Source of the DNA: an uncultured virus (IMG/VR IMGVR_UViG_3300015608_002806) | Lineage: Duplodnaviria; Heunggongvirae; Uroviricota; Caudoviricetes | Direction: 5' to 3' (one strand) | DNA: 64,000 bases | Virus record (IMG/VR): IMGVR_UViG_3300015608_002806 | In this document: in pieces, positions 1 through 64,000 of the stretch | How positions within the stretch are numbered: position 1 is the stretch's first letter | How the letters are laid out: the number at the start of each line of letters is the position of its first letter | The notes under the pieces: model-generated | Seen by the model: the letters and a program-made list of their open reading frames with translations, nothing else | Database searches by the model: none | What the model was told of the DNA's origin: nothing | Made by a program: the position numbers and the translations under genes

Positions 1-505
1 GAACAGTAAAACCATCTTCAGGATAGAAACCCAAATTAATATCTCTTGTTGATGATAAATAAATATTATCTACATTTAATCCACTTTGAGACATTTGAAT
101 ATATCTTGTGTTTGTATATTTTTTAAATATTGAAGAAACAGTATCTGTTAATGATCCTATATTTGTATCAAAATATATACATCCTCTTGATTTTGGATAA
201 ATATTTTCATATATATAATCATCCACATAAGATGAAGATATATGCCATTCAATTATTTCTTTTTGTGAGCCGTCATATGGAAATGTATTGTATATTCTTG
301 AAAAAGAATTATTGTAATATTCTTTTGCTAAACCAAATTTAACAAAATTATCAGGAATTGAAAAATTTATATTTGGAAAATTCTTTTTTTTATAAGAATT
401 TGCAGCAACAATTAGACCAGTGCTTTCAATAGATGAAGTAAATTCATCTAATGATGTATTTGTTTGTATTGCTTTAGATTCTTCAAAAAGTGATTTAATA
501 CTCAT
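1..505 (-). CDS. Putative virion/baseplate structural protein, N-terminal part (runs off the window)
   Basis: Not in ORF track. ATG at 505 directly follows the TAA of 506..724; reads MSIKSLFEESK...NFVKFGLAKEYYNNSFSRIYNTFPYDG; baseplate operon context. Confidence 0.6.
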   Translation of the reverse strand, partial: MSIKSLFEESKAIQTNTSLDEFTSSIESTGLIVAANSYKKKNFPNINFSIPDNFVKFGLAKEYYNNSFSRIYNTFPYDGSQKEIIEWHISSSYVDDYIYENIYPKSRGCIYFDTNIGSLTDTVSSIFKKYTNTRYIQMSQSGLNVDNIYLSSTRDINLGFYPEDGFTV

Positions 506-724
506 TTATTTAATTCTTATCCCATTTTCCCAATATTCTTGTCTTGTTATATTTCCATCTTCATCATATACAATAATGGCAGGACCATTCTCGTTATGAA
601 AATGACCATTTTCATTTTTGCATATTAATTCAATTGTATATCCATCATTATTTATTTTCGATGGTGGATTGTATTTAATTCCATCAATTATTGAATCAAT
701 TTTGTATAATGTGCTTATTATCAT
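506..724 (-). CDS. MORN-like (HNENGPA) repeat protein, copy A, 72 aa (terminal unit only)
   Basis: Shares N-terminus MII.TLYK.D..IDGIKYNPPS and C-terminus QEYWENGIRIK with three other copies. Confidence 0.75.
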   Translation of the reverse strand: MIISTLYKIDSIIDGIKYNPPSKINNDGYTIELICKNENGHFHNENGPAIIVYDEDGNITRQEYWENGIRIK

Positions 725-2115
725 TATTTTACTAAAAATTTAAAACTAAATGGTAATTCTTTTTTATGATTATCAATTATATTAAGAAATTTTATTTTAT
801 ACATATAATTTGGCTCAAATAATGACATATTCAAATCAAAATAATTGCCCTCTGAATTGTAAGATAATTTTGTAAATTCAACAGTTCCAGTTCCATATGG
901 TATAACATTATATCCATCAATTAATTTATCAACTTTATAATATAAATTCTCTAATATTTCATTTATTTGTTTTTCTTGATATGTTAAATAATAATTAGGT
1001 TTCCAATTTTTTCTAGTAATAGAAAGTTTTAATCTTGGTTTTTCTATTATTGAATATTCCTGTTTTAAATTTTTTATATTTACAACAAACTCTTCATCAA
1101 CAGAATAAGAATCATCCATAAAATTTTTCATTTCTATTGAAGAATTATAATAATTTTCAGAACCAGAAAACCAAAAATCATATATTGTTCCTGTTAAATT
1201 TGTATAAAAAGAACAAGAATATACTCCAGTTTTACAATAACCACCTGTAAATGTTTCAAATGCTGGTGCTTGTCCAGATGAATTTGTGTAAATAGACATA
1301 TAAATAGAACCTGTTCCTATTGATGGAATATTTTTTAGCACGCCTCTAATATAATTATAAAAATAAATAGTATTTATGTTTTCAATTCCTGCATTTGATG
1401 CAGATGTGAAACAATTAATTCTATCATCTTCAATACAATCATTCCATCTTGCTTCAATATATGGTCGTAAATAAAAAAACTCTGACGTTCTTGAAAAGAA
1501 TTTTTTATTATAATAACTTTGTGTTGTGTTCTGATATGATGATGAAAACAATACAGCAAATCCATTATTTTGCACTGTTCCTGAAATTAAAGCTCTAACC
1601 ATTGAAGAAATATCAACATAAAAATCTTCAGAGCCAGATGAAAAAAATTGTTGAACAGAATACGTTGAAGACAACAAATCTCCACCAGGAGTTGTCCACA
1701 ATACATTGTCTGATGATGATAACCAATTAGCAGACCCAAGATCTGTAAAATTATATTGATCTTGTCCAGAACCTTCTGTAAAAGATTTATTCAACAAAGT
1801 AGCAATCAAAATATAATCTTTTGGAAGAGTTTCGGCATGTCTTGCATTAGACAGTTTTAAATAATATTCAGCTGAAGCTGGTATAGTCTGTGCATTTATA
1901 TCAGCTATTATTTCATTGATTGGAAAATGCAATAAAATTCTGCTTTGTTTATTTAAAAAACTTGCGGTTTCTAGTCCGTTTTGATTCCACAAAACAAAAG
2001 TTTGCAATGTGTCTGATGCTCCGTCATTTGAAAATGTAGCAGAATTTATCAAATCTGGCTTAAATGCATTTGTTATACTGCAATCAGCATCAGCAACATA
2101 TCTTAAAATTGGCAT
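724..2115 (-). CDS. Putative virion structural protein (DNRLRE-like domain)
   Basis: Motifs SRILLHF, W.TPGGD, NNGFAV, KKFFSRTS..LRPYIEARW; downstream of the gp6-like gene. Confidence 0.5.
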   Translation of the reverse strand: MPILRYVADADCSITNAFKPDLINSATFSNDGASDTLQTFVLWNQNGLETASFLNKQSRILLHFPINEIIADINAQTIPASAEYYLKLSNARHAETLPKDYILIATLLNKSFTEGSGQDQYNFTDLGSANWLSSSDNVLWTTPGGDLLSSTYSVQQFFSSGSEDFYVDISSMVRALISGTVQNNGFAVLFSSSYQNTTQSYYNKKFFSRTSEFFYLRPYIEARWNDCIEDDRINCFTSASNAGIENINTIYFYNYIRGVLKNIPSIGTGSIYMSIYTNSSGQAPAFETFTGGYCKTGVYSCSFYTNLTGTIYDFWFSGSENYYNSSIEMKNFMDDSYSVDEEFVVNIKNLKQEYSIIEKPRLKLSITRKNWKPNYYLTYQEKQINEILENLYYKVDKLIDGYNVIPYGTGTVEFTKLSYNSEGNYFDLNMSLFEPNYMYKIKFLNIIDNHKKELPFSFKFLVK

Positions 2116-2127
2116 ATTTTTTCCTAA

Positions 2128-3891
2128 TTAAATTACATGTCCAATAATATCTTTTTCTAAATATTTAATTTCTAAAATAGTAGAAATATCAACTTCAAGT
2201 TTTTTATTATCAGAACTTAAATTTGAATCAATGTCAAAAACATATGAAGAATAACCAGTTGATGTTTTGTTTTTTATTTTTATTTTTTTTGTATCAACAA
2301 CAGATGGTAATAAATTTAATGTTTTATATATTTCATCTATCAATAATGGCTCTCCTATATTTAGTTTTGTTAAAAATTTTTGTCTTAAAGCAGAATAACA
2401 TTCTGCTAAAACTAAAAATTTATTTGCATTTGCATATGATTGAACTGTAAATTCAATAGCTATATTTGCAATTTTAGCATCTTGAATATTAATAATATCA
2501 TTTATCATTTTTTTTGATTCAAGCCATTTTTTTAAATTTTCTTTAACAGTTGTATTTGTTTGAATTAAATTATTATTTTGATCTTCTGATATTACAAATA
2601 ACGAAAGTGAATTTTTTGCACTTAATGGATTTCTAGATATTGATGCTCGTTTTATTTGACCAAATTTAGGAGACATATTGTAGCAATATGTAACGTAATC
2701 ATTGGCTGTAACACATCTATTCTGACTAGAAAACGAACCATATGCTTTTATTTTTAACTCATCTTGTGTTAAAAACAAAGAAGAACCAACAATAGGCTCT
2801 TCGTTTTCAATCAAAATTGATGCCTTAATAGAATTAATTGTTGATATTGACAATCCATCATATTGAAATTCCAATAATGGATTTATAATTTTGTTTAAAG
2901 ATCCAATTGATGAATTAGAATTTTCATTTGTGTTTGCTCTATAAGCAATTGTTATAGTTGTATTTTGTGGACCTATACCAAATTTATCACTTTTTGTTAT
3001 ATTAGATGGATCAAAATTTGCATTAGATTCATATGTTCTTCCATATCTATCAATAGCAACAGAGCTTGGATCCTTCATTGCATCATATATTCCATTTCCA
3101 AAAACAAGATTATAAAATCCATCAATGTTTTCAATTATAAATCTTCTGGGTGCATAATGTTTTTGGATTATATATGGTGCATAAAAATTACTTAATGTGT
3201 TTGTGTTTTTAATTGATTTAAAAATTATATTTTGGGTCAAATAATCAACCTCAAAATATTCATTACCTGCTGAATCTAAAACTGTTATAATTTCAGAAAG
3301 ATACGGGTTTTTAATTTTTATTTTTAAAAAATCACTATAAGATGTAATTGTTTCAGTTTGAATATATAAATCTCCAGAAATACAATTTCCATAATTTTTA
3401 ATTGCATATTCAGTAGGAATACCAGAATTATTTGTTGTTGCAACAACGTATCTTGTAGTTGGGCTATTAAAATCAAGATCTTCAGACAATAAATAATTTA
3501 CACCATTTGATGATTGTATTTTAGATCCAGCTTTTAATATAGGAATATATGATGTATCTGGTTTTCCTAATGAATTTGCTGGAATTTTCAAATATATAGC
3601 AATCTTCCCTTGTGCAGAAGGTCTTCCTTTGTCTAAAAATCCATTTTGTTTTGCTAATTTAACAATATTTTTGTATTCATTTGCTGTATCTAAAAACTGT
3701 TCATTATATTGATAGTCAGTATAAAAAGATAAAATATCCCCAACATAAGCAACAGCATCAAAAACCAATGATCCAAAAGAAGTTGTTGAAAAATTCTTAT
3801 TGGTATCTGGATAATAAGTTTTTGCATTATTTATTAAAGATTCTTTAATTTTTGCAAAATCTTTATTTGTAAAATTTATTATTGGTTTCAT
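2128..3891 (-). CDS. Baseplate wedge protein, T4 gp6-like
   Basis: NKDFAKIKESL, AYVGDILSFYTD..NEQFLDTA, LVFGNG, QNRCVTANDY motifs. Confidence 0.9.
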   Translation of the reverse strand: MKPIINFTNKDFAKIKESLINNAKTYYPDTNKNFSTTSFGSLVFDAVAYVGDILSFYTDYQYNEQFLDTANEYKNIVKLAKQNGFLDKGRPSAQGKIAIYLKIPANSLGKPDTSYIPILKAGSKIQSSNGVNYLLSEDLDFNSPTTRYVVATTNNSGIPTEYAIKNYGNCISGDLYIQTETITSYSDFLKIKIKNPYLSEIITVLDSAGNEYFEVDYLTQNIIFKSIKNTNTLSNFYAPYIIQKHYAPRRFIIENIDGFYNLVFGNGIYDAMKDPSSVAIDRYGRTYESNANFDPSNITKSDKFGIGPQNTTITIAYRANTNENSNSSIGSLNKIINPLLEFQYDGLSISTINSIKASILIENEEPIVGSSLFLTQDELKIKAYGSFSSQNRCVTANDYVTYCYNMSPKFGQIKRASISRNPLSAKNSLSLFVISEDQNNNLIQTNTTVKENLKKWLESKKMINDIINIQDAKIANIAIEFTVQSYANANKFLVLAECYSALRQKFLTKLNIGEPLLIDEIYKTLNLLPSVVDTKKIKIKNKTSTGYSSYVFDIDSNLSSDNKKLEVDISTILEIKYLEKDIIGHVI

Positions 3892-3895
3892 TTAA

Positions 3896-4270
3896 TTAAA
3901 TTTTTACCTGTAAGGAAAAAATATAGTCAGAAGAATAAGAAGTATTTAATGAATATTTCATTATTATATTATATTGATTATCAACTTGATTTACTTTTAA
4001 GTTAGTTATTTTAATATATGGCATATATTTATATATTTGTTGGTTTATTTTTTCATTTAGTTTTGATGAAAATTCAGAATTAACATTTTCAAATAAAAAT
4101 GATTTAATTCCAACTCCATAAAATAAATCAAAAATTTTTTCACCTGGATTTGTTAAAAATAAATTTTTCAAATTTTGATGAATCATTTCTGGCAATAAAG
4201 TGATCATTTTATATGGACCATCTCCATTATCATATTTTAAAGGTAATTTAGGTTCAAGTGCGCCATTCAT
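3896..4270 (-). CDS. Baseplate wedge subunit, gp25/GPW-like
   Basis: QNLKNLFLTNPGEK..YGVGI..FLFE motif; adjacent to the gp6-like gene. Confidence 0.9.
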   Translation of the reverse strand: MNGALEPKLPLKYDNGDGPYKMITLLPEMIHQNLKNLFLTNPGEKIFDLFYGVGIKSFLFENVNSEFSSKLNEKINQQIYKYMPYIKITNLKVNQVDNQYNIIMKYSLNTSYSSDYIFSLQVKI

Positions 4271-5247
4271 TATTGAATTTCTTTATGATTTATTAATGAT
4301 TTGATTGATTTTAAAATAAATTCAGATGATTTTTCATAAAATTTATTAATTTTTAATATATCATTAAATAATTTTGTAGAATTATGAAATTGACAAGCAA
4401 AAATTATATCTAATATATTTAAAGGTATTATTTTAGAAAATAATTTATCAGATTCGTCTGATATAATTATTTCTAATTTTAAATTTCGATTATATTGTTC
4501 AATATTATTATTTAATATATTTATTAAGTCATCTTTAGATGAAAAATTAATTGTTTTATATTTTTCTATTATTGGAATCGGTGTATAAACATATCCAATT
4601 GGATCATAAATCCAATATGATTTATCTAACAAAGATTTTTCTCCTGGATTTATTGGATTTTTACAAACAACATTAAAACACAATCTTAATCCATATTGAA
4701 TTCCAGAAAAATATGTCTTTACATCATCGTTTGAAATATTTTGTATAAAATTTAAAAAATTATTAACATTAACAACATTTTGTAATGATTTATCATTTAA
4801 TGTTAAATTATTTTGATTAATTTTTAAAAAATATTCAAAGAAAAAATTATTTTGTTTATTTTGATCTCCAAATTTATTAAATTTTAAATTTTGTTCATTA
4901 ATATTGTTAATTATATTTGATTTAAATGATTCGCCTACATAAAATGTATCATATATTTTATATATAACATCTTTTTTTGAAGAAATTTTTGATAAAATAT
5001 CATCAATAGATTGTTTTGCAATTAAATTTATTTCATTTTCATTAAAAATTGAATTAATTAAATTTAAATCATTTGAATTTATACTTCTTTTTATAGATTG
5101 CCAATAATAATCACAAGTTTTATCTCCATATGTTGAATTTTTGTACAAAAAAAGAACAGAAAAATAATTTTCAACAAATATACATTTAATATATATTTTA
5201 ACCAACTCTTTTAAGGTTTCTTTTCTAAAAAAATCAATTGTTATCAT
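4270..5247 (-). CDS. Hypothetical protein (tail/baseplate region)
   Basis: 325 aa ORF, translationally coupled to its neighbours. Confidence 0.6.
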   Translation of the reverse strand: MITIDFFRKETLKELVKIYIKCIFVENYFSVLFLYKNSTYGDKTCDYYWQSIKRSINSNDLNLINSIFNENEINLIAKQSIDDILSKISSKKDVIYKIYDTFYVGESFKSNIINNINEQNLKFNKFGDQNKQNNFFFEYFLKINQNNLTLNDKSLQNVVNVNNFLNFIQNISNDDVKTYFSGIQYGLRLCFNVVCKNPINPGEKSLLDKSYWIYDPIGYVYTPIPIIEKYKTINFSSKDDLINILNNNIEQYNRNLKLEIIISDESDKLFSKIIPLNILDIIFACQFHNSTKLFNDILKINKFYEKSSEFILKSIKSLINHKEIQ

Positions 5248-7478
5248 ATTGTTTCAAACTTTATTTTTAATGATTGTTTAATTTCATCAAAATTAAATAA
5301 ATTTATATCAATAAATTTAAATTTGTTTGTGTTTTTTATATTTTTTATTTCTTGAATTATTTCTTCAATAAAAAAATCACTTAAAATATAATATTGTTTA
5401 TTAGAATTTATTGCAAGTTTAAAATTATCATTTAAAAATGAATAATAATCATTCCATATTTCTATTTCTGATTTTAAATTATTTTTTATACTGGCAATAT
5501 AATTATTTGGCAATCCAATTAGTTTGTTATCAATGAAATCACTTAATAATTCAAATTGGTCATTGTTTGTTATTATTTCTGTATTATTTGCAACAATTTT
5601 ATTATTAAATTGAACAATATTATTTTGTTCATTTTGTGGTTCTGAATTGTATTCAAATCGATTAAATGTTTTTGTTGGTATATATTTATTTATTTTAAAA
5701 TATTGTTGATTTTTTAAATATTTTTCAAAAAAATTATTAGATTCATCATTGTTAGAATTTATAAAATTTGTATAAAAATCTCCAATAGATTGATCATCTT
5801 GTTTAATTTGTTCATTGAAAAAATTATTTATTTTTGTTGGAACCAATGGAGGTTTATAAATATTGTCTTTATATAAATAAAAAGCAGCAATTGTTAAATC
5901 TCCATTAGTTTTAAATAATCTTTTTAAAATTTGATTATTTGATTGTTGTATATTCTTCTCTAAAGAATTAAATATATTGTCAATATTTTTGTTAATAGTT
6001 TTTTTAACAATATCAGAATTATTTATTTTTTCTTCTGAAATAATTTTTATTGTTTTTCTTTGTAGAAAATCACAAATTATTTTTGATGTTGTCTTTACTG
6101 TATTTTTTTGAGAATTTATAAAATTATCTATTAATTGTTGATCATATCCAAGGTCTTGCAATCTTTGTTCTTTAATTTCTAAAACAGAAAGATGATTGCA
6201 ATTTAATATTGGTAAATATTTATTAGTTTCTTCAAACGATAAAGTATTTGTGTATTGTTTATAATTTGCAAACAAATCAATATAATCTTGATCATTATCA
6301 GAAGATTCACCAGTAATATATTTAAAAATATCTTTAATTTTATCAATAGCTTCTCCTGTAACTACAGAATTATACAAACCATTCAATTCTCTAGGAGTTA
6401 ATTCGTTTAATACTAAATCTACACATTTAAGATAATCAGTATATCCTAAATTCATGTTTTTTGCTATAATATCATTTTCAAATGTATCTTTAAAATCTTT
6501 ATTGTTTAAATCTATTGCTTCATATAATGAAATTCTTCTTTGTTGATCGGTGTTAAATTTATCTTTATCATCATTACATGGATGAATAAATCTATTTATG
6601 TTTAAATCTTTATCTAATAATTTTATATATTCATGAATTAATTTATCAACATAATATTTAATTAATTCTTTTGCAATGTTTTCTATTGTTTTTTCAAGAA
6701 TTTCAAAAAAATTAAATGTAAGAAAATCTAGATATCCACTTAAATCTAAGTTTAGTTTAGGAGAATTATTGTTTTCTTTAATATTTGTTGGCGATGTTAA
6801 TTTTGCACACAATAATTCATTTGTTAAATCTGTGGCAAAGCATTCAACATCATTAATTTCACCATTTGATAATTTAATTAAATTACTTAACACAAATGAT
6901 TTTAAATTATCAAAGTTTATTTTTGAAGCAATATTATTCCAGACACCTTCTAGTGTTTTGTTTTGATTTGTAACATATGTTTTTGTTGCATTTATTAGTC
7001 TTTGTGGAATTTCTTCTACTGGTTCAGAAACATTAGATAAAAATTTTATACCCAGTGAAGATTTTTCAGTTTTAATCATTTCACTAGTTTTATATGGCTG
7101 TTTTAAAATTTTATCAACTTGTTTTAATTTTTCTTTTTGTTCTATATCTAGAGTGTCTTCTTTATTAAAAACTTTATTAAAATCTTCTCTAGTTTTTATA
7201 TCAATTGAAGAAAGATTGATTTTAATCAAAAACAAAAGCGGAGAAACGGATGTTATACCTGGATATATATCATTAACAGACAATGATTGTCTAGTTATAG
7301 CAATTCCGTAATCTAAACTTAGCTTATTTGCTGCATATGTTAATTCTAAATTTGCATCACCTTCTTCTAATTTGTGTTTATTTAAACTTGTTTTATAAGA
7401 ATAAAGTGCAGAATTATCAATAAATTGATAACTAATTTGTCCTATATTTTCATACCAATTTTCTTCAAAGTTGTTCAT
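5244..7478 (-). CDS. Large hypothetical protein (tail/baseplate region)
   Basis: 744 aa ORF, coupled to both neighbours. Confidence 0.6.
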   Translation of the reverse strand: MNNFEENWYENIGQISYQFIDNSALYSYKTSLNKHKLEEGDANLELTYAANKLSLDYGIAITRQSLSVNDIYPGITSVSPLLFLIKINLSSIDIKTREDFNKVFNKEDTLDIEQKEKLKQVDKILKQPYKTSEMIKTEKSSLGIKFLSNVSEPVEEIPQRLINATKTYVTNQNKTLEGVWNNIASKINFDNLKSFVLSNLIKLSNGEINDVECFATDLTNELLCAKLTSPTNIKENNNSPKLNLDLSGYLDFLTFNFFEILEKTIENIAKELIKYYVDKLIHEYIKLLDKDLNINRFIHPCNDDKDKFNTDQQRRISLYEAIDLNNKDFKDTFENDIIAKNMNLGYTDYLKCVDLVLNELTPRELNGLYNSVVTGEAIDKIKDIFKYITGESSDNDQDYIDLFANYKQYTNTLSFEETNKYLPILNCNHLSVLEIKEQRLQDLGYDQQLIDNFINSQKNTVKTTSKIICDFLQRKTIKIISEEKINNSDIVKKTINKNIDNIFNSLEKNIQQSNNQILKRLFKTNGDLTIAAFYLYKDNIYKPPLVPTKINNFFNEQIKQDDQSIGDFYTNFINSNNDESNNFFEKYLKNQQYFKINKYIPTKTFNRFEYNSEPQNEQNNIVQFNNKIVANNTEIITNNDQFELLSDFIDNKLIGLPNNYIASIKNNLKSEIEIWNDYYSFLNDNFKLAINSNKQYYILSDFFIEEIIQEIKNIKNTNKFKFIDINLFNFDEIKQSLKIKFETI

Positions 7479-8335
7479 TATGTTGTTCTGTTATTAAGTG
7501 AATTTATAAATTTCCATCCATATTTTTCTAGAAACATTTGTTGATTTATAGTTGCGTTTTTTGCTTCAATCTGTCTGTCTAATAAATGCATACCAAGTTG
7601 TGGAGAAGTTGTTATTGATTGTGCTGCTAATTCAATAGATGGACTTGTTGGCCCCATTGCAGATTGATGAGTGTGTGAACTTAAAACACCCAATAATTCA
7701 GTTAAGACTGAATATAGATAAGCAATTTCTGAATTGTGAGATGATACTCTTTTTTCTAAAGTTTTAATGTATTCTAATAAATTGTCACCTTTAGATAAAG
7801 GTTGTAAATCAGAATCATCTTTTCCTGCTATTAAATCAATTCCTTCAATTTTAGATTGCAAAACACCATTTGAATCATATTTATCGCAACTTGAAAATAA
7901 TCTTAATGCATTTCTTGCCATAATTCTAACTTGATCTGCTTTTATTCCAATACCAGACTTCATTTTTGATGAATATTCAAGTTTATTTGTTGATAAATTA
8001 AAATTGTCATCAATATCTGTTTTTTGAGAGCCATAAATCCTTACTGAGTCATATATGAATGAATTATCTATAAATACTGTTTGATTATCTTGTTTTTCTA
8101 ATTGAAACGGGCCGCCTCTTCCTGCTACTAGATCAAAAGAACCTGCCTTGTGAGCGCCAATGCCACCATATCCACTCGACAAACCTTCTGGTCTATCTCT
8201 GCCCAGAACCAATGAAGAATTATTTTTTCCTTCAAATACAGTTTCACATTGAGCTTTATTAAAAATAGGAACAGGTTCAAATAAATTTGAACAATTTAAT
8301 CCTTCAACTGGGTCATTATTTGGTTTATCTCTCAT
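7478..8335 (-). CDS. Baseplate spike/hub protein, gp5 C-terminal-like
   Basis: Gly-rich beta-strand repeats, KADQVRIMAR, QPLSKGD and the HTH tip motif SHTHQSAMGPTSP. Confidence 0.55.
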   Translation of the reverse strand: MRDKPNNDPVEGLNCSNLFEPVPIFNKAQCETVFEGKNNSSLVLGRDRPEGLSSGYGGIGAHKAGSFDLVAGRGGPFQLEKQDNQTVFIDNSFIYDSVRIYGSQKTDIDDNFNLSTNKLEYSSKMKSGIGIKADQVRIMARNALRLFSSCDKYDSNGVLQSKIEGIDLIAGKDDSDLQPLSKGDNLLEYIKTLEKRVSSHNSEIAYLYSVLTELLGVLSSHTHQSAMGPTSPSIELAAQSITTSPQLGMHLLDRQIEAKNATINQQMFLEKYGWKFINSLNNRTT

Positions 8336-8336
8336 T

Positions 8337-9791
8337 TTAAAGTTTTAAAACCTGCATTACATTTTGTACTGCTGATGACACAGATGGTAAAAATTCATCA
8401 ACATTAGCATTATTAATAATAAATTGTGAATTTACAACTTTTTTAATATAATTAGAAACACTTTCCAATCCTAGCTCAGATAATTTTGCCAAAATTGCTG
8501 TATTTGGTGTTTGTTCAGATGTTTCAAATTCATCAATGCCCATTTGACCAGCACTACGACCATCTATATCTAGACCAATCCAATAATCAAAATAATGCAT
8601 TCTAGGTCTTGACCGTGGATTTGGTTTTCGTTGCCACCAAGGGCCAAAATTACCCCTAAAATCATAATGTGTTGCAGCGCTGCCCCCAGGAGGATTGTAA
8701 CGAGAAGAACCACGACCAGCATCGTTTGGATTTGCTGATTTTATTCCACTAGATGATACATTTAAATAAAGACCAAATCCACCATAAGGAATTCGGCCTG
8801 CATCCATTAATTTCTTAACAGAGGCCCAGCATTGCAGTGCTGGAATCATAGCTCGCTTGCCATTAATCCAAACAACAAAATCAATAGCTGAAGATGATGA
8901 ATGATTATGATTTGGGTCTTTTGCCATTGGCCTTCGTGTATGAAATTTTATTTCAACAAATGCATCTGAATATATCTGTTTCCAGTATTGTTCAATAACC
9001 TCTGCCACAGCAGCGCATATATAAGATCTTTTGTGCTCATCATTTGATACCTGACTCATTTCAGGGAAAACAATTCTTCTGTCAAATGTTTTGTTAAAAT
9101 TTCTTGATATACTTTTTGCATAAAAAGCATCAAAATATTCTTTGTTATTATTGTATAAATTATTAAAATTAATGTTTGGCATATTTAATGGAAATTCTGT
9201 TGCATTTCCTCTATCATCTGTTGAATTGTTTTCAGATTTTCTATATGTTGTATTTGTTTGTTGATTATTTTCTTCTGTTAATGAAGATGGTAATGGATTT
9301 GAATTACCATCAAAAACAGTGCCTAAATATAAACCACCTTCTTGATTTTGTATATCCTTAAATGTTACTCGAATTAAAGAACCAGGAGTCGGTGGTTGTG
9401 CATTGCCTACAAATACAGGATATGCATCAATTGCATCATCATCATCATTCGATATGGGAATTGGAAAACCTGTATGAATTTCTGGTATTCTACCATATAC
9501 TTTAATAATTTTTTGTATTTGACCAGGATTATCAATAGCTAATGATGGAATCATTGAAGACATCAATGAAGCTACATCATTTTCGGAAACATCAACGACT
9601 TTTAAACAAAAAGCAATAAATTCAGTATTATTGGCAAGTACATTTTTTGAAGCTCTGTTTTTTAGAGTGTCAGCGATAGCTTTTACTGCATTATCGCTAA
9701 CATTATCAAATCTAGCTTTATTATTAAAATAAAGACCATCAACTCTGTTTAGAGTTCCATAATTAATATCTTTAATAAATTCATCTGCCAA
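8337..9791 (-). CDS. gp5 N-terminal-like hub protein fused to a peptidase M15-like domain
   Basis: PTPGSLIRVTF (OB-fold-type motif); H-x6-D (HSSSSAID), GFGLY and HYDFRG fit M15 Zn ligands. Confidence 0.5.
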   Translation of the reverse strand: MADEFIKDINYGTLNRVDGLYFNNKARFDNVSDNAVKAIADTLKNRASKNVLANNTEFIAFCLKVVDVSENDVASLMSSMIPSLAIDNPGQIQKIIKVYGRIPEIHTGFPIPISNDDDDAIDAYPVFVGNAQPPTPGSLIRVTFKDIQNQEGGLYLGTVFDGNSNPLPSSLTEENNQQTNTTYRKSENNSTDDRGNATEFPLNMPNINFNNLYNNNKEYFDAFYAKSISRNFNKTFDRRIVFPEMSQVSNDEHKRSYICAAVAEVIEQYWKQIYSDAFVEIKFHTRRPMAKDPNHNHSSSSAIDFVVWINGKRAMIPALQCWASVKKLMDAGRIPYGGFGLYLNVSSSGIKSANPNDAGRGSSRYNPPGGSAATHYDFRGNFGPWWQRKPNPRSRPRMHYFDYWIGLDIDGRSAGQMGIDEFETSEQTPNTAILAKLSELGLESVSNYIKKVVNSQFIINNANVDEFLPSVSSAVQNVMQVLKL

Positions 9792-9795
9792 TTCA

Positions 9796-10098
9796 TTATT
9801 TCCTCATTAAACTTTGTCTTTCTTCCTCAGTTAAAGAAGATGAATTATCATCTGGTTTTTTTGTTTTGGACTTTAAGTTAACTATATTAATTATTTGTTC
9901 ATTGGATTTTTGTAAATTTTCTACAAGTTTTGAATAAGAAAGCATAATTTTGCTAAAAGATTCTGGATCTATTGCTTGATTTTTTGAAATAAAATTATTA
10001 ATTTCATCAACTCCATCTTTTGATAAAGATCTATCTTCTTCAATATTTTTTATTGAAATTTCAACTAATGTTTCTAATTTATCGTCAATTGACGCCAT
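9796..10098 (-). CDS. Hypothetical coiled-coil protein
   Basis: 100 aa helical-looking ORF overlapping the sigma factor stop. Confidence 0.55.
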   Translation of the reverse strand: MASIDDKLETLVEISIKNIEEDRSLSKDGVDEINNFISKNQAIDPESFSKIMLSYSKLVENLQKSNEQIINIVNLKSKTKKPDDNSSSLTEEERQSLMRK

Positions 10099-10747
10099 CT
10101 TGATTAGCCCTTTCGTTTATCCATTGTGTTTTAAATTCTAAATATTTTTTATTTATTTTTTTCATTAAGTATGTTAGCTCTGGAGCTTTTAATCCTGTAA
10201 TTTCTTTAAGAGAAAAGAAAATTGTTCCTTTGTTGCAAAAATCTAATTTATCTATATCAAGCAACATTTCTTTTATTGCAAATACAATAGAATTAAATTT
10301 TTTATTAGTGCCTATCCAATTATCTAAATCATTTCTTAATGCTTCAAAAAATTCTTGTTTAAAATATTTTTCTTCTTGATTTTCATTATATTCTAATGAT
10401 TTTAAAGTAGATAATTGATTCATCGTTTCTATTTGTTTTGATTGTTCTTTGTATTTTAAAACAAACCAATTTTTAGTAATGACTGTAAAATAAGAAAATG
10501 CCTTGGAACCAAAATCAGGATTGAATTTTTCCAAGGCATTTATTAATGATATAAAACAATCATCTTTTAAGTCTGATAAATTTTTCAATCCTGTAAAATT
10601 ATAAGCATATACTACTTTTTCTATAAGTTGCCTAAAACATGGTTCTATTATTTTTTGAAAAAGATCTGATTTTTCTTTTTTACAATTAGAAAGTCTATAT
10701 CTAACTATAGCATCATCAACAACTTTTGTAAAATAATTATTGCTCAT
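10085..10747 (-). CDS. Phage late-transcription sigma factor, T4 gp55-like
   Basis: NNYFT N-terminus; region-2-like KFNPDFGSKAFSYFTVITKN. Confidence 0.75.
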   Translation of the reverse strand: MSNNYFTKVVDDAIVRYRLSNCKKEKSDLFQKIIEPCFRQLIEKVVYAYNFTGLKNLSDLKDDCFISLINALEKFNPDFGSKAFSYFTVITKNWFVLKYKEQSKQIETMNQLSTLKSLEYNENQEEKYFKQEFFEALRNDLDNWIGTNKKFNSIVFAIKEMLLDIDKLDFCNKGTIFFSLKEITGLKAPELTYLMKKINKKYLEFKTQWINERANQDGVN

Positions 10748-11267
10748 CTTGTTGTGTCTCAGCTGGGGTTTCTTTTTGGAAAGAATTCAAATAATCTAGA
10801 AAATCTTTTGATTCAGATATAATTGAATGAATTTTCTCTTCATCCAAAACAACATCTCTGTGTTGAAAATTTTCCAAAATTTGAACATAATATTCACAAT
10901 AATCTCTAATTTGTTTGTTTAACATAAAATAAATACCTAAAGCCTTATTTAGCTCTTCATTTTTAGACAAAAGCAAATCTGCTTTTTTCATTTCTTCCAA
11001 AAGTGAAGATATATTTTTTAGAAAAAGTGATAAATTTTGTTCAAGTTCTTTGCTTCCTGCCTCTACTGTTGATTGCAAAGTATTAAATAAACTTTCTAAA
11101 GATTTATTAATAGAATTAATTTTTTCCTCTAACACAAAAGCATATTTTGCAAAACCAACACTTAAATCTTTTAATGTTGATTCAATTTTGTTTTTTGATT
11201 TAGCAAATAAAAAGAAAAAACTTCCAACAAATACCAACAACAATGCAAAAGTTATATATTCCATCAT
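10737..11267 (-). CDS. Hypothetical membrane-anchored coiled-coil protein
   Basis: N-terminal hydrophobic helix followed by heptad-like sequence. Confidence 0.55.
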   Translation of the reverse strand: MMEYITFALLLVFVGSFFFLFAKSKNKIESTLKDLSVGFAKYAFVLEEKINSINKSLESLFNTLQSTVEAGSKELEQNLSLFLKNISSLLEEMKKADLLLSKNEELNKALGIYFMLNKQIRDYCEYYVQILENFQHRDVVLDEEKIHSIISESKDFLDYLNSFQKETPAETQQDEQ

Positions 11268-11506
11268 TTTTCTCCATTAAAATCATCTGTTGATGATTTT
11301 TTTAAATTTTCTAATTCTTTTTTATTATTTTTTATACAATTTTTCAATGATTCATTTGTTTCTTGAGGAGAAAGAAAATTGGTATTAATTGATTTAAAAA
11401 TTTTTACCAAAAGACTTCCACATTCTGGACAATACATATTTTGTCCAGTTTTATGAAAAAACTTAAATTCATCATTGCAATTTTTGCATTTAAAATAATT
11501 TGTCAT
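11264..11506 (-). CDS. Zinc-ribbon protein (FmdB-like)
   Basis: YFKCKNC...CPECGS. Confidence 0.65.
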   Translation of the reverse strand: MTNYFKCKNCNDEFKFFHKTGQNMYCPECGSLLVKIFKSINTNFLSPQETNESLKNCIKNNKKELENLKKSSTDDFNGEK

Positions 11507-11758
11507 TTAATTTATTTTTTCACTAAAAAGATCTAATTGTAGATCGTTTGTATTGTCTTCGCTTTCATAAGAACCAAATTTTGATTCAAAATCTTCTTTT
11601 GTTATTCTGGCCAATTCAAAATTATCAATTTTAAGTTGATTATTTTCATCTAGTGAAAATTCAAATTTTTTCAACATTTCACCATAATCTGTATCTAGAG
11701 CTAAAACTTTTTGTAAACCTAATGCAAAAACAACTACAGCTTGTTCGCTTAATTTCAT
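11507..11758 (-). CDS. Hypothetical protein
   Basis: 83 aa ORF in operon, GGA upstream. Confidence 0.55.
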   Translation of the reverse strand: MKLSEQAVVVFALGLQKVLALDTDYGEMLKKFEFSLDENNQLKIDNFELARITKEDFESKFGSYESEDNTNDLQLDLFSEKIN

Positions 11759-11759
11759 A

Positions 11760-11978
11760 TTATTTTTCCTTTCTTTTTAAGAAACAAAATTCTTCTAATG
11801 TTTTACTTCTTGTATTATCAAGCAAATAATTAGTCAGTTCATTATCTTTTAATGGAATTGCTTCTACTTCTTTTTTGCCTTCATTGAAAATGAAATAAAT
11901 TTTAAATCCTTTTGATCGTTCTTCAGAAAGATCGGCAAAAAATCTATAATATTGTTCAACATTAACATTATTCATCAT
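11760..11978 (-). CDS. Hypothetical protein
   Basis: 72 aa ORF coupled by ATGA overlap. Confidence 0.5.
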   Translation of the reverse strand: MMNNVNVEQYYRFFADLSEERSKGFKIYFIFNEGKKEVEAIPLKDNELTNYLLDNTRSKTLEEFCFLKRKEK

Positions 11979-12889
11979 AGTTCTTCTATTTGCTCCTCTA
12001 TTGAAAGGATTTTAAGTAAATTTAAAAGATTTTTATTTGTTCTTAAAGATCTATCACATGATGGAATTGCTTCATGTTTATTTAGCTCAAATGATAAATT
12101 AAATTTATTCTTTATCAAAGAAACTAAATATTCTTTAGAAATTTCATCTGCCCATAAATTTTTGGATTTTGAATACAAATGAAATACGCCATATTTATAT
12201 AAATCTTTTTGAATAATTTGATGACATACTTTTGAAAATTCTTTTGTTGTCATTCCATTCCAATAATGATTTACATATCCTGAAACTTTTTCGGTTTGTT
12301 TTTTTGTCCATTCAAGCAAAGAATTAAAATTCTTAATTTCTTGACCTATAATTGACGTTCTTAACAACATACATAAATTTGACTCGCCTAAGCTTTTAGT
12401 AATTCCATAAACATCATTAGCGTCATGAGCATCATTTTCAGTATATTTTCCTTTTTTGCCATTGAAAACACAATCAGTTCCTATTTGAATTAATTTAATA
12501 TTCAATTTATCACATACTTGCGCTAGAAGCAATGGAAATTCTGAATTTGTTTTTATTGCAGAAAGTTTATTGTCACAATAAGGTTTAATTAAACCAATGC
12601 AATTTATCATATAAATATCATTAGATTTTAATTCTTGAACAAAATCATTAATATAAGATTCCAACATAAATTCATTTGTTTGAACTTCAAAATAGTTATG
12701 AATTATTTTTCTTGGATAAATATTATATTTTGATAAATCGGTTGTTTTTGTAAGTAATTTGACATCATCAAATTCCTTTCTTGTTGTGAATAAAATATTA
12801 TATTCTGTTTTTTCAACAAAATGTTGAAAAACAGCACATCCCAGCATTCCAGTAGCACCTAAAATAATAATAGATTTATTTTTTTCCAT
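11975..12889 (-). CDS. NDP-4-keto-6-deoxyhexose reductase (RmlD/QnlA-like SDR)
   Basis: GATGMLG, INCIG, TDCVFNG, YGITK.LGE, RTSIIG. Confidence 0.85.
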   Translation of the reverse strand: MEKNKSIIILGATGMLGCAVFQHFVEKTEYNILFTTRKEFDDVKLLTKTTDLSKYNIYPRKIIHNYFEVQTNEFMLESYINDFVQELKSNDIYMINCIGLIKPYCDNKLSAIKTNSEFPLLLAQVCDKLNIKLIQIGTDCVFNGKKGKYTENDAHDANDVYGITKSLGESNLCMLLRTSIIGQEIKNFNSLLEWTKKQTEKVSGYVNHYWNGMTTKEFSKVCHQIIQKDLYKYGVFHLYSKSKNLWADEISKEYLVSLIKNKFNLSFELNKHEAIPSCDRSLRTNKNLLNLLKILSIEEQIEEL

Positions 12890-13202
12890 AAATTTGCTCC
12901 ATTTGTTCCATTTGTTTTGGAAGTTTATTAGTCAATTCAGAAAAAAACATATAAAAATCTGATCTTTTTGCCAAAACAGGATTTCTAAAAGCAGCTGGTA
13001 TATTTTTTTCTATAACAAAATGACTAAACCATGCAAATGGATAAACAACAAACCATGCTAATGGCAAATAAATAAAATTATTTGTTCTAAAACACCAATA
13101 AATAAATAAAAATGTCATAAAAATTCCAATATAATGGAACATTCTTGTTCCTAATTTTCTGTGTTTAGAAAGATATCCTAAATAATAGTCATTAAATTTC
13201 AT
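12876..13202 (-). CDS. DUF962/Mpo1-like membrane protein
   Basis: YL..H....R.FHYIG, AWFSHFVIEKN.PA.F, SDFYMF. Confidence 0.8.
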   Translation of the reverse strand: MKFNDYYLGYLSKHRKLGTRMFHYIGIFMTFLFIYWCFRTNNFIYLPLAWFVVYPFAWFSHFVIEKNIPAAFRNPVLAKRSDFYMFFSELTNKLPKQMEQMEQIYGKK

Positions 13203-13654
13203 CTAAAATTATCCTCCCATAATTTAGTTCCAAAACAATCCCAAGCAAGTCTAAAATCATCGTTTTGAGATTCTTCTAAAGATTTATCAGAAAAAAATTG
13301 AATTATTGTTCCTGGTTCAAGTATTTTAAATCCATGAAAAATCGGACTAACACCATCAGGAATAAGTTTTAAGATCTGTGGTTTGCTTGCATCAAGAATA
13401 TATGATTTCTGAACACCTTTTGTCGTTGCAATATGTAACAATATAGCACCTTTTGCTACATATACATATTTTGTTTCTCTTTTGTGTCCATGAAATGCAC
13501 GAATTGAATCAACTTTTCTGTTTTCAACCTGATAAAATCTTACAATTTTATTCCATTCATTAAAATCATTGAAAAATGATAAATATCCTCTATCGTCAAA
13601 GAAAGAATTACCTGTAAATAATTTTTCTTCAACTGAAGAATTATTGCTTGACAT
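13199..13654 (-). CDS. Cupin sugar epimerase/isomerase (RmlC/FdtA-like)
   Basis: DDRGYL, IRAFHGH..E.KY, HGFK, DDFR. Confidence 0.8.
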   Translation of the reverse strand: MSSNNSSVEEKLFTGNSFFDDRGYLSFFNDFNEWNKIVRFYQVENRKVDSIRAFHGHKRETKYVYVAKGAILLHIATTKGVQKSYILDASKPQILKLIPDGVSPIFHGFKILEPGTIIQFFSDKSLEESQNDDFRLAWDCFGTKLWEDNFR

Positions 13655-13859
13655 TCTTGTCTCCTTCTTTTTTCTTTTTTTCTTTATTTATATAAATTCT
13701 ATCAACGCCTAAAGTTGCCGCTAGTTCAATTAGCGAATCTTGTGATTTTTTATCTTGTGTTTCAAATATAATTTGAACAAATTTCTTTTTATCTACTTCT
13801 AGCAGAGCTTCCCAAATTAATTCAAATTTTTCAAGATTTGATTTACTTGAATTTTCCAT
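13641..13859 (-). CDS. Hypothetical protein
   Basis: 72 aa ORF overlapping both neighbours. Confidence 0.5.
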   Translation of the reverse strand: MENSSKSNLEKFELIWEALLEVDKKKFVQIIFETQDKKSQDSLIELAATLGVDRIYINKEKKKKEGDKNVKQ

Positions 13860-14805
13860 TATTTTCCTTCATGAATTGAGCATTATAGTAAACAGAATCA
13901 TAAACATTTGAAAATCTATTTTCTTTTATTAGAGAAATCATTTCGGATACACATAATTCTAATTTTTTTTGAGGTTTCCATATTTTTAATTTCAAAAATT
14001 TATCACCAGATACTTTATAATTTCTGGTATCTTGAAATGGAACATCGTTATAAACGATGTCTGAACCACCACCTATTTTCGCTATAGCTCTAGCTAAATC
14101 TGCAATTTTCCAATTGTCATCAACAAGATTGTAGATACCAGTAACTCGATTGTCAACCGCTGCTTTTATTGCAGTAGCAATATCTTCAACATGAATTAAT
14201 GGTCTCCATTGATCACCACCAAAAACGGTAATTGTTTCATTGTTGGCTGCCTTAATTGACAAAACATTAACCACTAAATCAAATCTCATTCTACATAAAG
14301 CATCTGCCATTCCATAAACAGTCCCCAATCTAAACATACAAAAATTATTATGTTTATTTTTTAATATATTTTCAGATTCTAATTTATTTAGAGCATACCA
14401 AGACAAAGGATTTGTTTCAGAATTTTCATCTAATAATTTATCATTCATTCCATATACAGAACAAGTAGACATTGAAAATAAATAACCTTTGTAATTTTCA
14501 GCCAACCAATCAACAGCTCTAACATTTACATCATATGCCAATTCTTTGTTAGCCTGACATGCTGGATCTCCAACAATACCAGCTAAATTTATAACAACAT
14601 CATAATTATTAATTATTGATTTAAGTTTTTTGTAATCTCTAATATCACCATATATAAATTTAACTTTTTTAAGATAATTTCTTTCAAAAGAAAGATTGTC
14701 ATAAACTGTCAAATCATAATGATCAGAATTTAAAAATTCATTTACAGTATGACCACCAATATATCCAACGCCACCAAGAATTAAAATTGTTGTTTTTTTA
14801 TTCAT
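13843..14805 (-). CDS. NAD-dependent epimerase/dehydratase (extended SDR)
   Basis: GGVGYIG, LAGIVGDPAC, STCSVYG, Y.LNK, RFDLVVN, WRPLIHV.D. Confidence 0.9.
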   Translation of the reverse strand: MNKKTTILILGGVGYIGGHTVNEFLNSDHYDLTVYDNLSFERNYLKKVKFIYGDIRDYKKLKSIINNYDVVINLAGIVGDPACQANKELAYDVNVRAVDWLAENYKGYLFSMSTCSVYGMNDKLLDENSETNPLSWYALNKLESENILKNKHNNFCMFRLGTVYGMADALCRMRFDLVVNVLSIKAANNETITVFGGDQWRPLIHVEDIATAIKAAVDNRVTGIYNLVDDNWKIADLARAIAKIGGGSDIVYNDVPFQDTRNYKVSGDKFLKLKIWKPQKKLELCVSEMISLIKENRFSNVYDSVYYNAQFMKENNGKFK

Positions 14806-14810
14806 TTAAA

Positions 14811-15023
14811 TTATTCTGGTTTTGACAAAAATGATTTGAAAAATTCTTTAACATCACCAGACGCTTTTAGTTCATCTACAGTAAATGTTTTGTTTTTAAA
14901 TTCATCTGAATTATCCTTAAATTCAACAAAATCTTTTGGATACTTCAGAAGAGTTTTGCCAACTGTTGGCTCTCCACAATCAGTTTTTGACCACGCTCTA
15001 ATTACTTTCTTTGTTAGATTCAT
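14811..15023 (-). CDS. Hypothetical protein
   Basis: 70 aa ORF filling the operon gap. Confidence 0.45.
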   Translation of the reverse strand: MNLTKKVIRAWSKTDCGEPTVGKTLLKYPKDFVEFKDNSDEFKNKTFTVDELKASGDVKEFFKSFLSKPE

Positions 15024-16002
15024 ACTTTTTTATCTTCTCCTTTAATTCTTCAACTTTTAATCTTTCTGCAAAAGTTGAATTATAACTAAATCCTTCTTTT
15101 ACCTTTTTTGCATTAAAACTTCTAATCCAATTTTCTTTATCCCATCTAGGGGCCACAGGATTAATTACAAAATAATCCTTGCAGTCATAGGTGTGGAGTG
15201 CGTCTGTCTCTGTAATCATTTCCTCAATTAATTTTTCGCCATTTCTCATGCCAACTATGATTCGTTCACACTTGTTTTCAGGATCCATGGCGTCAACCAA
15301 ATCCATAATAGAATATGCTTTTAATTTTGGTATAAAAATTTCTCCACCCCAGCTATATTTAATAGCCTTAAACAACATTTCAACTCCATCTTCTGCTGTA
15401 ATTGAAAATCTTGTCATTTTTTTATCAGTAATCCAAAGCTTTCCTTCTTTCTTCTGTTTCAAGAAAAAAGGAACAACTGATCCTCTCGATCCAAATACAT
15501 TTCCATATCTAACAACGGAAAATCTTGTTGTTCTATTTGAAGGAAGATTATTTGCTGATACAAATAATTTATCTGAGCACATTTTTGTGGCTCCATATAA
15601 ATTACCCGGAGCTGCTGCTTTATCAGTGGACATTGCTACAACAACATCAACATTGTTGTGTATAGCTGCATTGATTAAATTTTGAGCACCAATTATATTG
15701 GTCATTATGCATTCATAAGGATTTTCTTCAGCAATTGATACATGTTTCATTGCAGCACAATGAACAATAATTTCAATATCAGAACATGCTTGTTTAACTC
15801 TATCGTAATCTCTGATGTCTCCTATAATAAATTGTATTTGTGGATACAAATCTTTAGGATATCTAAGAGACATCTCATATTGTTTCATTTCATCTCTAGA
15901 AAAAATGACAAGTTTTTCAAGAATGTCTTTATAATACTGTAAAGCCATTTCTACAAACTTTGATCCAACAGATCCTGTTCCGCCAGTAACTAATATTTTC
16001 AT
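14998..16002 (-). CDS. pseB: UDP-N-acetylglucosamine 4,6-dehydratase (inverting), PseB/FlaA1 family
   Basis: TGGTGS.G, FSRDE.KQ, AAMKHV..AE.NP, STDKA, LYGATK, RYGNV.GSRGSVVP, MTRF. Confidence 0.9.
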   Translation of the reverse strand: MKILVTGGTGSVGSKFVEMALQYYKDILEKLVIFSRDEMKQYEMSLRYPKDLYPQIQFIIGDIRDYDRVKQACSDIEIIVHCAAMKHVSIAEENPYECIMTNIIGAQNLINAAIHNNVDVVVAMSTDKAAAPGNLYGATKMCSDKLFVSANNLPSNRTTRFSVVRYGNVFGSRGSVVPFFLKQKKEGKLWITDKKMTRFSITAEDGVEMLFKAIKYSWGGEIFIPKLKAYSIMDLVDAMDPENKCERIIVGMRNGEKLIEEMITETDALHTYDCKDYFVINPVAPRWDKENWIRSFNAKKVKEGFSYNSTFAERLKVEELKEKIKKYESNKESN

Positions 16003-16359
16003 TTAAGACTCATTATTGTAATTTTTTGTTTCTGGATTAAAAAAAGATTTTTCTTTATTGTTTTTATATGCGTCAATCATTGATATTACTTTTTGATCAA
16101 TGCATTTTTTCAATCTAGACCTTTCCAAGACAAGTTTAACATCTTGATTTGCAGCCCAAGCTTTAAAATCCTTTGTTGCTGTTTCTTTCATTACATCGTC
16201 TTTTAGTCTATAAAGTTTATAATTACAAATTGTTAACCTGTCAACAAGTTCACCCAAAGAAATTAAATCTTCATAAATATTTTCTGTGTATTCATAAACA
16301 CATTCTTTATCTTTTTCAAATGCTTTTTCAATAATTTTTTCAACTTCATCAGAAATCAT
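16003..16359 (-). CDS. Small helical protein of a type found in glycosylation clusters
   Basis: SLGELVDRLTI.N.K...ER..LK..ID pattern. Confidence 0.55.
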   Translation of the reverse strand: MISDEVEKIIEKAFEKDKECVYEYTENIYEDLISLGELVDRLTICNYKLYRLKDDVMKETATKDFKAWAANQDVKLVLERSRLKKCIDQKVISMIDAYKNNKEKSFFNPETKNYNNES

Positions 16360-17044
16360 CTACCAGGACCCCCATATTTTGCGTGCCATTTGATACCATC
16401 ACAATATGAATAACATTGCGTTGGGTTGTCAATATTTAAAAAAGAAATTTTTTCCATGCTGCCAATTTTTTCTTTTAGCTCATCACCAAGGCATTGTTCT
16501 GATGTATATTCATTTGTAATTTTAATATTTGTAAACACTTTTGATTCATTTGCAAATTTACCATCCACTAAAAATAAACAACAAATAAAATCCCACATTT
16601 GATAATCAACAAATCTAGACCATAAAACACCATCAGAAGAATGCTCTCTTTGATGTAGTGGTCTAGATACAAGTGCAATTTTATTATTTAGCTTCATATC
16701 TTCATATCGTCTTTTAAAAGACGTGGCATCATAAATTAATGTATCTCCAGTAAGTGCTACAATTAAATCATATTTTTTTCATTGCATTTTGTGAATAAAA
16801 ATGAAAAATTCCTACAAATAGCATTTGATGGTAGTTTTATTTTTTCAATTTTTTCTGAAAGATCTGGTAATTTATACCATTTAACATTTTTTAAATCACT
16901 AATATCCAAATCATATCCGCTATCTGACTGACAAATGTATACATCAGCATCAGGATATATAGAATTTATTTCTATACAAGAAGAAATAACACATTCGTTT
17001 TCATCATACATTGAAATTAAAAAAGCTGGTTTAAAACTATTCAT
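16356..17044 (-). pseudogene. Frameshifted glycosyltransferase-like gene (ORFs 16763..17044 and 16356..16697 join by a -1 shift at an A7 run)
   Basis: One extra A at 16773-16779 gives a continuous 229 aa frame ...NEKKYDLIVALTGDTLIYD...EDMKLNN... Confidence 0.7.
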
Positions 17045-18150
17045 AATATAATGGTCTCCGAGTTTATAGAAAGTAATTGATTTTTAATTTCTTCATTATA
17101 TACACCCATTTCACATATAACAACAAAATTTTCATCTTTTATTATTGAAGGATCATAAGTTTTTAATTTTGTTGAATATAAAAATTTATTTTGTTTTGAT
17201 TTTGCATTATCAATAACACCGTAAATTCGTGATTCATCCAATCCAAAAGAAATTAAAAGTTGTGCAGGATAATGAGCACCATAAAGCAATATTTTTTTGT
17301 TAATATATTGATTTTTTATCAAATCATTGTAAACAGATACCTTGTCTTTATATTTTTCAATTATTCCCTTTATTTTAAAAGAATAATCATAATGATTGTA
17401 TTTTATATTTTGTTTATTTATTTTTTCAGCAAACACAAACCATGAATGATTTTTAAATTTTTGCCATTTTATAACAGAAAATCCAGATTTTAACAACATT
17501 TCATCTAAATGTGAAGGATCTGCAAAAAATGTATGTTCAAAATGCATTCCTGCAATTGGTAAATTTTCTGTTTCTACAAACCACTCAAATTGAGGTATTG
17601 ATAAAAATAATTTAACATCTTTTTTTGTAGATTTATGCAATTTTTTTAAATCTTGCATTGGATTCAATAGGTGCTCAAAAGTGTGAGACATGATTAAAAC
17701 ATCAACATCTTCAGGAATTTTTGCATTTTTCAGAAAAGATTTAATAAATTGCACATTTTTTACATTTTCAGAAGGATTTGGTTCGACAATAAACCAATTT
17801 TCATAATTCATAAGAGATGCTAATTTTCCAACAGGATCTCCTACCTCAAGAACATTTTTAAATTGACTATTTTCATTAATGAATGAACAAAAATCATTAT
17901 TATGTTCTATCCAAGTTTTTCCAATAATTTCTGTATTGTGATTTGATTTTTTATATAAAAAATTTTCTTCAATTAAATTTTCAATTTGAATTCCCAAACA
18001 TTTTTTGCATTTTACATAAATTAATTGACCTTGCCAATGAGTATTGTCATTTTCTTCAACGGCGCCCATAAATAAAGGAACATTATTTATACACTCAATT
18101 AATTCAAAGCTATCATGAGCACCACAAAACACACATTTGTTTCTATCCAT
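17041..18150 (-). CDS. SAM-dependent methyltransferase, sugar C-methyltransferase-like
   Basis: N-terminal CxxC...CxxC, VLEVG, SHTFEH, EHTFF, LYGA...DNAKSKQ.K.L. Confidence 0.8.
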   Translation of the reverse strand: MDRNKCVFCGAHDSFELIECINNVPLFMGAVEENDNTHWQGQLIYVKCKKCLGIQIENLIEENFLYKKSNHNTEIIGKTWIEHNNDFCSFINENSQFKNVLEVGDPVGKLASLMNYENWFIVEPNPSENVKNVQFIKSFLKNAKIPEDVDVLIMSHTFEHLLNPMQDLKKLHKSTKKDVKLFLSIPQFEWFVETENLPIAGMHFEHTFFADPSHLDEMLLKSGFSVIKWQKFKNHSWFVFAEKINKQNIKYNHYDYSFKIKGIIEKYKDKVSVYNDLIKNQYINKKILLYGAHYPAQLLISFGLDESRIYGVIDNAKSKQNKFLYSTKLKTYDPSIIKDENFVVICEMGVYNEEIKNQLLSINSETIIL

Positions 18151-19541
18151 TATTTTTTCCCAAAATTATTTTCAAAAAATTGAAGATCTAAAGGATCTCC
18201 AGGTCCATAAAATGCATCCACATCATAAGAAATAATTTTTTTATTATCTTTTATTAATTCATTAAATACAGGGCAAACATAAAATTCATTATTTACTCTT
18301 TTGTTTTGTAATATCATTTTTTTTGCAGATGAAACAAAATCTTTTCCTGATTTTATATAATACAAACCAGTAGTGGCATGATTTGAAATTGGTAATTTTT
18401 CTGCAACTTCTTCAACATATTCATTATTACAATCCAATCTAGCATATGAAAATTTTGGATGAGAATTATTAAACGTCAATATACCACCATCAGCACCAGA
18501 TAAAATCATTTTATCCATAAAAACAGAAGAATCCCATTCCATATATTGGTCTGAATTACAAATAATCAATGGTGTATCATTATTTATTAATGATTCAGCT
18601 AATAAAACTGTACAAGCAGCACCTTCAGTTACTCCATCAATTTGAATTATTTTACAATTAGGTGCAATTAAATTCAATAAATATCCTAAATTATATTTTT
18701 CATAATGTTCTTTTTGTACAAGAAAAATATAATTGGCCTCAATATTAATATTCTCAACAACAACCTGAATCATTGGCTTGCCATTTAGTGAATTTATCGG
18801 GATTAATGGCTTAGGAAATGTATATCCTGCCTTTTCAAACCTAGAACCACGTCCAGCCATTGGAATTACAATATTCATTGTTGTTTTTGACCATTTTTTA
18901 TTTAATTTAATTAAATTACTTTGATTTCTTGTATAAGAAATAATTTTTTCATAAGTAAAATCATTAGAATCACTAACAGGACAAACCAAACCACCTGATT
19001 CAATAGCTGCTAATTTCCCAAAATACGAATCTTCAATAATCAAACATTCTTTTGGAAGACATTGCGTTTCAATAAATGCTTTAAGATAAATTTCAGGATG
19101 AGGTTTTGTATTTTTTACATCATTATTTGTAAATATAAAATCAAAATAATCAAAATACCCAGCCATTTTTAAAGCTAATTCAGCGTTTTTTCTTATTGAA
19201 TTAGTGCAACAAGCTAAAATAAAACCATCTTCTTTTAATTTTGATAAAATACCTTGAATTCTAAAATTTGGTTTGATTTTTTTTAATTCAATTTCAGTAA
19301 ATTTTTGTTTTAATTCAGATATTTTTTCATGCAAAGCACTATCTAAATTTTTTGTTTGGGTTAAAATATTTAATTTTACTTTTGTGGATTTTCCATCAAA
19401 ATATTTTATATGATCTTCATATGAAATAACATGATTTGGCGATATTTTGGCCAATGCATCATTTAATGCTTGAAAGTGAACATGTTTTATGTCTAAAATT
19501 GTTCCATCTAAATCACAAAGTATTGCTTTAATATTTGACAT
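18150..19541 (-). CDS. HAD-family phosphatase fused to a sugar-phosphate nucleotidyltransferase
   Basis: DLDGT, KPHPEIY, IEDS; then IPMAGRGSRF...PKPLI, TEGAACT, NSDQ, RVNNEFYV.P. Confidence 0.85.
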   Translation of the reverse strand: MSNIKAILCDLDGTILDIKHVHFQALNDALAKISPNHVISYEDHIKYFDGKSTKVKLNILTQTKNLDSALHEKISELKQKFTEIELKKIKPNFRIQGILSKLKEDGFILACCTNSIRKNAELALKMAGYFDYFDFIFTNNDVKNTKPHPEIYLKAFIETQCLPKECLIIEDSYFGKLAAIESGGLVCPVSDSNDFTYEKIISYTRNQSNLIKLNKKWSKTTMNIVIPMAGRGSRFEKAGYTFPKPLIPINSLNGKPMIQVVVENINIEANYIFLVQKEHYEKYNLGYLLNLIAPNCKIIQIDGVTEGAACTVLLAESLINNDTPLIICNSDQYMEWDSSVFMDKMILSGADGGILTFNNSHPKFSYARLDCNNEYVEEVAEKLPISNHATTGLYYIKSGKDFVSSAKKMILQNKRVNNEFYVCPVFNELIKDNKKIISYDVDAFYGPGDPLDLQFFENNFGKK

Positions 19542-19542
19542 A

Positions 19543-20055
19543 TTATGACATTATTATTTTTTTATTTAAATTTTGTTGAACAATTAATGGATAATCAGTA
19601 CAAATTGCATAAATTTTACTATCATTGTATTTATTGATAGTTTTTTCAAAATATTTTTTTGAAACAAGTTCTGGCATTACACAAATAGACCAGTCAAATA
19701 ATTTAGATTTTGGATAACTCCAAATTAATCCATTTTTTGTCAATGTAACACTGTCTTGATCATGATAGAAAAAATCAATTTGTCCTTCAAATTGTTCTTT
19801 AAACAAAGTATTACAACATCTATTTAAAGTTTCAATATTTTTACAATGAAAAAATACATGAACAAAACCAAAATCAAATGTATCTAAATCAATTATTTCT
19901 TGAGGATGATCATGGCCTAAATACCAATTTCCATCAATGTATCTTATATCAAGCTCAATATTTATATTCATTCTAATACATTCATTAATTGAATCAATTG
20001 TATTTTCTTTAATAAAATCAGGACCTCTAAGTAAAGCTCTATGAGCAATGATCAT
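19543..20055 (-). CDS. Glycerophosphodiester phosphodiesterase-like protein
   Basis: IAHRA..EN, ELDI, LGHD, HCKN, ICTDY. Confidence 0.75.
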   Translation of the reverse strand: MIIAHRALLRGPDFIKENTIDSINECIRMNINIELDIRYIDGNWYLGHDHPQEIIDLDTFDFGFVHVFFHCKNIETLNRCCNTLFKEQFEGQIDFFYHDQDSVTLTKNGLIWSYPKSKLFDWSICVMPELVSKKYFEKTINKYNDSKIYAICTDYPLIVQQNLNKKIIMS

Positions 20056-21100
20056 CTTGTTCTCCTGTTTTTAAATTTTTTCTAATAAAGAAAATAACTT
20101 CATCAATACTTTGGTCAAGCGGTATTTTTGCTTCAAAATTTAAAATTTCTTTAGCTTTTGTTGTATCAGATTGTCTATACTGCACATCATTTTCAAAAGG
20201 TTTAAGATACTCAAATTCAGGAGTACAATTATGTATTTTTTGCCATACTTTGATTGCTAATTCTTTAACAGATGTTGTTTCTGATGTTGATATATTAAAA
20301 TCTTCATTTGTTGCTTTATCAGACTCAATAGCCAATCTTATTCCACGAGCAATATCTTTTCCATTTGTATATTGCCTAACTTGATTTCCATCTCCTAAAA
20401 TAAAACATTTATCTTGTGGCTTAGAATTTAAAGCTCTATTGATTAAATCTGGAAGAACATGAGACATAAGCATTTTTTGATTTCCAATTAAAACTTCTGA
20501 CTCTTCTAAAGATTTACCTTCATTTTCACCAACACAATTAAATGGCCTTAGAATTGTATAATTTAATTTATATTGCTGCAATGCACCTTTTACATAATAT
20601 TCACTGTGTAATTTTGATGCTCCATATGTTGTATATGGTATTTTTGTATCTTTTATTGAATGCTCTGGTGTTGGAAACAAATCAGTTGCCTCAAAAACCA
20701 TACTTGATGAGATTTGTATAATTTTCTTAAACCAACCATCAATATTTCCTTTGATGCATAGATCAATAACATTGGAATTTATTCTATCATTAGCAGATAT
20801 TAAATCATATGCTTTAGCAGTAAAATAACTAATTCCACCAATTTTAGCTGCTAAATTAATAACATATTGTGGTTTAAATTTAAAAAAAATTTTTGAAAAC
20901 TTTTTATAATCTTTTACAATGTCCAATTTTACATATTTATGATTTTTGTGAGAATCAAACCATCTTGAAACAGGTCCATATTTTTCTTCATTATCTACAG
21001 CTAAAACATTATAATTATTTTCAAGCAATTCAGGAATTAAATGACTTGATATAAAGCCACGCCCACCAGTAACCAATACTTTTGTTTTTTTATTTTTCAT
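20039..21100 (-). CDS. NAD-dependent nucleotide-sugar epimerase/decarboxylase (extended SDR)
   Basis: TGGRGFI, LAAKIGGI, SSSMV, YGASK, RPFNCVG, GDGNQVR. Confidence 0.85.
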   Translation of the reverse strand: MKNKKTKVLVTGGRGFISSHLIPELLENNYNVLAVDNEEKYGPVSRWFDSHKNHKYVKLDIVKDYKKFSKIFFKFKPQYVINLAAKIGGISYFTAKAYDLISANDRINSNVIDLCIKGNIDGWFKKIIQISSSMVFEATDLFPTPEHSIKDTKIPYTTYGASKLHSEYYVKGALQQYKLNYTILRPFNCVGENEGKSLEESEVLIGNQKMLMSHVLPDLINRALNSKPQDKCFILGDGNQVRQYTNGKDIARGIRLAIESDKATNEDFNISTSETTSVKELAIKVWQKIHNCTPEFEYLKPFENDVQYRQSDTTKAKEILNFEAKIPLDQSIDEVIFFIRKNLKTGEQDDHCS

Positions 21101-21104
21101 AATA

Positions 21105-21908
21105 TTACTTTAACCTCATTCCAATTGGAACTGTTTTTTTATATTTTTCATTTTCAGAAATAAGCATCTTAAAAAAATCTACATTTATATTATTTTTTTC
21201 AATAAAATATTGAAAAACTTTTGAATTTACAGGAAAACATGGCCCTGCCCATCCTTTAAAATTTTCATTAGAATCAAGATAGATATCATTTATATGCTCT
21301 CTATTTGTAATAGCATTTTTTACATTAGTATAATTTACTCCCATTTTTTCACACACTGTTGCAAATGAATTTGCAAAACTAATAAGTGTTACATTGTATA
21401 AATTATTAAAATATTTACACATCTCAGCTTCAGATGGTGTTAATTTTATAAATTTTTTAGGATATTTACCATGTGAATCTTTTACTGTTTCGAAAATATA
21501 ATCATCATGAGTTCCAATAATACAAACATCGTGATTTTCCATAAAATCAGCAATTGCCATTCTTTCTCTAAGCCATTCAGGACAAAAACAAATATCTAAT
21601 CCAGGAAAATTATTGATTAAATTTTGTGTAGTTCCAGGTTCTACAGTTGATTTAATCACAACAATTCCTCTATATCGCAATGAATTAAGAGTTGTTACAA
21701 TTGCAACTATTAAATTTGAAGAATTTGAACCATCTTCTTTCGGAGGAGTTGGAACACAAATATAACAAACCTCTGTATCAAGAATGTCTTCTGGCTTTGA
21801 ACCATCAAGTCTTAAATCGAATTGCTTTACATCGTGTCCAAGTTTTTGAAAGCCATAACACACAGCTCCTCCAACAACTCCCAAGCTTCCAATTACGCCG
21901 ATTTTCAT
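21105..21908 (-). CDS. UDP-glucose/GDP-mannose dehydrogenase family protein (short form)
   Basis: CVPTP, IKSTV.PG, PEWLRE, AEMCKY..N, GPCFP. Confidence 0.85.
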   Translation of the reverse strand: MKIGVIGSLGVVGGAVCYGFQKLGHDVKQFDLRLDGSKPEDILDTEVCYICVPTPPKEDGSNSSNLIVAIVTTLNSLRYRGIVVIKSTVEPGTTQNLINNFPGLDICFCPEWLRERMAIADFMENHDVCIIGTHDDYIFETVKDSHGKYPKKFIKLTPSEAEMCKYFNNLYNVTLISFANSFATVCEKMGVNYTNVKNAITNREHINDIYLDSNENFKGWAGPCFPVNSKVFQYFIEKNNINVDFFKMLISENEKYKKTVPIGMRLK

Positions 21909-22293
21909 TTTTTGTTACCTTTTTTAGATTTTTTTCTAATTGTTCATAATAAGCGTGCCAAAATGCTTTATAAGGAATAGAGTCAGGAAGATATGAACAA
22001 TGCAAATATCCTTCTTTCATTGCTTCATTTGCTGCTTCAATGCCAGATTTTTCAGCTAAAGAAATATTATACAAACCATGATATTTATCACCATTTTCTA
22101 TAGTAAAATGAGGATCTACTTCAACAGTAGCTGTTTCTGGTCCAGGATGTGATTTGCCATCACTAATACAAATCCATTCCTCATATGGATTGTCTTGAAA
22201 CCTAAAGACATCACCTTTTTTTAAATTACTCATTCTAGTAATTTGCCAACAATCATGTGAAAATTTTTCAACAATTCTTAATTTATTACTCAT
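21805..22293 (-). CDS. Hypothetical protein
   Basis: 162 aa ORF; 3' end overlaps the next gene by ~100 bp. Confidence 0.5.
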   Translation of the reverse strand: MSNKLRIVEKFSHDCWQITRMSNLKKGDVFRFQDNPYEEWICISDGKSHPGPETATVEVDPHFTIENGDKYHGLYNISLAEKSGIEAANEAMKEGYLHCSYLPDSIPYKAFWHAYYEQLEKNLKKVTKNENRRNWKLGSCWRSCVLWLSKTWTRCKAIRFKT

Positions 22294-23111
22294 TAATACC
22301 TCTCAAATGATTCACCACGAAACAAATGAAATGCTACTGCGTCACGCACAGCATAATCACGATATCCATTGCGCTCAAGAATATCATGAAAAACCATATC
22401 TCCGGTTGCCCATCCGTCTACGACTCCAAGATTCATTGGACCATGTTTTAACCAATCTTCTTTAGTTATCAACCACGATGTACCTTCTGTTCTATTGTGT
22501 CCAGGTCCATAATATAAAGATCTAAAAACATCAGGTTTATTCCAATATTTAATACAATCATTTATTGATAATAATTCTTTATCTACATTTTCATTTAATT
22601 TTTTAACATAATTTTCGAATTCATAAACATTAAAATCTTGAAATGTATCACCAAAATTAGCCATTAGGTGGCGACTTTTACCAGCTGCTCTAATTGAATG
22701 TTCAATAGTGTTGCAATTATATAATATTTTTGTTTGCCCTAATTTATATAAATTATTTGCTATATCGTAAATTTTTACTAATGAATCAAAGTTATGAAAT
22801 TCATCAGAGCCAGATCTAAAAACCCAACCATCATCGGATGCCTCATATCCTAAATTCCAACAACTATATAAATTATGTAAAAAATTATTTGTTTTTTCTT
22901 CAAATAAAACTGGTCTTACATCATATTTTTTACAAATATCTAAAATTTTAGATGTTGTTTCTTTAGGAATTGAAGGATTTGTATATACAATACAAATAAA
23001 TTCTTTTTCACATGATAATCTATCAAAACCTGCATGAAATTTAGTGTTTTCAATATGACCTTGTAGTAATTCAGGGTTTTTGCCTATTATTGTATAATAT
23101 GTAAATTTCAT
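22293..23111 (-). CDS. Putative GT-A fold glycosyltransferase
   Basis: WNLG...WVFRSGSD, W.KHG, GDM.F, FHLFRGE; cluster context. Confidence 0.5.
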   Translation of the reverse strand: MKFTYYTIIGKNPELLQGHIENTKFHAGFDRLSCEKEFICIVYTNPSIPKETTSKILDICKKYDVRPVLFEEKTNNFLHNLYSCWNLGYEASDDGWVFRSGSDEFHNFDSLVKIYDIANNLYKLGQTKILYNCNTIEHSIRAAGKSRHLMANFGDTFQDFNVYEFENYVKKLNENVDKELLSINDCIKYWNKPDVFRSLYYGPGHNRTEGTSWLITKEDWLKHGPMNLGVVDGWATGDMVFHDILERNGYRDYAVRDAVAFHLFRGESFERY

Positions 23112-23124
23112 TTATGCCTTTTAA

Positions 23125-23652
23125 TTACTTTTTCATCCAAAAATATGTACCAATTGCAACCAATCCCAATTCATTTACTCCAACATTTTGCAAACTTAGA
23201 CCCAAAATATCTCTAATTTCTTTATCAGACCATTGATATCTATGTGTTTCAAATGGATTTCCATAGTTTGAACCATCTTGATAGCAAACAGTAACAGGGA
23301 TGCTTAAAAATATATAAGTAACATTTTCTTTAAGGGTTTTAATTAGTTCAATTGCTTGATTGTACTCCAAATGTTCAAGCACATCACCCAAAATAACTGC
23401 ATCATATTTCTTTTTTGACCAATCAAAATTCATAATATCCACATTGAAAAGATTTGGATAAAGTGGCCTTAAATCATATTGATCAATGTACGGAGCCCAG
23501 GCTTCCACTCCATCTAAATTAACGTATTCCCCAACCAATCTTGCCCATTTTCCTTCTCCACAACCAACATCTAATACATTTAGACCTCGATTGGTTTTGA
23601 AAAAATTTGTAATTAATTTTGTTCCTCTTTCTGCTTGTTGAGATTCTGGCAT
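23125..23652 (-). CDS. Class I SAM-dependent methyltransferase
   Basis: VLDVGCGEG, YDAVILGDVLEH. Confidence 0.9.
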   Translation of the reverse strand: MPESQQAERGTKLITNFFKTNRGLNVLDVGCGEGKWARLVGEYVNLDGVEAWAPYIDQYDLRPLYPNLFNVDIMNFDWSKKKYDAVILGDVLEHLEYNQAIELIKTLKENVTYIFLSIPVTVCYQDGSNYGNPFETHRYQWSDKEIRDILGLSLQNVGVNELGLVAIGTYFWMKK

Positions 23653-23653
23653 T

Positions 23654-24499
23654 TTATTTCTCCATTATTTTTAAAATTGCTGTTGTCATTGTGTTTGAGT
23701 GTTGAGAAAAATTATATTCATTAACACTCTTTGACCAAGAATTAGATATTGGACTTCCTCCATACCAATGAATTGCAAATGTTTCAGGTTTAAAAAAATT
23801 ATAAACATCTTTTACAAATAATTGATGTAAACCTGTGTTGTATTCATAAATACATGTTGGAAATACACATTCAGATTTTAATTTACCAAATTTAGATTCG
23901 AGAAATTTATCCATTGCATCTTTTATTGTTTTTGTTGGAAAACATGGTGTTCCACAACTTTCATATTGAAGCGGATTGTAGTTATTTACAGCATTATCAA
24001 AACATTTTTTTATAAAAGATTGACCTGGGGATGAAATCATAAAAGAAACAGGTATGTATCCAGGTTTTGGATTGTTTTCAAATTCGACTAATGCTATATC
24101 AATATTTTTATTATTTAATTTATCAATTAAATGATCCATTGATTTAATAAATAAAATATCCATATCACAAACAACACCACCATTTTGATACAAAAGAAAC
24201 CAGTTTAATGTATCTTTTGTGTGAACATATGATTTATCATTATGACTAAATGGTAATTCAATTGAATTGATGTTAATTTGTTCAATATTAAGATCTGATA
24301 GATTGTCTAAATAATTTATACCTGAAAATTCATCTAATTTTTCTTCTGAAATCCATGTTTTTTGTTTAGGATTTTCATCCAAAAATAAAACCATTCTCCA
24401 TTCTGGATGGAATTTTCTAAAAGAAAATAATGTCATATATCTTGAATAAGATAAAGACAAACCTCCCCAATAAAAAAATATTTGTTTAGGAATTGTCAT
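23654..24499 (-). CDS. DXD-motif glycosyltransferase (GT32/OCH1-like)
   Basis: IPKQIFFYWGG, LYQNGGVVCDMD, AIHWYGG. Confidence 0.8.
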   Translation of the reverse strand: MTIPKQIFFYWGGLSLSYSRYMTLFSFRKFHPEWRMVLFLDENPKQKTWISEEKLDEFSGINYLDNLSDLNIEQININSIELPFSHNDKSYVHTKDTLNWFLLYQNGGVVCDMDILFIKSMDHLIDKLNNKNIDIALVEFENNPKPGYIPVSFMISSPGQSFIKKCFDNAVNNYNPLQYESCGTPCFPTKTIKDAMDKFLESKFGKLKSECVFPTCIYEYNTGLHQLFVKDVYNFFKPETFAIHWYGGSPISNSWSKSVNEYNFSQHSNTMTTAILKIMEK

Positions 24500-25589
24500 T
24501 CAAAACCTCTTTTAGATGATCTGCAATCAATTGTGATGTTGGTGTTTTTGTGTAATGATACAACCACGAATCATTTCCCATATATTTTGTATTTTTGCTT
24601 ATTAAATAAACTAAATCTTCAACATTTCTATTTAAATTTAGATTTATAGAACACATATTTTGATAACTTTCTGGTCTTTCTGTAAAATCTCTTGGTACAA
24701 AACAAACTTTTTTAAGCAAAGCACATTCTTCTTGTGCAGAACCTGAGTCTGAGATTAAAAAAGAACATCTTGAAGACAGATTAATATAATCTTTGTATCC
24801 TAAAAGGGGTTGAATCCATGTTTTGTCTATATTTATTTTATGGGATTTAATATTTTCAAGTGTTCTTTTGAATTCCAAAAATTTAATTTTATAATTTTGT
24901 GATAATTTATCTAAAATTTGAAATATTTTAATCATTCTTTCTTTATTTTGAAAGTTTTCAGGTCTATGAATGTCTACAATAATAAAATTTTCATCTTTCT
25001 CACAAGAAAAATCATATATTCTTGAAATTATATCATTGTATGGCTCCACAATAGTATTACCAACACAAAACATTTTTTTACAATGCAAACTTTCTTGCGT
25101 AAAGTATTTTTTATAATTATCATGATAATAAAACAATAAATCAGAAACCATGTCACATGATTTTCTATTAATTTCTTCAAACATTCTCATATCATTAGAT
25201 CTCATAAGAGATTCAATATGAGTAATATGATAACCTTCTTTTTTTAGAGAAATTGATGCTAAAACTGTATTGGAATCACCTAAGAAAATAATGGTATCAG
25301 GCTTAATATTTTCTTTTTCAAATAATTTAATTAATTCTACACTTACATTGGCAGAATATTCATAATGAGTTTTATATTTTCTGCCAAGTTCTAAATCATA
25401 ATCTGGCAATCTTAGTCTTAGATCATCAAAAAATACATCAGATAAATTTTTATCATAATGTTGACCAGCATGAATTAAAATATGATTACACCATGACTCT
25501 TTGTCAAGTTTTTTAATAATTTCTGACATTCTGATAATGTCGGGTCTAATACCTATTACTGATACTATTGTTTTAGTAGTTTCTTTCAT
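24486..25589 (-). CDS. Non-hydrolysing UDP-HexNAc 2-epimerase (WbjD/CapG/QnlB-like)
   Basis: GIRPDIIR, HAGQHYD, LGDSNT, EEINR, HRPEN, SDSGSAQEE; start moved to MKETTK. Confidence 0.85.
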   Translation of the reverse strand: MKETTKTIVSVIGIRPDIIRMSEIIKKLDKESWCNHILIHAGQHYDKNLSDVFFDDLRLRLPDYDLELGRKYKTHYEYSANVSVELIKLFEKENIKPDTIIFLGDSNTVLASISLKKEGYHITHIESLMRSNDMRMFEEINRKSCDMVSDLLFYYHDNYKKYFTQESLHCKKMFCVGNTIVEPYNDIISRIYDFSCEKDENFIIVDIHRPENFQNKERMIKIFQILDKLSQNYKIKFLEFKRTLENIKSHKINIDKTWIQPLLGYKDYINLSSRCSFLISDSGSAQEECALLKKVCFVPRDFTERPESYQNMCSINLNLNRNVEDLVYLISKNTKYMGNDSWLYHYTKTPTSQLIADHLKEVLNDNS

Positions 25590-27258
25590 TTTTCCACATT
25601 CGATAAATTTCTTTAACTTTTTGGATTGCATTTGCTCCACAATTGGGGGCAACCGCTGTTAAAGAATCAGATGGAGCTTTATGAACACCTAATAGCTTGT
25701 CAAGATAGGCTACATTTTCAGATTTAACAGCCATCATCATTGACATTGTATAATCTTCACCAGGATATTCATCAAATTTACCACAACAAGCAAGCAATGG
25801 CGCTGTCCACATAAAACAAACACCCTGGTGACATTGCCCACCAGTCAAATGAACAAATTCTTTATTTTCTAATATAAAAACATTATTAGAAAATACAGAT
25901 TCATTTGTAAATCCAGACGGATTAATACATAAATTATTATCTTTTACAAAAATAGATCTCCAATTTGAATTATATCGTTCAGAAAAATATGGAGATACCA
26001 CATATTGAGTTCCATTTTTTTCTTCTTTTTGTAAAACATTTACCAAATTTTCAATACAAGATAAATCTTTTTCATCGTCTGTTGACCACCATGTTTGATA
26101 ATATCCAGTAGCTATTTTAAAGCCTCTATTTAAAGCATTTCCAGTTCCAAGATTTTTGTGTTGTTTTAAATATTTAAAGGTTTTAAATGTATTTTCAAAT
26201 TTAGGAGCCCATTTCATAACAATGTCAAAAGTATTATCTGTAGAACAATCATCAACAAAAATTAATTCAATATGATCATATGTTTGATTTAATACATTTT
26301 CAAAAAATTTATCTAAATATTTGGAATCATTATATGATGGAGCTACAATTGTAACAATATTATTGTGAGGAATATATTTAAAATCACCAAATTTTTCTCC
26401 ATTAAATAAATCTAAAACATCAAGAACTACATTTCTTTTTAAATTTTTTAAATGAAAAATAAGTTCTGTTCCCTTTTTTTCTTTAAAATAAAATTCCTTT
26501 TTAGCAGGAACATTGTCATTTAAAACCACAGACATATTTAGCATTCTTGCTTCAAGAGCAACTCTTGAACAACCTTCAAAACATCTTGGTGTAAAAATAA
26601 AATTAGAATATTTTGCCATTTCTTTGATAAAATCCTTATAGGATTTATCAGGTTTAATTAATTTGTATGACCAATTTTGCTTTCTTGCTAATTCAATTGA
26701 ATCATAAGTTCCTTTATTTAAAGCAGAATTATCAATTATTAAATAATCTTTTTTATTTTCTTTTATTGTATTTTTAGAACAATCTAAAAGATTATCAAAC
26801 TCTTCATCAGACCACATTGAACCATGTATAATAGAAATATTTTTTATATTTAAGTTTTTAAATAAAATATTTGCATGTTCTGTTGTTTGCGCAAATACTC
26901 TTAATGCATTTTTATAAAATAATCTATTGATTATTTGATCAATAGGGGCTAAATTATTTTCATATCTTGCCGAATCTCTAAGTTTAACATATTTATGATC
27001 ATATTCATTAATAATGTATTTACATTTTGATTTAATGGTTTTATTTATTGCTTCTTGTGTTAGGTATGAAAAATTTCCAAAAATTATGTTTTCAAAAGAA
27101 ATATCATTTTGAAGGCACCAAGAATTATATTCTTGGGTTCTCATTTTTTTAATAGAAATATCATGTTTTTGTAATTCTTCTATAAAAGCAAAATCTGCAT
27201 ATTCTGCACCACCTTTATAATCTTCAACAAAATAATCAGCAACGAATATTATATTCAT
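25573..27258 (-). CDS. Two-domain glycosyltransferase (GT-B-like N-terminus plus GT2 C-terminus)
   Basis: GGAE and EGCSRVALEA in the N-half; PSYN, QTY...VDDCSTD, NLG...LNRG in the C-half. Confidence 0.85.
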   Translation of the reverse strand: MNIIFVADYFVEDYKGGAEYADFAFIEELQKHDISIKKMRTQEYNSWCLQNDISFENIIFGNFSYLTQEAINKTIKSKCKYIINEYDHKYVKLRDSARYENNLAPIDQIINRLFYKNALRVFAQTTEHANILFKNLNIKNISIIHGSMWSDEEFDNLLDCSKNTIKENKKDYLIIDNSALNKGTYDSIELARKQNWSYKLIKPDKSYKDFIKEMAKYSNFIFTPRCFEGCSRVALEARMLNMSVVLNDNVPAKKEFYFKEKKGTELIFHLKNLKRNVVLDVLDLFNGEKFGDFKYIPHNNIVTIVAPSYNDSKYLDKFFENVLNQTYDHIELIFVDDCSTDNTFDIVMKWAPKFENTFKTFKYLKQHKNLGTGNALNRGFKIATGYYQTWWSTDDEKDLSCIENLVNVLQKEEKNGTQYVVSPYFSERYNSNWRSIFVKDNNLCINPSGFTNESVFSNNVFILENKEFVHLTGGQCHQGVCFMWTAPLLACCGKFDEYPGEDYTMSMMMAVKSENVAYLDKLLGVHKAPSDSLTAVAPNCGANAIQKVKEIYRMWKNERNY

Positions 27259-28493
27259 TAATCAAAAACCTCATATCCAATTTCAGTTTGTTCTTCATTT
27301 TCTTTTGGAAGAAATTCTTCAATAAAAGAATTAAATTTATTTTTAATTTTTTCAAAAGTAAATTCTTCACAAACAATATCTTTTAATTCAGATGCTTGTT
27401 TTTTAAATCTACCATAATCTTTATAAATTTCAAGCAATCTCTGTTTATAAGAATTTTCTTTAGGAAACGCCCATTGAGAATCTGGTAAAATCATTGGCTC
27501 AACAACAGCTTCTGGTTGAACATTTTTTAAAACATAATCAACAGTTGCAAAAAATGGTTTCTTTTTATTTCCGCCTTCTTTTTGCCAATAAAGAAAATCT
27601 TTATAACCAGAATAATCAGTTGTAACTATAGGCATTCCTGAATATGCAGCCTGAAAATGACCAAGACCCCAACCCTCTGCATTTGTTGTAGATACAAAGC
27701 ATTTAATTTTATCATGATAATAAAGAGCATCAACTTCAGCATCTGTCATTGGACCATGCAAAAGATATACAGAACATTTTTTGTTTTGATATTGAGCAAT
27801 CAATTCTTTTAGTCTTGTTTCTGTGTGAAATCTATCTTGGGTACAATTGTTCATTGTATTTGTTTTCACAATTAAACCAACATTTGGATTATTGTGAAAA
27901 CATTCAATAAACCATCTAATCATTTGTTCTATATTTTTTCTTGGAGCCCATTGACCAACAAAAAGAAAATTAAAATCTGTATTAAGATCTAAATTTAATT
28001 TTACTTTTTCTTTTTGCTCAACAACTGGATATCCTACATATTCTACTGGTCTAACAACATTATACAAAGTTCCTTCATGATTAAAAATTGTGTCTGCAAT
28101 AATATCTTTTGAAAATTCTGAAATTGTTATAATTTTATGCATTTTATTGCAAGACTCAATCCATTGAGGAGATATTTTGCTTGATTCTACACCAGCAGTT
28201 ACGCCTATGTTAACAGGGCATAATTGTTGAAATTCATGTGGAACCATAACTTGAATAGAAATATCATATTGAAGCTTTGCTCCTTGTTGGTTTGCAACAT
28301 GTTTCATAAATAAATGTTTGTAATAATTATAATCTTCGTTTTGATCAGACATCATTGATGCATGTGCCCATTGAGTGGGGGCTAAATAAAGGTCTACACC
28401 TTTTAGTTCTCTCAAGCAATTAACAATAGTTCTAGCATGAACTCCATACCCTGCGTTTGAAAATACAGGAGCAACAATTAAAATTTTTTTCAT
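27258..28493 (-). CDS. Glycosyltransferase family 4
   Basis: GYGVHAR, FLFVGQW.PRKN, EGWGL..FQAA..GMP. Confidence 0.9.
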   Translation of the reverse strand: MKKILIVAPVFSNAGYGVHARTIVNCLRELKGVDLYLAPTQWAHASMMSDQNEDYNYYKHLFMKHVANQQGAKLQYDISIQVMVPHEFQQLCPVNIGVTAGVESSKISPQWIESCNKMHKIITISEFSKDIIADTIFNHEGTLYNVVRPVEYVGYPVVEQKEKVKLNLDLNTDFNFLFVGQWAPRKNIEQMIRWFIECFHNNPNVGLIVKTNTMNNCTQDRFHTETRLKELIAQYQNKKCSVYLLHGPMTDAEVDALYYHDKIKCFVSTTNAEGWGLGHFQAAYSGMPIVTTDYSGYKDFLYWQKEGGNKKKPFFATVDYVLKNVQPEAVVEPMILPDSQWAFPKENSYKQRLLEIYKDYGRFKKQASELKDIVCEEFTFEKIKNKFNSFIEEFLPKENEEQTEIGYEVFD

Positions 28494-28501
28494 TTTACCT
28501 C

Positions 28502-30244
28502 TTATAGCTTAATTAAATTGTAAGTCTTGAAACCTTTATTTGGCCATGAGCCATTTTTATTGTGAATATTTTCTAGCAAATTAGGCCAAAATTCTTTAAA
28601 TATTTTAAGATCAAAATATTTTTCACAATGCAATCTTCCTTTTTGTCCCAATTCTTCTCTTTCTTTATTAGAAAGATTATACATTTTAATCATAGCATTA
28701 ACTACATCTTCTTGATTCACTCTATCTTCATAAATATATGGAATTTGTTGAGAACCCACTATAGCTTTTGAAGCTGGTTTAATTCCAACACCAAAAAATT
28801 CACCATCGTCACCAGTAATTTGTTCAACCAATCCGCCAGTAAGATTGCATATAATTGGTGTTCCTGCTGCTAAACTTTCTTGCATACAATTATGAACAAT
28901 TATACCATTTGCTATAAAATTATGTTTATTTTCAACAGTCAAGTCATAAACATCAATTTCATCATTTGAAATTTCTGATATTTTTCTTATTGGCACTAAA
29001 ACATAATCATTTCTAATGATGAAATCATTTCTTTTTTTATTCAAAAATAAAAATTTATTTTGTTCAATAATGCATTTTGGCATACACACCATGTCACCTT
29101 TTTTAAGGTCTGACACTTTTACCCATGATGGTTTAATATTTTCATTTTTATATTTTTCATATTTATTATGAATATGGGGCAAAGATAAAATTGGATGTTC
29201 ATCTGTTATATTTAAAGCTATATTACCTCTAACATTAATTGTTTTATATTTAGATTTTCTTTCAAATTTATTAATAACTTTTTCAAAAGTGCCATCATCG
29301 GTTGTTACATAATCACCAATATTAATATCTTTTATTGCAATTAATCCATTTGGAGTTGATATTTTAGCATCAGCTGACAAACATTTTCCGAAGCCCTCGG
29401 CGTCAGATATAGATATAGAAACATCAGCGACATTATAAAGCATATTGAGTGCTTCATCTGGAATTTTCTGTGTGGAAAAAATTACTTTATTTTCTAGTCC
29501 CCACATTTTAGCATTTTCTAAAAGATTTGGTCCAAATTGATCATGTGGATCTGTGTGCATTAAAAGAACAGCATCTGCTTTTGTTTGATCTAGAAATTTT
29601 TTAAAACATTCAATAATGGTTGCTCCATGTTTTCTTCCACCATTTTTGTTATTCCAAAATAAAACAAAATCTTTGTCCAATTTTTGATTGGATGATTTAA
29701 ATGTAAATCTTTCACCAGCTGAAATTGGCTTAAAAACATTTAAATCAACACAATGAGGCATTCTATGTCTTTCAACCCAAGGAACAACTTGCTCCATTAA
29801 TTGGTCTGTTAATTTAGATATTGGAACCTGAACATCAACAGATGACCAAATGCCTTTGTTGAACCAAGGAGTTGGTCCATTGTCCCAAATGCTGTACCAA
29901 ATAGTAGGTACATTTTTTCTGATTTCGTCATCAATCATTAAAAACCAATCATAAAATCGAGGATCTGATTGAAAAACAATCATATCAATTTTAAATTGAG
30001 ATATAGCCTCTCTAATCATTTCAGGGGTTCCAAAATTATCAACTGGATAAATTGTCCATTTATCGCCCCATTCTTGGGTTCTTGTTGGTTGATAGCTTAT
30101 GTGTTTCATAGCTCCACCCAATGAAGTAACAATAAATTTATCAGTTTCTAATAGCGAAGTGATAATATCTTTTAGACATCTAGCAACACCACCGGGACTT
30201 AATGGATGATCTCCCAGTGTTAAAACATTAATTTTTTTACTCAA
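28502..30244 (-). CDS. Glycosyltransferase family 4 containing an intein
   Basis: PHCVD...F.P, NKNGGRK, LYNVADV; after splicing EGFGKCMQESLAAGTP (EX7E motif). Confidence 0.9.
   Translation of the reverse strand: MSKKINVLTLGDHPLSPGGVARCLKDIITSLLETDKFIVTSLGGAMKHISYQPTRTQEWGDKWTIYPVDNFGTPEMIREAISQFKIDMIVFQSDPRFYDWFLMIDDEIRKNVPTIWYSIWDNGPTPWFNKGIWSSVDVQVPISKLTDQLMEQVVPWVERHRMPHCVDLNVFKPISAGERFTFKSSNQKLDKDFVLFWNNKNGGRKHGATIIECFKKFLDQTKADAVLLMHTDPHDQFGPNLLENAKMWGLENKVIFSTQKIPDEALNMLYNVADVSISISDAEGFGKCLSADAKISTPNGLIAIKDINIGDYVTTDDGTFEKVINKFERKSKYKTINVRGNIALNITDEHPILSLPHIHNKYEKYKNENIKPSWVKVSDLKKGDMVCMPKCIIEQNKFLFLNKKRNDFIIRNDYVLVPIRKISEISNDEIDVYDLTVENKHNFIANGIIVHNCMQESLAAGTPIICNLTGGLVEQITGDDGEFFGVGIKPASKAIVGSQQIPYIYEDRVNQEDVVNAMIKMYNLSNKEREELGQKGRLHCEKYFDLKIFKEFWPNLLENIHNKNGSWPNKGFKTYNLIKL
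28889..29383 (-). mobile_element. Mini-intein (165 aa, no homing endonuclease domain)
   Basis: Block A CLSADAKI, block B ITDEHPI, blocks F/G VYDLTV..HNFIANGIIVHN followed by +1 Cys. Confidence 0.92.
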
Positions 30245-30256
30245 AAATACCTCTCG

Positions 30257-30865
30257 TTAAAAAGATTTAAGGAATTTAATTGTGAATGGACACAATTTTT
30301 CAATTGTCAAGCCATCGTCAAAAAAAAATTCTTCAGCGCATATTGCAACATACTCAATAAATGAAGTCATTGAGTATGGTGTTGGAAATTTACCTTTAAT
30401 TAAGGTTTGTAATTTATTATATCCAATATTCATTAAATATTCATCAAATTGTTTGTTGTAATATACAAAATTTACAAAATGATCATTATCAGGATCATGA
30501 AGTTTATTAAGAACAATTTTTTTCTTTTCAAGATATTCTTTCTTAGCATGTTCAAAAAAATTTATTTTTTCAAAAACATCAACAAATGAATGAATGCACT
30601 CATGTATTATACATTTTAAAAAATTAATATCATCATTTATTTGATTTGATATAATAATTGAATTATTTTTATATTCAGATACATTATTATTGTTTTTTAA
30701 ATTTTGAAATTTACCAAAATATATAAAATTAATATTTTTTAAATATTTTTCAATTTTTTGTAAATTATATAAAACATTTTTCCAATTTATTGAAGATTTT
30801 GAATAAATTAAAATTTTTATATTCTTAAAAGAATATTCATTGTAATAAAAATTTGATTTAAACAT
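30257..30865 (-). CDS. Putative zincin-like metallopeptidase
   Basis: IIHECIH (HEXXH) and downstream YS....EYVA. Confidence 0.55.
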   Translation of the reverse strand: MFKSNFYYNEYSFKNIKILIYSKSSINWKNVLYNLQKIEKYLKNINFIYFGKFQNLKNNNNVSEYKNNSIIISNQINDDINFLKCIIHECIHSFVDVFEKINFFEHAKKEYLEKKKIVLNKLHDPDNDHFVNFVYYNKQFDEYLMNIGYNKLQTLIKGKFPTPYSMTSFIEYVAICAEEFFFDDGLTIEKLCPFTIKFLKSF

Positions 30866-31335
30866 TATTTAATTTTTATTCCATTTTTCAAATATTCTTG
30901 TTTTATTATATTTCCATCTTCATCATATTCAATATAAGCAGGACCATTTTCATTATGACGTTTACCATTTATATACCATTCTTTATACTGAACATTTCCA
31001 TTTTGATTATATCCAATAATGGCAGGACCGTTTTCATTATGATATTTGTCGTCTATATACCATTCTTTATATTTAACATTTCCTTTTTCATAATATGAAA
31101 TATAAGAAGGACTATTTTCATTATGGCGTTTACCATTTATATACCATGATTTATATTTAACATTTCCATTTTCATAATATTCAATATAAGCAGGACCATT
31201 TTCATTATGCAAATCACCATTTTTATTTCTCCATTCTAAACCAATTGCATATCCATAATCAATTATTTCCGATGGTGGATTGTATTTAATCCCATCAATT
31301 ATTGAATCTGTTTTATATAATGTATTTATGATCAT
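30865..31335 (-). CDS. MORN-like repeat protein, copy B, 156 aa (3 internal 28-aa units plus terminal unit)
   Basis: Tandem HNENGPA.I.Y..NGNV.YK.WYING.. units. Confidence 0.8.
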   Translation of the reverse strand: MIINTLYKTDSIIDGIKYNPPSEIIDYGYAIGLEWRNKNGDLHNENGPAYIEYYENGNVKYKSWYINGKRHNENSPSYISYYEKGNVKYKEWYIDDKYHNENGPAIIGYNQNGNVQYKEWYINGKRHNENGPAYIEYDEDGNIIKQEYLKNGIKIK

Positions 31336-31790
31336 TTGTTTTCACTAAATTTTTTTAAAAAATCATCAATATCAATTAATTTATTTTCTTCTTCTTCAAT
31401 TTTTGGTTTACCATTCATAAACCAATAAGCATATTTTGTTAGATCTAAATCATTTAATTTTCTAACAAGAATTCTTTGTTCAATTCCAAGAAAATCTGCC
31501 CATTCTTGCATTGTTGAATAATTCATCATTGTATATAACAATATTGACATTGAGACTATATCATTTATTTCCAAAAAACAAGATAATCTAAATTTTCCAT
31601 TTAATAATTTTGTTGATAAATATAATTTTAATGCAATCAATTCTTCTATTGTTAATTTTTCAATTATTCTTTCAAATTGAGGTGATAATTTTTTATCAAG
31701 ATAAAATTCTGCATATGGATTTTTTACTTTAACTATTTTAGAAAATCTATATTTTTTTTTATTGTATCCTGTTGGTTGTTGTGTAAACAT
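31332..31790 (-). CDS. Hypothetical protein with possible C-terminal helix-turn-helix
   Basis: QEWADFLGIEQRILVRKL. Confidence 0.5.
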   Translation of the reverse strand: MFTQQPTGYNKKKYRFSKIVKVKNPYAEFYLDKKLSPQFERIIEKLTIEELIALKLYLSTKLLNGKFRLSCFLEINDIVSMSILLYTMMNYSTMQEWADFLGIEQRILVRKLNDLDLTKYAYWFMNGKPKIEEEENKLIDIDDFLKKFSENK

Positions 31791-31813
31791 TTTATATTTT
31801 ATTTATATTAATT

Positions 31814-32524
31814 TTAAACATTTACTTTATCAAGAGTTGATGTAATTTGCTCTTCCCACATCTGAATATATGCTTCAATATTTTTTGGAAGCCATTGAGA
31901 ATATATTTTTCTATCAAGTTTGTTTCTAAGTCTCAAAAATCTGTCTTCAATTTGTTTTTCTATTTTGTTAAAAACATCATAGGCTTCATCTGCACCAGTT
32001 TCATCCATTCCTGGAATCTTAAAAGCATCTTTTTCCACATCTTCTGGTGATTTTTCTACTTTATCTGAATCTGGTTTCATTACACCATTTTCATCAAATT
32101 TACTGTTATCAAATTTAATATCAATATTTGTTGAAGCTTCTGTGATGTTTGTGGTTGTTGCTCTATCTGGAGAGCCTATAGCATTAACAGCATTTTCGCC
32201 AGCTTCAACATTTTGATCTTTTAATTTTAACATATTTTCAATAGCATTCAGTAAATGTTTTGAAAATGAATCACGTTGAGATTTATCTGTTGTCAAAGAT
32301 TTATATGCAATTTCAATTGGTTTCAAAATAGATTTTAATGTATCTTCTAGCTTGTTAATACCAGTCAGAGTATTGTATACAATTTCTTTTCCTTTTTCAT
32401 TTAAAATTTGATTTTTGACATGATTTTTCAATATCAAAAAATCAAAATTATATTCTTTTAATACTTTTTGAATATTTTGTTTTATAAAATTTCTTAATTC
32501 TTTAATATTTTCTTTTCTGTTCAA
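31814..32524 (-). CDS. Hypothetical protein, possible internal head protein
   Basis: TTG start with AAGGA; (L/I)xE motifs VLKE, ILNE, ITEA. Confidence 0.5.
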   Translation of the reverse strand: MNRKENIKELRNFIKQNIQKVLKEYNFDFLILKNHVKNQILNEKGKEIVYNTLTGINKLEDTLKSILKPIEIAYKSLTTDKSQRDSFSKHLLNAIENMLKLKDQNVEAGENAVNAIGSPDRATTTNITEASTNIDIKFDNSKFDENGVMKPDSDKVEKSPEDVEKDAFKIPGMDETGADEAYDVFNKIEKQIEDRFLRLRNKLDRKIYSQWLPKNIEAYIQMWEEQITSTLDKVNV

Positions 32525-32539
32525 AGTAATTTTTCCTTA

Positions 32540-32983
32540 TTATTGTTTAAATCTTTTAACATTTATTTTCTTGCTACCGTACTTGCTGCCAGAATTAACG
32601 TTAGATTTGTTTGGCTGTAATGAGCCTTGTACACCACCACCAGCACCAGAGGAAATCTCAGTAATTGATTCTGCGTCGTCCTGATTGAAATCTGACTGCT
32701 CTTCTGACTCTTCTTCTTGCATGTGGAGGTCCATTAACTTTTGCACTCTTCTATAAAGTTTTCTCACACGATTTTTAATAGTTTTTTTAAGATCCAAATC
32801 ATCTTTTGAGACATTAATTGCATCTATAAAATTTATAACACTTTCAAATGAAGCATTTATTTCTTTAATTTGTTCAGGAAGTGTTTCCATGAATTCTTCA
32901 TGTGTTATTTTTTCATTTATTTTATCTTTTTGATAATCTTCAAAATTATCAAGCATTTTATTAAAAAAATCTCTGTTTGACAT
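32540..32983 (-). CDS. Hypothetical protein, possible internal head protein
   Basis: Acidic linker then ITEISSGAGGGVQG. Confidence 0.5.
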   Translation of the reverse strand: MSNRDFFNKMLDNFEDYQKDKINEKITHEEFMETLPEQIKEINASFESVINFIDAINVSKDDLDLKKTIKNRVRKLYRRVQKLMDLHMQEEESEEQSDFNQDDAESITEISSGAGGGVQGSLQPNKSNVNSGSKYGSKKINVKRFKQ

Positions 32984-33141
32984 TATTTTTTATTCTCTTC
33001 TTTGTCTGTTCTGGTGAGCATCAAGTCTCTCCATTCGGGTTTTAATTTATTTAAAGCTTTTTTCCTATCTTCAATAACACTATTTTCTAAAAATTCTTTA
33101 AAATCAAACTTTCTTTCCTCTTTTTTGTTTTCTTTTGTCAT
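32983..33141 (-). CDS. Small hypothetical protein (52 aa, not in ORF track)
   Basis: MTKENKKEERKFDF...DKEENKK*, coupled by TAATG to the next gene, GAGG upstream. Confidence 0.5.
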   Translation of the reverse strand: MTKENKKEERKFDFKEFLENSVIEDRKKALNKLKPEWRDLMLTRTDKEENKK

Positions 33142-33397
33142 TTTCTTCCTCTTTTTTTAATTCTATTTCTTTTTTTTCTTCAATAATATTATTATTTTCT
33201 AATTTTAAAGAAATATTTTCAAAAGTATTTAATTGTTTTTCATTAATTTGGACACTTTCTCTTTCTTTTTTAATATATTCATAATAAAATTTTGAAAAAC
33301 CAGATAATTTTATTTCATTAGCAATTTTTTCAACATCATTTATATTTATATTTTCATTTGCATACATTTCTCTTTTTATTTTTTTAAGTCTAGACAT
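33104..33397 (-). CDS. Hypothetical protein
   Basis: Start MSRLKK preceded by a GGAG RBS. Confidence 0.5.
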   Translation of the reverse strand: MSRLKKIKREMYANENININDVEKIANEIKLSGFSKFYYEYIKKERESVQINEKQLNTFENISLKLENNNIIEEKKEIELKKEEENDKRKQKRGKKV

Positions 33398-33438
33398 ATT
33401 GCTCCGTTTAATTATGGATTTTTTACAAAAAATCAAAT

Positions 33439-33660
33439 TTAATCATTATAGTTTGTTCCAGATGAAGATACTGTTTTAAGAGAAGCTCCATTTGTATCAC
33501 CATTAATTACATTTCTCAATGATGCAATTCCTCTTTGTGTTAAAGAAATAGGTAAAACTTGTATTGTAGTAATATCAGAAATTATATTTAATGTTTGTAT
33601 TTCAAATTTTTCATTTATTCGACGATTTATTCCGTTTTTGGCACCTGTTGAAATGATCAT
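33439..33660 (-). CDS. Hypothetical protein
   Basis: 73 aa ORF with AAGGGAG RBS. Confidence 0.55.
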   Translation of the reverse strand: MIISTGAKNGINRRINEKFEIQTLNIISDITTIQVLPISLTQRGIASLRNVINGDTNGASLKTVSSSGTNYND

Positions 33661-33934
33661 TAAAATCGCTCCCTTGTAATTTTTTTTATTTTTTGCCCTT
33701 GACCGCCTCTTGACAGCGCATAACTGCTTAAATTGCAGCTCGGGGATATATATTAATAATTATTAAATTTAATAAATTAAATAAAGAAATAAAATAGATT
33801 AAAGGTTTATAAATATATAGCTACGCTAATAAATATACAATATAATAAATTTTATAATATAAATTAAATGTATTAAAGGTAATAAAATGTAATAATATAT
33901 ATTAAATTATATTCATTATAATAATATAATACAT
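33661..33934. other. Intergenic region: short GC-rich segment then ~190 bp of extreme AT content; candidate replication origin or regulatory region
   Basis: Longest non-coding stretch I found; about 15 G+C in 180 bp (33751-33930) by hand count. Confidence 0.35.
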
Positions 33935-34369
33935 TTAATTTATCTGAACTATTATTTTATCTTTTCTTATAGATATAATTTTATAAGACATTAATTTACT
34001 TTTATCTTTTAATACCTTAAATCCATTTAATTTAATTAAATAAGATGAATTAATTATTTTATTTATATCTATTTCATAGATTAAATTATCATTCTTGTTT
34101 AAAAAATAAATATTACCATAAATTTTATCCATTGAATTATTTATTATATAATTAACTTTAATTTTATCTTTAGCTGATACTTTAATTCTTTTTTTAAAGT
34201 TAATCACACTGAAACCTATTAAATGTAATTTACATTCTGATAATGTATGTATATAATTTATTTTATTTATATCTCTATTTAGTTTAATACAATGAAATGG
34301 AGCTAATAATAATATATCATTAATTTCTTTTATTACATGAAAATTTTTAATTTTAGGAGTTACAATCAT
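33935..34369 (-). CDS. Hypothetical protein (very AT-rich)
   Basis: 144 aa stop-free frame in very AT-rich DNA. Confidence 0.4.
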   Translation of the reverse strand: MIVTPKIKNFHVIKEINDILLLAPFHCIKLNRDINKINYIHTLSECKLHLIGFSVINFKKRIKVSAKDKIKVNYIINNSMDKIYGNIYFLNKNDNLIYEIDINKIINSSYLIKLNGFKVLKDKSKLMSYKIISIRKDKIIVQIN

Positions 34370-34661
34370 GGCAATTACCGAAAATGATCAAATGGAAATT
34401 TGGTACGGAAAAGATTTTTTCAATAAAGATATTGAAATTACAGATTTTGATTTATTGAATTTTTTAAATTCAATGTCAAAAATAGAAAATGTTGAAGGGC
34501 ATGATTCAAACATGTTTAAGTCATTGTTTGAACACGCCCTGAAAGAAGATTTCATAACACTCCATGATGGGAGTAGATTGGTTAGAAGATGTTTAGCTGC
34601 AAAAGAACAAAATTGGAATGATATTTATGATTTATTGTCAGAAACAATTAAAAATCAATAA
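34368..34661 (+). CDS. Hypothetical protein
   Basis: AGGAG RBS; only convincing + strand gene in the minus-strand block. Confidence 0.6.
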   Translation: MAITENDQMEIWYGKDFFNKDIEITDFDLLNFLNSMSKIENVEGHDSNMFKSLFEHALKEDFITLHDGSRLVRRCLAAKEQNWNDIYDLLSETIKNQ

Positions 34662-34663
34662 TA

Positions 34664-35419
34664 TTATTTAATTTTATTAATTGTCTTCTTAAGTCTCTCA
34701 AGAAGGAAATTTTGAAATCCTTTATTTTGGTTTTTTGATTCCAATTCAAGTTTTGAAAATCTTTTATCTTTTCCTGGTTTTTTCTTTAGAGGATCTTCAT
34801 CTGGTTTGACCTGATCATCTTGTTTAGGTAGAGATTCAGGGCTATCCATGTCCAGTTTATTGAACATTCTATCAGATGCTGATGGTTGAATTTGTTGATT
34901 TCGAGATCCTGATGTTTGAACTGGTCCGTCATCCAAATCAAGTTGAGGTTTTCTCCTTGATGGATCATTTAAATCAACATCCTCACCAGTCACTTTGCTC
35001 AATACAGCTCTTTTGTCTCTTAGTTCATTTGAGTCAATTTCATCACCAAGTTTTTCACTTGCCCATTTAACAAGATCTTGTCTTGGCATAGCAAATTCAA
35101 AATCGTTTCCAAGCCATTGATTTACACTTCCTTCTGTTTGAAGGACTGAAGTTAATGGATCTGGTTCTTTTTTTGACACATCAGGTGAGTTATTCTTGCT
35201 ATCACCCTTTTTTACAACTGGTATTGGCCAATAATATTTTTGACCTTCGCTATCTGTATCTTCAATTAGTTTAATTGTAAAATTATAATTACCCCAACTA
35301 AATGGATAGTTTGTTTTTTGAACAGCTCCATTTTGTGATGGATTTGATTGATTTTTTGGTGGTAAATCATTTTCATTAAGTAAAGATTTTATATTTTTAA
35401 GTTTTAGTTTCATGAACAT
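34664..35419 (-). CDS. Hypothetical protein, possible internal head protein
   Basis: KLKLKNIKSLLNE N-terminus, low-complexity linkers, C-terminal LLE. Confidence 0.55.
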   Translation of the reverse strand: MFMKLKLKNIKSLLNENDLPPKNQSNPSQNGAVQKTNYPFSWGNYNFTIKLIEDTDSEGQKYYWPIPVVKKGDSKNNSPDVSKKEPDPLTSVLQTEGSVNQWLGNDFEFAMPRQDLVKWASEKLGDEIDSNELRDKRAVLSKVTGEDVDLNDPSRRKPQLDLDDGPVQTSGSRNQQIQPSASDRMFNKLDMDSPESLPKQDDQVKPDEDPLKKKPGKDKRFSKLELESKNQNKGFQNFLLERLKKTINKIK

Positions 35420-35431
35420 CCCCTAAGTTAA

Positions 35432-37267
35432 TTATCGTTTTTTTTGTAAAAATTTATTCATTTTATCATTTGATAAAATAATATTTAAATTTTCTTCTAT
35501 TGTTTCAACAGCTCCGGTTTCTGGATTTATTGTAATTTTTCTTTTTTGTTTAACAGGAGCTGATTTTATTTCATTAGGATCTCTTAAATCAAGATTTGCA
35601 ATTTTTTTATCTGGAGAAGCATTAAATTTGCTTGGAAGAATTCTATATCCTTTATCTACATATGTTATTTGATAATCTTTTGTGGATTGATTTTTTTGTT
35701 TTGCTTGTGTTGCAATTCTATCTCTTTCTTTTTCCGCTTTTGTTATTGCAATACCAATATCAAATTTTGCATCTTTTTCATCATCAGATAATTCTCTATT
35801 AAGTTTATCAAAATCAAGAAATTCTTGTCTTAATTGATTAACTTTTTGATTTGCTTGTTGATATAATGGATCTTTTTCCCAAGATTTGTCCTCTAATCTA
35901 TCAGAAGGTCTTGCATTTGTTGTTTTTGTCAAAGTAGAACCAAGACCACCACCCTTGTCTTTGATTGAATTTTCTATAAAGTTTGCAATTTCTGATACAG
36001 GTACTGATGTTTGTATATATTTAAATTGTGTTGAGTTATTTTTATCTACAGGCATTTTTTTAAAAAATTGAACACCTTGCATTAAATTACCATTAAACAT
36101 TAATTTACCATTTGTATATGTTTCCATATTTTTTAATAATGTTTGCTCTGGTTCATATTTTGAAGTTGATAAATAATTTTTTAATGATTTTTGTATATTT
36201 TCATTTAATGCATTTTTTGGATTGCCTTCAAAAGAAATTTCGTGAACTGTATTTTCTCTAATTGCCAAATAATTATATTTATATTGTTGTCCAAGGTGAC
36301 TCATTGGTATACCCTCTTGAAACCACCATACAATTAAATATGCATTTTGATAATTTGTTAAATTGCCATTTTGATCACATGCAAAGATAATTTTAGCATT
36401 ATAATTATCAACAGTTTCTGTTAAATTAACTTTTTGCATTTTTGAATCAGCTGCATTTACAACATTTGTAGCTGAATCCTCTTGAGATTGTTCAAAATTA
36501 TTTAATCTATCTAAGTCTGTTTGAGAGATTTTATTTCCAGAATCATTTGAAAATAAATTTTGGAATCTTTTTGATTTTTCTAAAGGGGTTTTTGGTTGTG
36601 GTGTTATATCGTCTATATCAATTTTAGGTGCTTCATTTAAAACAGATAAATTTTTTAATTTAATTTTTCTAATTTTATTTTCCAATTCTAATTTCCTTAT
36701 TGTTTTTGGTTTATCTATTAATTTATAACCTGTATCAATATTAGAAAACAATTTTTCTAATGTTTTTTTAATTTCTGGATTTTCTGATATAGGTGTGTCA
36801 TAAATGCCACCAGCAACCTCATCCATTACTTTAATTATTCCACTATATATACTTTTTTCCATTGGATCTAATGATAGATCTTGTAGTTTATGAAAATAAT
36901 AAGATTTATCTCTCATAAATTCTTTGTGATTTGTTTTAAATTTATCTTTGTATTCATTTCTATATTCTTCAACGTTTGCTTTACCAAGTCCTCCATATTG
37001 TTTTCTTATTTCCTGGTTTGAAGCTTTTTCATTATTGCTTTCAATTGTGGCATATCTTTTCCATTCAGATTGGGGAGTTCCATCTGAATTAGATTTAGCA
37101 TATAAAAAATTAATAAAATCTAATTCTGGAAATCTTGGATTTTCAGTTTTTTCTTGTTTTACTAATAAATATTCAGTCTTTCCTTGTGTTGGAGGTTCAA
37201 GTTTATATAAAATTGTACTATTTACTTTGTCTTTATTAATAGTTTTTATTGCAAAAATTTGATTCAT
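35432..37267 (-). CDS. Hypothetical protein, possible internal head protein
   Basis: 611 aa; internal KIKLKNLSVLNEA motif. Confidence 0.55.
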   Translation of the reverse strand: MNQIFAIKTINKDKVNSTILYKLEPPTQGKTEYLLVKQEKTENPRFPELDFINFLYAKSNSDGTPQSEWKRYATIESNNEKASNQEIRKQYGGLGKANVEEYRNEYKDKFKTNHKEFMRDKSYYFHKLQDLSLDPMEKSIYSGIIKVMDEVAGGIYDTPISENPEIKKTLEKLFSNIDTGYKLIDKPKTIRKLELENKIRKIKLKNLSVLNEAPKIDIDDITPQPKTPLEKSKRFQNLFSNDSGNKISQTDLDRLNNFEQSQEDSATNVVNAADSKMQKVNLTETVDNYNAKIIFACDQNGNLTNYQNAYLIVWWFQEGIPMSHLGQQYKYNYLAIRENTVHEISFEGNPKNALNENIQKSLKNYLSTSKYEPEQTLLKNMETYTNGKLMFNGNLMQGVQFFKKMPVDKNNSTQFKYIQTSVPVSEIANFIENSIKDKGGGLGSTLTKTTNARPSDRLEDKSWEKDPLYQQANQKVNQLRQEFLDFDKLNRELSDDEKDAKFDIGIAITKAEKERDRIATQAKQKNQSTKDYQITYVDKGYRILPSKFNASPDKKIANLDLRDPNEIKSAPVKQKRKITINPETGAVETIEENLNIILSNDKMNKFLQKKR

Positions 37268-37372
37268 TTTGTAATTCCGATTAAATCAATATAATTATAA
37301 TGAATTTTTTTACATTATATTTTAATTTTAAAAAATTTCTAATATTTAAATTAGAACTTTGGAGACAAATTA

Positions 37373-38422
37373 ATGTCAATTTTAAATGAAGCTATATTGG
37401 ATGCAAAAATGATTAGAGAATCAGCTAAAAAAGTTGCACTCAATGCTTTGAAAGAAAAATATTCAGATGAATATAGAAAAAATTTTAAAAACACACTTTT
37501 TCAACAATTAAATGAAGCCCCTGGTCAATTGCCAGATAAAGAAGTACCGGAAGAAGATTTTAATTTAGATGAATTAGGGCAAGAAGAACAAACAAATGCA
37601 GAAAATAATCAAGTAGATGATCTTGGTATTGGTGGCGGTGGTGACTCATTGGGAGGTGATTTAGGAGCAAACGGCCAAGAAAAACCAGAAAATCAAGAGG
37701 TTATGAATGCAATCCCTCACGCTTTCAAGGACAAAAATGATACTTGTCAATGTCCTGAAAAAGATGAGGAACTGACAATTGATTTAGGAGATCTTTCTCA
37801 AAGTATTAATGATGAAGTTATGGATAATTTGGGTGATTCTCCTGTTGATAGAGAACAATTCTCTTCAAATATGGATGAGGAACTACCAATGAACGATTCT
37901 CTTGATGATGAAGATGAAAAATTTGAACTAAATCGTGAATCACTTGAGAGATTTCTTGATTTAGAAGATGAATTAAAAGACAAAATTAGTGAATTATCTG
38001 CAAAAAACAGATATTTGACTGAAAAACTTGAAGAATTAATTGAATCAAATCAATTTATTTCTTCAAAATTAGAAAAGACAAATGTTGAGCTTAAAAAAGC
38101 TTCTTCATTGAATCTTAAATTGCTATATAAAAACAAAGTTCTCTCTGATGCTTCTTTGAATGAGCGTCAAAAGAGATCAATGTTGGAAAACATAAGCAAA
38201 CTTAATAATAATGAAGCTGAAATGTTGCCAAACATCTATGAAATGCTAAAGGAAGCAATTGGAGGGGCTCGTAAACCAGCCCAAAGTGAATCTCTTTTTG
38301 AAATTACCAACGGCAAGGGCAACAATTTCTTTATTGGAAACAATAATGCTGAATCAGGCAAAAATGAAACCAATGAAGGCTTCAAACGTTGGAAGCAATT
38401 AGCTAGAATAATTGAAGATTAA
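37373..38422 (+). CDS. Prohead core scaffolding protein (T4 gp22-like)
   Basis: ILNEAI.DAK..RE.A, acidic middle, NLKLLYKNKVL, RWKQLA.I C-terminus; directly upstream of MCP. Confidence 0.75.
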   Translation: MSILNEAILDAKMIRESAKKVALNALKEKYSDEYRKNFKNTLFQQLNEAPGQLPDKEVPEEDFNLDELGQEEQTNAENNQVDDLGIGGGGDSLGGDLGANGQEKPENQEVMNAIPHAFKDKNDTCQCPEKDEELTIDLGDLSQSINDEVMDNLGDSPVDREQFSSNMDEELPMNDSLDDEDEKFELNRESLERFLDLEDELKDKISELSAKNRYLTEKLEELIESNQFISSKLEKTNVELKKASSLNLKLLYKNKVLSDASLNERQKRSMLENISKLNNNEAEMLPNIYEMLKEAIGGARKPAQSESLFEITNGKGNNFFIGNNNAESGKNETNEGFKRWKQLARIIED

Positions 38423-38446
38423 TTTCAAAGGAGTAAAAATAAAAAA

Positions 38447-40177
38447 ATGTCACAACAATTATACGAATGGCTTAATGAGGGTTCAAAAGATGAATTTCTC
38501 TCTCGTAAAAAAGTCACAAAACTAATAGTCGAAAAATGGAACAAAACTGGTCTTCTAGAGGGTACTGCTGATAAAACTTATAATCAAGTTAAATCAAATA
38601 TTGCAGTCCTTCTAGAGAACCAACTTCGTTACAATAAAAAAATGCAACTAATCAATGAGACTTCGGCATTGGCATCAGCTGACGTACAAGGCACTTCAAC
38701 TGCTGTGTTCCCAATGATTAGACGTATTTTTGCAGAAATCGTTGCAAATGAACTTGTGTCCGTGCAACCACTGTCGCAACCAACTGGTCTGATTTTCTTC
38801 CTTGATTTTCAAGCTGGAACCTCAAAAGGTGTTGGTCACGCATTCAATGCTTCTGTTTATGGTGGTGGTGTTGTTGGTTCACAAATCACTGGTGGTCTTG
38901 ATCTAAGCTCAGCCAATCTTGAATCTGGTCCATATTCACTTAATTTTGGATATAGCTCACCAACAGGTTCAGCAACTGCTTCTCTAACTGCACTGATTTC
39001 AGGCACAGTTGGTGCTGGCAACAATGAACTAGATAGAGCTGTTGAGTTTGATGTGGATCTTTCAGGTTCAGCTGTGGTTGTATTTAGTGCTCCCCTTTCT
39101 TCATTCACTCAAATCAATCAAAAGGGTTTCATTACACTAACTGATCAAACCACAACTGGTGATTACGTTGCAACTCAAGTTCGTAGACTCACCTCATTCT
39201 CAGGTTCATCAACCACATTGCTCAAACTTGTTTATGTTGTTACTGGTACACTTGGCACTCAAGTAACTGGTATGACTGGTTCACCAAGAACCTTCAAATG
39301 GGCAATCGTTGATGATTTCCAAAATGTTGGTTCACATGCTCTCGGTGCAGTAGTTGGTGACCCAGCTTGGGGTTTTGAATTTGGTGGTAACACTGGTGAG
39401 AACGCTGCAATTCCTGAAATTGACATCAAAATTGATTCAATCAGCATTACAACTCTAACCAAGAAACTAAAAGCACGCTGGACTCCAGAACTAGCACAAG
39501 ATCTTGATGCATATCAAAATCTAGATGCCGAAGTTGAACTAACTTCAGTTATCTCAGAGCTAATTGGTCTTGAAATTGATGCTGAAATTCTCGGTGATCT
39601 GTTCCAAAACGCAAGAGACAAGGGTGCCGCAACTCGTTACTGGTCACGTCGCCCAGGTCAATTCTTGAACGTTCTAACTGGTGATCTATTGGCTGCCGCA
39701 GATCAAGGTGATTTCACTGGAAACGTATCAGAATGGTACATGACTCTTATCGAAAGAATGAATGACGTATCTGGACAAATTCATCGTTACGTTCTTCGGG
39801 GTGGTGCAAACTGGGTTGTAACTTCACCTGACGTTGTTGGTATTCTTGAGAGCACCAATCTCTGGCGTGCCGATATGTCAAATGATGATAACAAGGGTTC
39901 AGCTGGTGTCATGAAATCAGGTAGCATTTCAACCAAGAAATGGGATGTTTACAGCACTCCATACTTCTTCCGAAATGTTATTCTGCTTGGCCGCAAAGGC
40001 AAAGAGGCTCTTGAAACTGGTTACATTTATGCACCTTATGTACCACTTCAAACCACTCAAGCAATTCCTGACCCTGATACGTTCGTAATCAATAAAGGTG
40101 TTATGACTCGTTATGGCAAGAAACTAATTAACCCAAGAAACTATGGTCTTGTGTTCGTTAAGAATCTAATGTCCTAA
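38447..40177 (+). CDS. Major capsid protein, T4 gp23-like
   Basis: KW.KTGLLEG, AVLLENQ, PMIRRIF...LVSVQPL..PTGLIFFLDF, KLKARWTPELAQDL, YAPYVPL, GVMTRYG. Confidence 0.95.
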   Translation: MSQQLYEWLNEGSKDEFLSRKKVTKLIVEKWNKTGLLEGTADKTYNQVKSNIAVLLENQLRYNKKMQLINETSALASADVQGTSTAVFPMIRRIFAEIVANELVSVQPLSQPTGLIFFLDFQAGTSKGVGHAFNASVYGGGVVGSQITGGLDLSSANLESGPYSLNFGYSSPTGSATASLTALISGTVGAGNNELDRAVEFDVDLSGSAVVVFSAPLSSFTQINQKGFITLTDQTTTGDYVATQVRRLTSFSGSSTTLLKLVYVVTGTLGTQVTGMTGSPRTFKWAIVDDFQNVGSHALGAVVGDPAWGFEFGGNTGENAAIPEIDIKIDSISITTLTKKLKARWTPELAQDLDAYQNLDAEVELTSVISELIGLEIDAEILGDLFQNARDKGAATRYWSRRPGQFLNVLTGDLLAAADQGDFTGNVSEWYMTLIERMNDVSGQIHRYVLRGGANWVVTSPDVVGILESTNLWRADMSNDDNKGSAGVMKSGSISTKKWDVYSTPYFFRNVILLGRKGKEALETGYIYAPYVPLQTTQAIPDPDTFVINKGVMTRYGKKLINPRNYGLVFVKNLMS

Positions 40178-40205
40178 TTATTTAGAGAGTATTGTTAATA
40201 CAAAT

Positions 40206-40237
40206 CACCCCGGCCAACCCGGGGTGTTTTTGTTTTT
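40206..40237 (+). terminator. Rho-independent terminator after MCP
   Basis: CACCCCGG-ccaac-CCGGGGTG followed by TTTTTGTTTTT. Confidence 0.85.
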
Positions 40238-40263
40238 GCTTTTTAGAAAATATTTTTTTTGGA

Positions 40264-40288
40264 TTGACCGGGGTGATTTGGTTATAAT
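40264..40288 (+). promoter_or_regulatory. Candidate promoter of the endonuclease gene
   Basis: TTGACC and TATAAT boxes, but the spacer is only 13 bp; AAGGT RBS follows. Confidence 0.35.
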
Positions 40289-40305
40289 TATAGCAAAGGT
40301 AAATT

Positions 40306-41763
40306 ATGCCAAAATCTTTAAAACTTTTTAATAAAAAAATTGAATTTGCAAAAGACAATAATTTAACAATATTAACAAAATTTAATGATTACATCAATAA
40401 TCGTCAAAATTTAGATATATTGTGTAACAATTGCAACAAAGAATTTAAAAGAACGTGGGATTCATTGTACGAAAAGAAAAGAATCAAGTGTCCATGGTGT
40501 CAAACAGATAAAAAAAATTGCAATGGAAAAAAATTAAATGAAGAATTTATTGAAAAAGCAAATTTAATTCACAATAAATATTATGATTATTCTTTGGTTG
40601 AATATAAAAATAATCATGAAAAAGTTACAATAATATGCCCCATTCATGGAAAATTTCAACAAAATGCAATTCATCACATAAATGAAGGAAAGGGCTGTCG
40701 TGAATGTGGTTACAAATTTTTATCAAAAACCTTTGCCTTCACAAAAGATAAATTTATTGAAAAAGCAAATGAAATTCATGGAAATAAATATGATTATTCA
40801 GGTATAAATTATACAAATTCTAAGACAAAAATACAAATTTATTGCAATCAATGTAAAAAATATTTTTGTCAAATGCCATATTCTCATTTATTTGGAAAAG
40901 GATGCAAAAATTGTATGTACAAAGGTTCATCATCATCTGAAAAAGAAATATATGATTGGCTTTCAACAATATACAAAGATAAAATTGAAAAAAACAATAG
41001 AAATATAATTTCCCCTAAAGAAATTGACATTTATTTACCAGATAAAAAATTTGGAATTGAATACAATGGTCTTTATTGGCATTCTGAAATTAATAAAAAT
41101 AAAAAATTGCACATCAATAAAACAATCGAATGCAAAAAACAAAATATTAATTTGTTTCATGTTTTTTCTGATGAGTGGATCAATAAAAAAGAAATTATTA
41201 AGTCCATGATTGCTCACCGCATTGGATTAACTCAAGAAAAAATACATGCAAGAAAGTGCTCAATTCGACAATTAACAAAAAAAGAAACAAATGATTTTTT
41301 TAAAGACAATCACATTTCAGGACCAACTTCATTTACACTCGCTTATGGCTTAATCATTAATAATGAGATATGTTCAGCCATTTCATTAAGGGAGCCATTT
41401 CATAAAAAATATAAAATTAAAAAATATATAGAAATTGCAAGATTTGCAAATAAAATCAATTCATGTGTTGTGGGTGGATTTGATAAACTATTGAACAATA
41501 TTATTTTGAATATTAAAAATAAATATAGAGGAATTTTGTCTTATGCTGATTTGAGATTTGGAGATGGTGCAGTTTATTTAAAATCAGGTTTTAATTTAAT
41601 TGGACAAACACCAATTGATTATTGGTACACTGATTTCAATAAAAGAGAAAATAGATTTAAATATAAAGCTTCAAATGGAAAATCAGAATCCGATGTAGCG
41701 AAAGAAAATAATGTTCACAAAATATATGGATGCGGTTCCAATATTTATATTTTAGATTTTTAA
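40306..41763 (+). CDS. Free-standing putative homing endonuclease (zinc-ribbon repeats, PD-(D/E)xK-type domain, Hef-like C-terminus)
   Basis: Repeats FIEKA..IH..KYDYS...Y....K..I.C; EIDIYLPDKKFGIEYNGLYWH; IHARKC, EIARFA, SYADLR. Confidence 0.8.
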   Translation: MPKSLKLFNKKIEFAKDNNLTILTKFNDYINNRQNLDILCNNCNKEFKRTWDSLYEKKRIKCPWCQTDKKNCNGKKLNEEFIEKANLIHNKYYDYSLVEYKNNHEKVTIICPIHGKFQQNAIHHINEGKGCRECGYKFLSKTFAFTKDKFIEKANEIHGNKYDYSGINYTNSKTKIQIYCNQCKKYFCQMPYSHLFGKGCKNCMYKGSSSSEKEIYDWLSTIYKDKIEKNNRNIISPKEIDIYLPDKKFGIEYNGLYWHSEINKNKKLHINKTIECKKQNINLFHVFSDEWINKKEIIKSMIAHRIGLTQEKIHARKCSIRQLTKKETNDFFKDNHISGPTSFTLAYGLIINNEICSAISLREPFHKKYKIKKYIEIARFANKINSCVVGGFDKLLNNIILNIKNKYRGILSYADLRFGDGAVYLKSGFNLIGQTPIDYWYTDFNKRENRFKYKASNGKSESDVAKENNVHKIYGCGSNIYILDF

Positions 41764-41792
41764 AAATATATTATTTCAATAATTATATTGGT

Positions 41793-42248
41793 ATGCTATT
41801 AAATACAGAAAACATTTTTTTAAACATTTTAAATGGAATGCCGCTTAATTTTAAATCTGTCTATATGTCATTTGACATTTTTGATTTAAAAAAATTTGTT
41901 GATAAAAACAATGTACAAAATTATGATTTTGTTCAATTGGTCAGGTCAGGATATGGTCATGTAAATTTTTTTAGAATTATAAAAATGCCATTAATTGATG
42001 GTGTTACAATTAATTCTTTGAAACAAAAAATTTTTAATTTTTTAATTAAAATTATAAATCAAAATAAAATAAAATTAAAATCTGTACCATTTGTTTACGG
42101 AAAAGATTATTATATAAACAATCTTTCAAAAGAAAATATCAAATGGTATGGTTCAGATTCTGGTGGATATGGTTTTTCTTTATATTTAGATTTATTTATT
42201 TCCCCGTCTTCATTTTCTGATATGATAAATTCTATTTGCATCAAATAA
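41793..42248 (+). CDS. Hypothetical protein
   Basis: Probable start MLLNTE at 41793. Confidence 0.5.
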   Translation: MLLNTENIFLNILNGMPLNFKSVYMSFDIFDLKKFVDKNNVQNYDFVQLVRSGYGHVNFFRIIKMPLIDGVTINSLKQKIFNFLIKIINQNKIKLKSVPFVYGKDYYINNLSKENIKWYGSDSGGYGFSLYLDLFISPSSFSDMINSICIK

Positions 42249-42285
42249 TGATTATATAGATTTTCATCTGAAAATTTCAGACCAA

Positions 42286-42600
42286 ATGAAATCATTATTA
42301 AATATAGATCTAATAGAAAATATAATAAAAGAATTTTTTGAAAAAGAAAAAAAACATATATATTTTCAAGAAATACAATATAATAATTTTATAGAAATGA
42401 AAGCTTATAATTCTTTTACTCCTAATTATAAAATTTTAGAACTACAATGTGCTAAACATTTTTTAGAATTAAATGAATTTATTTTCTTACAAAAAGAATT
42501 TAATAAACAATTTAAAACACAAGATAGTGAATGGATTGTTTCTCTTCCTGAGAAAAATAAAAAATTAAAATTTTCTGATTTTATTAAAAATCTAAAATAA
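42286..42600 (+). CDS. Hypothetical protein
   Basis: 104 aa ORF. Confidence 0.5.
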   Translation: MKSLLNIDLIENIIKEFFEKEKKHIYFQEIQYNNFIEMKAYNSFTPNYKILELQCAKHFLELNEFIFLQKEFNKQFKTQDSEWIVSLPEKNKKLKFSDFIKNLK

Positions 42601-42603
42601 AAT

Positions 42604-45165
42604 ATGACTGAACAAACAATTGGAACAAATGAAACAAAACAAAGTATATTGCTACGAAATATAGCTGTAATAAAATCATATTTTGATCAAAATCCGAATA
42701 AAATATATTCCGTTTCTGATTCAGATCGAAGTATTTCTGTTTCTTCTTCTCCTTTTGTTAATTTTTCTATAATAAGCTGCGACAATCAAGAAACAGCTTT
42801 ATCTAGATTGATAAAAATTGATCCAAAACATGCAATAAAATTTATGACAATGACACCATTGCAAAAATCAATTTTAATTCCAAAATTAGAAATAGGACGA
42901 TTGGAAAAAGGATCAAATCAATTAAAACCAAAAATTATTCCAATTGTTTTCACTTCAAGATTTGAAGACAATTATTTATCATTTCTACAAGAAGCAAAAA
43001 TTGAACAATTGTTTGGAGAAGTGGAGCCCGTTTCTGGTTGCGGTATTAAAAAAATTATAATTGAAGACAGGCCAGAAAACACAGCTGACATTAATATAAA
43101 ATGTACCATAGAAATGGTTTTTGAAAATGCTGCTTCTCTTTTGCAAGAAAACATTAGAAGATTAATAACAACACCAGAAAGAAAAGAAGGATTCACTGGA
43201 GAAGATTATCGATTGCGATTGAAAATCGGATGGCAAGTTCCGAGCGATTATACAAATAATGAATTAATTGATCAAGATTTTAAAGATGCTCTAAAAGAAT
43301 GTGAAAAACAATATCTTCTTGAATTGATTTCTCATACAATTAATTTTAAAACAAATGGAAAAATAACACTATCTATACAATATCAAGGTGCAATTGATGG
43401 ATTTTTGTCTGATAAAAAAGCTGATTTATTTGAGCCAACAAATTATGCAAAAGGATATTCAGCCTTTTCTTCAGTAAAAGAAGAATTAGAAATTTCATAT
43501 TTAACTGTTAAAATGAACGCAAGAGATGCTTTGCTTTTATCTATAGAAAGAATAAAAGACTCTAAAGAACAAGAAGCAATTGAAAGAAAAAAATCTTTAC
43601 AAGAACAAATTGATGCTTTAAATAAAGAAATTGCTTTGTATTCAAATAAAATAAAAGGATCAATTTTTGGTTCAATTTTAAAAAGAGTTTACAATCAAAG
43701 AATGTTTTGTATAGATGTTCCAATTGAAACATTTAAATATTGGCAAAACAATCAATTAAATCCACAAACAGAACAAAGAAGAACAGAGGCAACAAACGCA
43801 GCAAATACAGGAATTCAATCATTTAATAACATTCAATATAGAAACAATCAATCACAAATTGATCCATCATTAGGATTTTTTGATAATATTACAAATGGAA
43901 TGAATTTAATTCCATATCTACCAGATACATCTCAAAATTTCATTCAAACATCAAATATTCGACCAATAATATTGAAAAATATAGGAGATGAAGCACTAAC
44001 ACAAACAAATGATGATGGTGAATTTAAAGAAACATCAACAACACAAGAAAGAATGAATACAGCACAAGAGGAAGCCATTGTTTCCTCTCAAGAAGAATAT
44101 GTTAGAACAAACAGAAGAGATAGGTCTCTAGAAAGATATAGATTTAGAAGAAGAGTGCAAGAGTACAGAAGTCAACAAGAACAAATTTCTCGTAAAGAAA
44201 AATATGTTCCAATACATTTTATGAGATATGGAGATTTGCTTGATACAGTTTTGAGTATATTAAATATTAATAATTCTACATTTGGTATTATTTTAGGTGG
44301 ATGCAAATATTACAATAATCAAACAAATACATTTTCTGTATATAATATAGCTGATATTCCTATTTCTGTTGAACATTTTTCTAATTGGTTTTTCAACAAA
44401 TGCATCACAACACAAAGACCACAGTATTTTATTAAAAATTTTATATATGAATCAATAACAGACTTAATAAGACCATTATTTGGATATCATGATGGTTTAG
44501 GAAAACCATTATTTGCAAATTATTCAATTAATTTTAATGTAATTACAACAAATAAACAAATTTTTCCATCAAAAATTTCTGATGCTGAAATTGATGGTCT
44601 TTTAAAGTCATCTATAAATAATGGAGATTCTGCATATCAATATTTGGTTGTTTCTATGGATTGGACATCGCCTGAATTTTTAAATTACGACATTAAGGAA
44701 GACCTTGAGCATGGTATCGTCCATTATCGTATCGGACAAACGTCAGGAATATTAAACAACGTGTCTTTTGAGAAATTAGACAATGAGTCTCTTCGATCTG
44801 CCAGAATGGTTGGAGACAAATTAAATAATGCTGGTGAAATATTAAGAGAATTTTACAATGTAAAGTTAGAATGTGAAGGAAATCCACTTGCAACAAATGG
44901 TGGATTCTTTATGGTTGACACAAGAGCATTTGGTGAATTAATGCCAGTTGCATTGAAAACCCTTGGTATTGGCGGATATTATATAACAAATGGTATAGAA
45001 ACAATATTAACACCACACAAATACAAAATGACAATTAATGGATTTTGGCAAGAAAAAAATTATCAAGACAAACCACACCAAAACACACAACCGATTTCTG
45101 ATAATTTACTTAATACAATTTCAACAATACCAACTTTTGGTGGCGGTAGAAAAATAATAAGATAA
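42604..45165 (+). CDS. Putative baseplate hub/tail structural protein
   Basis: LRLKIGW, F..NG.ITLSIQY, C-terminal GNPL...LGIGGYY.T.....L....Y.M.I pattern seen in gp27/GPD-like hubs. Confidence 0.5.
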   Translation: MTEQTIGTNETKQSILLRNIAVIKSYFDQNPNKIYSVSDSDRSISVSSSPFVNFSIISCDNQETALSRLIKIDPKHAIKFMTMTPLQKSILIPKLEIGRLEKGSNQLKPKIIPIVFTSRFEDNYLSFLQEAKIEQLFGEVEPVSGCGIKKIIIEDRPENTADINIKCTIEMVFENAASLLQENIRRLITTPERKEGFTGEDYRLRLKIGWQVPSDYTNNELIDQDFKDALKECEKQYLLELISHTINFKTNGKITLSIQYQGAIDGFLSDKKADLFEPTNYAKGYSAFSSVKEELEISYLTVKMNARDALLLSIERIKDSKEQEAIERKKSLQEQIDALNKEIALYSNKIKGSIFGSILKRVYNQRMFCIDVPIETFKYWQNNQLNPQTEQRRTEATNAANTGIQSFNNIQYRNNQSQIDPSLGFFDNITNGMNLIPYLPDTSQNFIQTSNIRPIILKNIGDEALTQTNDDGEFKETSTTQERMNTAQEEAIVSSQEEYVRTNRRDRSLERYRFRRRVQEYRSQQEQISRKEKYVPIHFMRYGDLLDTVLSILNINNSTFGIILGGCKYYNNQTNTFSVYNIADIPISVEHFSNWFFNKCITTQRPQYFIKNFIYESITDLIRPLFGYHDGLGKPLFANYSINFNVITTNKQIFPSKISDAEIDGLLKSSINNGDSAYQYLVVSMDWTSPEFLNYDIKEDLEHGIVHYRIGQTSGILNNVSFEKLDNESLRSARMVGDKLNNAGEILREFYNVKLECEGNPLATNGGFFMVDTRAFGELMPVALKTLGIGGYYITNGIETILTPHKYKMTINGFWQEKNYQDKPHQNTQPISDNLLNTISTIPTFGGGRKIIR

Positions 45166-45166
45166 T

Positions 45167-46138
45167 ATGAATTTAAAAGAAATTTTCAAATCAAAAGATA
45201 TTGAGGATTTGTCTTATTTTAGACCGTCCAATCTTTTGGATTTGAAAATATATCCAGCCTATGGTAAAAAATATGGAAATATTTATATAGAACCAATAAA
45301 ATCATCTTTAAAACAATTTCCCAATACAAATTTCTCTGCTATTAATTTTGTTGTTGATTCATATATGTCATTATACAATGATATTAAAAAATCTTGTTTT
45401 GAAGGAAAAATATCAAAAACAAGCATGTTTAATATTTCAAATTTATCTATAAATAAAGCATATGTTTCGCCATTATCATATTATGATAACATATTGAATA
45501 TAATATTTTCAGATTTTTTTAAATTTTATAAAAATATAGATTCATGTATTAATTTTTTTGATTCATTTTATCAGTTTGTATTAAATAATAATATAGATTT
45601 TACAATTTATTCTTGTTTAGAAACATTTTATATCGATATATTTTCTTCTGGTCTTGCTATATCATTTTTATCACCAGATATTGATTATTTTGATTTTTTT
45701 AAAGATCAAAATTATCCATATTTTAATCATTTATGTAAAAAATATAATTTTATGATATCCAAAGATAAACCAAATATACTGATTTTTAAATTAAATAAAG
45801 ATTATTCATATGTGGACTATCAAGATATTAACAATACTTATATTTCATATTTAAACAATGTTTTTAAAACTTATTGGAACAAATATGTTAATACTTTTAG
45901 TGAAAAAATAGAATTTAAAGATAAAAATTTTTATATAGATTTATATAAATTTTATACATTTTTATTAAAATGTAGATTTAATGAAATATCTCGCATTGAA
46001 AATATAAACATAACAAATATTTCTGAATTTTATAAATTATATTCTATATTGGGTTATTCAAAAACAATGAATTTATTAAATACTGCTCGCGAGACCAAAA
46101 CGATTCCATTAATGACGGGCCTTGACGACCAAGGCTAG
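45167..46138 (+). CDS. Hypothetical protein
   Basis: 323 aa ORF. Confidence 0.55.
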   Translation: MNLKEIFKSKDIEDLSYFRPSNLLDLKIYPAYGKKYGNIYIEPIKSSLKQFPNTNFSAINFVVDSYMSLYNDIKKSCFEGKISKTSMFNISNLSINKAYVSPLSYYDNILNIIFSDFFKFYKNIDSCINFFDSFYQFVLNNNIDFTIYSCLETFYIDIFSSGLAISFLSPDIDYFDFFKDQNYPYFNHLCKKYNFMISKDKPNILIFKLNKDYSYVDYQDINNTYISYLNNVFKTYWNKYVNTFSEKIEFKDKNFYIDLYKFYTFLLKCRFNEISRIENINITNISEFYKLYSILGYSKTMNLLNTARETKTIPLMTGLDDQG

Positions 46139-47222
46139 CGAATTTACTTGTTCATCCGTGGTCGAGCACAGGGAAACCAAATTGAGCTGGTTGCCCAATT
46201 TTCATACCAATTCAAGTGGTATTGAATATATGGGTATTTATGCAAATTCTTATTATATAAACAACATATGTCCACCACATCTAAAAAAAGATTTAAGTAT
46301 ATTTTATAATTCCATTGTAAATCAATTTACAGCAATTACTGATGCCGGAATAAATCCATTAAATAATAATGTTTTAATGTGTATTCCTCATCATATCATT
46401 GAATCTTATCAAAATTTAATTACTGAAATAAATAATCATGTATTTTTATCATTTGAAAAACCTAATGATTATGATTTTATTTTTTTATTATTAAAATATT
46501 TATCAAAATTATCCAACAAACCTCTTAATATTAATAATAAAGAATTATTACAACAATATGGTAATTATATTGAACTTCATCCCTTTACAAAAACAGGAAG
46601 ATTGTCTTGTGTTTATAAAACTTTTCCGATTCTAAATTTAAAAAAAGAAGACCGAATTCATATTGTTCCGAATAATTCATTTTTTTTTGAATTGGATTTT
46701 AATGGAGCAGAAATACGAACAATTTTTGCTTTAGCTGGTCTTGAACAACCTCAAGAAGACATATATCAGTATATAGCTAGAGAGTTTTATAATAATTCAA
46801 TATCAAGAGAACAATGTAAAAAAAATACAATATTAAATTTATATAAAGGCGATAATAATTTTCATGAATTGTCATCAATAATTAATTTTTCATCTTTAAA
46901 AGAAAAATTTTTTTATGAAAATTATTTAATAACACCATTTGGTAAAAAAATAGAATGTAATATTGAACATTTTATAAATTATTTGTGTCAATCAACAAGT
47001 GCTTATAATTTATTTATTTCAATGATGAAATTACAAGATTTTTTAGTTAAAAAAAAATCATATGTAGCATTTGTGTCACCTGATTCTATAATCATAGATT
47101 ATCATGATGACGATATTGATTTAATTACAAAAATTACTGATGTATTTGCAAATACAGTTTTAGGAAAATTTGTTGTTAACAAAAAGATAGGATATAATTT
47201 TTTTGAAATGGAGAAAATATGA
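46122..47222 (+). CDS. Short family A DNA polymerase-like protein (start uncertain)
   Basis: TKTGRLS, motif A LDFNGAEIR, motif B REQCKKNTILNLY, NYLCQSTSA, motif C VSPDS. Confidence 0.75.
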   Translation: MTTKASEFTCSSVVEHRETKLSWLPNFHTNSSGIEYMGIYANSYYINNICPPHLKKDLSIFYNSIVNQFTAITDAGINPLNNNVLMCIPHHIIESYQNLITEINNHVFLSFEKPNDYDFIFLLLKYLSKLSNKPLNINNKELLQQYGNYIELHPFTKTGRLSCVYKTFPILNLKKEDRIHIVPNNSFFFELDFNGAEIRTIFALAGLEQPQEDIYQYIAREFYNNSISREQCKKNTILNLYKGDNNFHELSSIINFSSLKEKFFYENYLITPFGKKIECNIEHFINYLCQSTSAYNLFISMMKLQDFLVKKKSYVAFVSPDSIIIDYHDDDIDLITKITDVFANTVLGKFVVNKKIGYNFFEMEKI

Positions 47223-47657
47223 TTATGATGAATAAAAAAATATTTATTATGGTTTTTCACAATTGTATTACTGTAAATTATCATACAAATATACATCTTC
47301 ATGTGAAAACATTTACTGATGATATTGTTTCAAATAAAAAAAATTATTTATCAACTGTGAAAATTAACAATTTTGGATGGGAAGTTAAATATTTGCTTCA
47401 AAAGGAAAAAAACATTGTCACAACAGAATATAAATAGAAATGCATTGTTTATTATTAATAATGCATTACCTGCAAGAATAAATAAATTAATATTAGTTAT
47501 TTATATTAAAATTAATAATAAAACTTTTTTAAGATGCACTGATAAAAAAATTAATATTGTTGATTTTGATCCGAATTTATTTTCTGTTTTTGCTGAAAAT
47601 CAAAATATTAAAGAAAATAAATTTATAAATTGTTATTATGAGGACTAATTATAAAAA

Positions 47658-48446
47658 ATGTTCATTCTTATTGGTGACAAATTAAAATCATTAAACATAA
47701 ATGGTTTAAAAATTCATTCTTTTAATTCTGAAAAAATTCCTCTTTTTAAGACAATTGAAGAATGTGAAAAGTGGTTCATTGTTAATGATCCATATTTTTT
47801 TTCATCAAAAGATGAAATATATAATGTTGTTGTTTATGGAGGAGATCCATTGTGTGGCTCTGTTTTGTTTTTAGCAGAAAAATTTAAAGATAAAAAAATA
47901 AATATAATTTATCTATTTCAAAATAAATATAGCAATAATTTAACAGAGCTTAACCATAAAATAACTGTAAATATCTTGCAAGAATATGCAAGATCTGGTT
48001 GTTTTGAATCAATATATTTAATTGATTTGGATGTAATAATAAAACTATATTCAAATTATCCAATTAATAAATTTTCAGTGATTTATGATCAAATCATTGT
48101 TGATCTTTTAAAATTTATTGAATGGGCATCAAGCAATCCATCTTGTATTTACGGTGAATCGTATGACATATTGGAAATAAATAAAATACGAACAATTTCT
48201 TTTGTCTTTTTTGATAAAAAGGAATCAATTCCTCTTTTCAATTTAGAAAAATCCTCATTATCCGAGGATAAATTTTATTTTTTGTTTACCCAAAAGGAGC
48301 TTGACGACAAAAATGACGTCATTACTATAGCAGAGGAAAATATGAAAAATATTTCCAATAAAAAATACTTTGGGATTTATCTTGGTGATAACGTAAGAAG
48401 TTATCATTTTTGTGTAGGTTGTTCTAATTTAATTCAAAAATTTTAA
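47658..48446 (+). CDS. Possible highly diverged tubulin/FtsZ-fold protein
   Basis: VVYGGDPLCGS at the T4-loop-like position, INIIYL, ILQEYARSG.FESIYLID; lies upstream of SSB. Confidence 0.35.
   Translation: MFILIGDKLKSLNINGLKIHSFNSEKIPLFKTIEECEKWFIVNDPYFFSSKDEIYNVVVYGGDPLCGSVLFLAEKFKDKKINIIYLFQNKYSNNLTELNHKITVNILQEYARSGCFESIYLIDLDVIIKLYSNYPINKFSVIYDQIIVDLLKFIEWASSNPSCIYGESYDILEINKIRTISFVFFDKKESIPLFNLEKSSLSEDKFYFLFTQKELDDKNDVITIAEENMKNISNKKYFGIYLGDNVRSYHFCVGCSNLIQKF
48301..48328 (+). promoter_or_regulatory. Candidate sigma70-type promoter for the SSB/recA operon
   Basis: TTGACG-N16-TACTAT. Confidence 0.45.
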
Positions 48447-48467
48447 AAATAAAAGGTGGTTAATTAA

Positions 48468-49430
48468 ATGAATTTACAAGACTTAATTTCAAAAACAAAA
48501 CTTAACATTGATCAACTAAAAGAAACTAAAAAAGATGATAAAAAAATCATTCTTACGCCTGATAGATGGCAACCAGATGTTGGTAAAACTGTTTTAAGAT
48601 TTCTAACCTCTGATGAGGAATATGATCTTAAAAGAGATATGTGGTTTAGATTAGTTAATGTTCATTTTTTTAGAAAAAAAGTTTTCTTTTGTTTAAAAGA
48701 AAAAGGACACAAATGTCCAATTTGCGAACACGGTTGGGCTGAATACAATCGTCTCAAAGATTTTAATAAAAATCTACCAGATGACAAAAAAGATAGATCT
48801 TATTCTAAATTTCTGCCATCACAAAGAGCTATCTGTAAAGTTCTTGTAAAAAGATATTCTGCTGATGGCACAGCAAATCCAATTGATATTGAAGCAATGG
48901 AAACAAATGAATTTGGTCAACCTCAAGTTAAATTGCTTGATCTATCAAAATCAATTATTGACGAAATCAATAAAGCATATGTATTCAATCCAGAATACGG
49001 CGATATCACAAGTATTGATCAAGGTTTTGATTTTAATCTTTTGAAAGAAGTTAAGAAAAAAGGTGCTGCTTCTGCTCAGTCTTCAATTTCACTAACAGCA
49101 TTCAGATCTAATTCTCCTGCAATTAGCAAACATGTTATTTCTATGACAAATGAAGATCAATTTGTTGCTGCATATATGAAAATGACAGAACTGTCTCCAA
49201 GAATGTCTGATAGATTTGATGAAGTTACTCATGCTGAATGCATTCAAATGCTTGAAGAGCATTTGTCAGATATGAAAAATTCTGAAGCTGAATCAGAAAG
49301 AGGTGGAGCATCTGAATCATCAGAATCAGATGATTCAAATTCTTCACAAGATTCAGATTTTGTCCCTGGCAAAGATAGTAAATTTGCTGCAATTGCAAAT
49401 AAATTCAAAACAAATTCTAGCAATAGCTAA
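48468..49430 (+). CDS. Single-stranded DNA-binding protein, T4 gp32-like
   Basis: W.P..GK..LRFL, H...C......CPICE Zn site, YGDIT....GFDF, acidic Ser/Asp tail. Confidence 0.8.
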   Translation: MNLQDLISKTKLNIDQLKETKKDDKKIILTPDRWQPDVGKTVLRFLTSDEEYDLKRDMWFRLVNVHFFRKKVFFCLKEKGHKCPICEHGWAEYNRLKDFNKNLPDDKKDRSYSKFLPSQRAICKVLVKRYSADGTANPIDIEAMETNEFGQPQVKLLDLSKSIIDEINKAYVFNPEYGDITSIDQGFDFNLLKEVKKKGAASAQSSISLTAFRSNSPAISKHVISMTNEDQFVAAYMKMTELSPRMSDRFDEVTHAECIQMLEEHLSDMKNSEAESERGGASESSESDDSNSSQDSDFVPGKDSKFAAIANKFKTNSSNS

Positions 49431-49437
49431 GTAACTT

Positions 49438-49485
49438 AAAATTCCTGGATATATGATTTTTTTGTATATCCAGGAATTTTTTTTT
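49438..49485 (+). terminator. Hairpin terminator/attenuator between SSB and recA
   Basis: Perfect 16-bp inverted repeat AAAATTCCTGGATATA / TATATCCAGGAATTTT followed by a T run. Confidence 0.75.
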
Positions 49486-49494
49486 AGGAAAAAT

Positions 49495-50595
49495 ATGTCA
49501 AAAGAAAAAGAAACAAACAGACAGCTTTCAATTGATGAAATTAAAAACATTGTAAATAAAAAAGCTGGACAATCTGTCGCGGCCACATTCAATGAATCAA
49601 AATTATTGGAGGTTCCATATTGGATCTCAACATCATCACGATGGCTTGATTCTATAATTTGCAAAGGTAAAAGAAGTGGAATCCCAGGTGGGCACATTAC
49701 AGAAATAGCTGCTGTAAATGGTGCTGGTAAAAGTTTTTTGGCTCTAATGATAGCAAAAAATGCTATGAAAATGGGCATTAAAGTTGTTTATTTTGATGCA
49801 GAAGGCGGTGTTGATAAAGATTTCGTTTCAAATTGTCAAATAAATATGGATGAAATAATTCATATTCCAGTTCAATCAATGGAAAAAATGTTCAATATAA
49901 TTGACAATCTTCTCTCTAATACATCTGAAAGATATTTGTTTATTTGGGATTCATATGCTGCAACGCCATGCGAAAAAGAAATTGAAGGAGAATTTGATCC
50001 ATCTTCACATATGGCTGTTGGACCTAGAGTAGCAAATTTAGCTATGAAAAAATTATTGATTCCCCTTCTTGAGAAAAAATCAACACTGATTGTTTTAAAT
50101 CAAATCCGAGACAATATTGGAGCAGACAAGTGGACTCTTTTAAAAGAGCCATATAAAGTTCCAGGCGGTAATCAATTAAAACATTGCTACACATTGAGGC
50201 TTTGGTTGTTTGTTGGTCAAGCAAAAGACGATGCCATTATTGATTCAACCCAAGCAAAAATTGGTCACAATGTTACTGTTAAAATCAAGAAATCACGCCA
50301 CGGTACAGAAGGAAGAAGATGTAAGTTGTCCTTCCTTTGGGGTTCCACGGTGAATAAGATTGCCGATGAAGAGTTGTGGATGGAAGCTTTAGAGGGCTGT
50401 GCAGATATGCAACAAGGTGGTTGGAATAAACTTGTTGTAAATGGTAAAGAAGTTTCCTTTAGAGCGTCAGAATGGATGGAAAAACTTAAAGATAAGGACT
50501 TTAGAGCTAAAGTTGACGAAATATTTGATAAGCATTTGTTAAATTTCACAGGTCAACCTGAAGTTGTTGCAGAAGATGTGGAAGAAGAAGAGTAA
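49495..50595 (+). CDS. recA: RecA/UvsX-like recombinase
   Basis: WISTSS..LD, GIPGG.ITEI, GAGKS, YFDAE, IWDS, LNQIR, PGG; start MSKEK after AGGA. Confidence 0.9.
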   Translation: MSKEKETNRQLSIDEIKNIVNKKAGQSVAATFNESKLLEVPYWISTSSRWLDSIICKGKRSGIPGGHITEIAAVNGAGKSFLALMIAKNAMKMGIKVVYFDAEGGVDKDFVSNCQINMDEIIHIPVQSMEKMFNIIDNLLSNTSERYLFIWDSYAATPCEKEIEGEFDPSSHMAVGPRVANLAMKKLLIPLLEKKSTLIVLNQIRDNIGADKWTLLKEPYKVPGGNQLKHCYTLRLWLFVGQAKDDAIIDSTQAKIGHNVTVKIKKSRHGTEGRRCKLSFLWGSTVNKIADEELWMEALEGCADMQQGGWNKLVVNGKEVSFRASEWMEKLKDKDFRAKVDEIFDKHLLNFTGQPEVVAEDVEEEE

Positions 50596-50605
50596 AATTA
50601 AAAAA

Positions 50606-51622
50606 ATGATAGATGATAATAGTTTACCAATGGCTCGGAAAAATAAAGTAATTATTTTTGATGGAAATAATTTATTTTTTTCGTGCTATGCAGCCAATGA
50701 GACAATTAATTCCAACAATGTTCATATTGGTGGTATAATTGGCTCATTGGCATCTTTGCAAAAAATTTGCATTGATGTAAAACCACATGAAATATTTGTT
50801 GTTTGGGATGGGAAAGGTTCTTCGAATAAAAGAAAAAATTTAAATGAAAATTATAAACAAGGAAGAGTTGCCCCAAAACCATATAAATTAAATAGAAATT
50901 TTCAATATGAAAACGAAGAACAAGAAGCTCAGAATCGCAGATGGCAACAAGCAAGATTTATTGATATATTAAATTATTGTCCAGTCACACAAATAATTGA
51001 ATCTGGAGTTGAGGCTGATGATATCATTTCTTGGATGACAAGAAATTATAACCATGATGGTATAAATATCATTTATTCTAATGACAAAGATTATCTTCAA
51101 TTAGCAAATGACAACACTATTGTTTATAGATTTACAAAAAAAGTTTTTATGACCAAACAGGACGTTATTGATGAATATGATGTAATGCCTTCAAATATGG
51201 CTTTAGCAAGAGCTATAGAGGGAGATAAATCAGATAATTTAATTGGTGTCAATAGAGTTGGTTTAAAAATTTTAAATAGATATTTTCCTGAATTAAAACA
51301 AAAAGAAGATATAACATTTGATCAATTTTTTGAAATGGCAAATAAAAAATATCAATTAAGAAAAGAATTAAATTGTCTTAAAAATATTGTTGAATCACGT
51401 CAATTGATTGAAGATAATTATAAAATTATGCAATTATATGCACCATTAATAGATGCAAAAACTTCAATTTCTATTGAAAATACAATTAAAGAAAAAAAAT
51501 TAGGATTTAGTTTAACAGCATTTAATTTGCAAATTATGAAAGATGGAATGAGATATTCTGATTTTATTAATTTGTGTGAACATTTTGGTAAAATTGTAAA
51601 TCATTCAAAGTTTAAAGAATAG
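50606..51622 (+). CDS. 5'-3' exonuclease/flap endonuclease (T4 RNase H-like)
   Basis: IFDGNN, VVWDG, YKQGR, EADDII, SNDKDYLQL, GDKSDNL.GV..VG.K. Confidence 0.9.
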   Translation: MIDDNSLPMARKNKVIIFDGNNLFFSCYAANETINSNNVHIGGIIGSLASLQKICIDVKPHEIFVVWDGKGSSNKRKNLNENYKQGRVAPKPYKLNRNFQYENEEQEAQNRRWQQARFIDILNYCPVTQIIESGVEADDIISWMTRNYNHDGINIIYSNDKDYLQLANDNTIVYRFTKKVFMTKQDVIDEYDVMPSNMALARAIEGDKSDNLIGVNRVGLKILNRYFPELKQKEDITFDQFFEMANKKYQLRKELNCLKNIVESRQLIEDNYKIMQLYAPLIDAKTSISIENTIKEKKLGFSLTAFNLQIMKDGMRYSDFINLCEHFGKIVNHSKFKE

Positions 51623-51694
51623 TACACTAATTAACATACAAATTTCATAAAATGGCCATTGTAACATGTGGTCATTTTTCATTTTAAGGAAACC

Positions 51695-53038
51695 ATGAAA
51701 GAAACTACAAAACCAACGTTTTCGAAGTATGGATATTCTTTTCAAGAACAATTACTAAAACTTTTAGTTCTTGAAAAACCATTTTGCGATCAGATGATGG
51801 AAATATTAGATGTTTCATATTTTGAGACAGAACCACATCGAGTATTTTGCAAAATTTTATTTAACTACAAAGAGCAATACAAAACACATCCAGCAATTCC
51901 AACACTTGAAACAATAATTAACACTCAAACAAAACTCGACAACATAAACACTTTAACACAAGTTAAATCATTATTAAGCTCAATGGCTTCTTCTGAGGAT
52001 ATCAAAGATTCAGATTTTATAAAAGAAAAATCATTACAATTTTGTCGAAAACAAAAAATTAAAGAAGCAATGCTTGTGTCAATTAAATCATTAGAAGATG
52101 ATGATTTTGATTCAGCTCATTCCAAAATTGATGAATCATTTAAATTGGGTCTTGATAATAATGTTGGTCATGAACATGCTGATGATGTTGATGAAAGATA
52201 TAAAGAAAATATAAGAAAAGTTGTTCCCTATCCTTGGGAGTGCTTAAATAAAATTACAAAGGGTGGTGTGGGCGCTGGAGAAGTTCATGTTGTATTAGCG
52301 CCAACAAATGGTGGAAAATCTTTAGCTCTTGTTGATTTTGCAGCAAATTCAGCTAGAGATGGATATAATATTATTTATTACACTTTTGAAAATCCAGAAT
52401 ACGATATTGGACAAAGAGCTGATGCTTATTTGACACAGATTCCAATAGAACATCTTCCAGAACACAAAAATGAAATTAAAGATTTTTTAAAAAAAATGTC
52501 TGGTAAATTGATTATTAAAAGTTATCCAATGCATTGCCATACAATTAGAATGATTGAAAATCATTTCAATCGAGTTAAAGCAAAAGGTATTAAAATTGAT
52601 GCTATTGTAATTGATTATGCTGAATTAATGATCCCATCTGATGGGTCTTCTGGATTGGATGGTGAAGTTAAAGTTATTAGTGATACAGTATCATTTGCAC
52701 AAAGATACAATATTCCTGTATTGACCGCAGCACAAGGTAATCGTGATGCAATTGATGAAGATGTAATTACTCTTAAACATGTTCAGGGCGCTTATAAAAA
52801 ATTTGGACCAATTCATTTTGTTTTAACGTTGTCGCAAGCTGGTAATGCCTTTGTTGCCAAAAATCGTATTGGCAAGGCAGATTTAACATTTCCTATTGTT
52901 AAAAATGGAGAAATAATGACACTTGAAATTAAATCTGTTTATTCTGATTCTGGTTTTTCTAGTGTTAAAAAAGAAATTGATCCCAAACAGGCATTGCAAA
53001 ATTTTATAACAAAACAAAAACTACATTCAGTAAAATAA
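51695..53038 (+). CDS. Replicative DNA helicase, DnaB/gp41-like
   Basis: APTNGGKS, YTFE, IVIDYAEL, TAAQGNR, AKNRIG. Confidence 0.9.
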   Translation: MKETTKPTFSKYGYSFQEQLLKLLVLEKPFCDQMMEILDVSYFETEPHRVFCKILFNYKEQYKTHPAIPTLETIINTQTKLDNINTLTQVKSLLSSMASSEDIKDSDFIKEKSLQFCRKQKIKEAMLVSIKSLEDDDFDSAHSKIDESFKLGLDNNVGHEHADDVDERYKENIRKVVPYPWECLNKITKGGVGAGEVHVVLAPTNGGKSLALVDFAANSARDGYNIIYYTFENPEYDIGQRADAYLTQIPIEHLPEHKNEIKDFLKKMSGKLIIKSYPMHCHTIRMIENHFNRVKAKGIKIDAIVIDYAELMIPSDGSSGLDGEVKVISDTVSFAQRYNIPVLTAAQGNRDAIDEDVITLKHVQGAYKKFGPIHFVLTLSQAGNAFVAKNRIGKADLTFPIVKNGEIMTLEIKSVYSDSGFSSVKKEIDPKQALQNFITKQKLHSVK

Positions 53039-53050
53039 AGGAATTAAAAA

Positions 53051-54013
53051 ATGGCACTTTTAGATAAACGAGAGGTTTATTCTCCCTTTGAATATCAAGA
53101 AGCTTATGATTTTTGGCTCAAACAACAACAAGCACATTGGATGCACAATGAAATTGCAATGGCTTCAGATATAAATGATTGGAAATTGAATCTTTCAGAA
53201 AAAGAAAAAAATTTAATTGGAAATATATTAAAAGGATTTGTTCAATCTGAGATTTTGATTGCAAATTATTGGTCTCATTTAATCACTCAATGGTTTCAAA
53301 AGCCTGAAATTTGTATGGCAGCAAATTGCATGGCCAACATGGAAACAATACATCAGGTTGCTTACGCATATCTTAATGAATCATTAAATTTGTTAGACTT
53401 TGATGCTTTTTTGTATGAACCAACAATTCAGGCAAAACTATCAAAATTGGTAGAGCCAAAAAGCAAATCAATTGAAGATATAGCTCTTTCAATTGCTGTA
53501 TTTTCTGGTTTTGCAGAAGGTGTTCAATTATTTTCTTCCTTTGCTATTCTTTTAAATTTTTCAAGATTTAATAAACTAAAAGGCGTTGGACAAATTATAA
53601 ATTTTTCAGTAAAAGATGAAAGCTTGCATTCTCAATTTGGTTGTTGGTTATTTAATCAATTAATTAAAGAATATCCGCATATTTGGACTGATGAATTGAA
53701 GAAAAAAATATATGACGCTGCAAGATTGACTGTTCAATTAGAAGATGACTTTATCGATAAAGCTTTTGAATTAGGAAATGTGGATGGATTATCAAAAGAA
53801 GAAATGAAAGTTTTTATCAGAAATCGTGCAAATATTAAATTGATTGATCTTGGATTAAAAACTAATTGGAAAAATTTAGATAAAGAAATGTTGAAAAAAA
53901 TGGATTGGTTTGACTTTATGACAACTGGTGTGCATCAAGTTGACTTCTTTGCTGCTCGCGTCACAGACTATTCAAAGGGCGTGGTTGATTTTGATCAAAT
54001 ATGGGGAGAATAA
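53051..54013 (+). CDS. nrdB: Ribonucleotide reductase class I beta subunit
   Basis: METIHQVAY, EGVQLFSSF, DESLH, DFFAARVTDYSKG. Confidence 0.95.
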   Translation: MALLDKREVYSPFEYQEAYDFWLKQQQAHWMHNEIAMASDINDWKLNLSEKEKNLIGNILKGFVQSEILIANYWSHLITQWFQKPEICMAANCMANMETIHQVAYAYLNESLNLLDFDAFLYEPTIQAKLSKLVEPKSKSIEDIALSIAVFSGFAEGVQLFSSFAILLNFSRFNKLKGVGQIINFSVKDESLHSQFGCWLFNQLIKEYPHIWTDELKKKIYDAARLTVQLEDDFIDKAFELGNVDGLSKEEMKVFIRNRANIKLIDLGLKTNWKNLDKEMLKKMDWFDFMTTGVHQVDFFAARVTDYSKGVVDFDQIWGE

Positions 54014-54018
54014 ATACA

Positions 54019-55743
54019 ATGAATAATTTACCTGATTGGATGACAGAACAAGCTTATTCAATGCTTAAAAGTGGATATTTGTTAGAAAACGAAGAACCTC
54101 TTGATATGTATAAAAGATTAGCAAATGCATATAAAAAAATTGCTTTATCATTGCGTGAAAACAATGAAAACATTAATGTTCTAGAAATAGAACAAAGATC
54201 CAATAGATTATATGAATACATGAAAAATAATTGGTTGTGCCCAGCAACACCAGTTTGTTCTAATTTTGGTACAGAAAGAGGATATGGTATCAGTTGTTAT
54301 GGTGGAACTATAGAGGACAGTATTACCGCTATTGGACAAGGTGTCCATGAATTAATGATGCTTTCAAAAAATGGTGGCGCCATGGGTATAGATTTCAATA
54401 ATATAAGACCAAGAGGTGCTGCCATCCAAAATGGCAAGAACGGACACTCAGAGGGTGTTGTTCCATTTATTAAAATATTTGATTCAGCTATACTTGCAGC
54501 AAATCAAGGTTCAACCAGAAGAGGAGCAGCATCAGTTTCTTTATTTTGGAATCATGGTGACATTCATGAATTTTTAAAAATTAGAAGACCTCAAGGCGAT
54601 GTAAATAGACAATCATTAAACTTACATCATAATGTTTTTCTTGATGATGAATTTTTTGAAAAACTAGATAAAGGGGATTCAAAAGTAAGAGAAATTTGGA
54701 AAGAAATTTTAAAAACACGTCTAGAAACAGGCGAACCATATTTGTCATTTTACAATAATATTCAAAATAGACGCCCAGAATGGTATGTAAAAAATAATCA
54801 TTTTGTCAAATCACAAAATTTATGTCAAGAAATTTCACTTTTTTGTGATGAAAAACATACATTTGTTTGTTGTTTATCTTCTGTTAATTTAGCCAGATAT
54901 GATGAATGGAAAAATCATTCATTGTTCATTGGTGATTGTATTCACTTCCTTGATTCTGTTATGGAAGATTTTATTTTTAAATCAAAAGATGTCCTTGGTC
55001 TAGAAAAAGCTAGAAGATTTGCTATATACAGCAGAGCACTTGGATTGGGTGTTTTGGGATGGCACACATTGCTACAAAAAAACAATATGCCATTCGACAC
55101 ATCGTGGAGTGTAATGAAGCTTCAAGCTGAGATTTTTTCTAAAATTGAAAGAGAAACAATTGATGCATCAAAAGAATTGGCTGTTCTGTTTGGAGAACCA
55201 GAGCTTTTGAAAGGATATGGATTAAGAAATTCACATTTGCGCACATGCGCGCCTACATTTTCTAATTCAAGAATTTCAGGTGGTGTTTCTGAGGGAATAC
55301 AACCAATTGTTGCCAATGCCCAAACAGACAAAACAGCAAAGGGAACATTTCTTGTAAAAAATAGACAATTAGAAAATGTTTTAAATCAAAAGTACAATAA
55401 AAACATAGATGAAGTGTGGAAGTCAATCATTATTAACGAAGGATCTGTTCAACATTTAGATTTTATGTCCTCTGAAGACAAAGAAATATTTTTAACAGCA
55501 AGAGAAATTAATCAATTCAATATAATAACACAAGCATCGCAAAGACAGCAATTCCTTGATCAAGGACAGTCAATAAATTTATTTTTCCCAGCTAATGTAG
55601 ATCCTAAGTATTTTCATAAGGTTCATATCGAGGCATCAAAAACTCTTGAAAGATTGTACTACTGTCGTTCTACTTCTGTGCTTAAGGGCGATGTTGCATC
55701 TAGATATTATGATGAAAATTCATGTAAATCATGTGAGGGATAA
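54019..55743 (+). CDS. nrdA: Ribonucleotide reductase class I alpha subunit (no ATP cone)
   Basis: PATPV.SN, ISC, NQG.TRRGA, NLCQEI, VCCLSS.NL, APT.SNS, LYY, C-terminal CKSCEG. Confidence 0.95.
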   Translation: MNNLPDWMTEQAYSMLKSGYLLENEEPLDMYKRLANAYKKIALSLRENNENINVLEIEQRSNRLYEYMKNNWLCPATPVCSNFGTERGYGISCYGGTIEDSITAIGQGVHELMMLSKNGGAMGIDFNNIRPRGAAIQNGKNGHSEGVVPFIKIFDSAILAANQGSTRRGAASVSLFWNHGDIHEFLKIRRPQGDVNRQSLNLHHNVFLDDEFFEKLDKGDSKVREIWKEILKTRLETGEPYLSFYNNIQNRRPEWYVKNNHFVKSQNLCQEISLFCDEKHTFVCCLSSVNLARYDEWKNHSLFIGDCIHFLDSVMEDFIFKSKDVLGLEKARRFAIYSRALGLGVLGWHTLLQKNNMPFDTSWSVMKLQAEIFSKIERETIDASKELAVLFGEPELLKGYGLRNSHLRTCAPTFSNSRISGGVSEGIQPIVANAQTDKTAKGTFLVKNRQLENVLNQKYNKNIDEVWKSIIINEGSVQHLDFMSSEDKEIFLTAREINQFNIITQASQRQQFLDQGQSINLFFPANVDPKYFHKVHIEASKTLERLYYCRSTSVLKGDVASRYYDENSCKSCEG

Positions 55744-56492
55744 TGAATAATAAAAAATTAATAATATTTGATTTAGATGGAACATTAGCAGAATCAAAAC
55801 AGAAAGTTTCTGAAGAAATGTTGATTAATATTATTTATTTATTAGAAAAATATCAAGTTGCTGTAATTTCTGGCGCTAAAATGCAACAATTTAATGAACA
55901 ATTTTTAAATAATTTAATTAAATTAACTGTTAATTTACATATAATTAAAAATTTGCATATTTTGCCGATTTGTGGTGCTGAATATTTTAGATTTGATGGT
56001 GAAAATTGGCAAAATATCTATAAAGAACATTTTTCAAATGAAGAAAAAGATAAAATTATCTATATTTTAAATAGACATACAAAAAAATACCAATTTTGTG
56101 GTATTGACAATCAAATAGAGGATAGAGGTGGTCAAATAACATGGTCAGCCCTTGGACAACGTGCTCATCCTTCTGTTAAGAAATTGTGGGATCCAAAAAT
56201 GGAAAAAAGAATTATTCTTAAAAATGATATTTCTAAAGATTTACCAGATTTTGAGGTTAGAATTGGTGGCTCGACATCTATAGATATTACAAAAAAGGGA
56301 ATAGATAAGAGTTTTGGGTTAATAAAATTAATGGATATTTTAAAATTTAATAAATCTGATTGTTTATTTTTTGGTGATGCTTTGTGTGATGGAGGAAATG
56401 ATTATCCTGTTAAAAATATGGGTATTGAGTGTGTTGAGGTTGTGAATTACAAAGATACAATTTTAAAACTGGAGCAATTACAAATATTATGA
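55743..56492 (+). CDS. HAD-IIB hydrolase, phosphomannomutase-like
   Basis: FDLDGTLAES, IEDRG.QIT.SALGQ, IGGSTSIDIT, FFGDA...GGNDYP. Confidence 0.85.
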   Translation: MNNKKLIIFDLDGTLAESKQKVSEEMLINIIYLLEKYQVAVISGAKMQQFNEQFLNNLIKLTVNLHIIKNLHILPICGAEYFRFDGENWQNIYKEHFSNEEKDKIIYILNRHTKKYQFCGIDNQIEDRGGQITWSALGQRAHPSVKKLWDPKMEKRIILKNDISKDLPDFEVRIGGSTSIDITKKGIDKSFGLIKLMDILKFNKSDCLFFGDALCDGGNDYPVKNMGIECVEVVNYKDTILKLEQLQIL

Positions 56493-56719
56493 TTTTTAAA
56501 AAGAAAAAACAAAAAAAAGATATTATTTTTGATATGTGTATGACTTATCGGCATGATTTTGGTCTTTTGTTAACAGATAAAGAAAAGGAATTGTTCCCAT
56601 TTGCTGGTGGTTTGATAAAACAAGAACAAGAACGTATATATAATGATATGAAACAAATTTTTGAAAATTGTATTGAACAATATATCGATAAAAAAAAGGT
56701 GGATTTGGATGGAACTTAA
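56489..56719 (+). CDS. Hypothetical protein
   Basis: MCMTYRHDFGL; coupled to neighbours. Confidence 0.55.
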   Translation: MIFKKKKQKKDIIFDMCMTYRHDFGLLLTDKEKELFPFAGGLIKQEQERIYNDMKQIFENCIEQYIDKKKVDLDGT

Positions 56720-57185
56720 AAAAGCAATTAATTCTGATTGGGGTACGCCCAAACACATATTTGATTTGGCTGAAAGTTTGTTTGGCAAACATGATTTAGA
56801 TGTTTGTGCTGAACCTGGATGGTCTATGTGTTCTAATTTTATTGATAAGTCACAAGATTGTCTTTCTGATAAAACAGATTGGAATGGACAAAATATATGG
56901 TGTAATCCACCATATGATGCAAAAACATTGACAAAATTTACAAATAGAGCAATTTTAGAATCTAAAAAAGGTAAAAAAATAACCATGCTCGTTCCTGTAA
57001 AATCAGAACAGGCATGGTTTCATCAATTAATTGATGCAAATTGTGGATTTTATTTTATTAAATCAAGAATTATTTTCAACAGAAAAAATGGAAACAAAGC
57101 AAATAATGCTGGTTTTCCTTCTGTTTTTATCAGAATTGATAATAATTTAACAATTCCCACTATTAAATGGATAAAAATTCCATAA
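56709..57185 (+). CDS. Phage DNA N6-adenine methyltransferase (Dam-like family)
   Basis: W.TP, DLDVCA, WCNPPY, MLVP....WF, RI.F. Confidence 0.85.
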   Translation: MELKKAINSDWGTPKHIFDLAESLFGKHDLDVCAEPGWSMCSNFIDKSQDCLSDKTDWNGQNIWCNPPYDAKTLTKFTNRAILESKKGKKITMLVPVKSEQAWFHQLIDANCGFYFIKSRIIFNRKNGNKANNAGFPSVFIRIDNNLTIPTIKWIKIP

Positions 57186-57204
57186 TTATGGTGGAGATTT
57201 GTAA

Positions 57205-57975
57205 ATGTCTAAAATTAAAGAATTTGGCGCATGGGCTGGTGTTAAGGCTTTAAAAAATCCTGATAAATATATTAAAATGATTAAATCAATTGGTTTGGAC
57301 AGAATTGATTTAATGATTAACGATGGGACCAAATCTGGTCCCTTTCATATTTATTTGCCAGAAAATGATTTAATTAATGTTTTGAAAAAATTTAAGTCAT
57401 CTGGTATTAATGTATCTATAACCACATGGGCAAAACCCGAAAAGTCGTGGATCGATGGTATGGTCACGGTGGCCCGTATAGCAGTCGCCGCTTCAATTGA
57501 GGAGATTGTTCTCGACCTAGAGGAGCCATGGGTTAACCCGTTGAAGCCAAAAAATCCTATGGAAATTTTCGCGTGGACAGCTGGCCTTATTGGCACATTA
57601 CGAGTAAACTACAATGGCAAAATAGCTATTGCTCCAATTGTTTATTGCAACAAAAAAGTATTGGATCATGCTTTTGGATTGGTTGATACAATAATTCCAC
57701 AATGTTATTCAACATTATTAAATGTTCCTGGTTCTGGTCATGATGGTTCATTGGAATCCGCAACAATGCGCATATTTTCATCTTATAAAAAAGAGCTTGT
57801 CATGGGCGCTGCTGCATGGAATCTCAAGGGTGCTTATGGCTACGTTAATCCTAACGACGCTCTAGAGGCTTCTTTAAAAGCAGTTGTGGATCTTGGTGTT
57901 GAGCGCATCAGATATTGGAGATTTGAGTTTCTTTCTGATGACTTTGTTAAAATTATAAAAAAATATAAGAATTAA
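57205..57975 (+). CDS. Hypothetical protein, possible TIM-barrel glycoside hydrolase
   Basis: VLDLEE, IIPQCY and YW motifs; GGAG RBS. Confidence 0.45.
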   Translation: MSKIKEFGAWAGVKALKNPDKYIKMIKSIGLDRIDLMINDGTKSGPFHIYLPENDLINVLKKFKSSGINVSITTWAKPEKSWIDGMVTVARIAVAASIEEIVLDLEEPWVNPLKPKNPMEIFAWTAGLIGTLRVNYNGKIAIAPIVYCNKKVLDHAFGLVDTIIPQCYSTLLNVPGSGHDGSLESATMRIFSSYKKELVMGAAAWNLKGAYGYVNPNDALEASLKAVVDLGVERIRYWRFEFLSDDFVKIIKKYKN

Positions 57976-57980
57976 ATAAA

Positions 57981-58619
57981 ATGATCATAAATACATTATA
58001 CAAAACAGATTCAATAATTGATGGGATTAAATACAATCCACCATCGGAAATAATTGATTATGGATATGCAATTGATTTAGAATGGAGAAATAAAAATGGT
58101 GATTTGCATAATGAAAATGGTCCTGCTGTTATTAGATATTATGAAAATGGAAATGTTCAATACAAAGAATGGTATATAAATGGTAAACGTCATAATAAGA
58201 ATGGTTCTGCTATTATTGCATATTATTCAAGCGGAAATGTTAAATATAAAGAATGGTTTATAAATAATAAACAACACAACGAGAATGATCCTGCTTTTAT
58301 TGAATATGATCGAAATGGAAATTTTCAATATAAATTATGGTATATAAATGGTAAATTACATAATGATAATGGTCCTGCCGTTATTGGATATAATGAAAAT
58401 GGAAATGTTTCATATAAAGAATGGTATGTAAATGGTGAACATCATAACAAGAATGGTCCTGCTCGTATTGCATATTATGAAAATGGAAATGTTAAATATA
58501 AATCATGGTATATAAATGGTCAATGTCACAACGAGAATGGTCCTGCTTATATTGAATATGATCAAAGTGGAAATATAATAAAACAAGAATATTGGGAAAA
58601 TGGAATAAGAATTAAATAA
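57981..58619 (+). CDS. MORN-like repeat protein, copy C, 212 aa (5 internal 28-aa units plus terminal unit)
   Basis: 84-bp tandem units; 5' end nearly identical to copy B. Confidence 0.85.
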   Translation: MIINTLYKTDSIIDGIKYNPPSEIIDYGYAIDLEWRNKNGDLHNENGPAVIRYYENGNVQYKEWYINGKRHNKNGSAIIAYYSSGNVKYKEWFINNKQHNENDPAFIEYDRNGNFQYKLWYINGKLHNDNGPAVIGYNENGNVSYKEWYVNGEHHNKNGPARIAYYENGNVKYKSWYINGQCHNENGPAYIEYDQSGNIIKQEYWENGIRIK

Positions 58620-58620
58620 A

Positions 58621-59032
58621 ATGATCATAAATACACTTTACAAAACAGATACGTTAATTGATGGAATTAAATACAATCCACCATCAAAAATAAATAATTA
58701 TGGATATGCAATTGTATTGACATGGAAAAATGAAAATGGTCANNNNNNNNNNNNNNNNNNNNNNNNNNNNNNNNNNNNNNNNNNNNNNNNNNNNNNNNNN
58801 NNNNNNNNNNNNNNNNNNNNNNNNNNNNNNNNNNNNNNNNNNNNNNNNNNNNNNNNNNNNNNNNNNNNNNNNNNNNNNNNNNNNNNNNNNNNNNNNNNNN
58901 NNNNNNNNNNNNNNNNNNNNNNNNNNNNNNNNNNNNNNNNNNNNNNNNAATGGTCCTGCTTATATTGAATATGATCAAAGTGGAAATATAATAAAACAAG
59001 AATATTGGGAAAATGGAATAAGAATTAAATAA
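58621..59032 (+). CDS. MORN-like repeat protein, copy D (spans assembly gap 58743-58948)
   Basis: Family N-terminus before the Ns and family C-terminus after them. Confidence 0.7.
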
Positions 59033-59926
59033 ATGATTTTGACATTAAAAAATACAAAATATTTAAATGAAGGCAAATATGATTCTGAAATTTCTAGAAT
59101 CGGTAAAGATCTTTTAAAGATTTTTAAAGTAATGATTGATAGAACAATAAAAGCATCATCTTTAAATATTAAAAAAAATTTTAATACATTTGACTTGGAT
59201 TCTTTAAATACTATAAATTCTTATATTTTTAAAGATAAAGAAGATATTACTATTAATTTTAATAATAATAAAATTGATACAACATTAATATTATTATATC
59301 ATTATAATCAAAATGACAATGATGCTGATTTTGGTGCTAGTGTTAATTTAACAGGTACAAAATTAGAAATAAAACTTGTTTTTCCATTTTATATTATGGC
59401 ACTTCAATGTTTAAAAAACAGTGGATTAATGAGATTAAATCGTGATTATGATTTTATATCAACTACAATGCAGAATTTGTCACATCAATTAACTGCTATT
59501 TTAGCACATGAATTAACACACATCATACAAATTTCACAAAATAAAGATGTTCATGTTGCTGGTGAGTTAAAACCGCAAAAGAAATCTTTATTGGGATATA
59601 ACAAAAACATTAAGGCAATAGAAGAATATTATACTTCTAAATCCGAAATTGAAGCATATACATCTCAATTTTATAAATTAGCAAAACGTAAAAAAATACC
59701 ATTTTCAACAGTGTTAAAAAAATATACATTTACTTTTATTGATTCTTATGAACAAACATTTTTTAATTTAACAAAAAACAAAAAAAAACGAGAAAACATA
59801 TCCCTGGAATTAAAGGACATATTCTCTCGTTTCTTTTTTGCTTGTATTAATTTAGCTGATCAAAAATATCCCAAAGCTCAAATAGATTCCAATGATATTC
59901 AAGAAGTTAAAAATAAATTATTTTAA
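59033..59926 (+). CDS. Putative zincin-like metallopeptidase, possibly head-packaged
   Basis: LAHELTHIIQ, YY....EIEAY; N-terminal LKNTKYLNE. Confidence 0.6.
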   Translation: MILTLKNTKYLNEGKYDSEISRIGKDLLKIFKVMIDRTIKASSLNIKKNFNTFDLDSLNTINSYIFKDKEDITINFNNNKIDTTLILLYHYNQNDNDADFGASVNLTGTKLEIKLVFPFYIMALQCLKNSGLMRLNRDYDFISTTMQNLSHQLTAILAHELTHIIQISQNKDVHVAGELKPQKKSLLGYNKNIKAIEEYYTSKSEIEAYTSQFYKLAKRKKIPFSTVLKKYTFTFIDSYEQTFFNLTKNKKKRENISLELKDIFSRFFFACINLADQKYPKAQIDSNDIQEVKNKLF

Positions 59927-60168
59927 TTTTCTAATTTGGATAAAAATTGGTCAAGACCATTAATTGCTTCAATTATATCAGAAGATTTTTCAGCATATGA
60001 TATTTTATCGTAATAATCTCCATATCCATTCATCAATTCATAAAATCTCATTTTGTCATCTTCATTTTCAAGCTCAACGCCTTTAAGAATTTTTTGATGT
60101 AATTCACCAATTCTTTGTTCAAAATATCTTAGCGCGTCTCCTCTTGTTTTAAATTTCGGCATTTTCAA
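59923..60168 (-). CDS. Hypothetical protein
   Basis: 81 aa ORF converging on the previous gene. Confidence 0.55.
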   Translation of the reverse strand: MKMPKFKTRGDALRYFEQRIGELHQKILKGVELENEDDKMRFYELMNGYGDYYDKISYAEKSSDIIEAINGLDQFLSKLEN

Positions 60169-60397
60169 TTTGTTGTTTCTCCCAATCTGTACAATATGAT
60201 AATTTTATATTGTGTTTTGTTTTTATTGTTTCAAATAAATTATTATTTTCTTCTTTGTTTATAAAATAATAATTTAATTTATAAAAACATAAAATTGATG
60301 TATTTTCATACATCCACGTCCAAAGACTAAATTTATCTTTTTTGATAAAAAAACAAAGACACATTTGTTTTTCATCCATTGTATCAAATATAATCAT
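60149..60397 (-). CDS. Hypothetical protein
   Basis: Probable start MIIFDT after AAGGA. Confidence 0.45.
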   Translation of the reverse strand: MIIFDTMDEKQMCLCFFIKKDKFSLWTWMYENTSILCFYKLNYYFINKEENNNLFETIKTKHNIKLSYCTDWEKQQIENAEI

Positions 60398-60408
60398 TTT
60401 TGTTTTCC

Positions 60409-60828
60409 TTAAATTAATTTTCCAATTAAATGATCGTATTCGTGAAGACAAATTCTTGCAATGAATCCATCATATTTATCTACATGATTATTGAAATTTT
60501 CATCAAAATATGAAATTTCAATTTTTGATCCTCTTGGAATTGGTCTAAATTTATTAGGCACAGATAAACATCCTTCTGTTATAAGTATTGTATCTGTTGA
60601 TTCTTTGATTTTCGGATTAATAAATACTTTCTGTACATTTTCGTATATTACAACAAATAAATTAATATTTAATCCAATTTGAGGAGCAGCTAATCCAACA
60701 CCATTATTTGATTTACATGTTTCATACATGTTTTTTATTAATTCTAACAATTCAGGATATTCTGAAGAAATATCTTCTGATTTATTTAAAAGTATTTGAT
60801 TTGGTGTTTTAATAATTGGTAAAATCAT
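60409..60828 (-). CDS. def: Peptide deformylase (short, phage-type)
   Basis: GVGLAAPQIG, EGCLS, HEYDHLIG; ends right after motif 3. Confidence 0.95.
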   Translation of the reverse strand: MILPIIKTPNQILLNKSEDISSEYPELLELIKNMYETCKSNNGVGLAAPQIGLNINLFVVIYENVQKVFINPKIKESTDTILITEGCLSVPNKFRPIPRGSKIEISYFDENFNNHVDKYDGFIARICLHEYDHLIGKLI

Positions 60829-60835
60829 TTGTGGA

Positions 60836-61814
60836 TCATTTATATTGTGTGTGGGTCATTAAGTTTTTGAAAAAATAATTTTTATTATTTTGTTCAATTG
60901 GTTCGTTAGTTAAACAAATTAAACATTGATTAAATCTGTTTAATTTTACTTTTAATTTTGTATTATTTGAAATGTACGCAATGTAAGTAAGATTATTCCA
61001 GATATTATTTAAAATAAATATGTCAATCATGTAATATATTTTTATTAGAATTTGAATCTTTTTCAAGACATTCAGTTAGTTTTTCAATAGAATAAAATAA
61101 TTCTCCTGTTGAAATATTAATTACTTGAAATTCAATTAAAGGATTAATTTCTAATTCATATTTATTATTTGTAATATTTAATAAATTTATTACTGATTGC
61201 AAATTTTTATTTGTTTTGTTTTTTGAAATTATTTTAAACATTTTTAGCCTTTCATTTATAGCGCTTCATTATTTTTGTAGCAGATTTATTTTCTTTAGCT
61301 TTTAAAAATGATTTTTTAAAAAAACCAAATTTAAATACATTATTTTTATAAAAAGCTAAATAAAATTGAGTGTTTGAGCAATAATAAGAAATAATACAAT
61401 TTGGGTCATACTTACAAATATCAACATTAATCATATTTGTGAATAATTTCATTTTGAAGGTGAAATGTTTTAGATCTCATTGTAAAATTCAAAAATTGAC
61501 AATAGTATAAATAATATGAATCATAATTTTGTGTATTTGTTGCACGAACTGCAATTATTTTGTTTTTATTTATGTAATAATCACATATTAAATTTGCTTT
61601 ATTAAGTGTTAGTTGAATCATTTTATTCCTTGTATTTTTTTAATATCCAAATTTTATTATTATAATTTTTTATTAGTTTTACAATATTATTTTTTTCAAC
61701 ATAAAATATTTTATTTTGTACATTATTAGAAACCAATACGCTTAATACAAGATTTTTGTTTATTTCAAAACATACTTTGGTGTATAATTTTTTTCTATTT
61801 TGTACACAAATCAT
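60836..61814 (-). CDS. Run of five small overlapping hypothetical ORFs (63-76 aa)
   Basis: ORFs 60836..61066, 61023..61241, 61252..61452, 61427..61621, 61623..61814 tile the interval on one strand. Confidence 0.4.
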
Positions 61815-63385
61815 TTGTTTTCTTTTGTGATTTCTGTTATTGAGCCATTTGATAAAATTAACATTTTAACAACATTTACTGCATTCTCTATTGCGTTAGA
61901 AATACACATTGTTACATCAATAATTCCTGACTCAAATGCATTTACTTTTTTGTTATTTTTTAAATCGACAGTTTCTGATTTTGAAAGATTTTCATAAAGT
62001 TTTTTGTCAATATTTGAATTTTCACACAAAATATTATATGGTTGTCTAAGACAATCTTGCCAAATTTGTGAAAATTTATTTATATATTGTGTTTGTTCCA
62101 AAAGATCAGCAACATATTTTAAAGCACAACCTCCACCGGGCAATATTCCTGATTTAACAGCAGAGGCACAGGCTGAAATTGCGTCTTCTGTTCTATGTTT
62201 TCTTTCAATTCTATCCAATTCTGAGTTTCCACCAACATAAAAATAACAAGCCAGTGATGACAAATTTGTAATTCTTGAATTTAATTTTAACAATTCAGTT
62301 TCATCTTCATTATTTTGCAGTTCTGATTTTAATTGTGAAATTCTTAAGTCTATAGAGCCTTCTTTTGATGCTCCATTAACCAATAAAGATTTTGTTCTTG
62401 AACATTCAATTTTTTCACAAAATCCCAAATCATCAAAACTAAATGATGAAATCGGTAATGAATTTTCTTTTCCAAAAACAGTACCACCAACAAAAACACC
62501 AAGATCATCAATTAGATTAATTCTATCTTTGCCAAAAATTGGAATTTGAATTGGAATAAATTTATTTATTGATTCTTTATCTGTTGATAATTTTATTATT
62601 GTTGAAAGGATCTGATCATTAAAATCGTGACCAATTATAATAATCTTTTTAGGAATAGACATACATTGTTTTAATACATTTAACAAATCATTGGAATATT
62701 TAATAGATTCATTTATTATTAAAATTGCACAATCTTCAATTTTTAAAATTGCTTCATTGATTGGAAGCAGTTTACTCGTTGCCAGCCCACCAGAAACCCT
62801 AAATCCATCCGTTATTTCAATGTAGGATTTGTCATTGGTCGTCTCGCGTATCTGTACCATGCCATCGGCACCAATTGCCTCAATTGATTTGGAGACCAGA
62901 TCTGCCAATTCTGAATCACCATTTGTAGAAATCATTGCAACATTTTTAAGATCATTAATTGTTTCAATTTCTTTTGAAGAATTAATTAAAAGATTTTTGA
63001 TAATTGGCAATGTTTCATCAAAGTTTTTTGCTATTTCAACAGGATGAATTCCTTGTTTTTTCAATTCAAATGCTGCTTTTAGTAGAAAATAAGACAAAAT
63101 TGATGTGCTGCTTGTACCATCGCCCGCAACCTTTGCGGTTTTTTCAGCAGCTTTTCTGATAAAATCAGCACCAATTGATTCAATTGGATCTTCCAGGTCA
63201 AAAAATTTAGCAACAGTGTATCCATCTTTTGTTACAATTGGTAATTTGTCTTTTTGTTTTAAAACAATTGTTCGACCATTTGGCCCAAATGTTTTAGATA
63301 CAACTTGAAATAATTTTTCAACACCTGAAATTATTTTTTTGTCAAAATCTTCATCTAAATTAATTTGCTTGATTGTATTTTGCAT
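61811..63385 (-). CDS. groEL: GroEL-like chaperonin
   Basis: TFGPNGR, VTKDGYTVA, AGDGTSS, EDAI.A...A...GILPGGG, GIID. Confidence 0.92.
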   Translation of the reverse strand: MQNTIKQINLDEDFDKKIISGVEKLFQVVSKTFGPNGRTIVLKQKDKLPIVTKDGYTVAKFFDLEDPIESIGADFIRKAAEKTAKVAGDGTSSTSILSYFLLKAAFELKKQGIHPVEIAKNFDETLPIIKNLLINSSKEIETINDLKNVAMISTNGDSELADLVSKSIEAIGADGMVQIRETTNDKSYIEITDGFRVSGGLATSKLLPINEAILKIEDCAILIINESIKYSNDLLNVLKQCMSIPKKIIIIGHDFNDQILSTIIKLSTDKESINKFIPIQIPIFGKDRINLIDDLGVFVGGTVFGKENSLPISSFSFDDLGFCEKIECSRTKSLLVNGASKEGSIDLRISQLKSELQNNEDETELLKLNSRITNLSSLACYFYVGGNSELDRIERKHRTEDAISACASAVKSGILPGGGCALKYVADLLEQTQYINKFSQIWQDCLRQPYNILCENSNIDKKLYENLSKSETVDLKNNKKVNAFESGIIDVTMCISNAIENAVNVVKMLILSNGSITEITKENK

Positions 63386-63407
63386 TATTTCCTTTTTTTT
63401 AAATGTT

Positions 63408-63596
63408 TTATTTATATGTTTTTATAATACATCTATAACTTGATTTATTGGTTAAAAACATATTTTTGATTTCAAAATCTTTTTCAATTTCTATATTTTC
63501 TTTATGGTCTCCAGTTTTGAATGAATTTAAATTATAAATATTGTTTATTTTATAAGATAAATCACAATAATTTTTTTCTAGAAAAATTTTAATCAT
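63408..63596 (-). CDS. Small hypothetical protein
   Basis: 62 aa ORF with AAGG upstream. Confidence 0.4.
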   Translation of the reverse strand: MIKIFLEKNYCDLSYKINNIYNLNSFKTGDHKENIEIEKDFEIKNMFLTNKSSYRCIIKTYK

Positions 63597-63771
63597 TTAT
63601 ATTGCCTTACAAAACTACAGAAAAAATAATTTCTTTTTAAAATTTTTAATTCAAATTGTTGCCCGTTTGTTGTTTGATAAACATATAAACCTTTATAATA
63701 TAAAAATCCAATAAAATTCTTTTCTGCTCTAATAAGAATATTAGGTTGATTATTATTAATACTAATAAACA

Positions 63772-63966
63772 TTAAAAATCCTTGTATATTTTTATTACAG
63801 TATTATATGAATTAATATCACGTAAATAACATCCAAAACTTGGCATTACAATAATTTCAAAACCTTGAGTAAAATAATGTATACAATATAATTTGTCGCA
63901 AAAAAATATTTCACAGAAATCTTTTGTTATTCGTATGTCTGTTCTGTTGATTTCTATAATTTTCAT
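63772..63966 (-). CDS. Small hypothetical protein
   Basis: 64 aa ORF. Confidence 0.4.
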   Translation of the reverse strand: MKIIEINRTDIRITKDFCEIFFCDKLYCIHYFTQGFEIIVMPSFGCYLRDINSYNTVIKIYKDF

Positions 63967-64000
63967 ATTTTATACTTATTGTTCAGAATAATTTAAATTG

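Follow-up and report, generated by a model that had tools for sequence, protein, structure and literature searches.

Short GC-rich islands at silent codon positions in genes of an AT-rich T4-like phage

The window analysed here is a 64-kb stretch (64,000 nucleotides) of an uncultured phage genome of at least 182 kb. The phage is T4-like, and the window encodes the gp23 capsid protein, UvsX, gp32, RNR and GroEL. Its GC content is 0.266 (26.6%), with length-weighted GC1/GC2/GC3 values of 0.375/0.291/0.147 over 63 ORFs, and G/C-ending codons are rare, at 1–23% of each codon family. In the highly expressed gp23 gene (38447–40177), GC3 is raised over the whole gene (0.27), and C-ending codons are preferred in the two-fold families. 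Several genes in the window carry silent GC-rich islands of ~110–180 bases in which the protein is unchanged (Table 1). These islands are real. Their cause is unproven, and short patches of recombination or repair fit the data better than DNA-wrapping sites.

Table 1. Islands of raised GC3, weaker peaks and the homing endonuclease gene in the 64-kb window. Fractions are G/C-ending codons among those counted.
Feature	Gene	Coordinates	Strand	Evidence
Focal GC3 island	57205–57975, 256 aa, no family assigned; codons 78–114	57436–57546	+	HMM 20/34 degenerate codons; 40-codon z 8.3
GC3 island	Phage GroEL (61811–63385), codons 163–209	62759–62899	−	HMM 21/46; z 7.0
GC3 island	UvsX/RecA-like (49453–50595), codons 278–315	50284–50397	+	HMM 17/35; z 6.1
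GC-rich island over gene junction		46088–46196	+	Two adjoining HMM calls, 9/15 and 16/24
GC3 island	gp23 major capsid (38447–40177), 3' part	39848–40006	+	HMM 21/49; z 6.0
GC3 island	32540–32983, 147 aa, no function assigned; codons 80–138	32570–32746	−	HMM 24/57; z 5.7
GC3-enriched 40-codon window	Polysacc_synt_2 epimerase/dehydratase (14998–16002)	15178–15297	−	16/40 vs 4.6 expected, z 5.7
GC3-enriched 40-codon window	42604–45165, 853 aa	44686–44805	+	16/40 vs 5.0 expected, z 5.3
Weaker GC3 peak	37373–38422, near 3' end, directly upstream of capsid gene	38222–38341	+	14/40 vs 4.4 expected, z 4.9
Weaker GC3 peak	47658–48446, near 3' end	48261–48380	+	14/40 vs 4.4 expected, z 4.9
Homing endonuclease gene, free-standing, sole one found in window		40306–41763	+	PHROG phrog_559 HNH (1.8e-97), phrog_3339 homing endonuclease (5.4e-77)

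A sliding 40-codon GC3 scan, proposed by the first-pass annotation, was compared with two nulls, and its peaks went beyond them. With synonymous shuffles within genes (n = 300), p ≤ 0.003 was reached in 6 of 63 genes, and the window-wide GC3 maximum was 24 of 40 codons against a null maximum of 23. With an amino-acid-conditioned simulation (n = 500), 22 peaks of z ≥ 3.5 were observed (null mean 2.95, null maximum 10), and 8 windows exceeded 4.98, the null 95th percentile of maximum z; the peak directly upstream of the capsid gene lies slightly under this value. A two-state GC3 HMM called 8 segments, compared with 0.06 segments per simulated window. Joining the two calls at 46088–46196 and leaving aside 50564–50590, where a TTG-started ORF overlaps the 3' end of UvsX, gave 6 strong loci. 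Their size range was narrow (109–177 bp), and simulated islands of 60–90 bp were detectable in 64–94% of trials. The enriched windows at 15178–15297, in a gene assigned to Polysacc_synt_2 by Pfam match, and at 44686–44805 had no HMM call.

Thirteen such patches had been listed from the letters alone. Seven have z > 5 (57441, 15180, 32575, 44685, 46085, 50285 and 62770) and four have z 3.1–3.9 (8105, 29385, 38660 and 54300), but the remaining two (22330 and 34800; z 1.2–1.6) were rejected as GC3 islands, being GC-rich at codon positions 1 and 2 only, a matter of amino-acid composition. The ~7-kb spacing seen among the first four patches also falls away, its members being weak or non-significant at GC3. 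For 57441–57560 the earlier counts were nearly right: GC is 0.50 and 19 codons end in G/C, out of 36 degenerate codons rather than ~33 (4.1 expected from the window's amino-acid-specific usage, z 7.8), and just upstream the fraction is low, at 3 of 20 codons rather than ~2 of 20. The description of GC-rich arms flanking an AT-rich centre did not generalize. The example given for it, TTCAATTGA, is present at 57492, and the mean GC profile of 7 islands dips to 0.29–0.39 between bins of ~0.5, but the codon strings of individual islands are not consistently bipartite.

The same codon strings show sharp island edges, with G/C endings at 44–67% of codons inside. Of the 10 islands, eight fall at relative positions 0.76–1.0 of their genes, that is, in the last quarter. 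At third positions G rises from 4.9% elsewhere to 19% in islands and C from 6.2% to 27%, while A falls from 0.43 to 0.27 and T from 0.46 to 0.28. CpG avoidance is weaker in islands, with observed/expected ratios of 0.72 vs 0.33 for C2G3 and 1.32 vs 0.44 for C1G2, and ACG makes up 8 of 15 Thr codons, compared with 2% in the capsid gene. The GC3 islands coincide with segments in which codon positions 1 and 2 have high GC as well, bringing overall GC to ~45–53%; GC12 and GC3 excess are correlated window-wide (rho 0.34) and within genes (rho 0.20). Among four-base palindromes, ACGT, GTAC and TCGA show avoidance in the window as a whole (observed/expected ~0.3) and not in the islands (4 each vs 4.9 expected), a contrast confounded by codon usage and therefore not used as evidence.

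Around the focal island, a 120-bp GC scan delimits a stretch of GC ≥ 0.42 at 57375–57642. A PDB sequence search with the product of gene 57205 gave no match, and homologues of the gene occur in 70% GC contigs. Contigs from three other studies span the island with 1, 2 and 4 differences (X5, 57355–57949; X8, 57230–57897; X6, 57339–57750), so the island is no assembly artefact. Run X6 contains two 412-bp contigs over 57339–57750, with 4 and 54 differences from the window; neighbouring X6 contigs (records 11–13) differ from the window by 1.5–3.9%. The start of this allelic patch was matched to the start of the GC ≥ 0.42 stretch, 57375. The protein P0001 is 98% identical to the product of gene 57205, and 4 of its 5 amino-acid differences fall at residues 93–114, inside the island (p ~0.002, binomial). 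At residues 98 and 109, P0001 has the family-majority residue and the window has E (GAG) and V (GTT). The segment at the focal island thus occurs naturally in sharply different allelic forms.

The GroEL island covers the conserved motifs GADGM and DGF..GG. The junction island spans the TAG stop codon (46136–46138) of gene 45167–46138 and extends into the next ORF (46122–47222, PolA-like), with GC of ~0.49–0.50 at all three codon positions; a relative has the identical two-ORF layout with AT-rich termini. The capsid island lies 300 bp upstream of the homing endonuclease gene, with a further GC3 peak at 40052–40171, and in run X5 extra contig depth was seen over 40702–41368, within the endonuclease gene. 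Among the depth bins and loose contig ends listed, some lie near island edges (48269 and 54464).

Orthologues of 36–61% identity were compared for conservation of island position. At the 37 columns of the focal island, GC3 is 0.62 in the window and 0.16–0.22 in three AT-rich orthologues; at the UvsX island columns it is 0.52, compared with 0.16–0.23 in two. GC12 at these columns is alike (0.47–0.53 in the orthologues vs 0.44–0.50 in the window), so the islands are lineage-specific, and a conserved position, for which the first-pass annotation had proposed a check, was not found in either gene. No island is present at the UvsX columns of relatives L001 and L004, and the L004 homologue of gene 47658 has a separate island ~60 codons further upstream. 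Across relatives L001, L003 and L004, with 15,000–20,000 codons scanned, all HMM calls are confined to one gene. In the two conserved genes (57205 and UvsX), the shift affects silent sites only; in a low-power test at variable residues, island codons showed no GC shift at the first two codon positions when compared with the AT-rich orthologues. Since the junction island runs across a stop codon, the cause acts on DNA and not on codons. The islands are thus both lineage-specific and DNA-level, and of the earlier idea of a DNA-level code within coding sequence, the action on DNA is supported and the reading as wrapping sites is not.

We tentatively favour the interpretation that each island is a short tract left by recombinational repair (gene conversion). 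The tract mechanism itself is inferred, as are the origin of the GC bias and a possible connection with nuclease cutting. In a heavily recombining phage population, ~110–180 bp of a gene, sometimes up to ~350 bp, would be overwritten from, or repaired against, a homologous copy. Purifying selection would preserve the protein, such that only silent sites would appear foreign in conserved segments, while at places of unconstrained protein, e.g., the 46.1-kb gene junction, all three codon positions would become GC-rich. The G and C might come from a template supplied by a relative of higher GC within the phage family, or from heteroduplex repair biased to G/C at recurrently broken sites.

Several observations point to such tracts. 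The focal allelic patch and the P0001 differences were counted for this interpretation, together with the mosaic state of the population: one X6 contig differs from the window by 1.9% over 38701–52224 and another by 12–17% over 52331–52989 (depths 31 vs 35). The lineage specificity of the islands, their composition unlike that of the remaining genome and the one that runs over a stop codon were counted for it as well. GC-richer family members exist, with capsid relatives in loci of 33–50% GC and the gene 57205 homologues in 70% GC contigs. In gene 57205 the island edges adjoin conserved residues (T74/W75/P78/W82 on one side and P112/L113/K114 on the other, the last invariant or nearly so), and alignments show conserved blocks around both edges of the GroEL and UvsX islands (three genes aligned in all). 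This fits homology-dependent exchange, which is expected to end at such places. T4-type phages are known for sub-genic mosaicism, short gene-conversion tracts, and co-conversion around the cuts of free-standing homing endonucleases (Seg, Mob). The islands resemble this in being short patches that differ from near-identical relatives with matching flanks, in a mosaic population, and in having a single homing endonuclease gene close to one of them. They differ in sharing a direction (silent G/C) and a narrow size, in the lack of an endonuclease gene at 8 of 10 islands, and in the donor, which was not found.

The donor searches comprised a blastn search of 50,697 GenBank phage records with the focal gene and with two islands (nothing or chance-level matches), two pattern scans of IMG/VR (0 matches), and third-position identity to 20 relatives (no spike beyond the composition effect). 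IMG/VR yielded no close relatives for three genes, the nearest found by alignment or protein scans in IMG/VR and metagenome contigs being 35–61% identical, and GTDB genome contigs yielded none. Codon-usage likelihood shows no more than a resemblance to any genome whose GC3 is 0.4–0.55, and the G-versus-C choice in four-fold families does not separate the window's own usage from that of relatives (likelihood ratio ~2). Patchy recombination, which the first-pass annotation had named as an alternative beside RNA structure, is the better supported of the two, but phage and IMG/VR searches yielded no donor. Divergence confined to the patch, as expected of mosaic tracts, is seen at one island and not at the protein level at two others: P0022 (99% identical) has no amino-acid differences at the 44686 island, and GroEL P0018 is 100% identical and hence has none at the GroEL island. 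Four further points count against tracts: the sizes (109–177 bp, n = 6) are tighter than random tract lengths, the bias to gene 3' parts (8 of 10) is not predicted by simple recombination, recombination is expected to be inefficient between copies with differences at most of their silent sites, and the low-power test at variable residues showed no GC shift at positions 1 and 2.

It is conceivable, though on balance doubtful, that the islands are footprints of a size-defined, DNA-level process shared by very AT-rich large phages at large: repair biased to G/C at recurrent cuts, or selected GC "clamps" about as long as a single protein footprint. The narrow sizes, the sharp edges and the island across a stop codon are compatible with this.

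Its first form, rather unlikely when taken by itself, is GC-biased repair at recurrent double-strand-break sites, e.g., the homing endonuclease targets of competing phages, where repeated heteroduplex repair or co-conversion near the cut would rewrite silent sites across the length of one tract. In eukaryotes, GC-biased gene conversion has been described at recombination hot spots, and it has been suggested for bacteria; to our knowledge, it has not been shown in phages. The islands share with it a local, lineage-specific rise of silent GC without protein change in an AT-biased, recombining genome, and differ in that their edges are sharp and not graded. In its favour are the sole homing endonuclease gene so close to the capsid island and its further peak, five consecutive G/C-ending codons in the N-extein flank of the intein in gene 28502–30244, and the presence of more than one allele at the focal spot. 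Judging from the P0001 protein, E98 and V109 of the window would each be reachable by one A/T-to-G/C change. Against it, 8 of 10 islands have no endonuclease-like gene nearby (PHROGs for 63 ORFs; Pfam for 25 flanking or small ORFs), and no cut site is known.

The second form, that silent positions carry GC-rich clamps, or binding or wrapping sites, of fixed size for a topoisomerase, a nucleoid protein or other machinery that handles DNA, we consider distinctly unlikely. It draws on the narrow sizes despite the detectability of shorter islands, the sharp edges, the island crossing a stop codon, the placement of GC3 islands atop GC12-rich segments, and an island allele almost invariant in contigs of three other studies. 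The first-pass annotation had suggested gyrase/type II topoisomerase or histone-like wrapping sites, and the results argue against these. Over 7 islands, G/C spectral power at periods of 10, 10.5 and 11 bp was not above that of 500 synonymous shuffles (p = 0.95, 0.56 and 0.63), and the dyad score was 17.6 vs 17.5 in shuffles (p = 0.51); the proposed 10–11 bp periodicity and symmetry were thus not found. No 5- to 8-mer occurs in more islands than Markov shuffles give, in agreement with the earlier statement that the islands share no primary sequence. Gaps between the 10 strongest islands range from 1.4 to 17.4 kb, so that, of the length and spacing regularities proposed for checking, only the narrow lengths were found. 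The lack of conservation at the same codons, the relatives without calls outside one gene, and the absence of a histone-like or HU-like match among 63 proteins searched against PHROGs also stand against this explanation; regular spacing, helical phasing and a cognate protein, as for nucleosome-like or nucleoid-protein sites, were not seen within these 64 kb of the genome.

Strong gyrase sites, such as the phage Mu SGS and the E. coli motif, resemble the islands in their ~130 bp size and otherwise ordinary surroundings. According to PMC6379681, the E. coli motif is 130 bp long, and its G/C content varies in phase along two arms of 47 bp that flank a 36-bp centre. Neither this defining phasing nor the symmetry is seen in the islands. 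The islands are also many per genome, while Mu SGS is one central site.

Clusters of rare codons that locally slow ribosomes, and so serve folding, assembly or coupling with the following gene, are an improbable explanation. G/C-ending codons are indeed rare in the window, most islands lie in the last gene quarter, silent sites alone are shifted in two conserved genes, and rare codons are reported to be enriched at 3' termini of prokaryotic genes (PMC2833160). The likeness to such clusters (PMC5438181, PMC2833160) lies in clustered rare synonymous codons, mostly in gene 3' parts. The islands differ in that their position is not conserved in orthologues, the criterion of PMC5438181, and in that one, GC-rich at all codon positions, is not confined to a reading frame. 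This stop-crossing island rules out a purely translational cause there, and since the capsid gene favours C-ending two-fold codons, many of the codons in the islands may be fast ones and not slow. Translational optimisation was also rejected, the island codons being unlike the preferred set of the capsid gene.

That silent sites are constrained by RNA structure, by an embedded small RNA or by a gene that overlaps is highly improbable. Local structure could arise where an AT-rich transcript has GC-rich patches, and antisense ORFs of 138–164 aa overlap two island-bearing genes. The folding z-scores of 8 islands (−1.47 to +1.69) were, however, all non-significant, which tells against the RNA structure named in the first-pass annotation; Rfam gave 0 matches at the gathering threshold and ARAGORN 0 tRNA or tmRNA genes, and the longest antisense frames in 6 genes were no longer than in synonymous shuffles (p = 0.09–1.0).

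A diversity-generating retroelement variable region was rejected: none of 10 islands has a second copy in the window (best non-self match 28 nt, 86%), A and T are both depleted rather than adenine specifically, and there is no reverse transcriptase among the PHROG matches. AATTGAGG occurs in 3 islands, yet its 5 occurrences in the window (3.9 expected) are not significant, and it was rejected as a shared motif. The 28 window sites of TATAAATA, which we take to be the T4-type late promoter motif, are none of them related to islands.

If the islands are imported patches, they would mark sub-genic recombination with unusual clarity in a phage lineage known without cultivation, and would show the reach of exchange across lineages of differing base composition. 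If they instead reflect biased repair or selected elements, silent sites of phages would be a readable map of DNA breakage or binding, of which a limited literature search found no description for phages; in the case of GC-biased repair at recurrent cuts, nuclease or recombination hot spots would be readable from sequence alone. Either way, the "silent" positions of AT-rich phage genes are non-uniform, which calls for caution in host prediction from codon usage and in recoding experiments.

The gene set (gp23 capsid, UvsX, gp32-like protein and others; see table) identifies the source of the window, which has 26.6% GC and a single run of Ns, as a T4-like phage. The closest capsid among 50,697 phage records, that of an uncultured huge phage, shares at most 45.5% identity, followed by those of Flavobacterium phages (40.5%), and no nucleotide match to the window was found. 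GroEL of the window is present on 22 contigs, the longest of 181,815 bp, so the window represents about one third of the genome at most. Words from 49400-58700 were found in at least 20 runs of 12 studies among the matches listed, with wastewater predominating. The sugar-nucleotide block is unusual cargo for a T4-like phage. The MORN-repeat genes have a depth 10-50 times that of their flanks in all four runs and many internal joints, and therefore constitute a repeated, variable family. CpG is strongly depleted window-wide (observed/expected 0.44, versus 1.24 for GpC), and ACGT, GTAC, TCGA and CTAG are low (0.28-0.43); among relatives, CpG observed/expected is 0.5 at 28% GC and climbs with GC content, reaching about 1.0 where GC is 50%.

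Features of the window discussed in the text
Feature	Coordinates	Strand	Remarks
Sugar-nucleotide block	11975-30244	-	Four epimerase/dehydratase paralogues; UDP-glucose dehydrogenase-like and HAD genes; GtrB-like and GT1 glycosyltransferases
Glycosyltransferase interrupted by intein of about 165 aa	28502-30244 (intein 28888-29383)	-	Pfam Intein_splicing and Hint_2
gp23-type major capsid protein	38447-40177		Pfam Gp23, 4.4e-61
Free-standing homing endonuclease, 485 aa	40306-41763	+	phrog_559, phrog_3339; directly after major capsid gene
323-aa ORF, then PolA-like C-terminal ORF	45167-47222	+	Ends overlap in different frames; PolA-like ORF with weak phrog_17 match
Focal gene	57205-57975	+	No Pfam, PHROG or PDB sequence match
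Tandem paralogous MORN-repeat genes	57981-59032	+	Share first 20-odd residues; 206-N run (58743-58948) within second
UvsX/RecA-like recombinase, gp32-like single-strand-binding protein, DnaB-like helicase, both ribonucleotide reductase subunits, Dam methylase, baseplate wedge proteins, gp55-like late sigma factor, GroEL, peptide deformylase			Other window products

Mean GC at third codon positions (GC3) is 14.7% in the window. The sharp GC3 rise reported by the first-pass annotation at 57441-57560 was borne out: G/C occupies the third position of 19 of 36 degenerate codons, where the amino-acid-specific codon usage of the window itself predicts 4.1 (z 7.8), and 3 such endings occur in the 20 preceding codons. 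The GC3 scan that it had proposed gave p<=0.003 for 6 of 63 genes in within-gene synonymous shuffles, and the window-wide maximum (24/40) lay above every one of 300 synonymous shuffles. Simulation from amino-acid-specific usage yielded 2.95 peaks with z>=3.5 per simulated window (maximum 10), compared with 22 observed, and eight scanning windows exceeded the 95th percentile of the null maximum. A two-state GC3 model (HMM) called 8 segments, versus 0.06 per simulated window, and the three nulls agree. The segments reduce to six loci on joining two adjoining calls at 46088-46196 and leaving out 50564-50590, which falls in the overlap between the 3' end of UvsX and an ORF with a TTG start. Among the 13 patches originally listed, seven have z>5 and four have z of 3.1-3.9, while those at 22330 and 34800 owe their GC richness to codon positions 1 and 2 alone; the proposed 7-kb spacing depends on the weaker patches. 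Contigs of three other studies bridge the focal island (57436-57546) with 1, 2 and 4 differences, and it is therefore not an assembly artefact.

As first described, islands fall on either coding strand, and the genes concerned are unrelated, encoding the capsid protein, UvsX, GroEL, an epimerase and four proteins of unknown function. At the 37 island columns of the focal gene, GC3 is 0.62 in the window and 0.16-0.22 in orthologues of 54-61% identity, which come from loci with 28-35% GC. For UvsX, the corresponding values are 0.52 in the window and 0.16-0.23 in orthologues of 40% identity. The orthologues match the window at island columns in GC at positions 1 and 2 (GC12), but without the GC3 rise. 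A GC3 scan of relatives showed one non-capsid island, in locus L004, and none in L001 or L003. This island (14/40, z 5.3) lies in a homologue (L004 806-1603, +, from a 28% GC relative) of gene 47658-48446, with the window's island about 60 codons further downstream. Conservation of position was thus not seen at these distances for the focal gene, UvsX or gene 47658-48446. The missing GC3 rise and the displaced L004 island show that the islands are lineage-specific and not position-conserved, at least at these evolutionary distances.

Conservation is higher for the focal product itself, which shares 54-61% identity with relatives, than for its neighbours (36-49%). It is a widespread protein of unknown function, and its numerous invariant residues include W75, D104, E106 and PQ.Y at 165-168.

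GC-richer kin exist, with capsid relatives in 33-50% GC loci and focal-gene homologues in 70% GC contigs. Silent-site identity to these kin in islands was not raised beyond the compositional effect, and no donor was found by phage-record blastn, IMG/VR pattern scans or third-position identity to relatives.

The strain-level comparison provides the most informative evidence, though it is incomplete. A protein 98% identical to the focal product (P0001) differs at residues 93, 98, 109, 114 and 256, with four of the five differences within the focal island. Sequencing run X6 contains two contigs of equal length (412 bp, 57339-57750), compared by number of differences from the window: 4 (depth 37.8) versus 54 (depth 5.8). 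Adjoining low-depth X6 contigs (records 11-13) differ from the window by 1.5-3.9%, and the variable part at the focal site begins where the GC-rich stretch does, at 57375. X6 is also mosaic, with one contig 1.9% from the window over 38701-52224 and another of similar depth 12-17% away over 52331-52989. This divergence of the abundant X6 strain, 1.9% away over the preceding 13.5 kb, falls in the helicase gene (at 52260-52989, +) and includes two ~70 bp stretches whose divergence prevents alignment, one of them labelled 'same length, diverged'. Within the 44686 island, a protein 99% identical to the product of gene 42604-45165 (P0022) matches it at every residue, and GroEL does not differ from its cluster representative in protein sequence; both speak against generality of the focal pattern.

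The best-supported mechanism, tentatively, is a short recombination or repair tract. Island GC would then derive either from a donor of higher GC content or from biased repair where breaks recur.

Lengths of the six HMM loci are 177, 159, 109, 114, 111 and 141 bp, and island edges are sharp on the codon scale. Because a power simulation detected implanted islands in most trials (64% at 60 bp, 81% at 75 bp and 94% at 90 bp), yet short and long islands are absent, a characteristic size is suggested, with n=6 only. Relative gene position is 0.76-1.0 for 8 of 10 islands with z>=4.85 (post-hoc binomial p about 4e-4, with the 46.1-kb island assigned to the end of the gene upstream). Simple recombination accounts for neither the narrow size nor the bias to gene 3' parts. 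Both keep in play repair bias at break sites, an unlikely cause, though the foremost of the alternatives. The sole homing endonuclease gene in the window lies 300 bp downstream of the capsid island, and contig depth in run X5 over 40702-41368 is about twice that of upstream neighbours, which suggests endonuclease copies in other genomes. No endonuclease-like neighbour was found for the remaining eight of the 10 islands. In the N-extein flank of the intein, five G/C-ending codons in a row (GAC GCC GAG GGC TTC, 29390-29404) lie two codons upstream of the intein's first Cys; the C-extein flank has no such run.

The same size and 3' bias favour keeping in view a size-defined, possibly functional DNA-level process, which ranks next and is improbable. 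The first-pass annotation had proposed DNA-wrapping footprints, such as gyrase/topoisomerase or histone/nucleoid-protein sites. The gyrase motif described in PMC6379681 extends over 130 bp and combines a central region with two arms in which G/C variation is phased, whereas the islands have neither excess 10-11 bp power versus synonymous shuffles (p 0.56-0.95) nor dyad symmetry (p 0.51). Gaps are irregular (1.4-17.4 kb), no k-mers are common to islands beyond shuffles, and no histone-like or HU-like protein occurs among 63 ORFs scanned. Two GC-rich arms around an AT-rich centre are visible in the mean GC profile, which dips to 0.29-0.39 with bins of about 0.5 on either side, but islands taken singly do not consistently have this two-part form. 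From the wrapping idea, only the size argument is left standing.

Rare-codon pausing is less likely still. The island at 46088-46196 extends past the TAG stop that ends gene 45167-46138, reaching into the following ORF, and has high GC at each of the three codon positions; the cause therefore works at the DNA level, not through codon choice as such. Matching termini of a relative are AT-rich and encode I/K/N/Y-rich peptides. In the PolA-like ORF, an LDFNGAEIR stretch resembles polymerase A motif A; the two-ORF layout recurs in a 28% GC relative (L028 225-2325, -), and strain contigs break at 46335-46509. Third-position G and C are 19% and 27% in islands, and third-position G is 6% in the capsid gene. 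Island codon counts (ACG 8/15, GCC 6/15, GAC 12/17) mismatch the capsid gene's preferences (TTC, TAC, AAC, ATC, GGT, CGT, ACT), which rules out a translationally preferred codon set. Background CpG avoidance remains strong when worked out for separate codon positions (C2G3 0.33, C1G2 0.44) and is loosened in islands (0.72 and 1.32). GC3 excess correlates with local GC12 (rho 0.34 window-wide, 0.20 within genes), and in conserved genes islands occupy segments in which positions 1 and 2 already have high GC.

RNA structure or overlapping genes are very improbable, since folding of 8 islands gave z-scores of -1.47 to +1.69, Rfam and ARAGORN searches gave no matches, and antisense open frames do not exceed those of shuffles in length.

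The islands of this phage are thus real and act at the DNA level; they are, as far as relatives indicate, lineage-specific, and at the focal site they are allelic.
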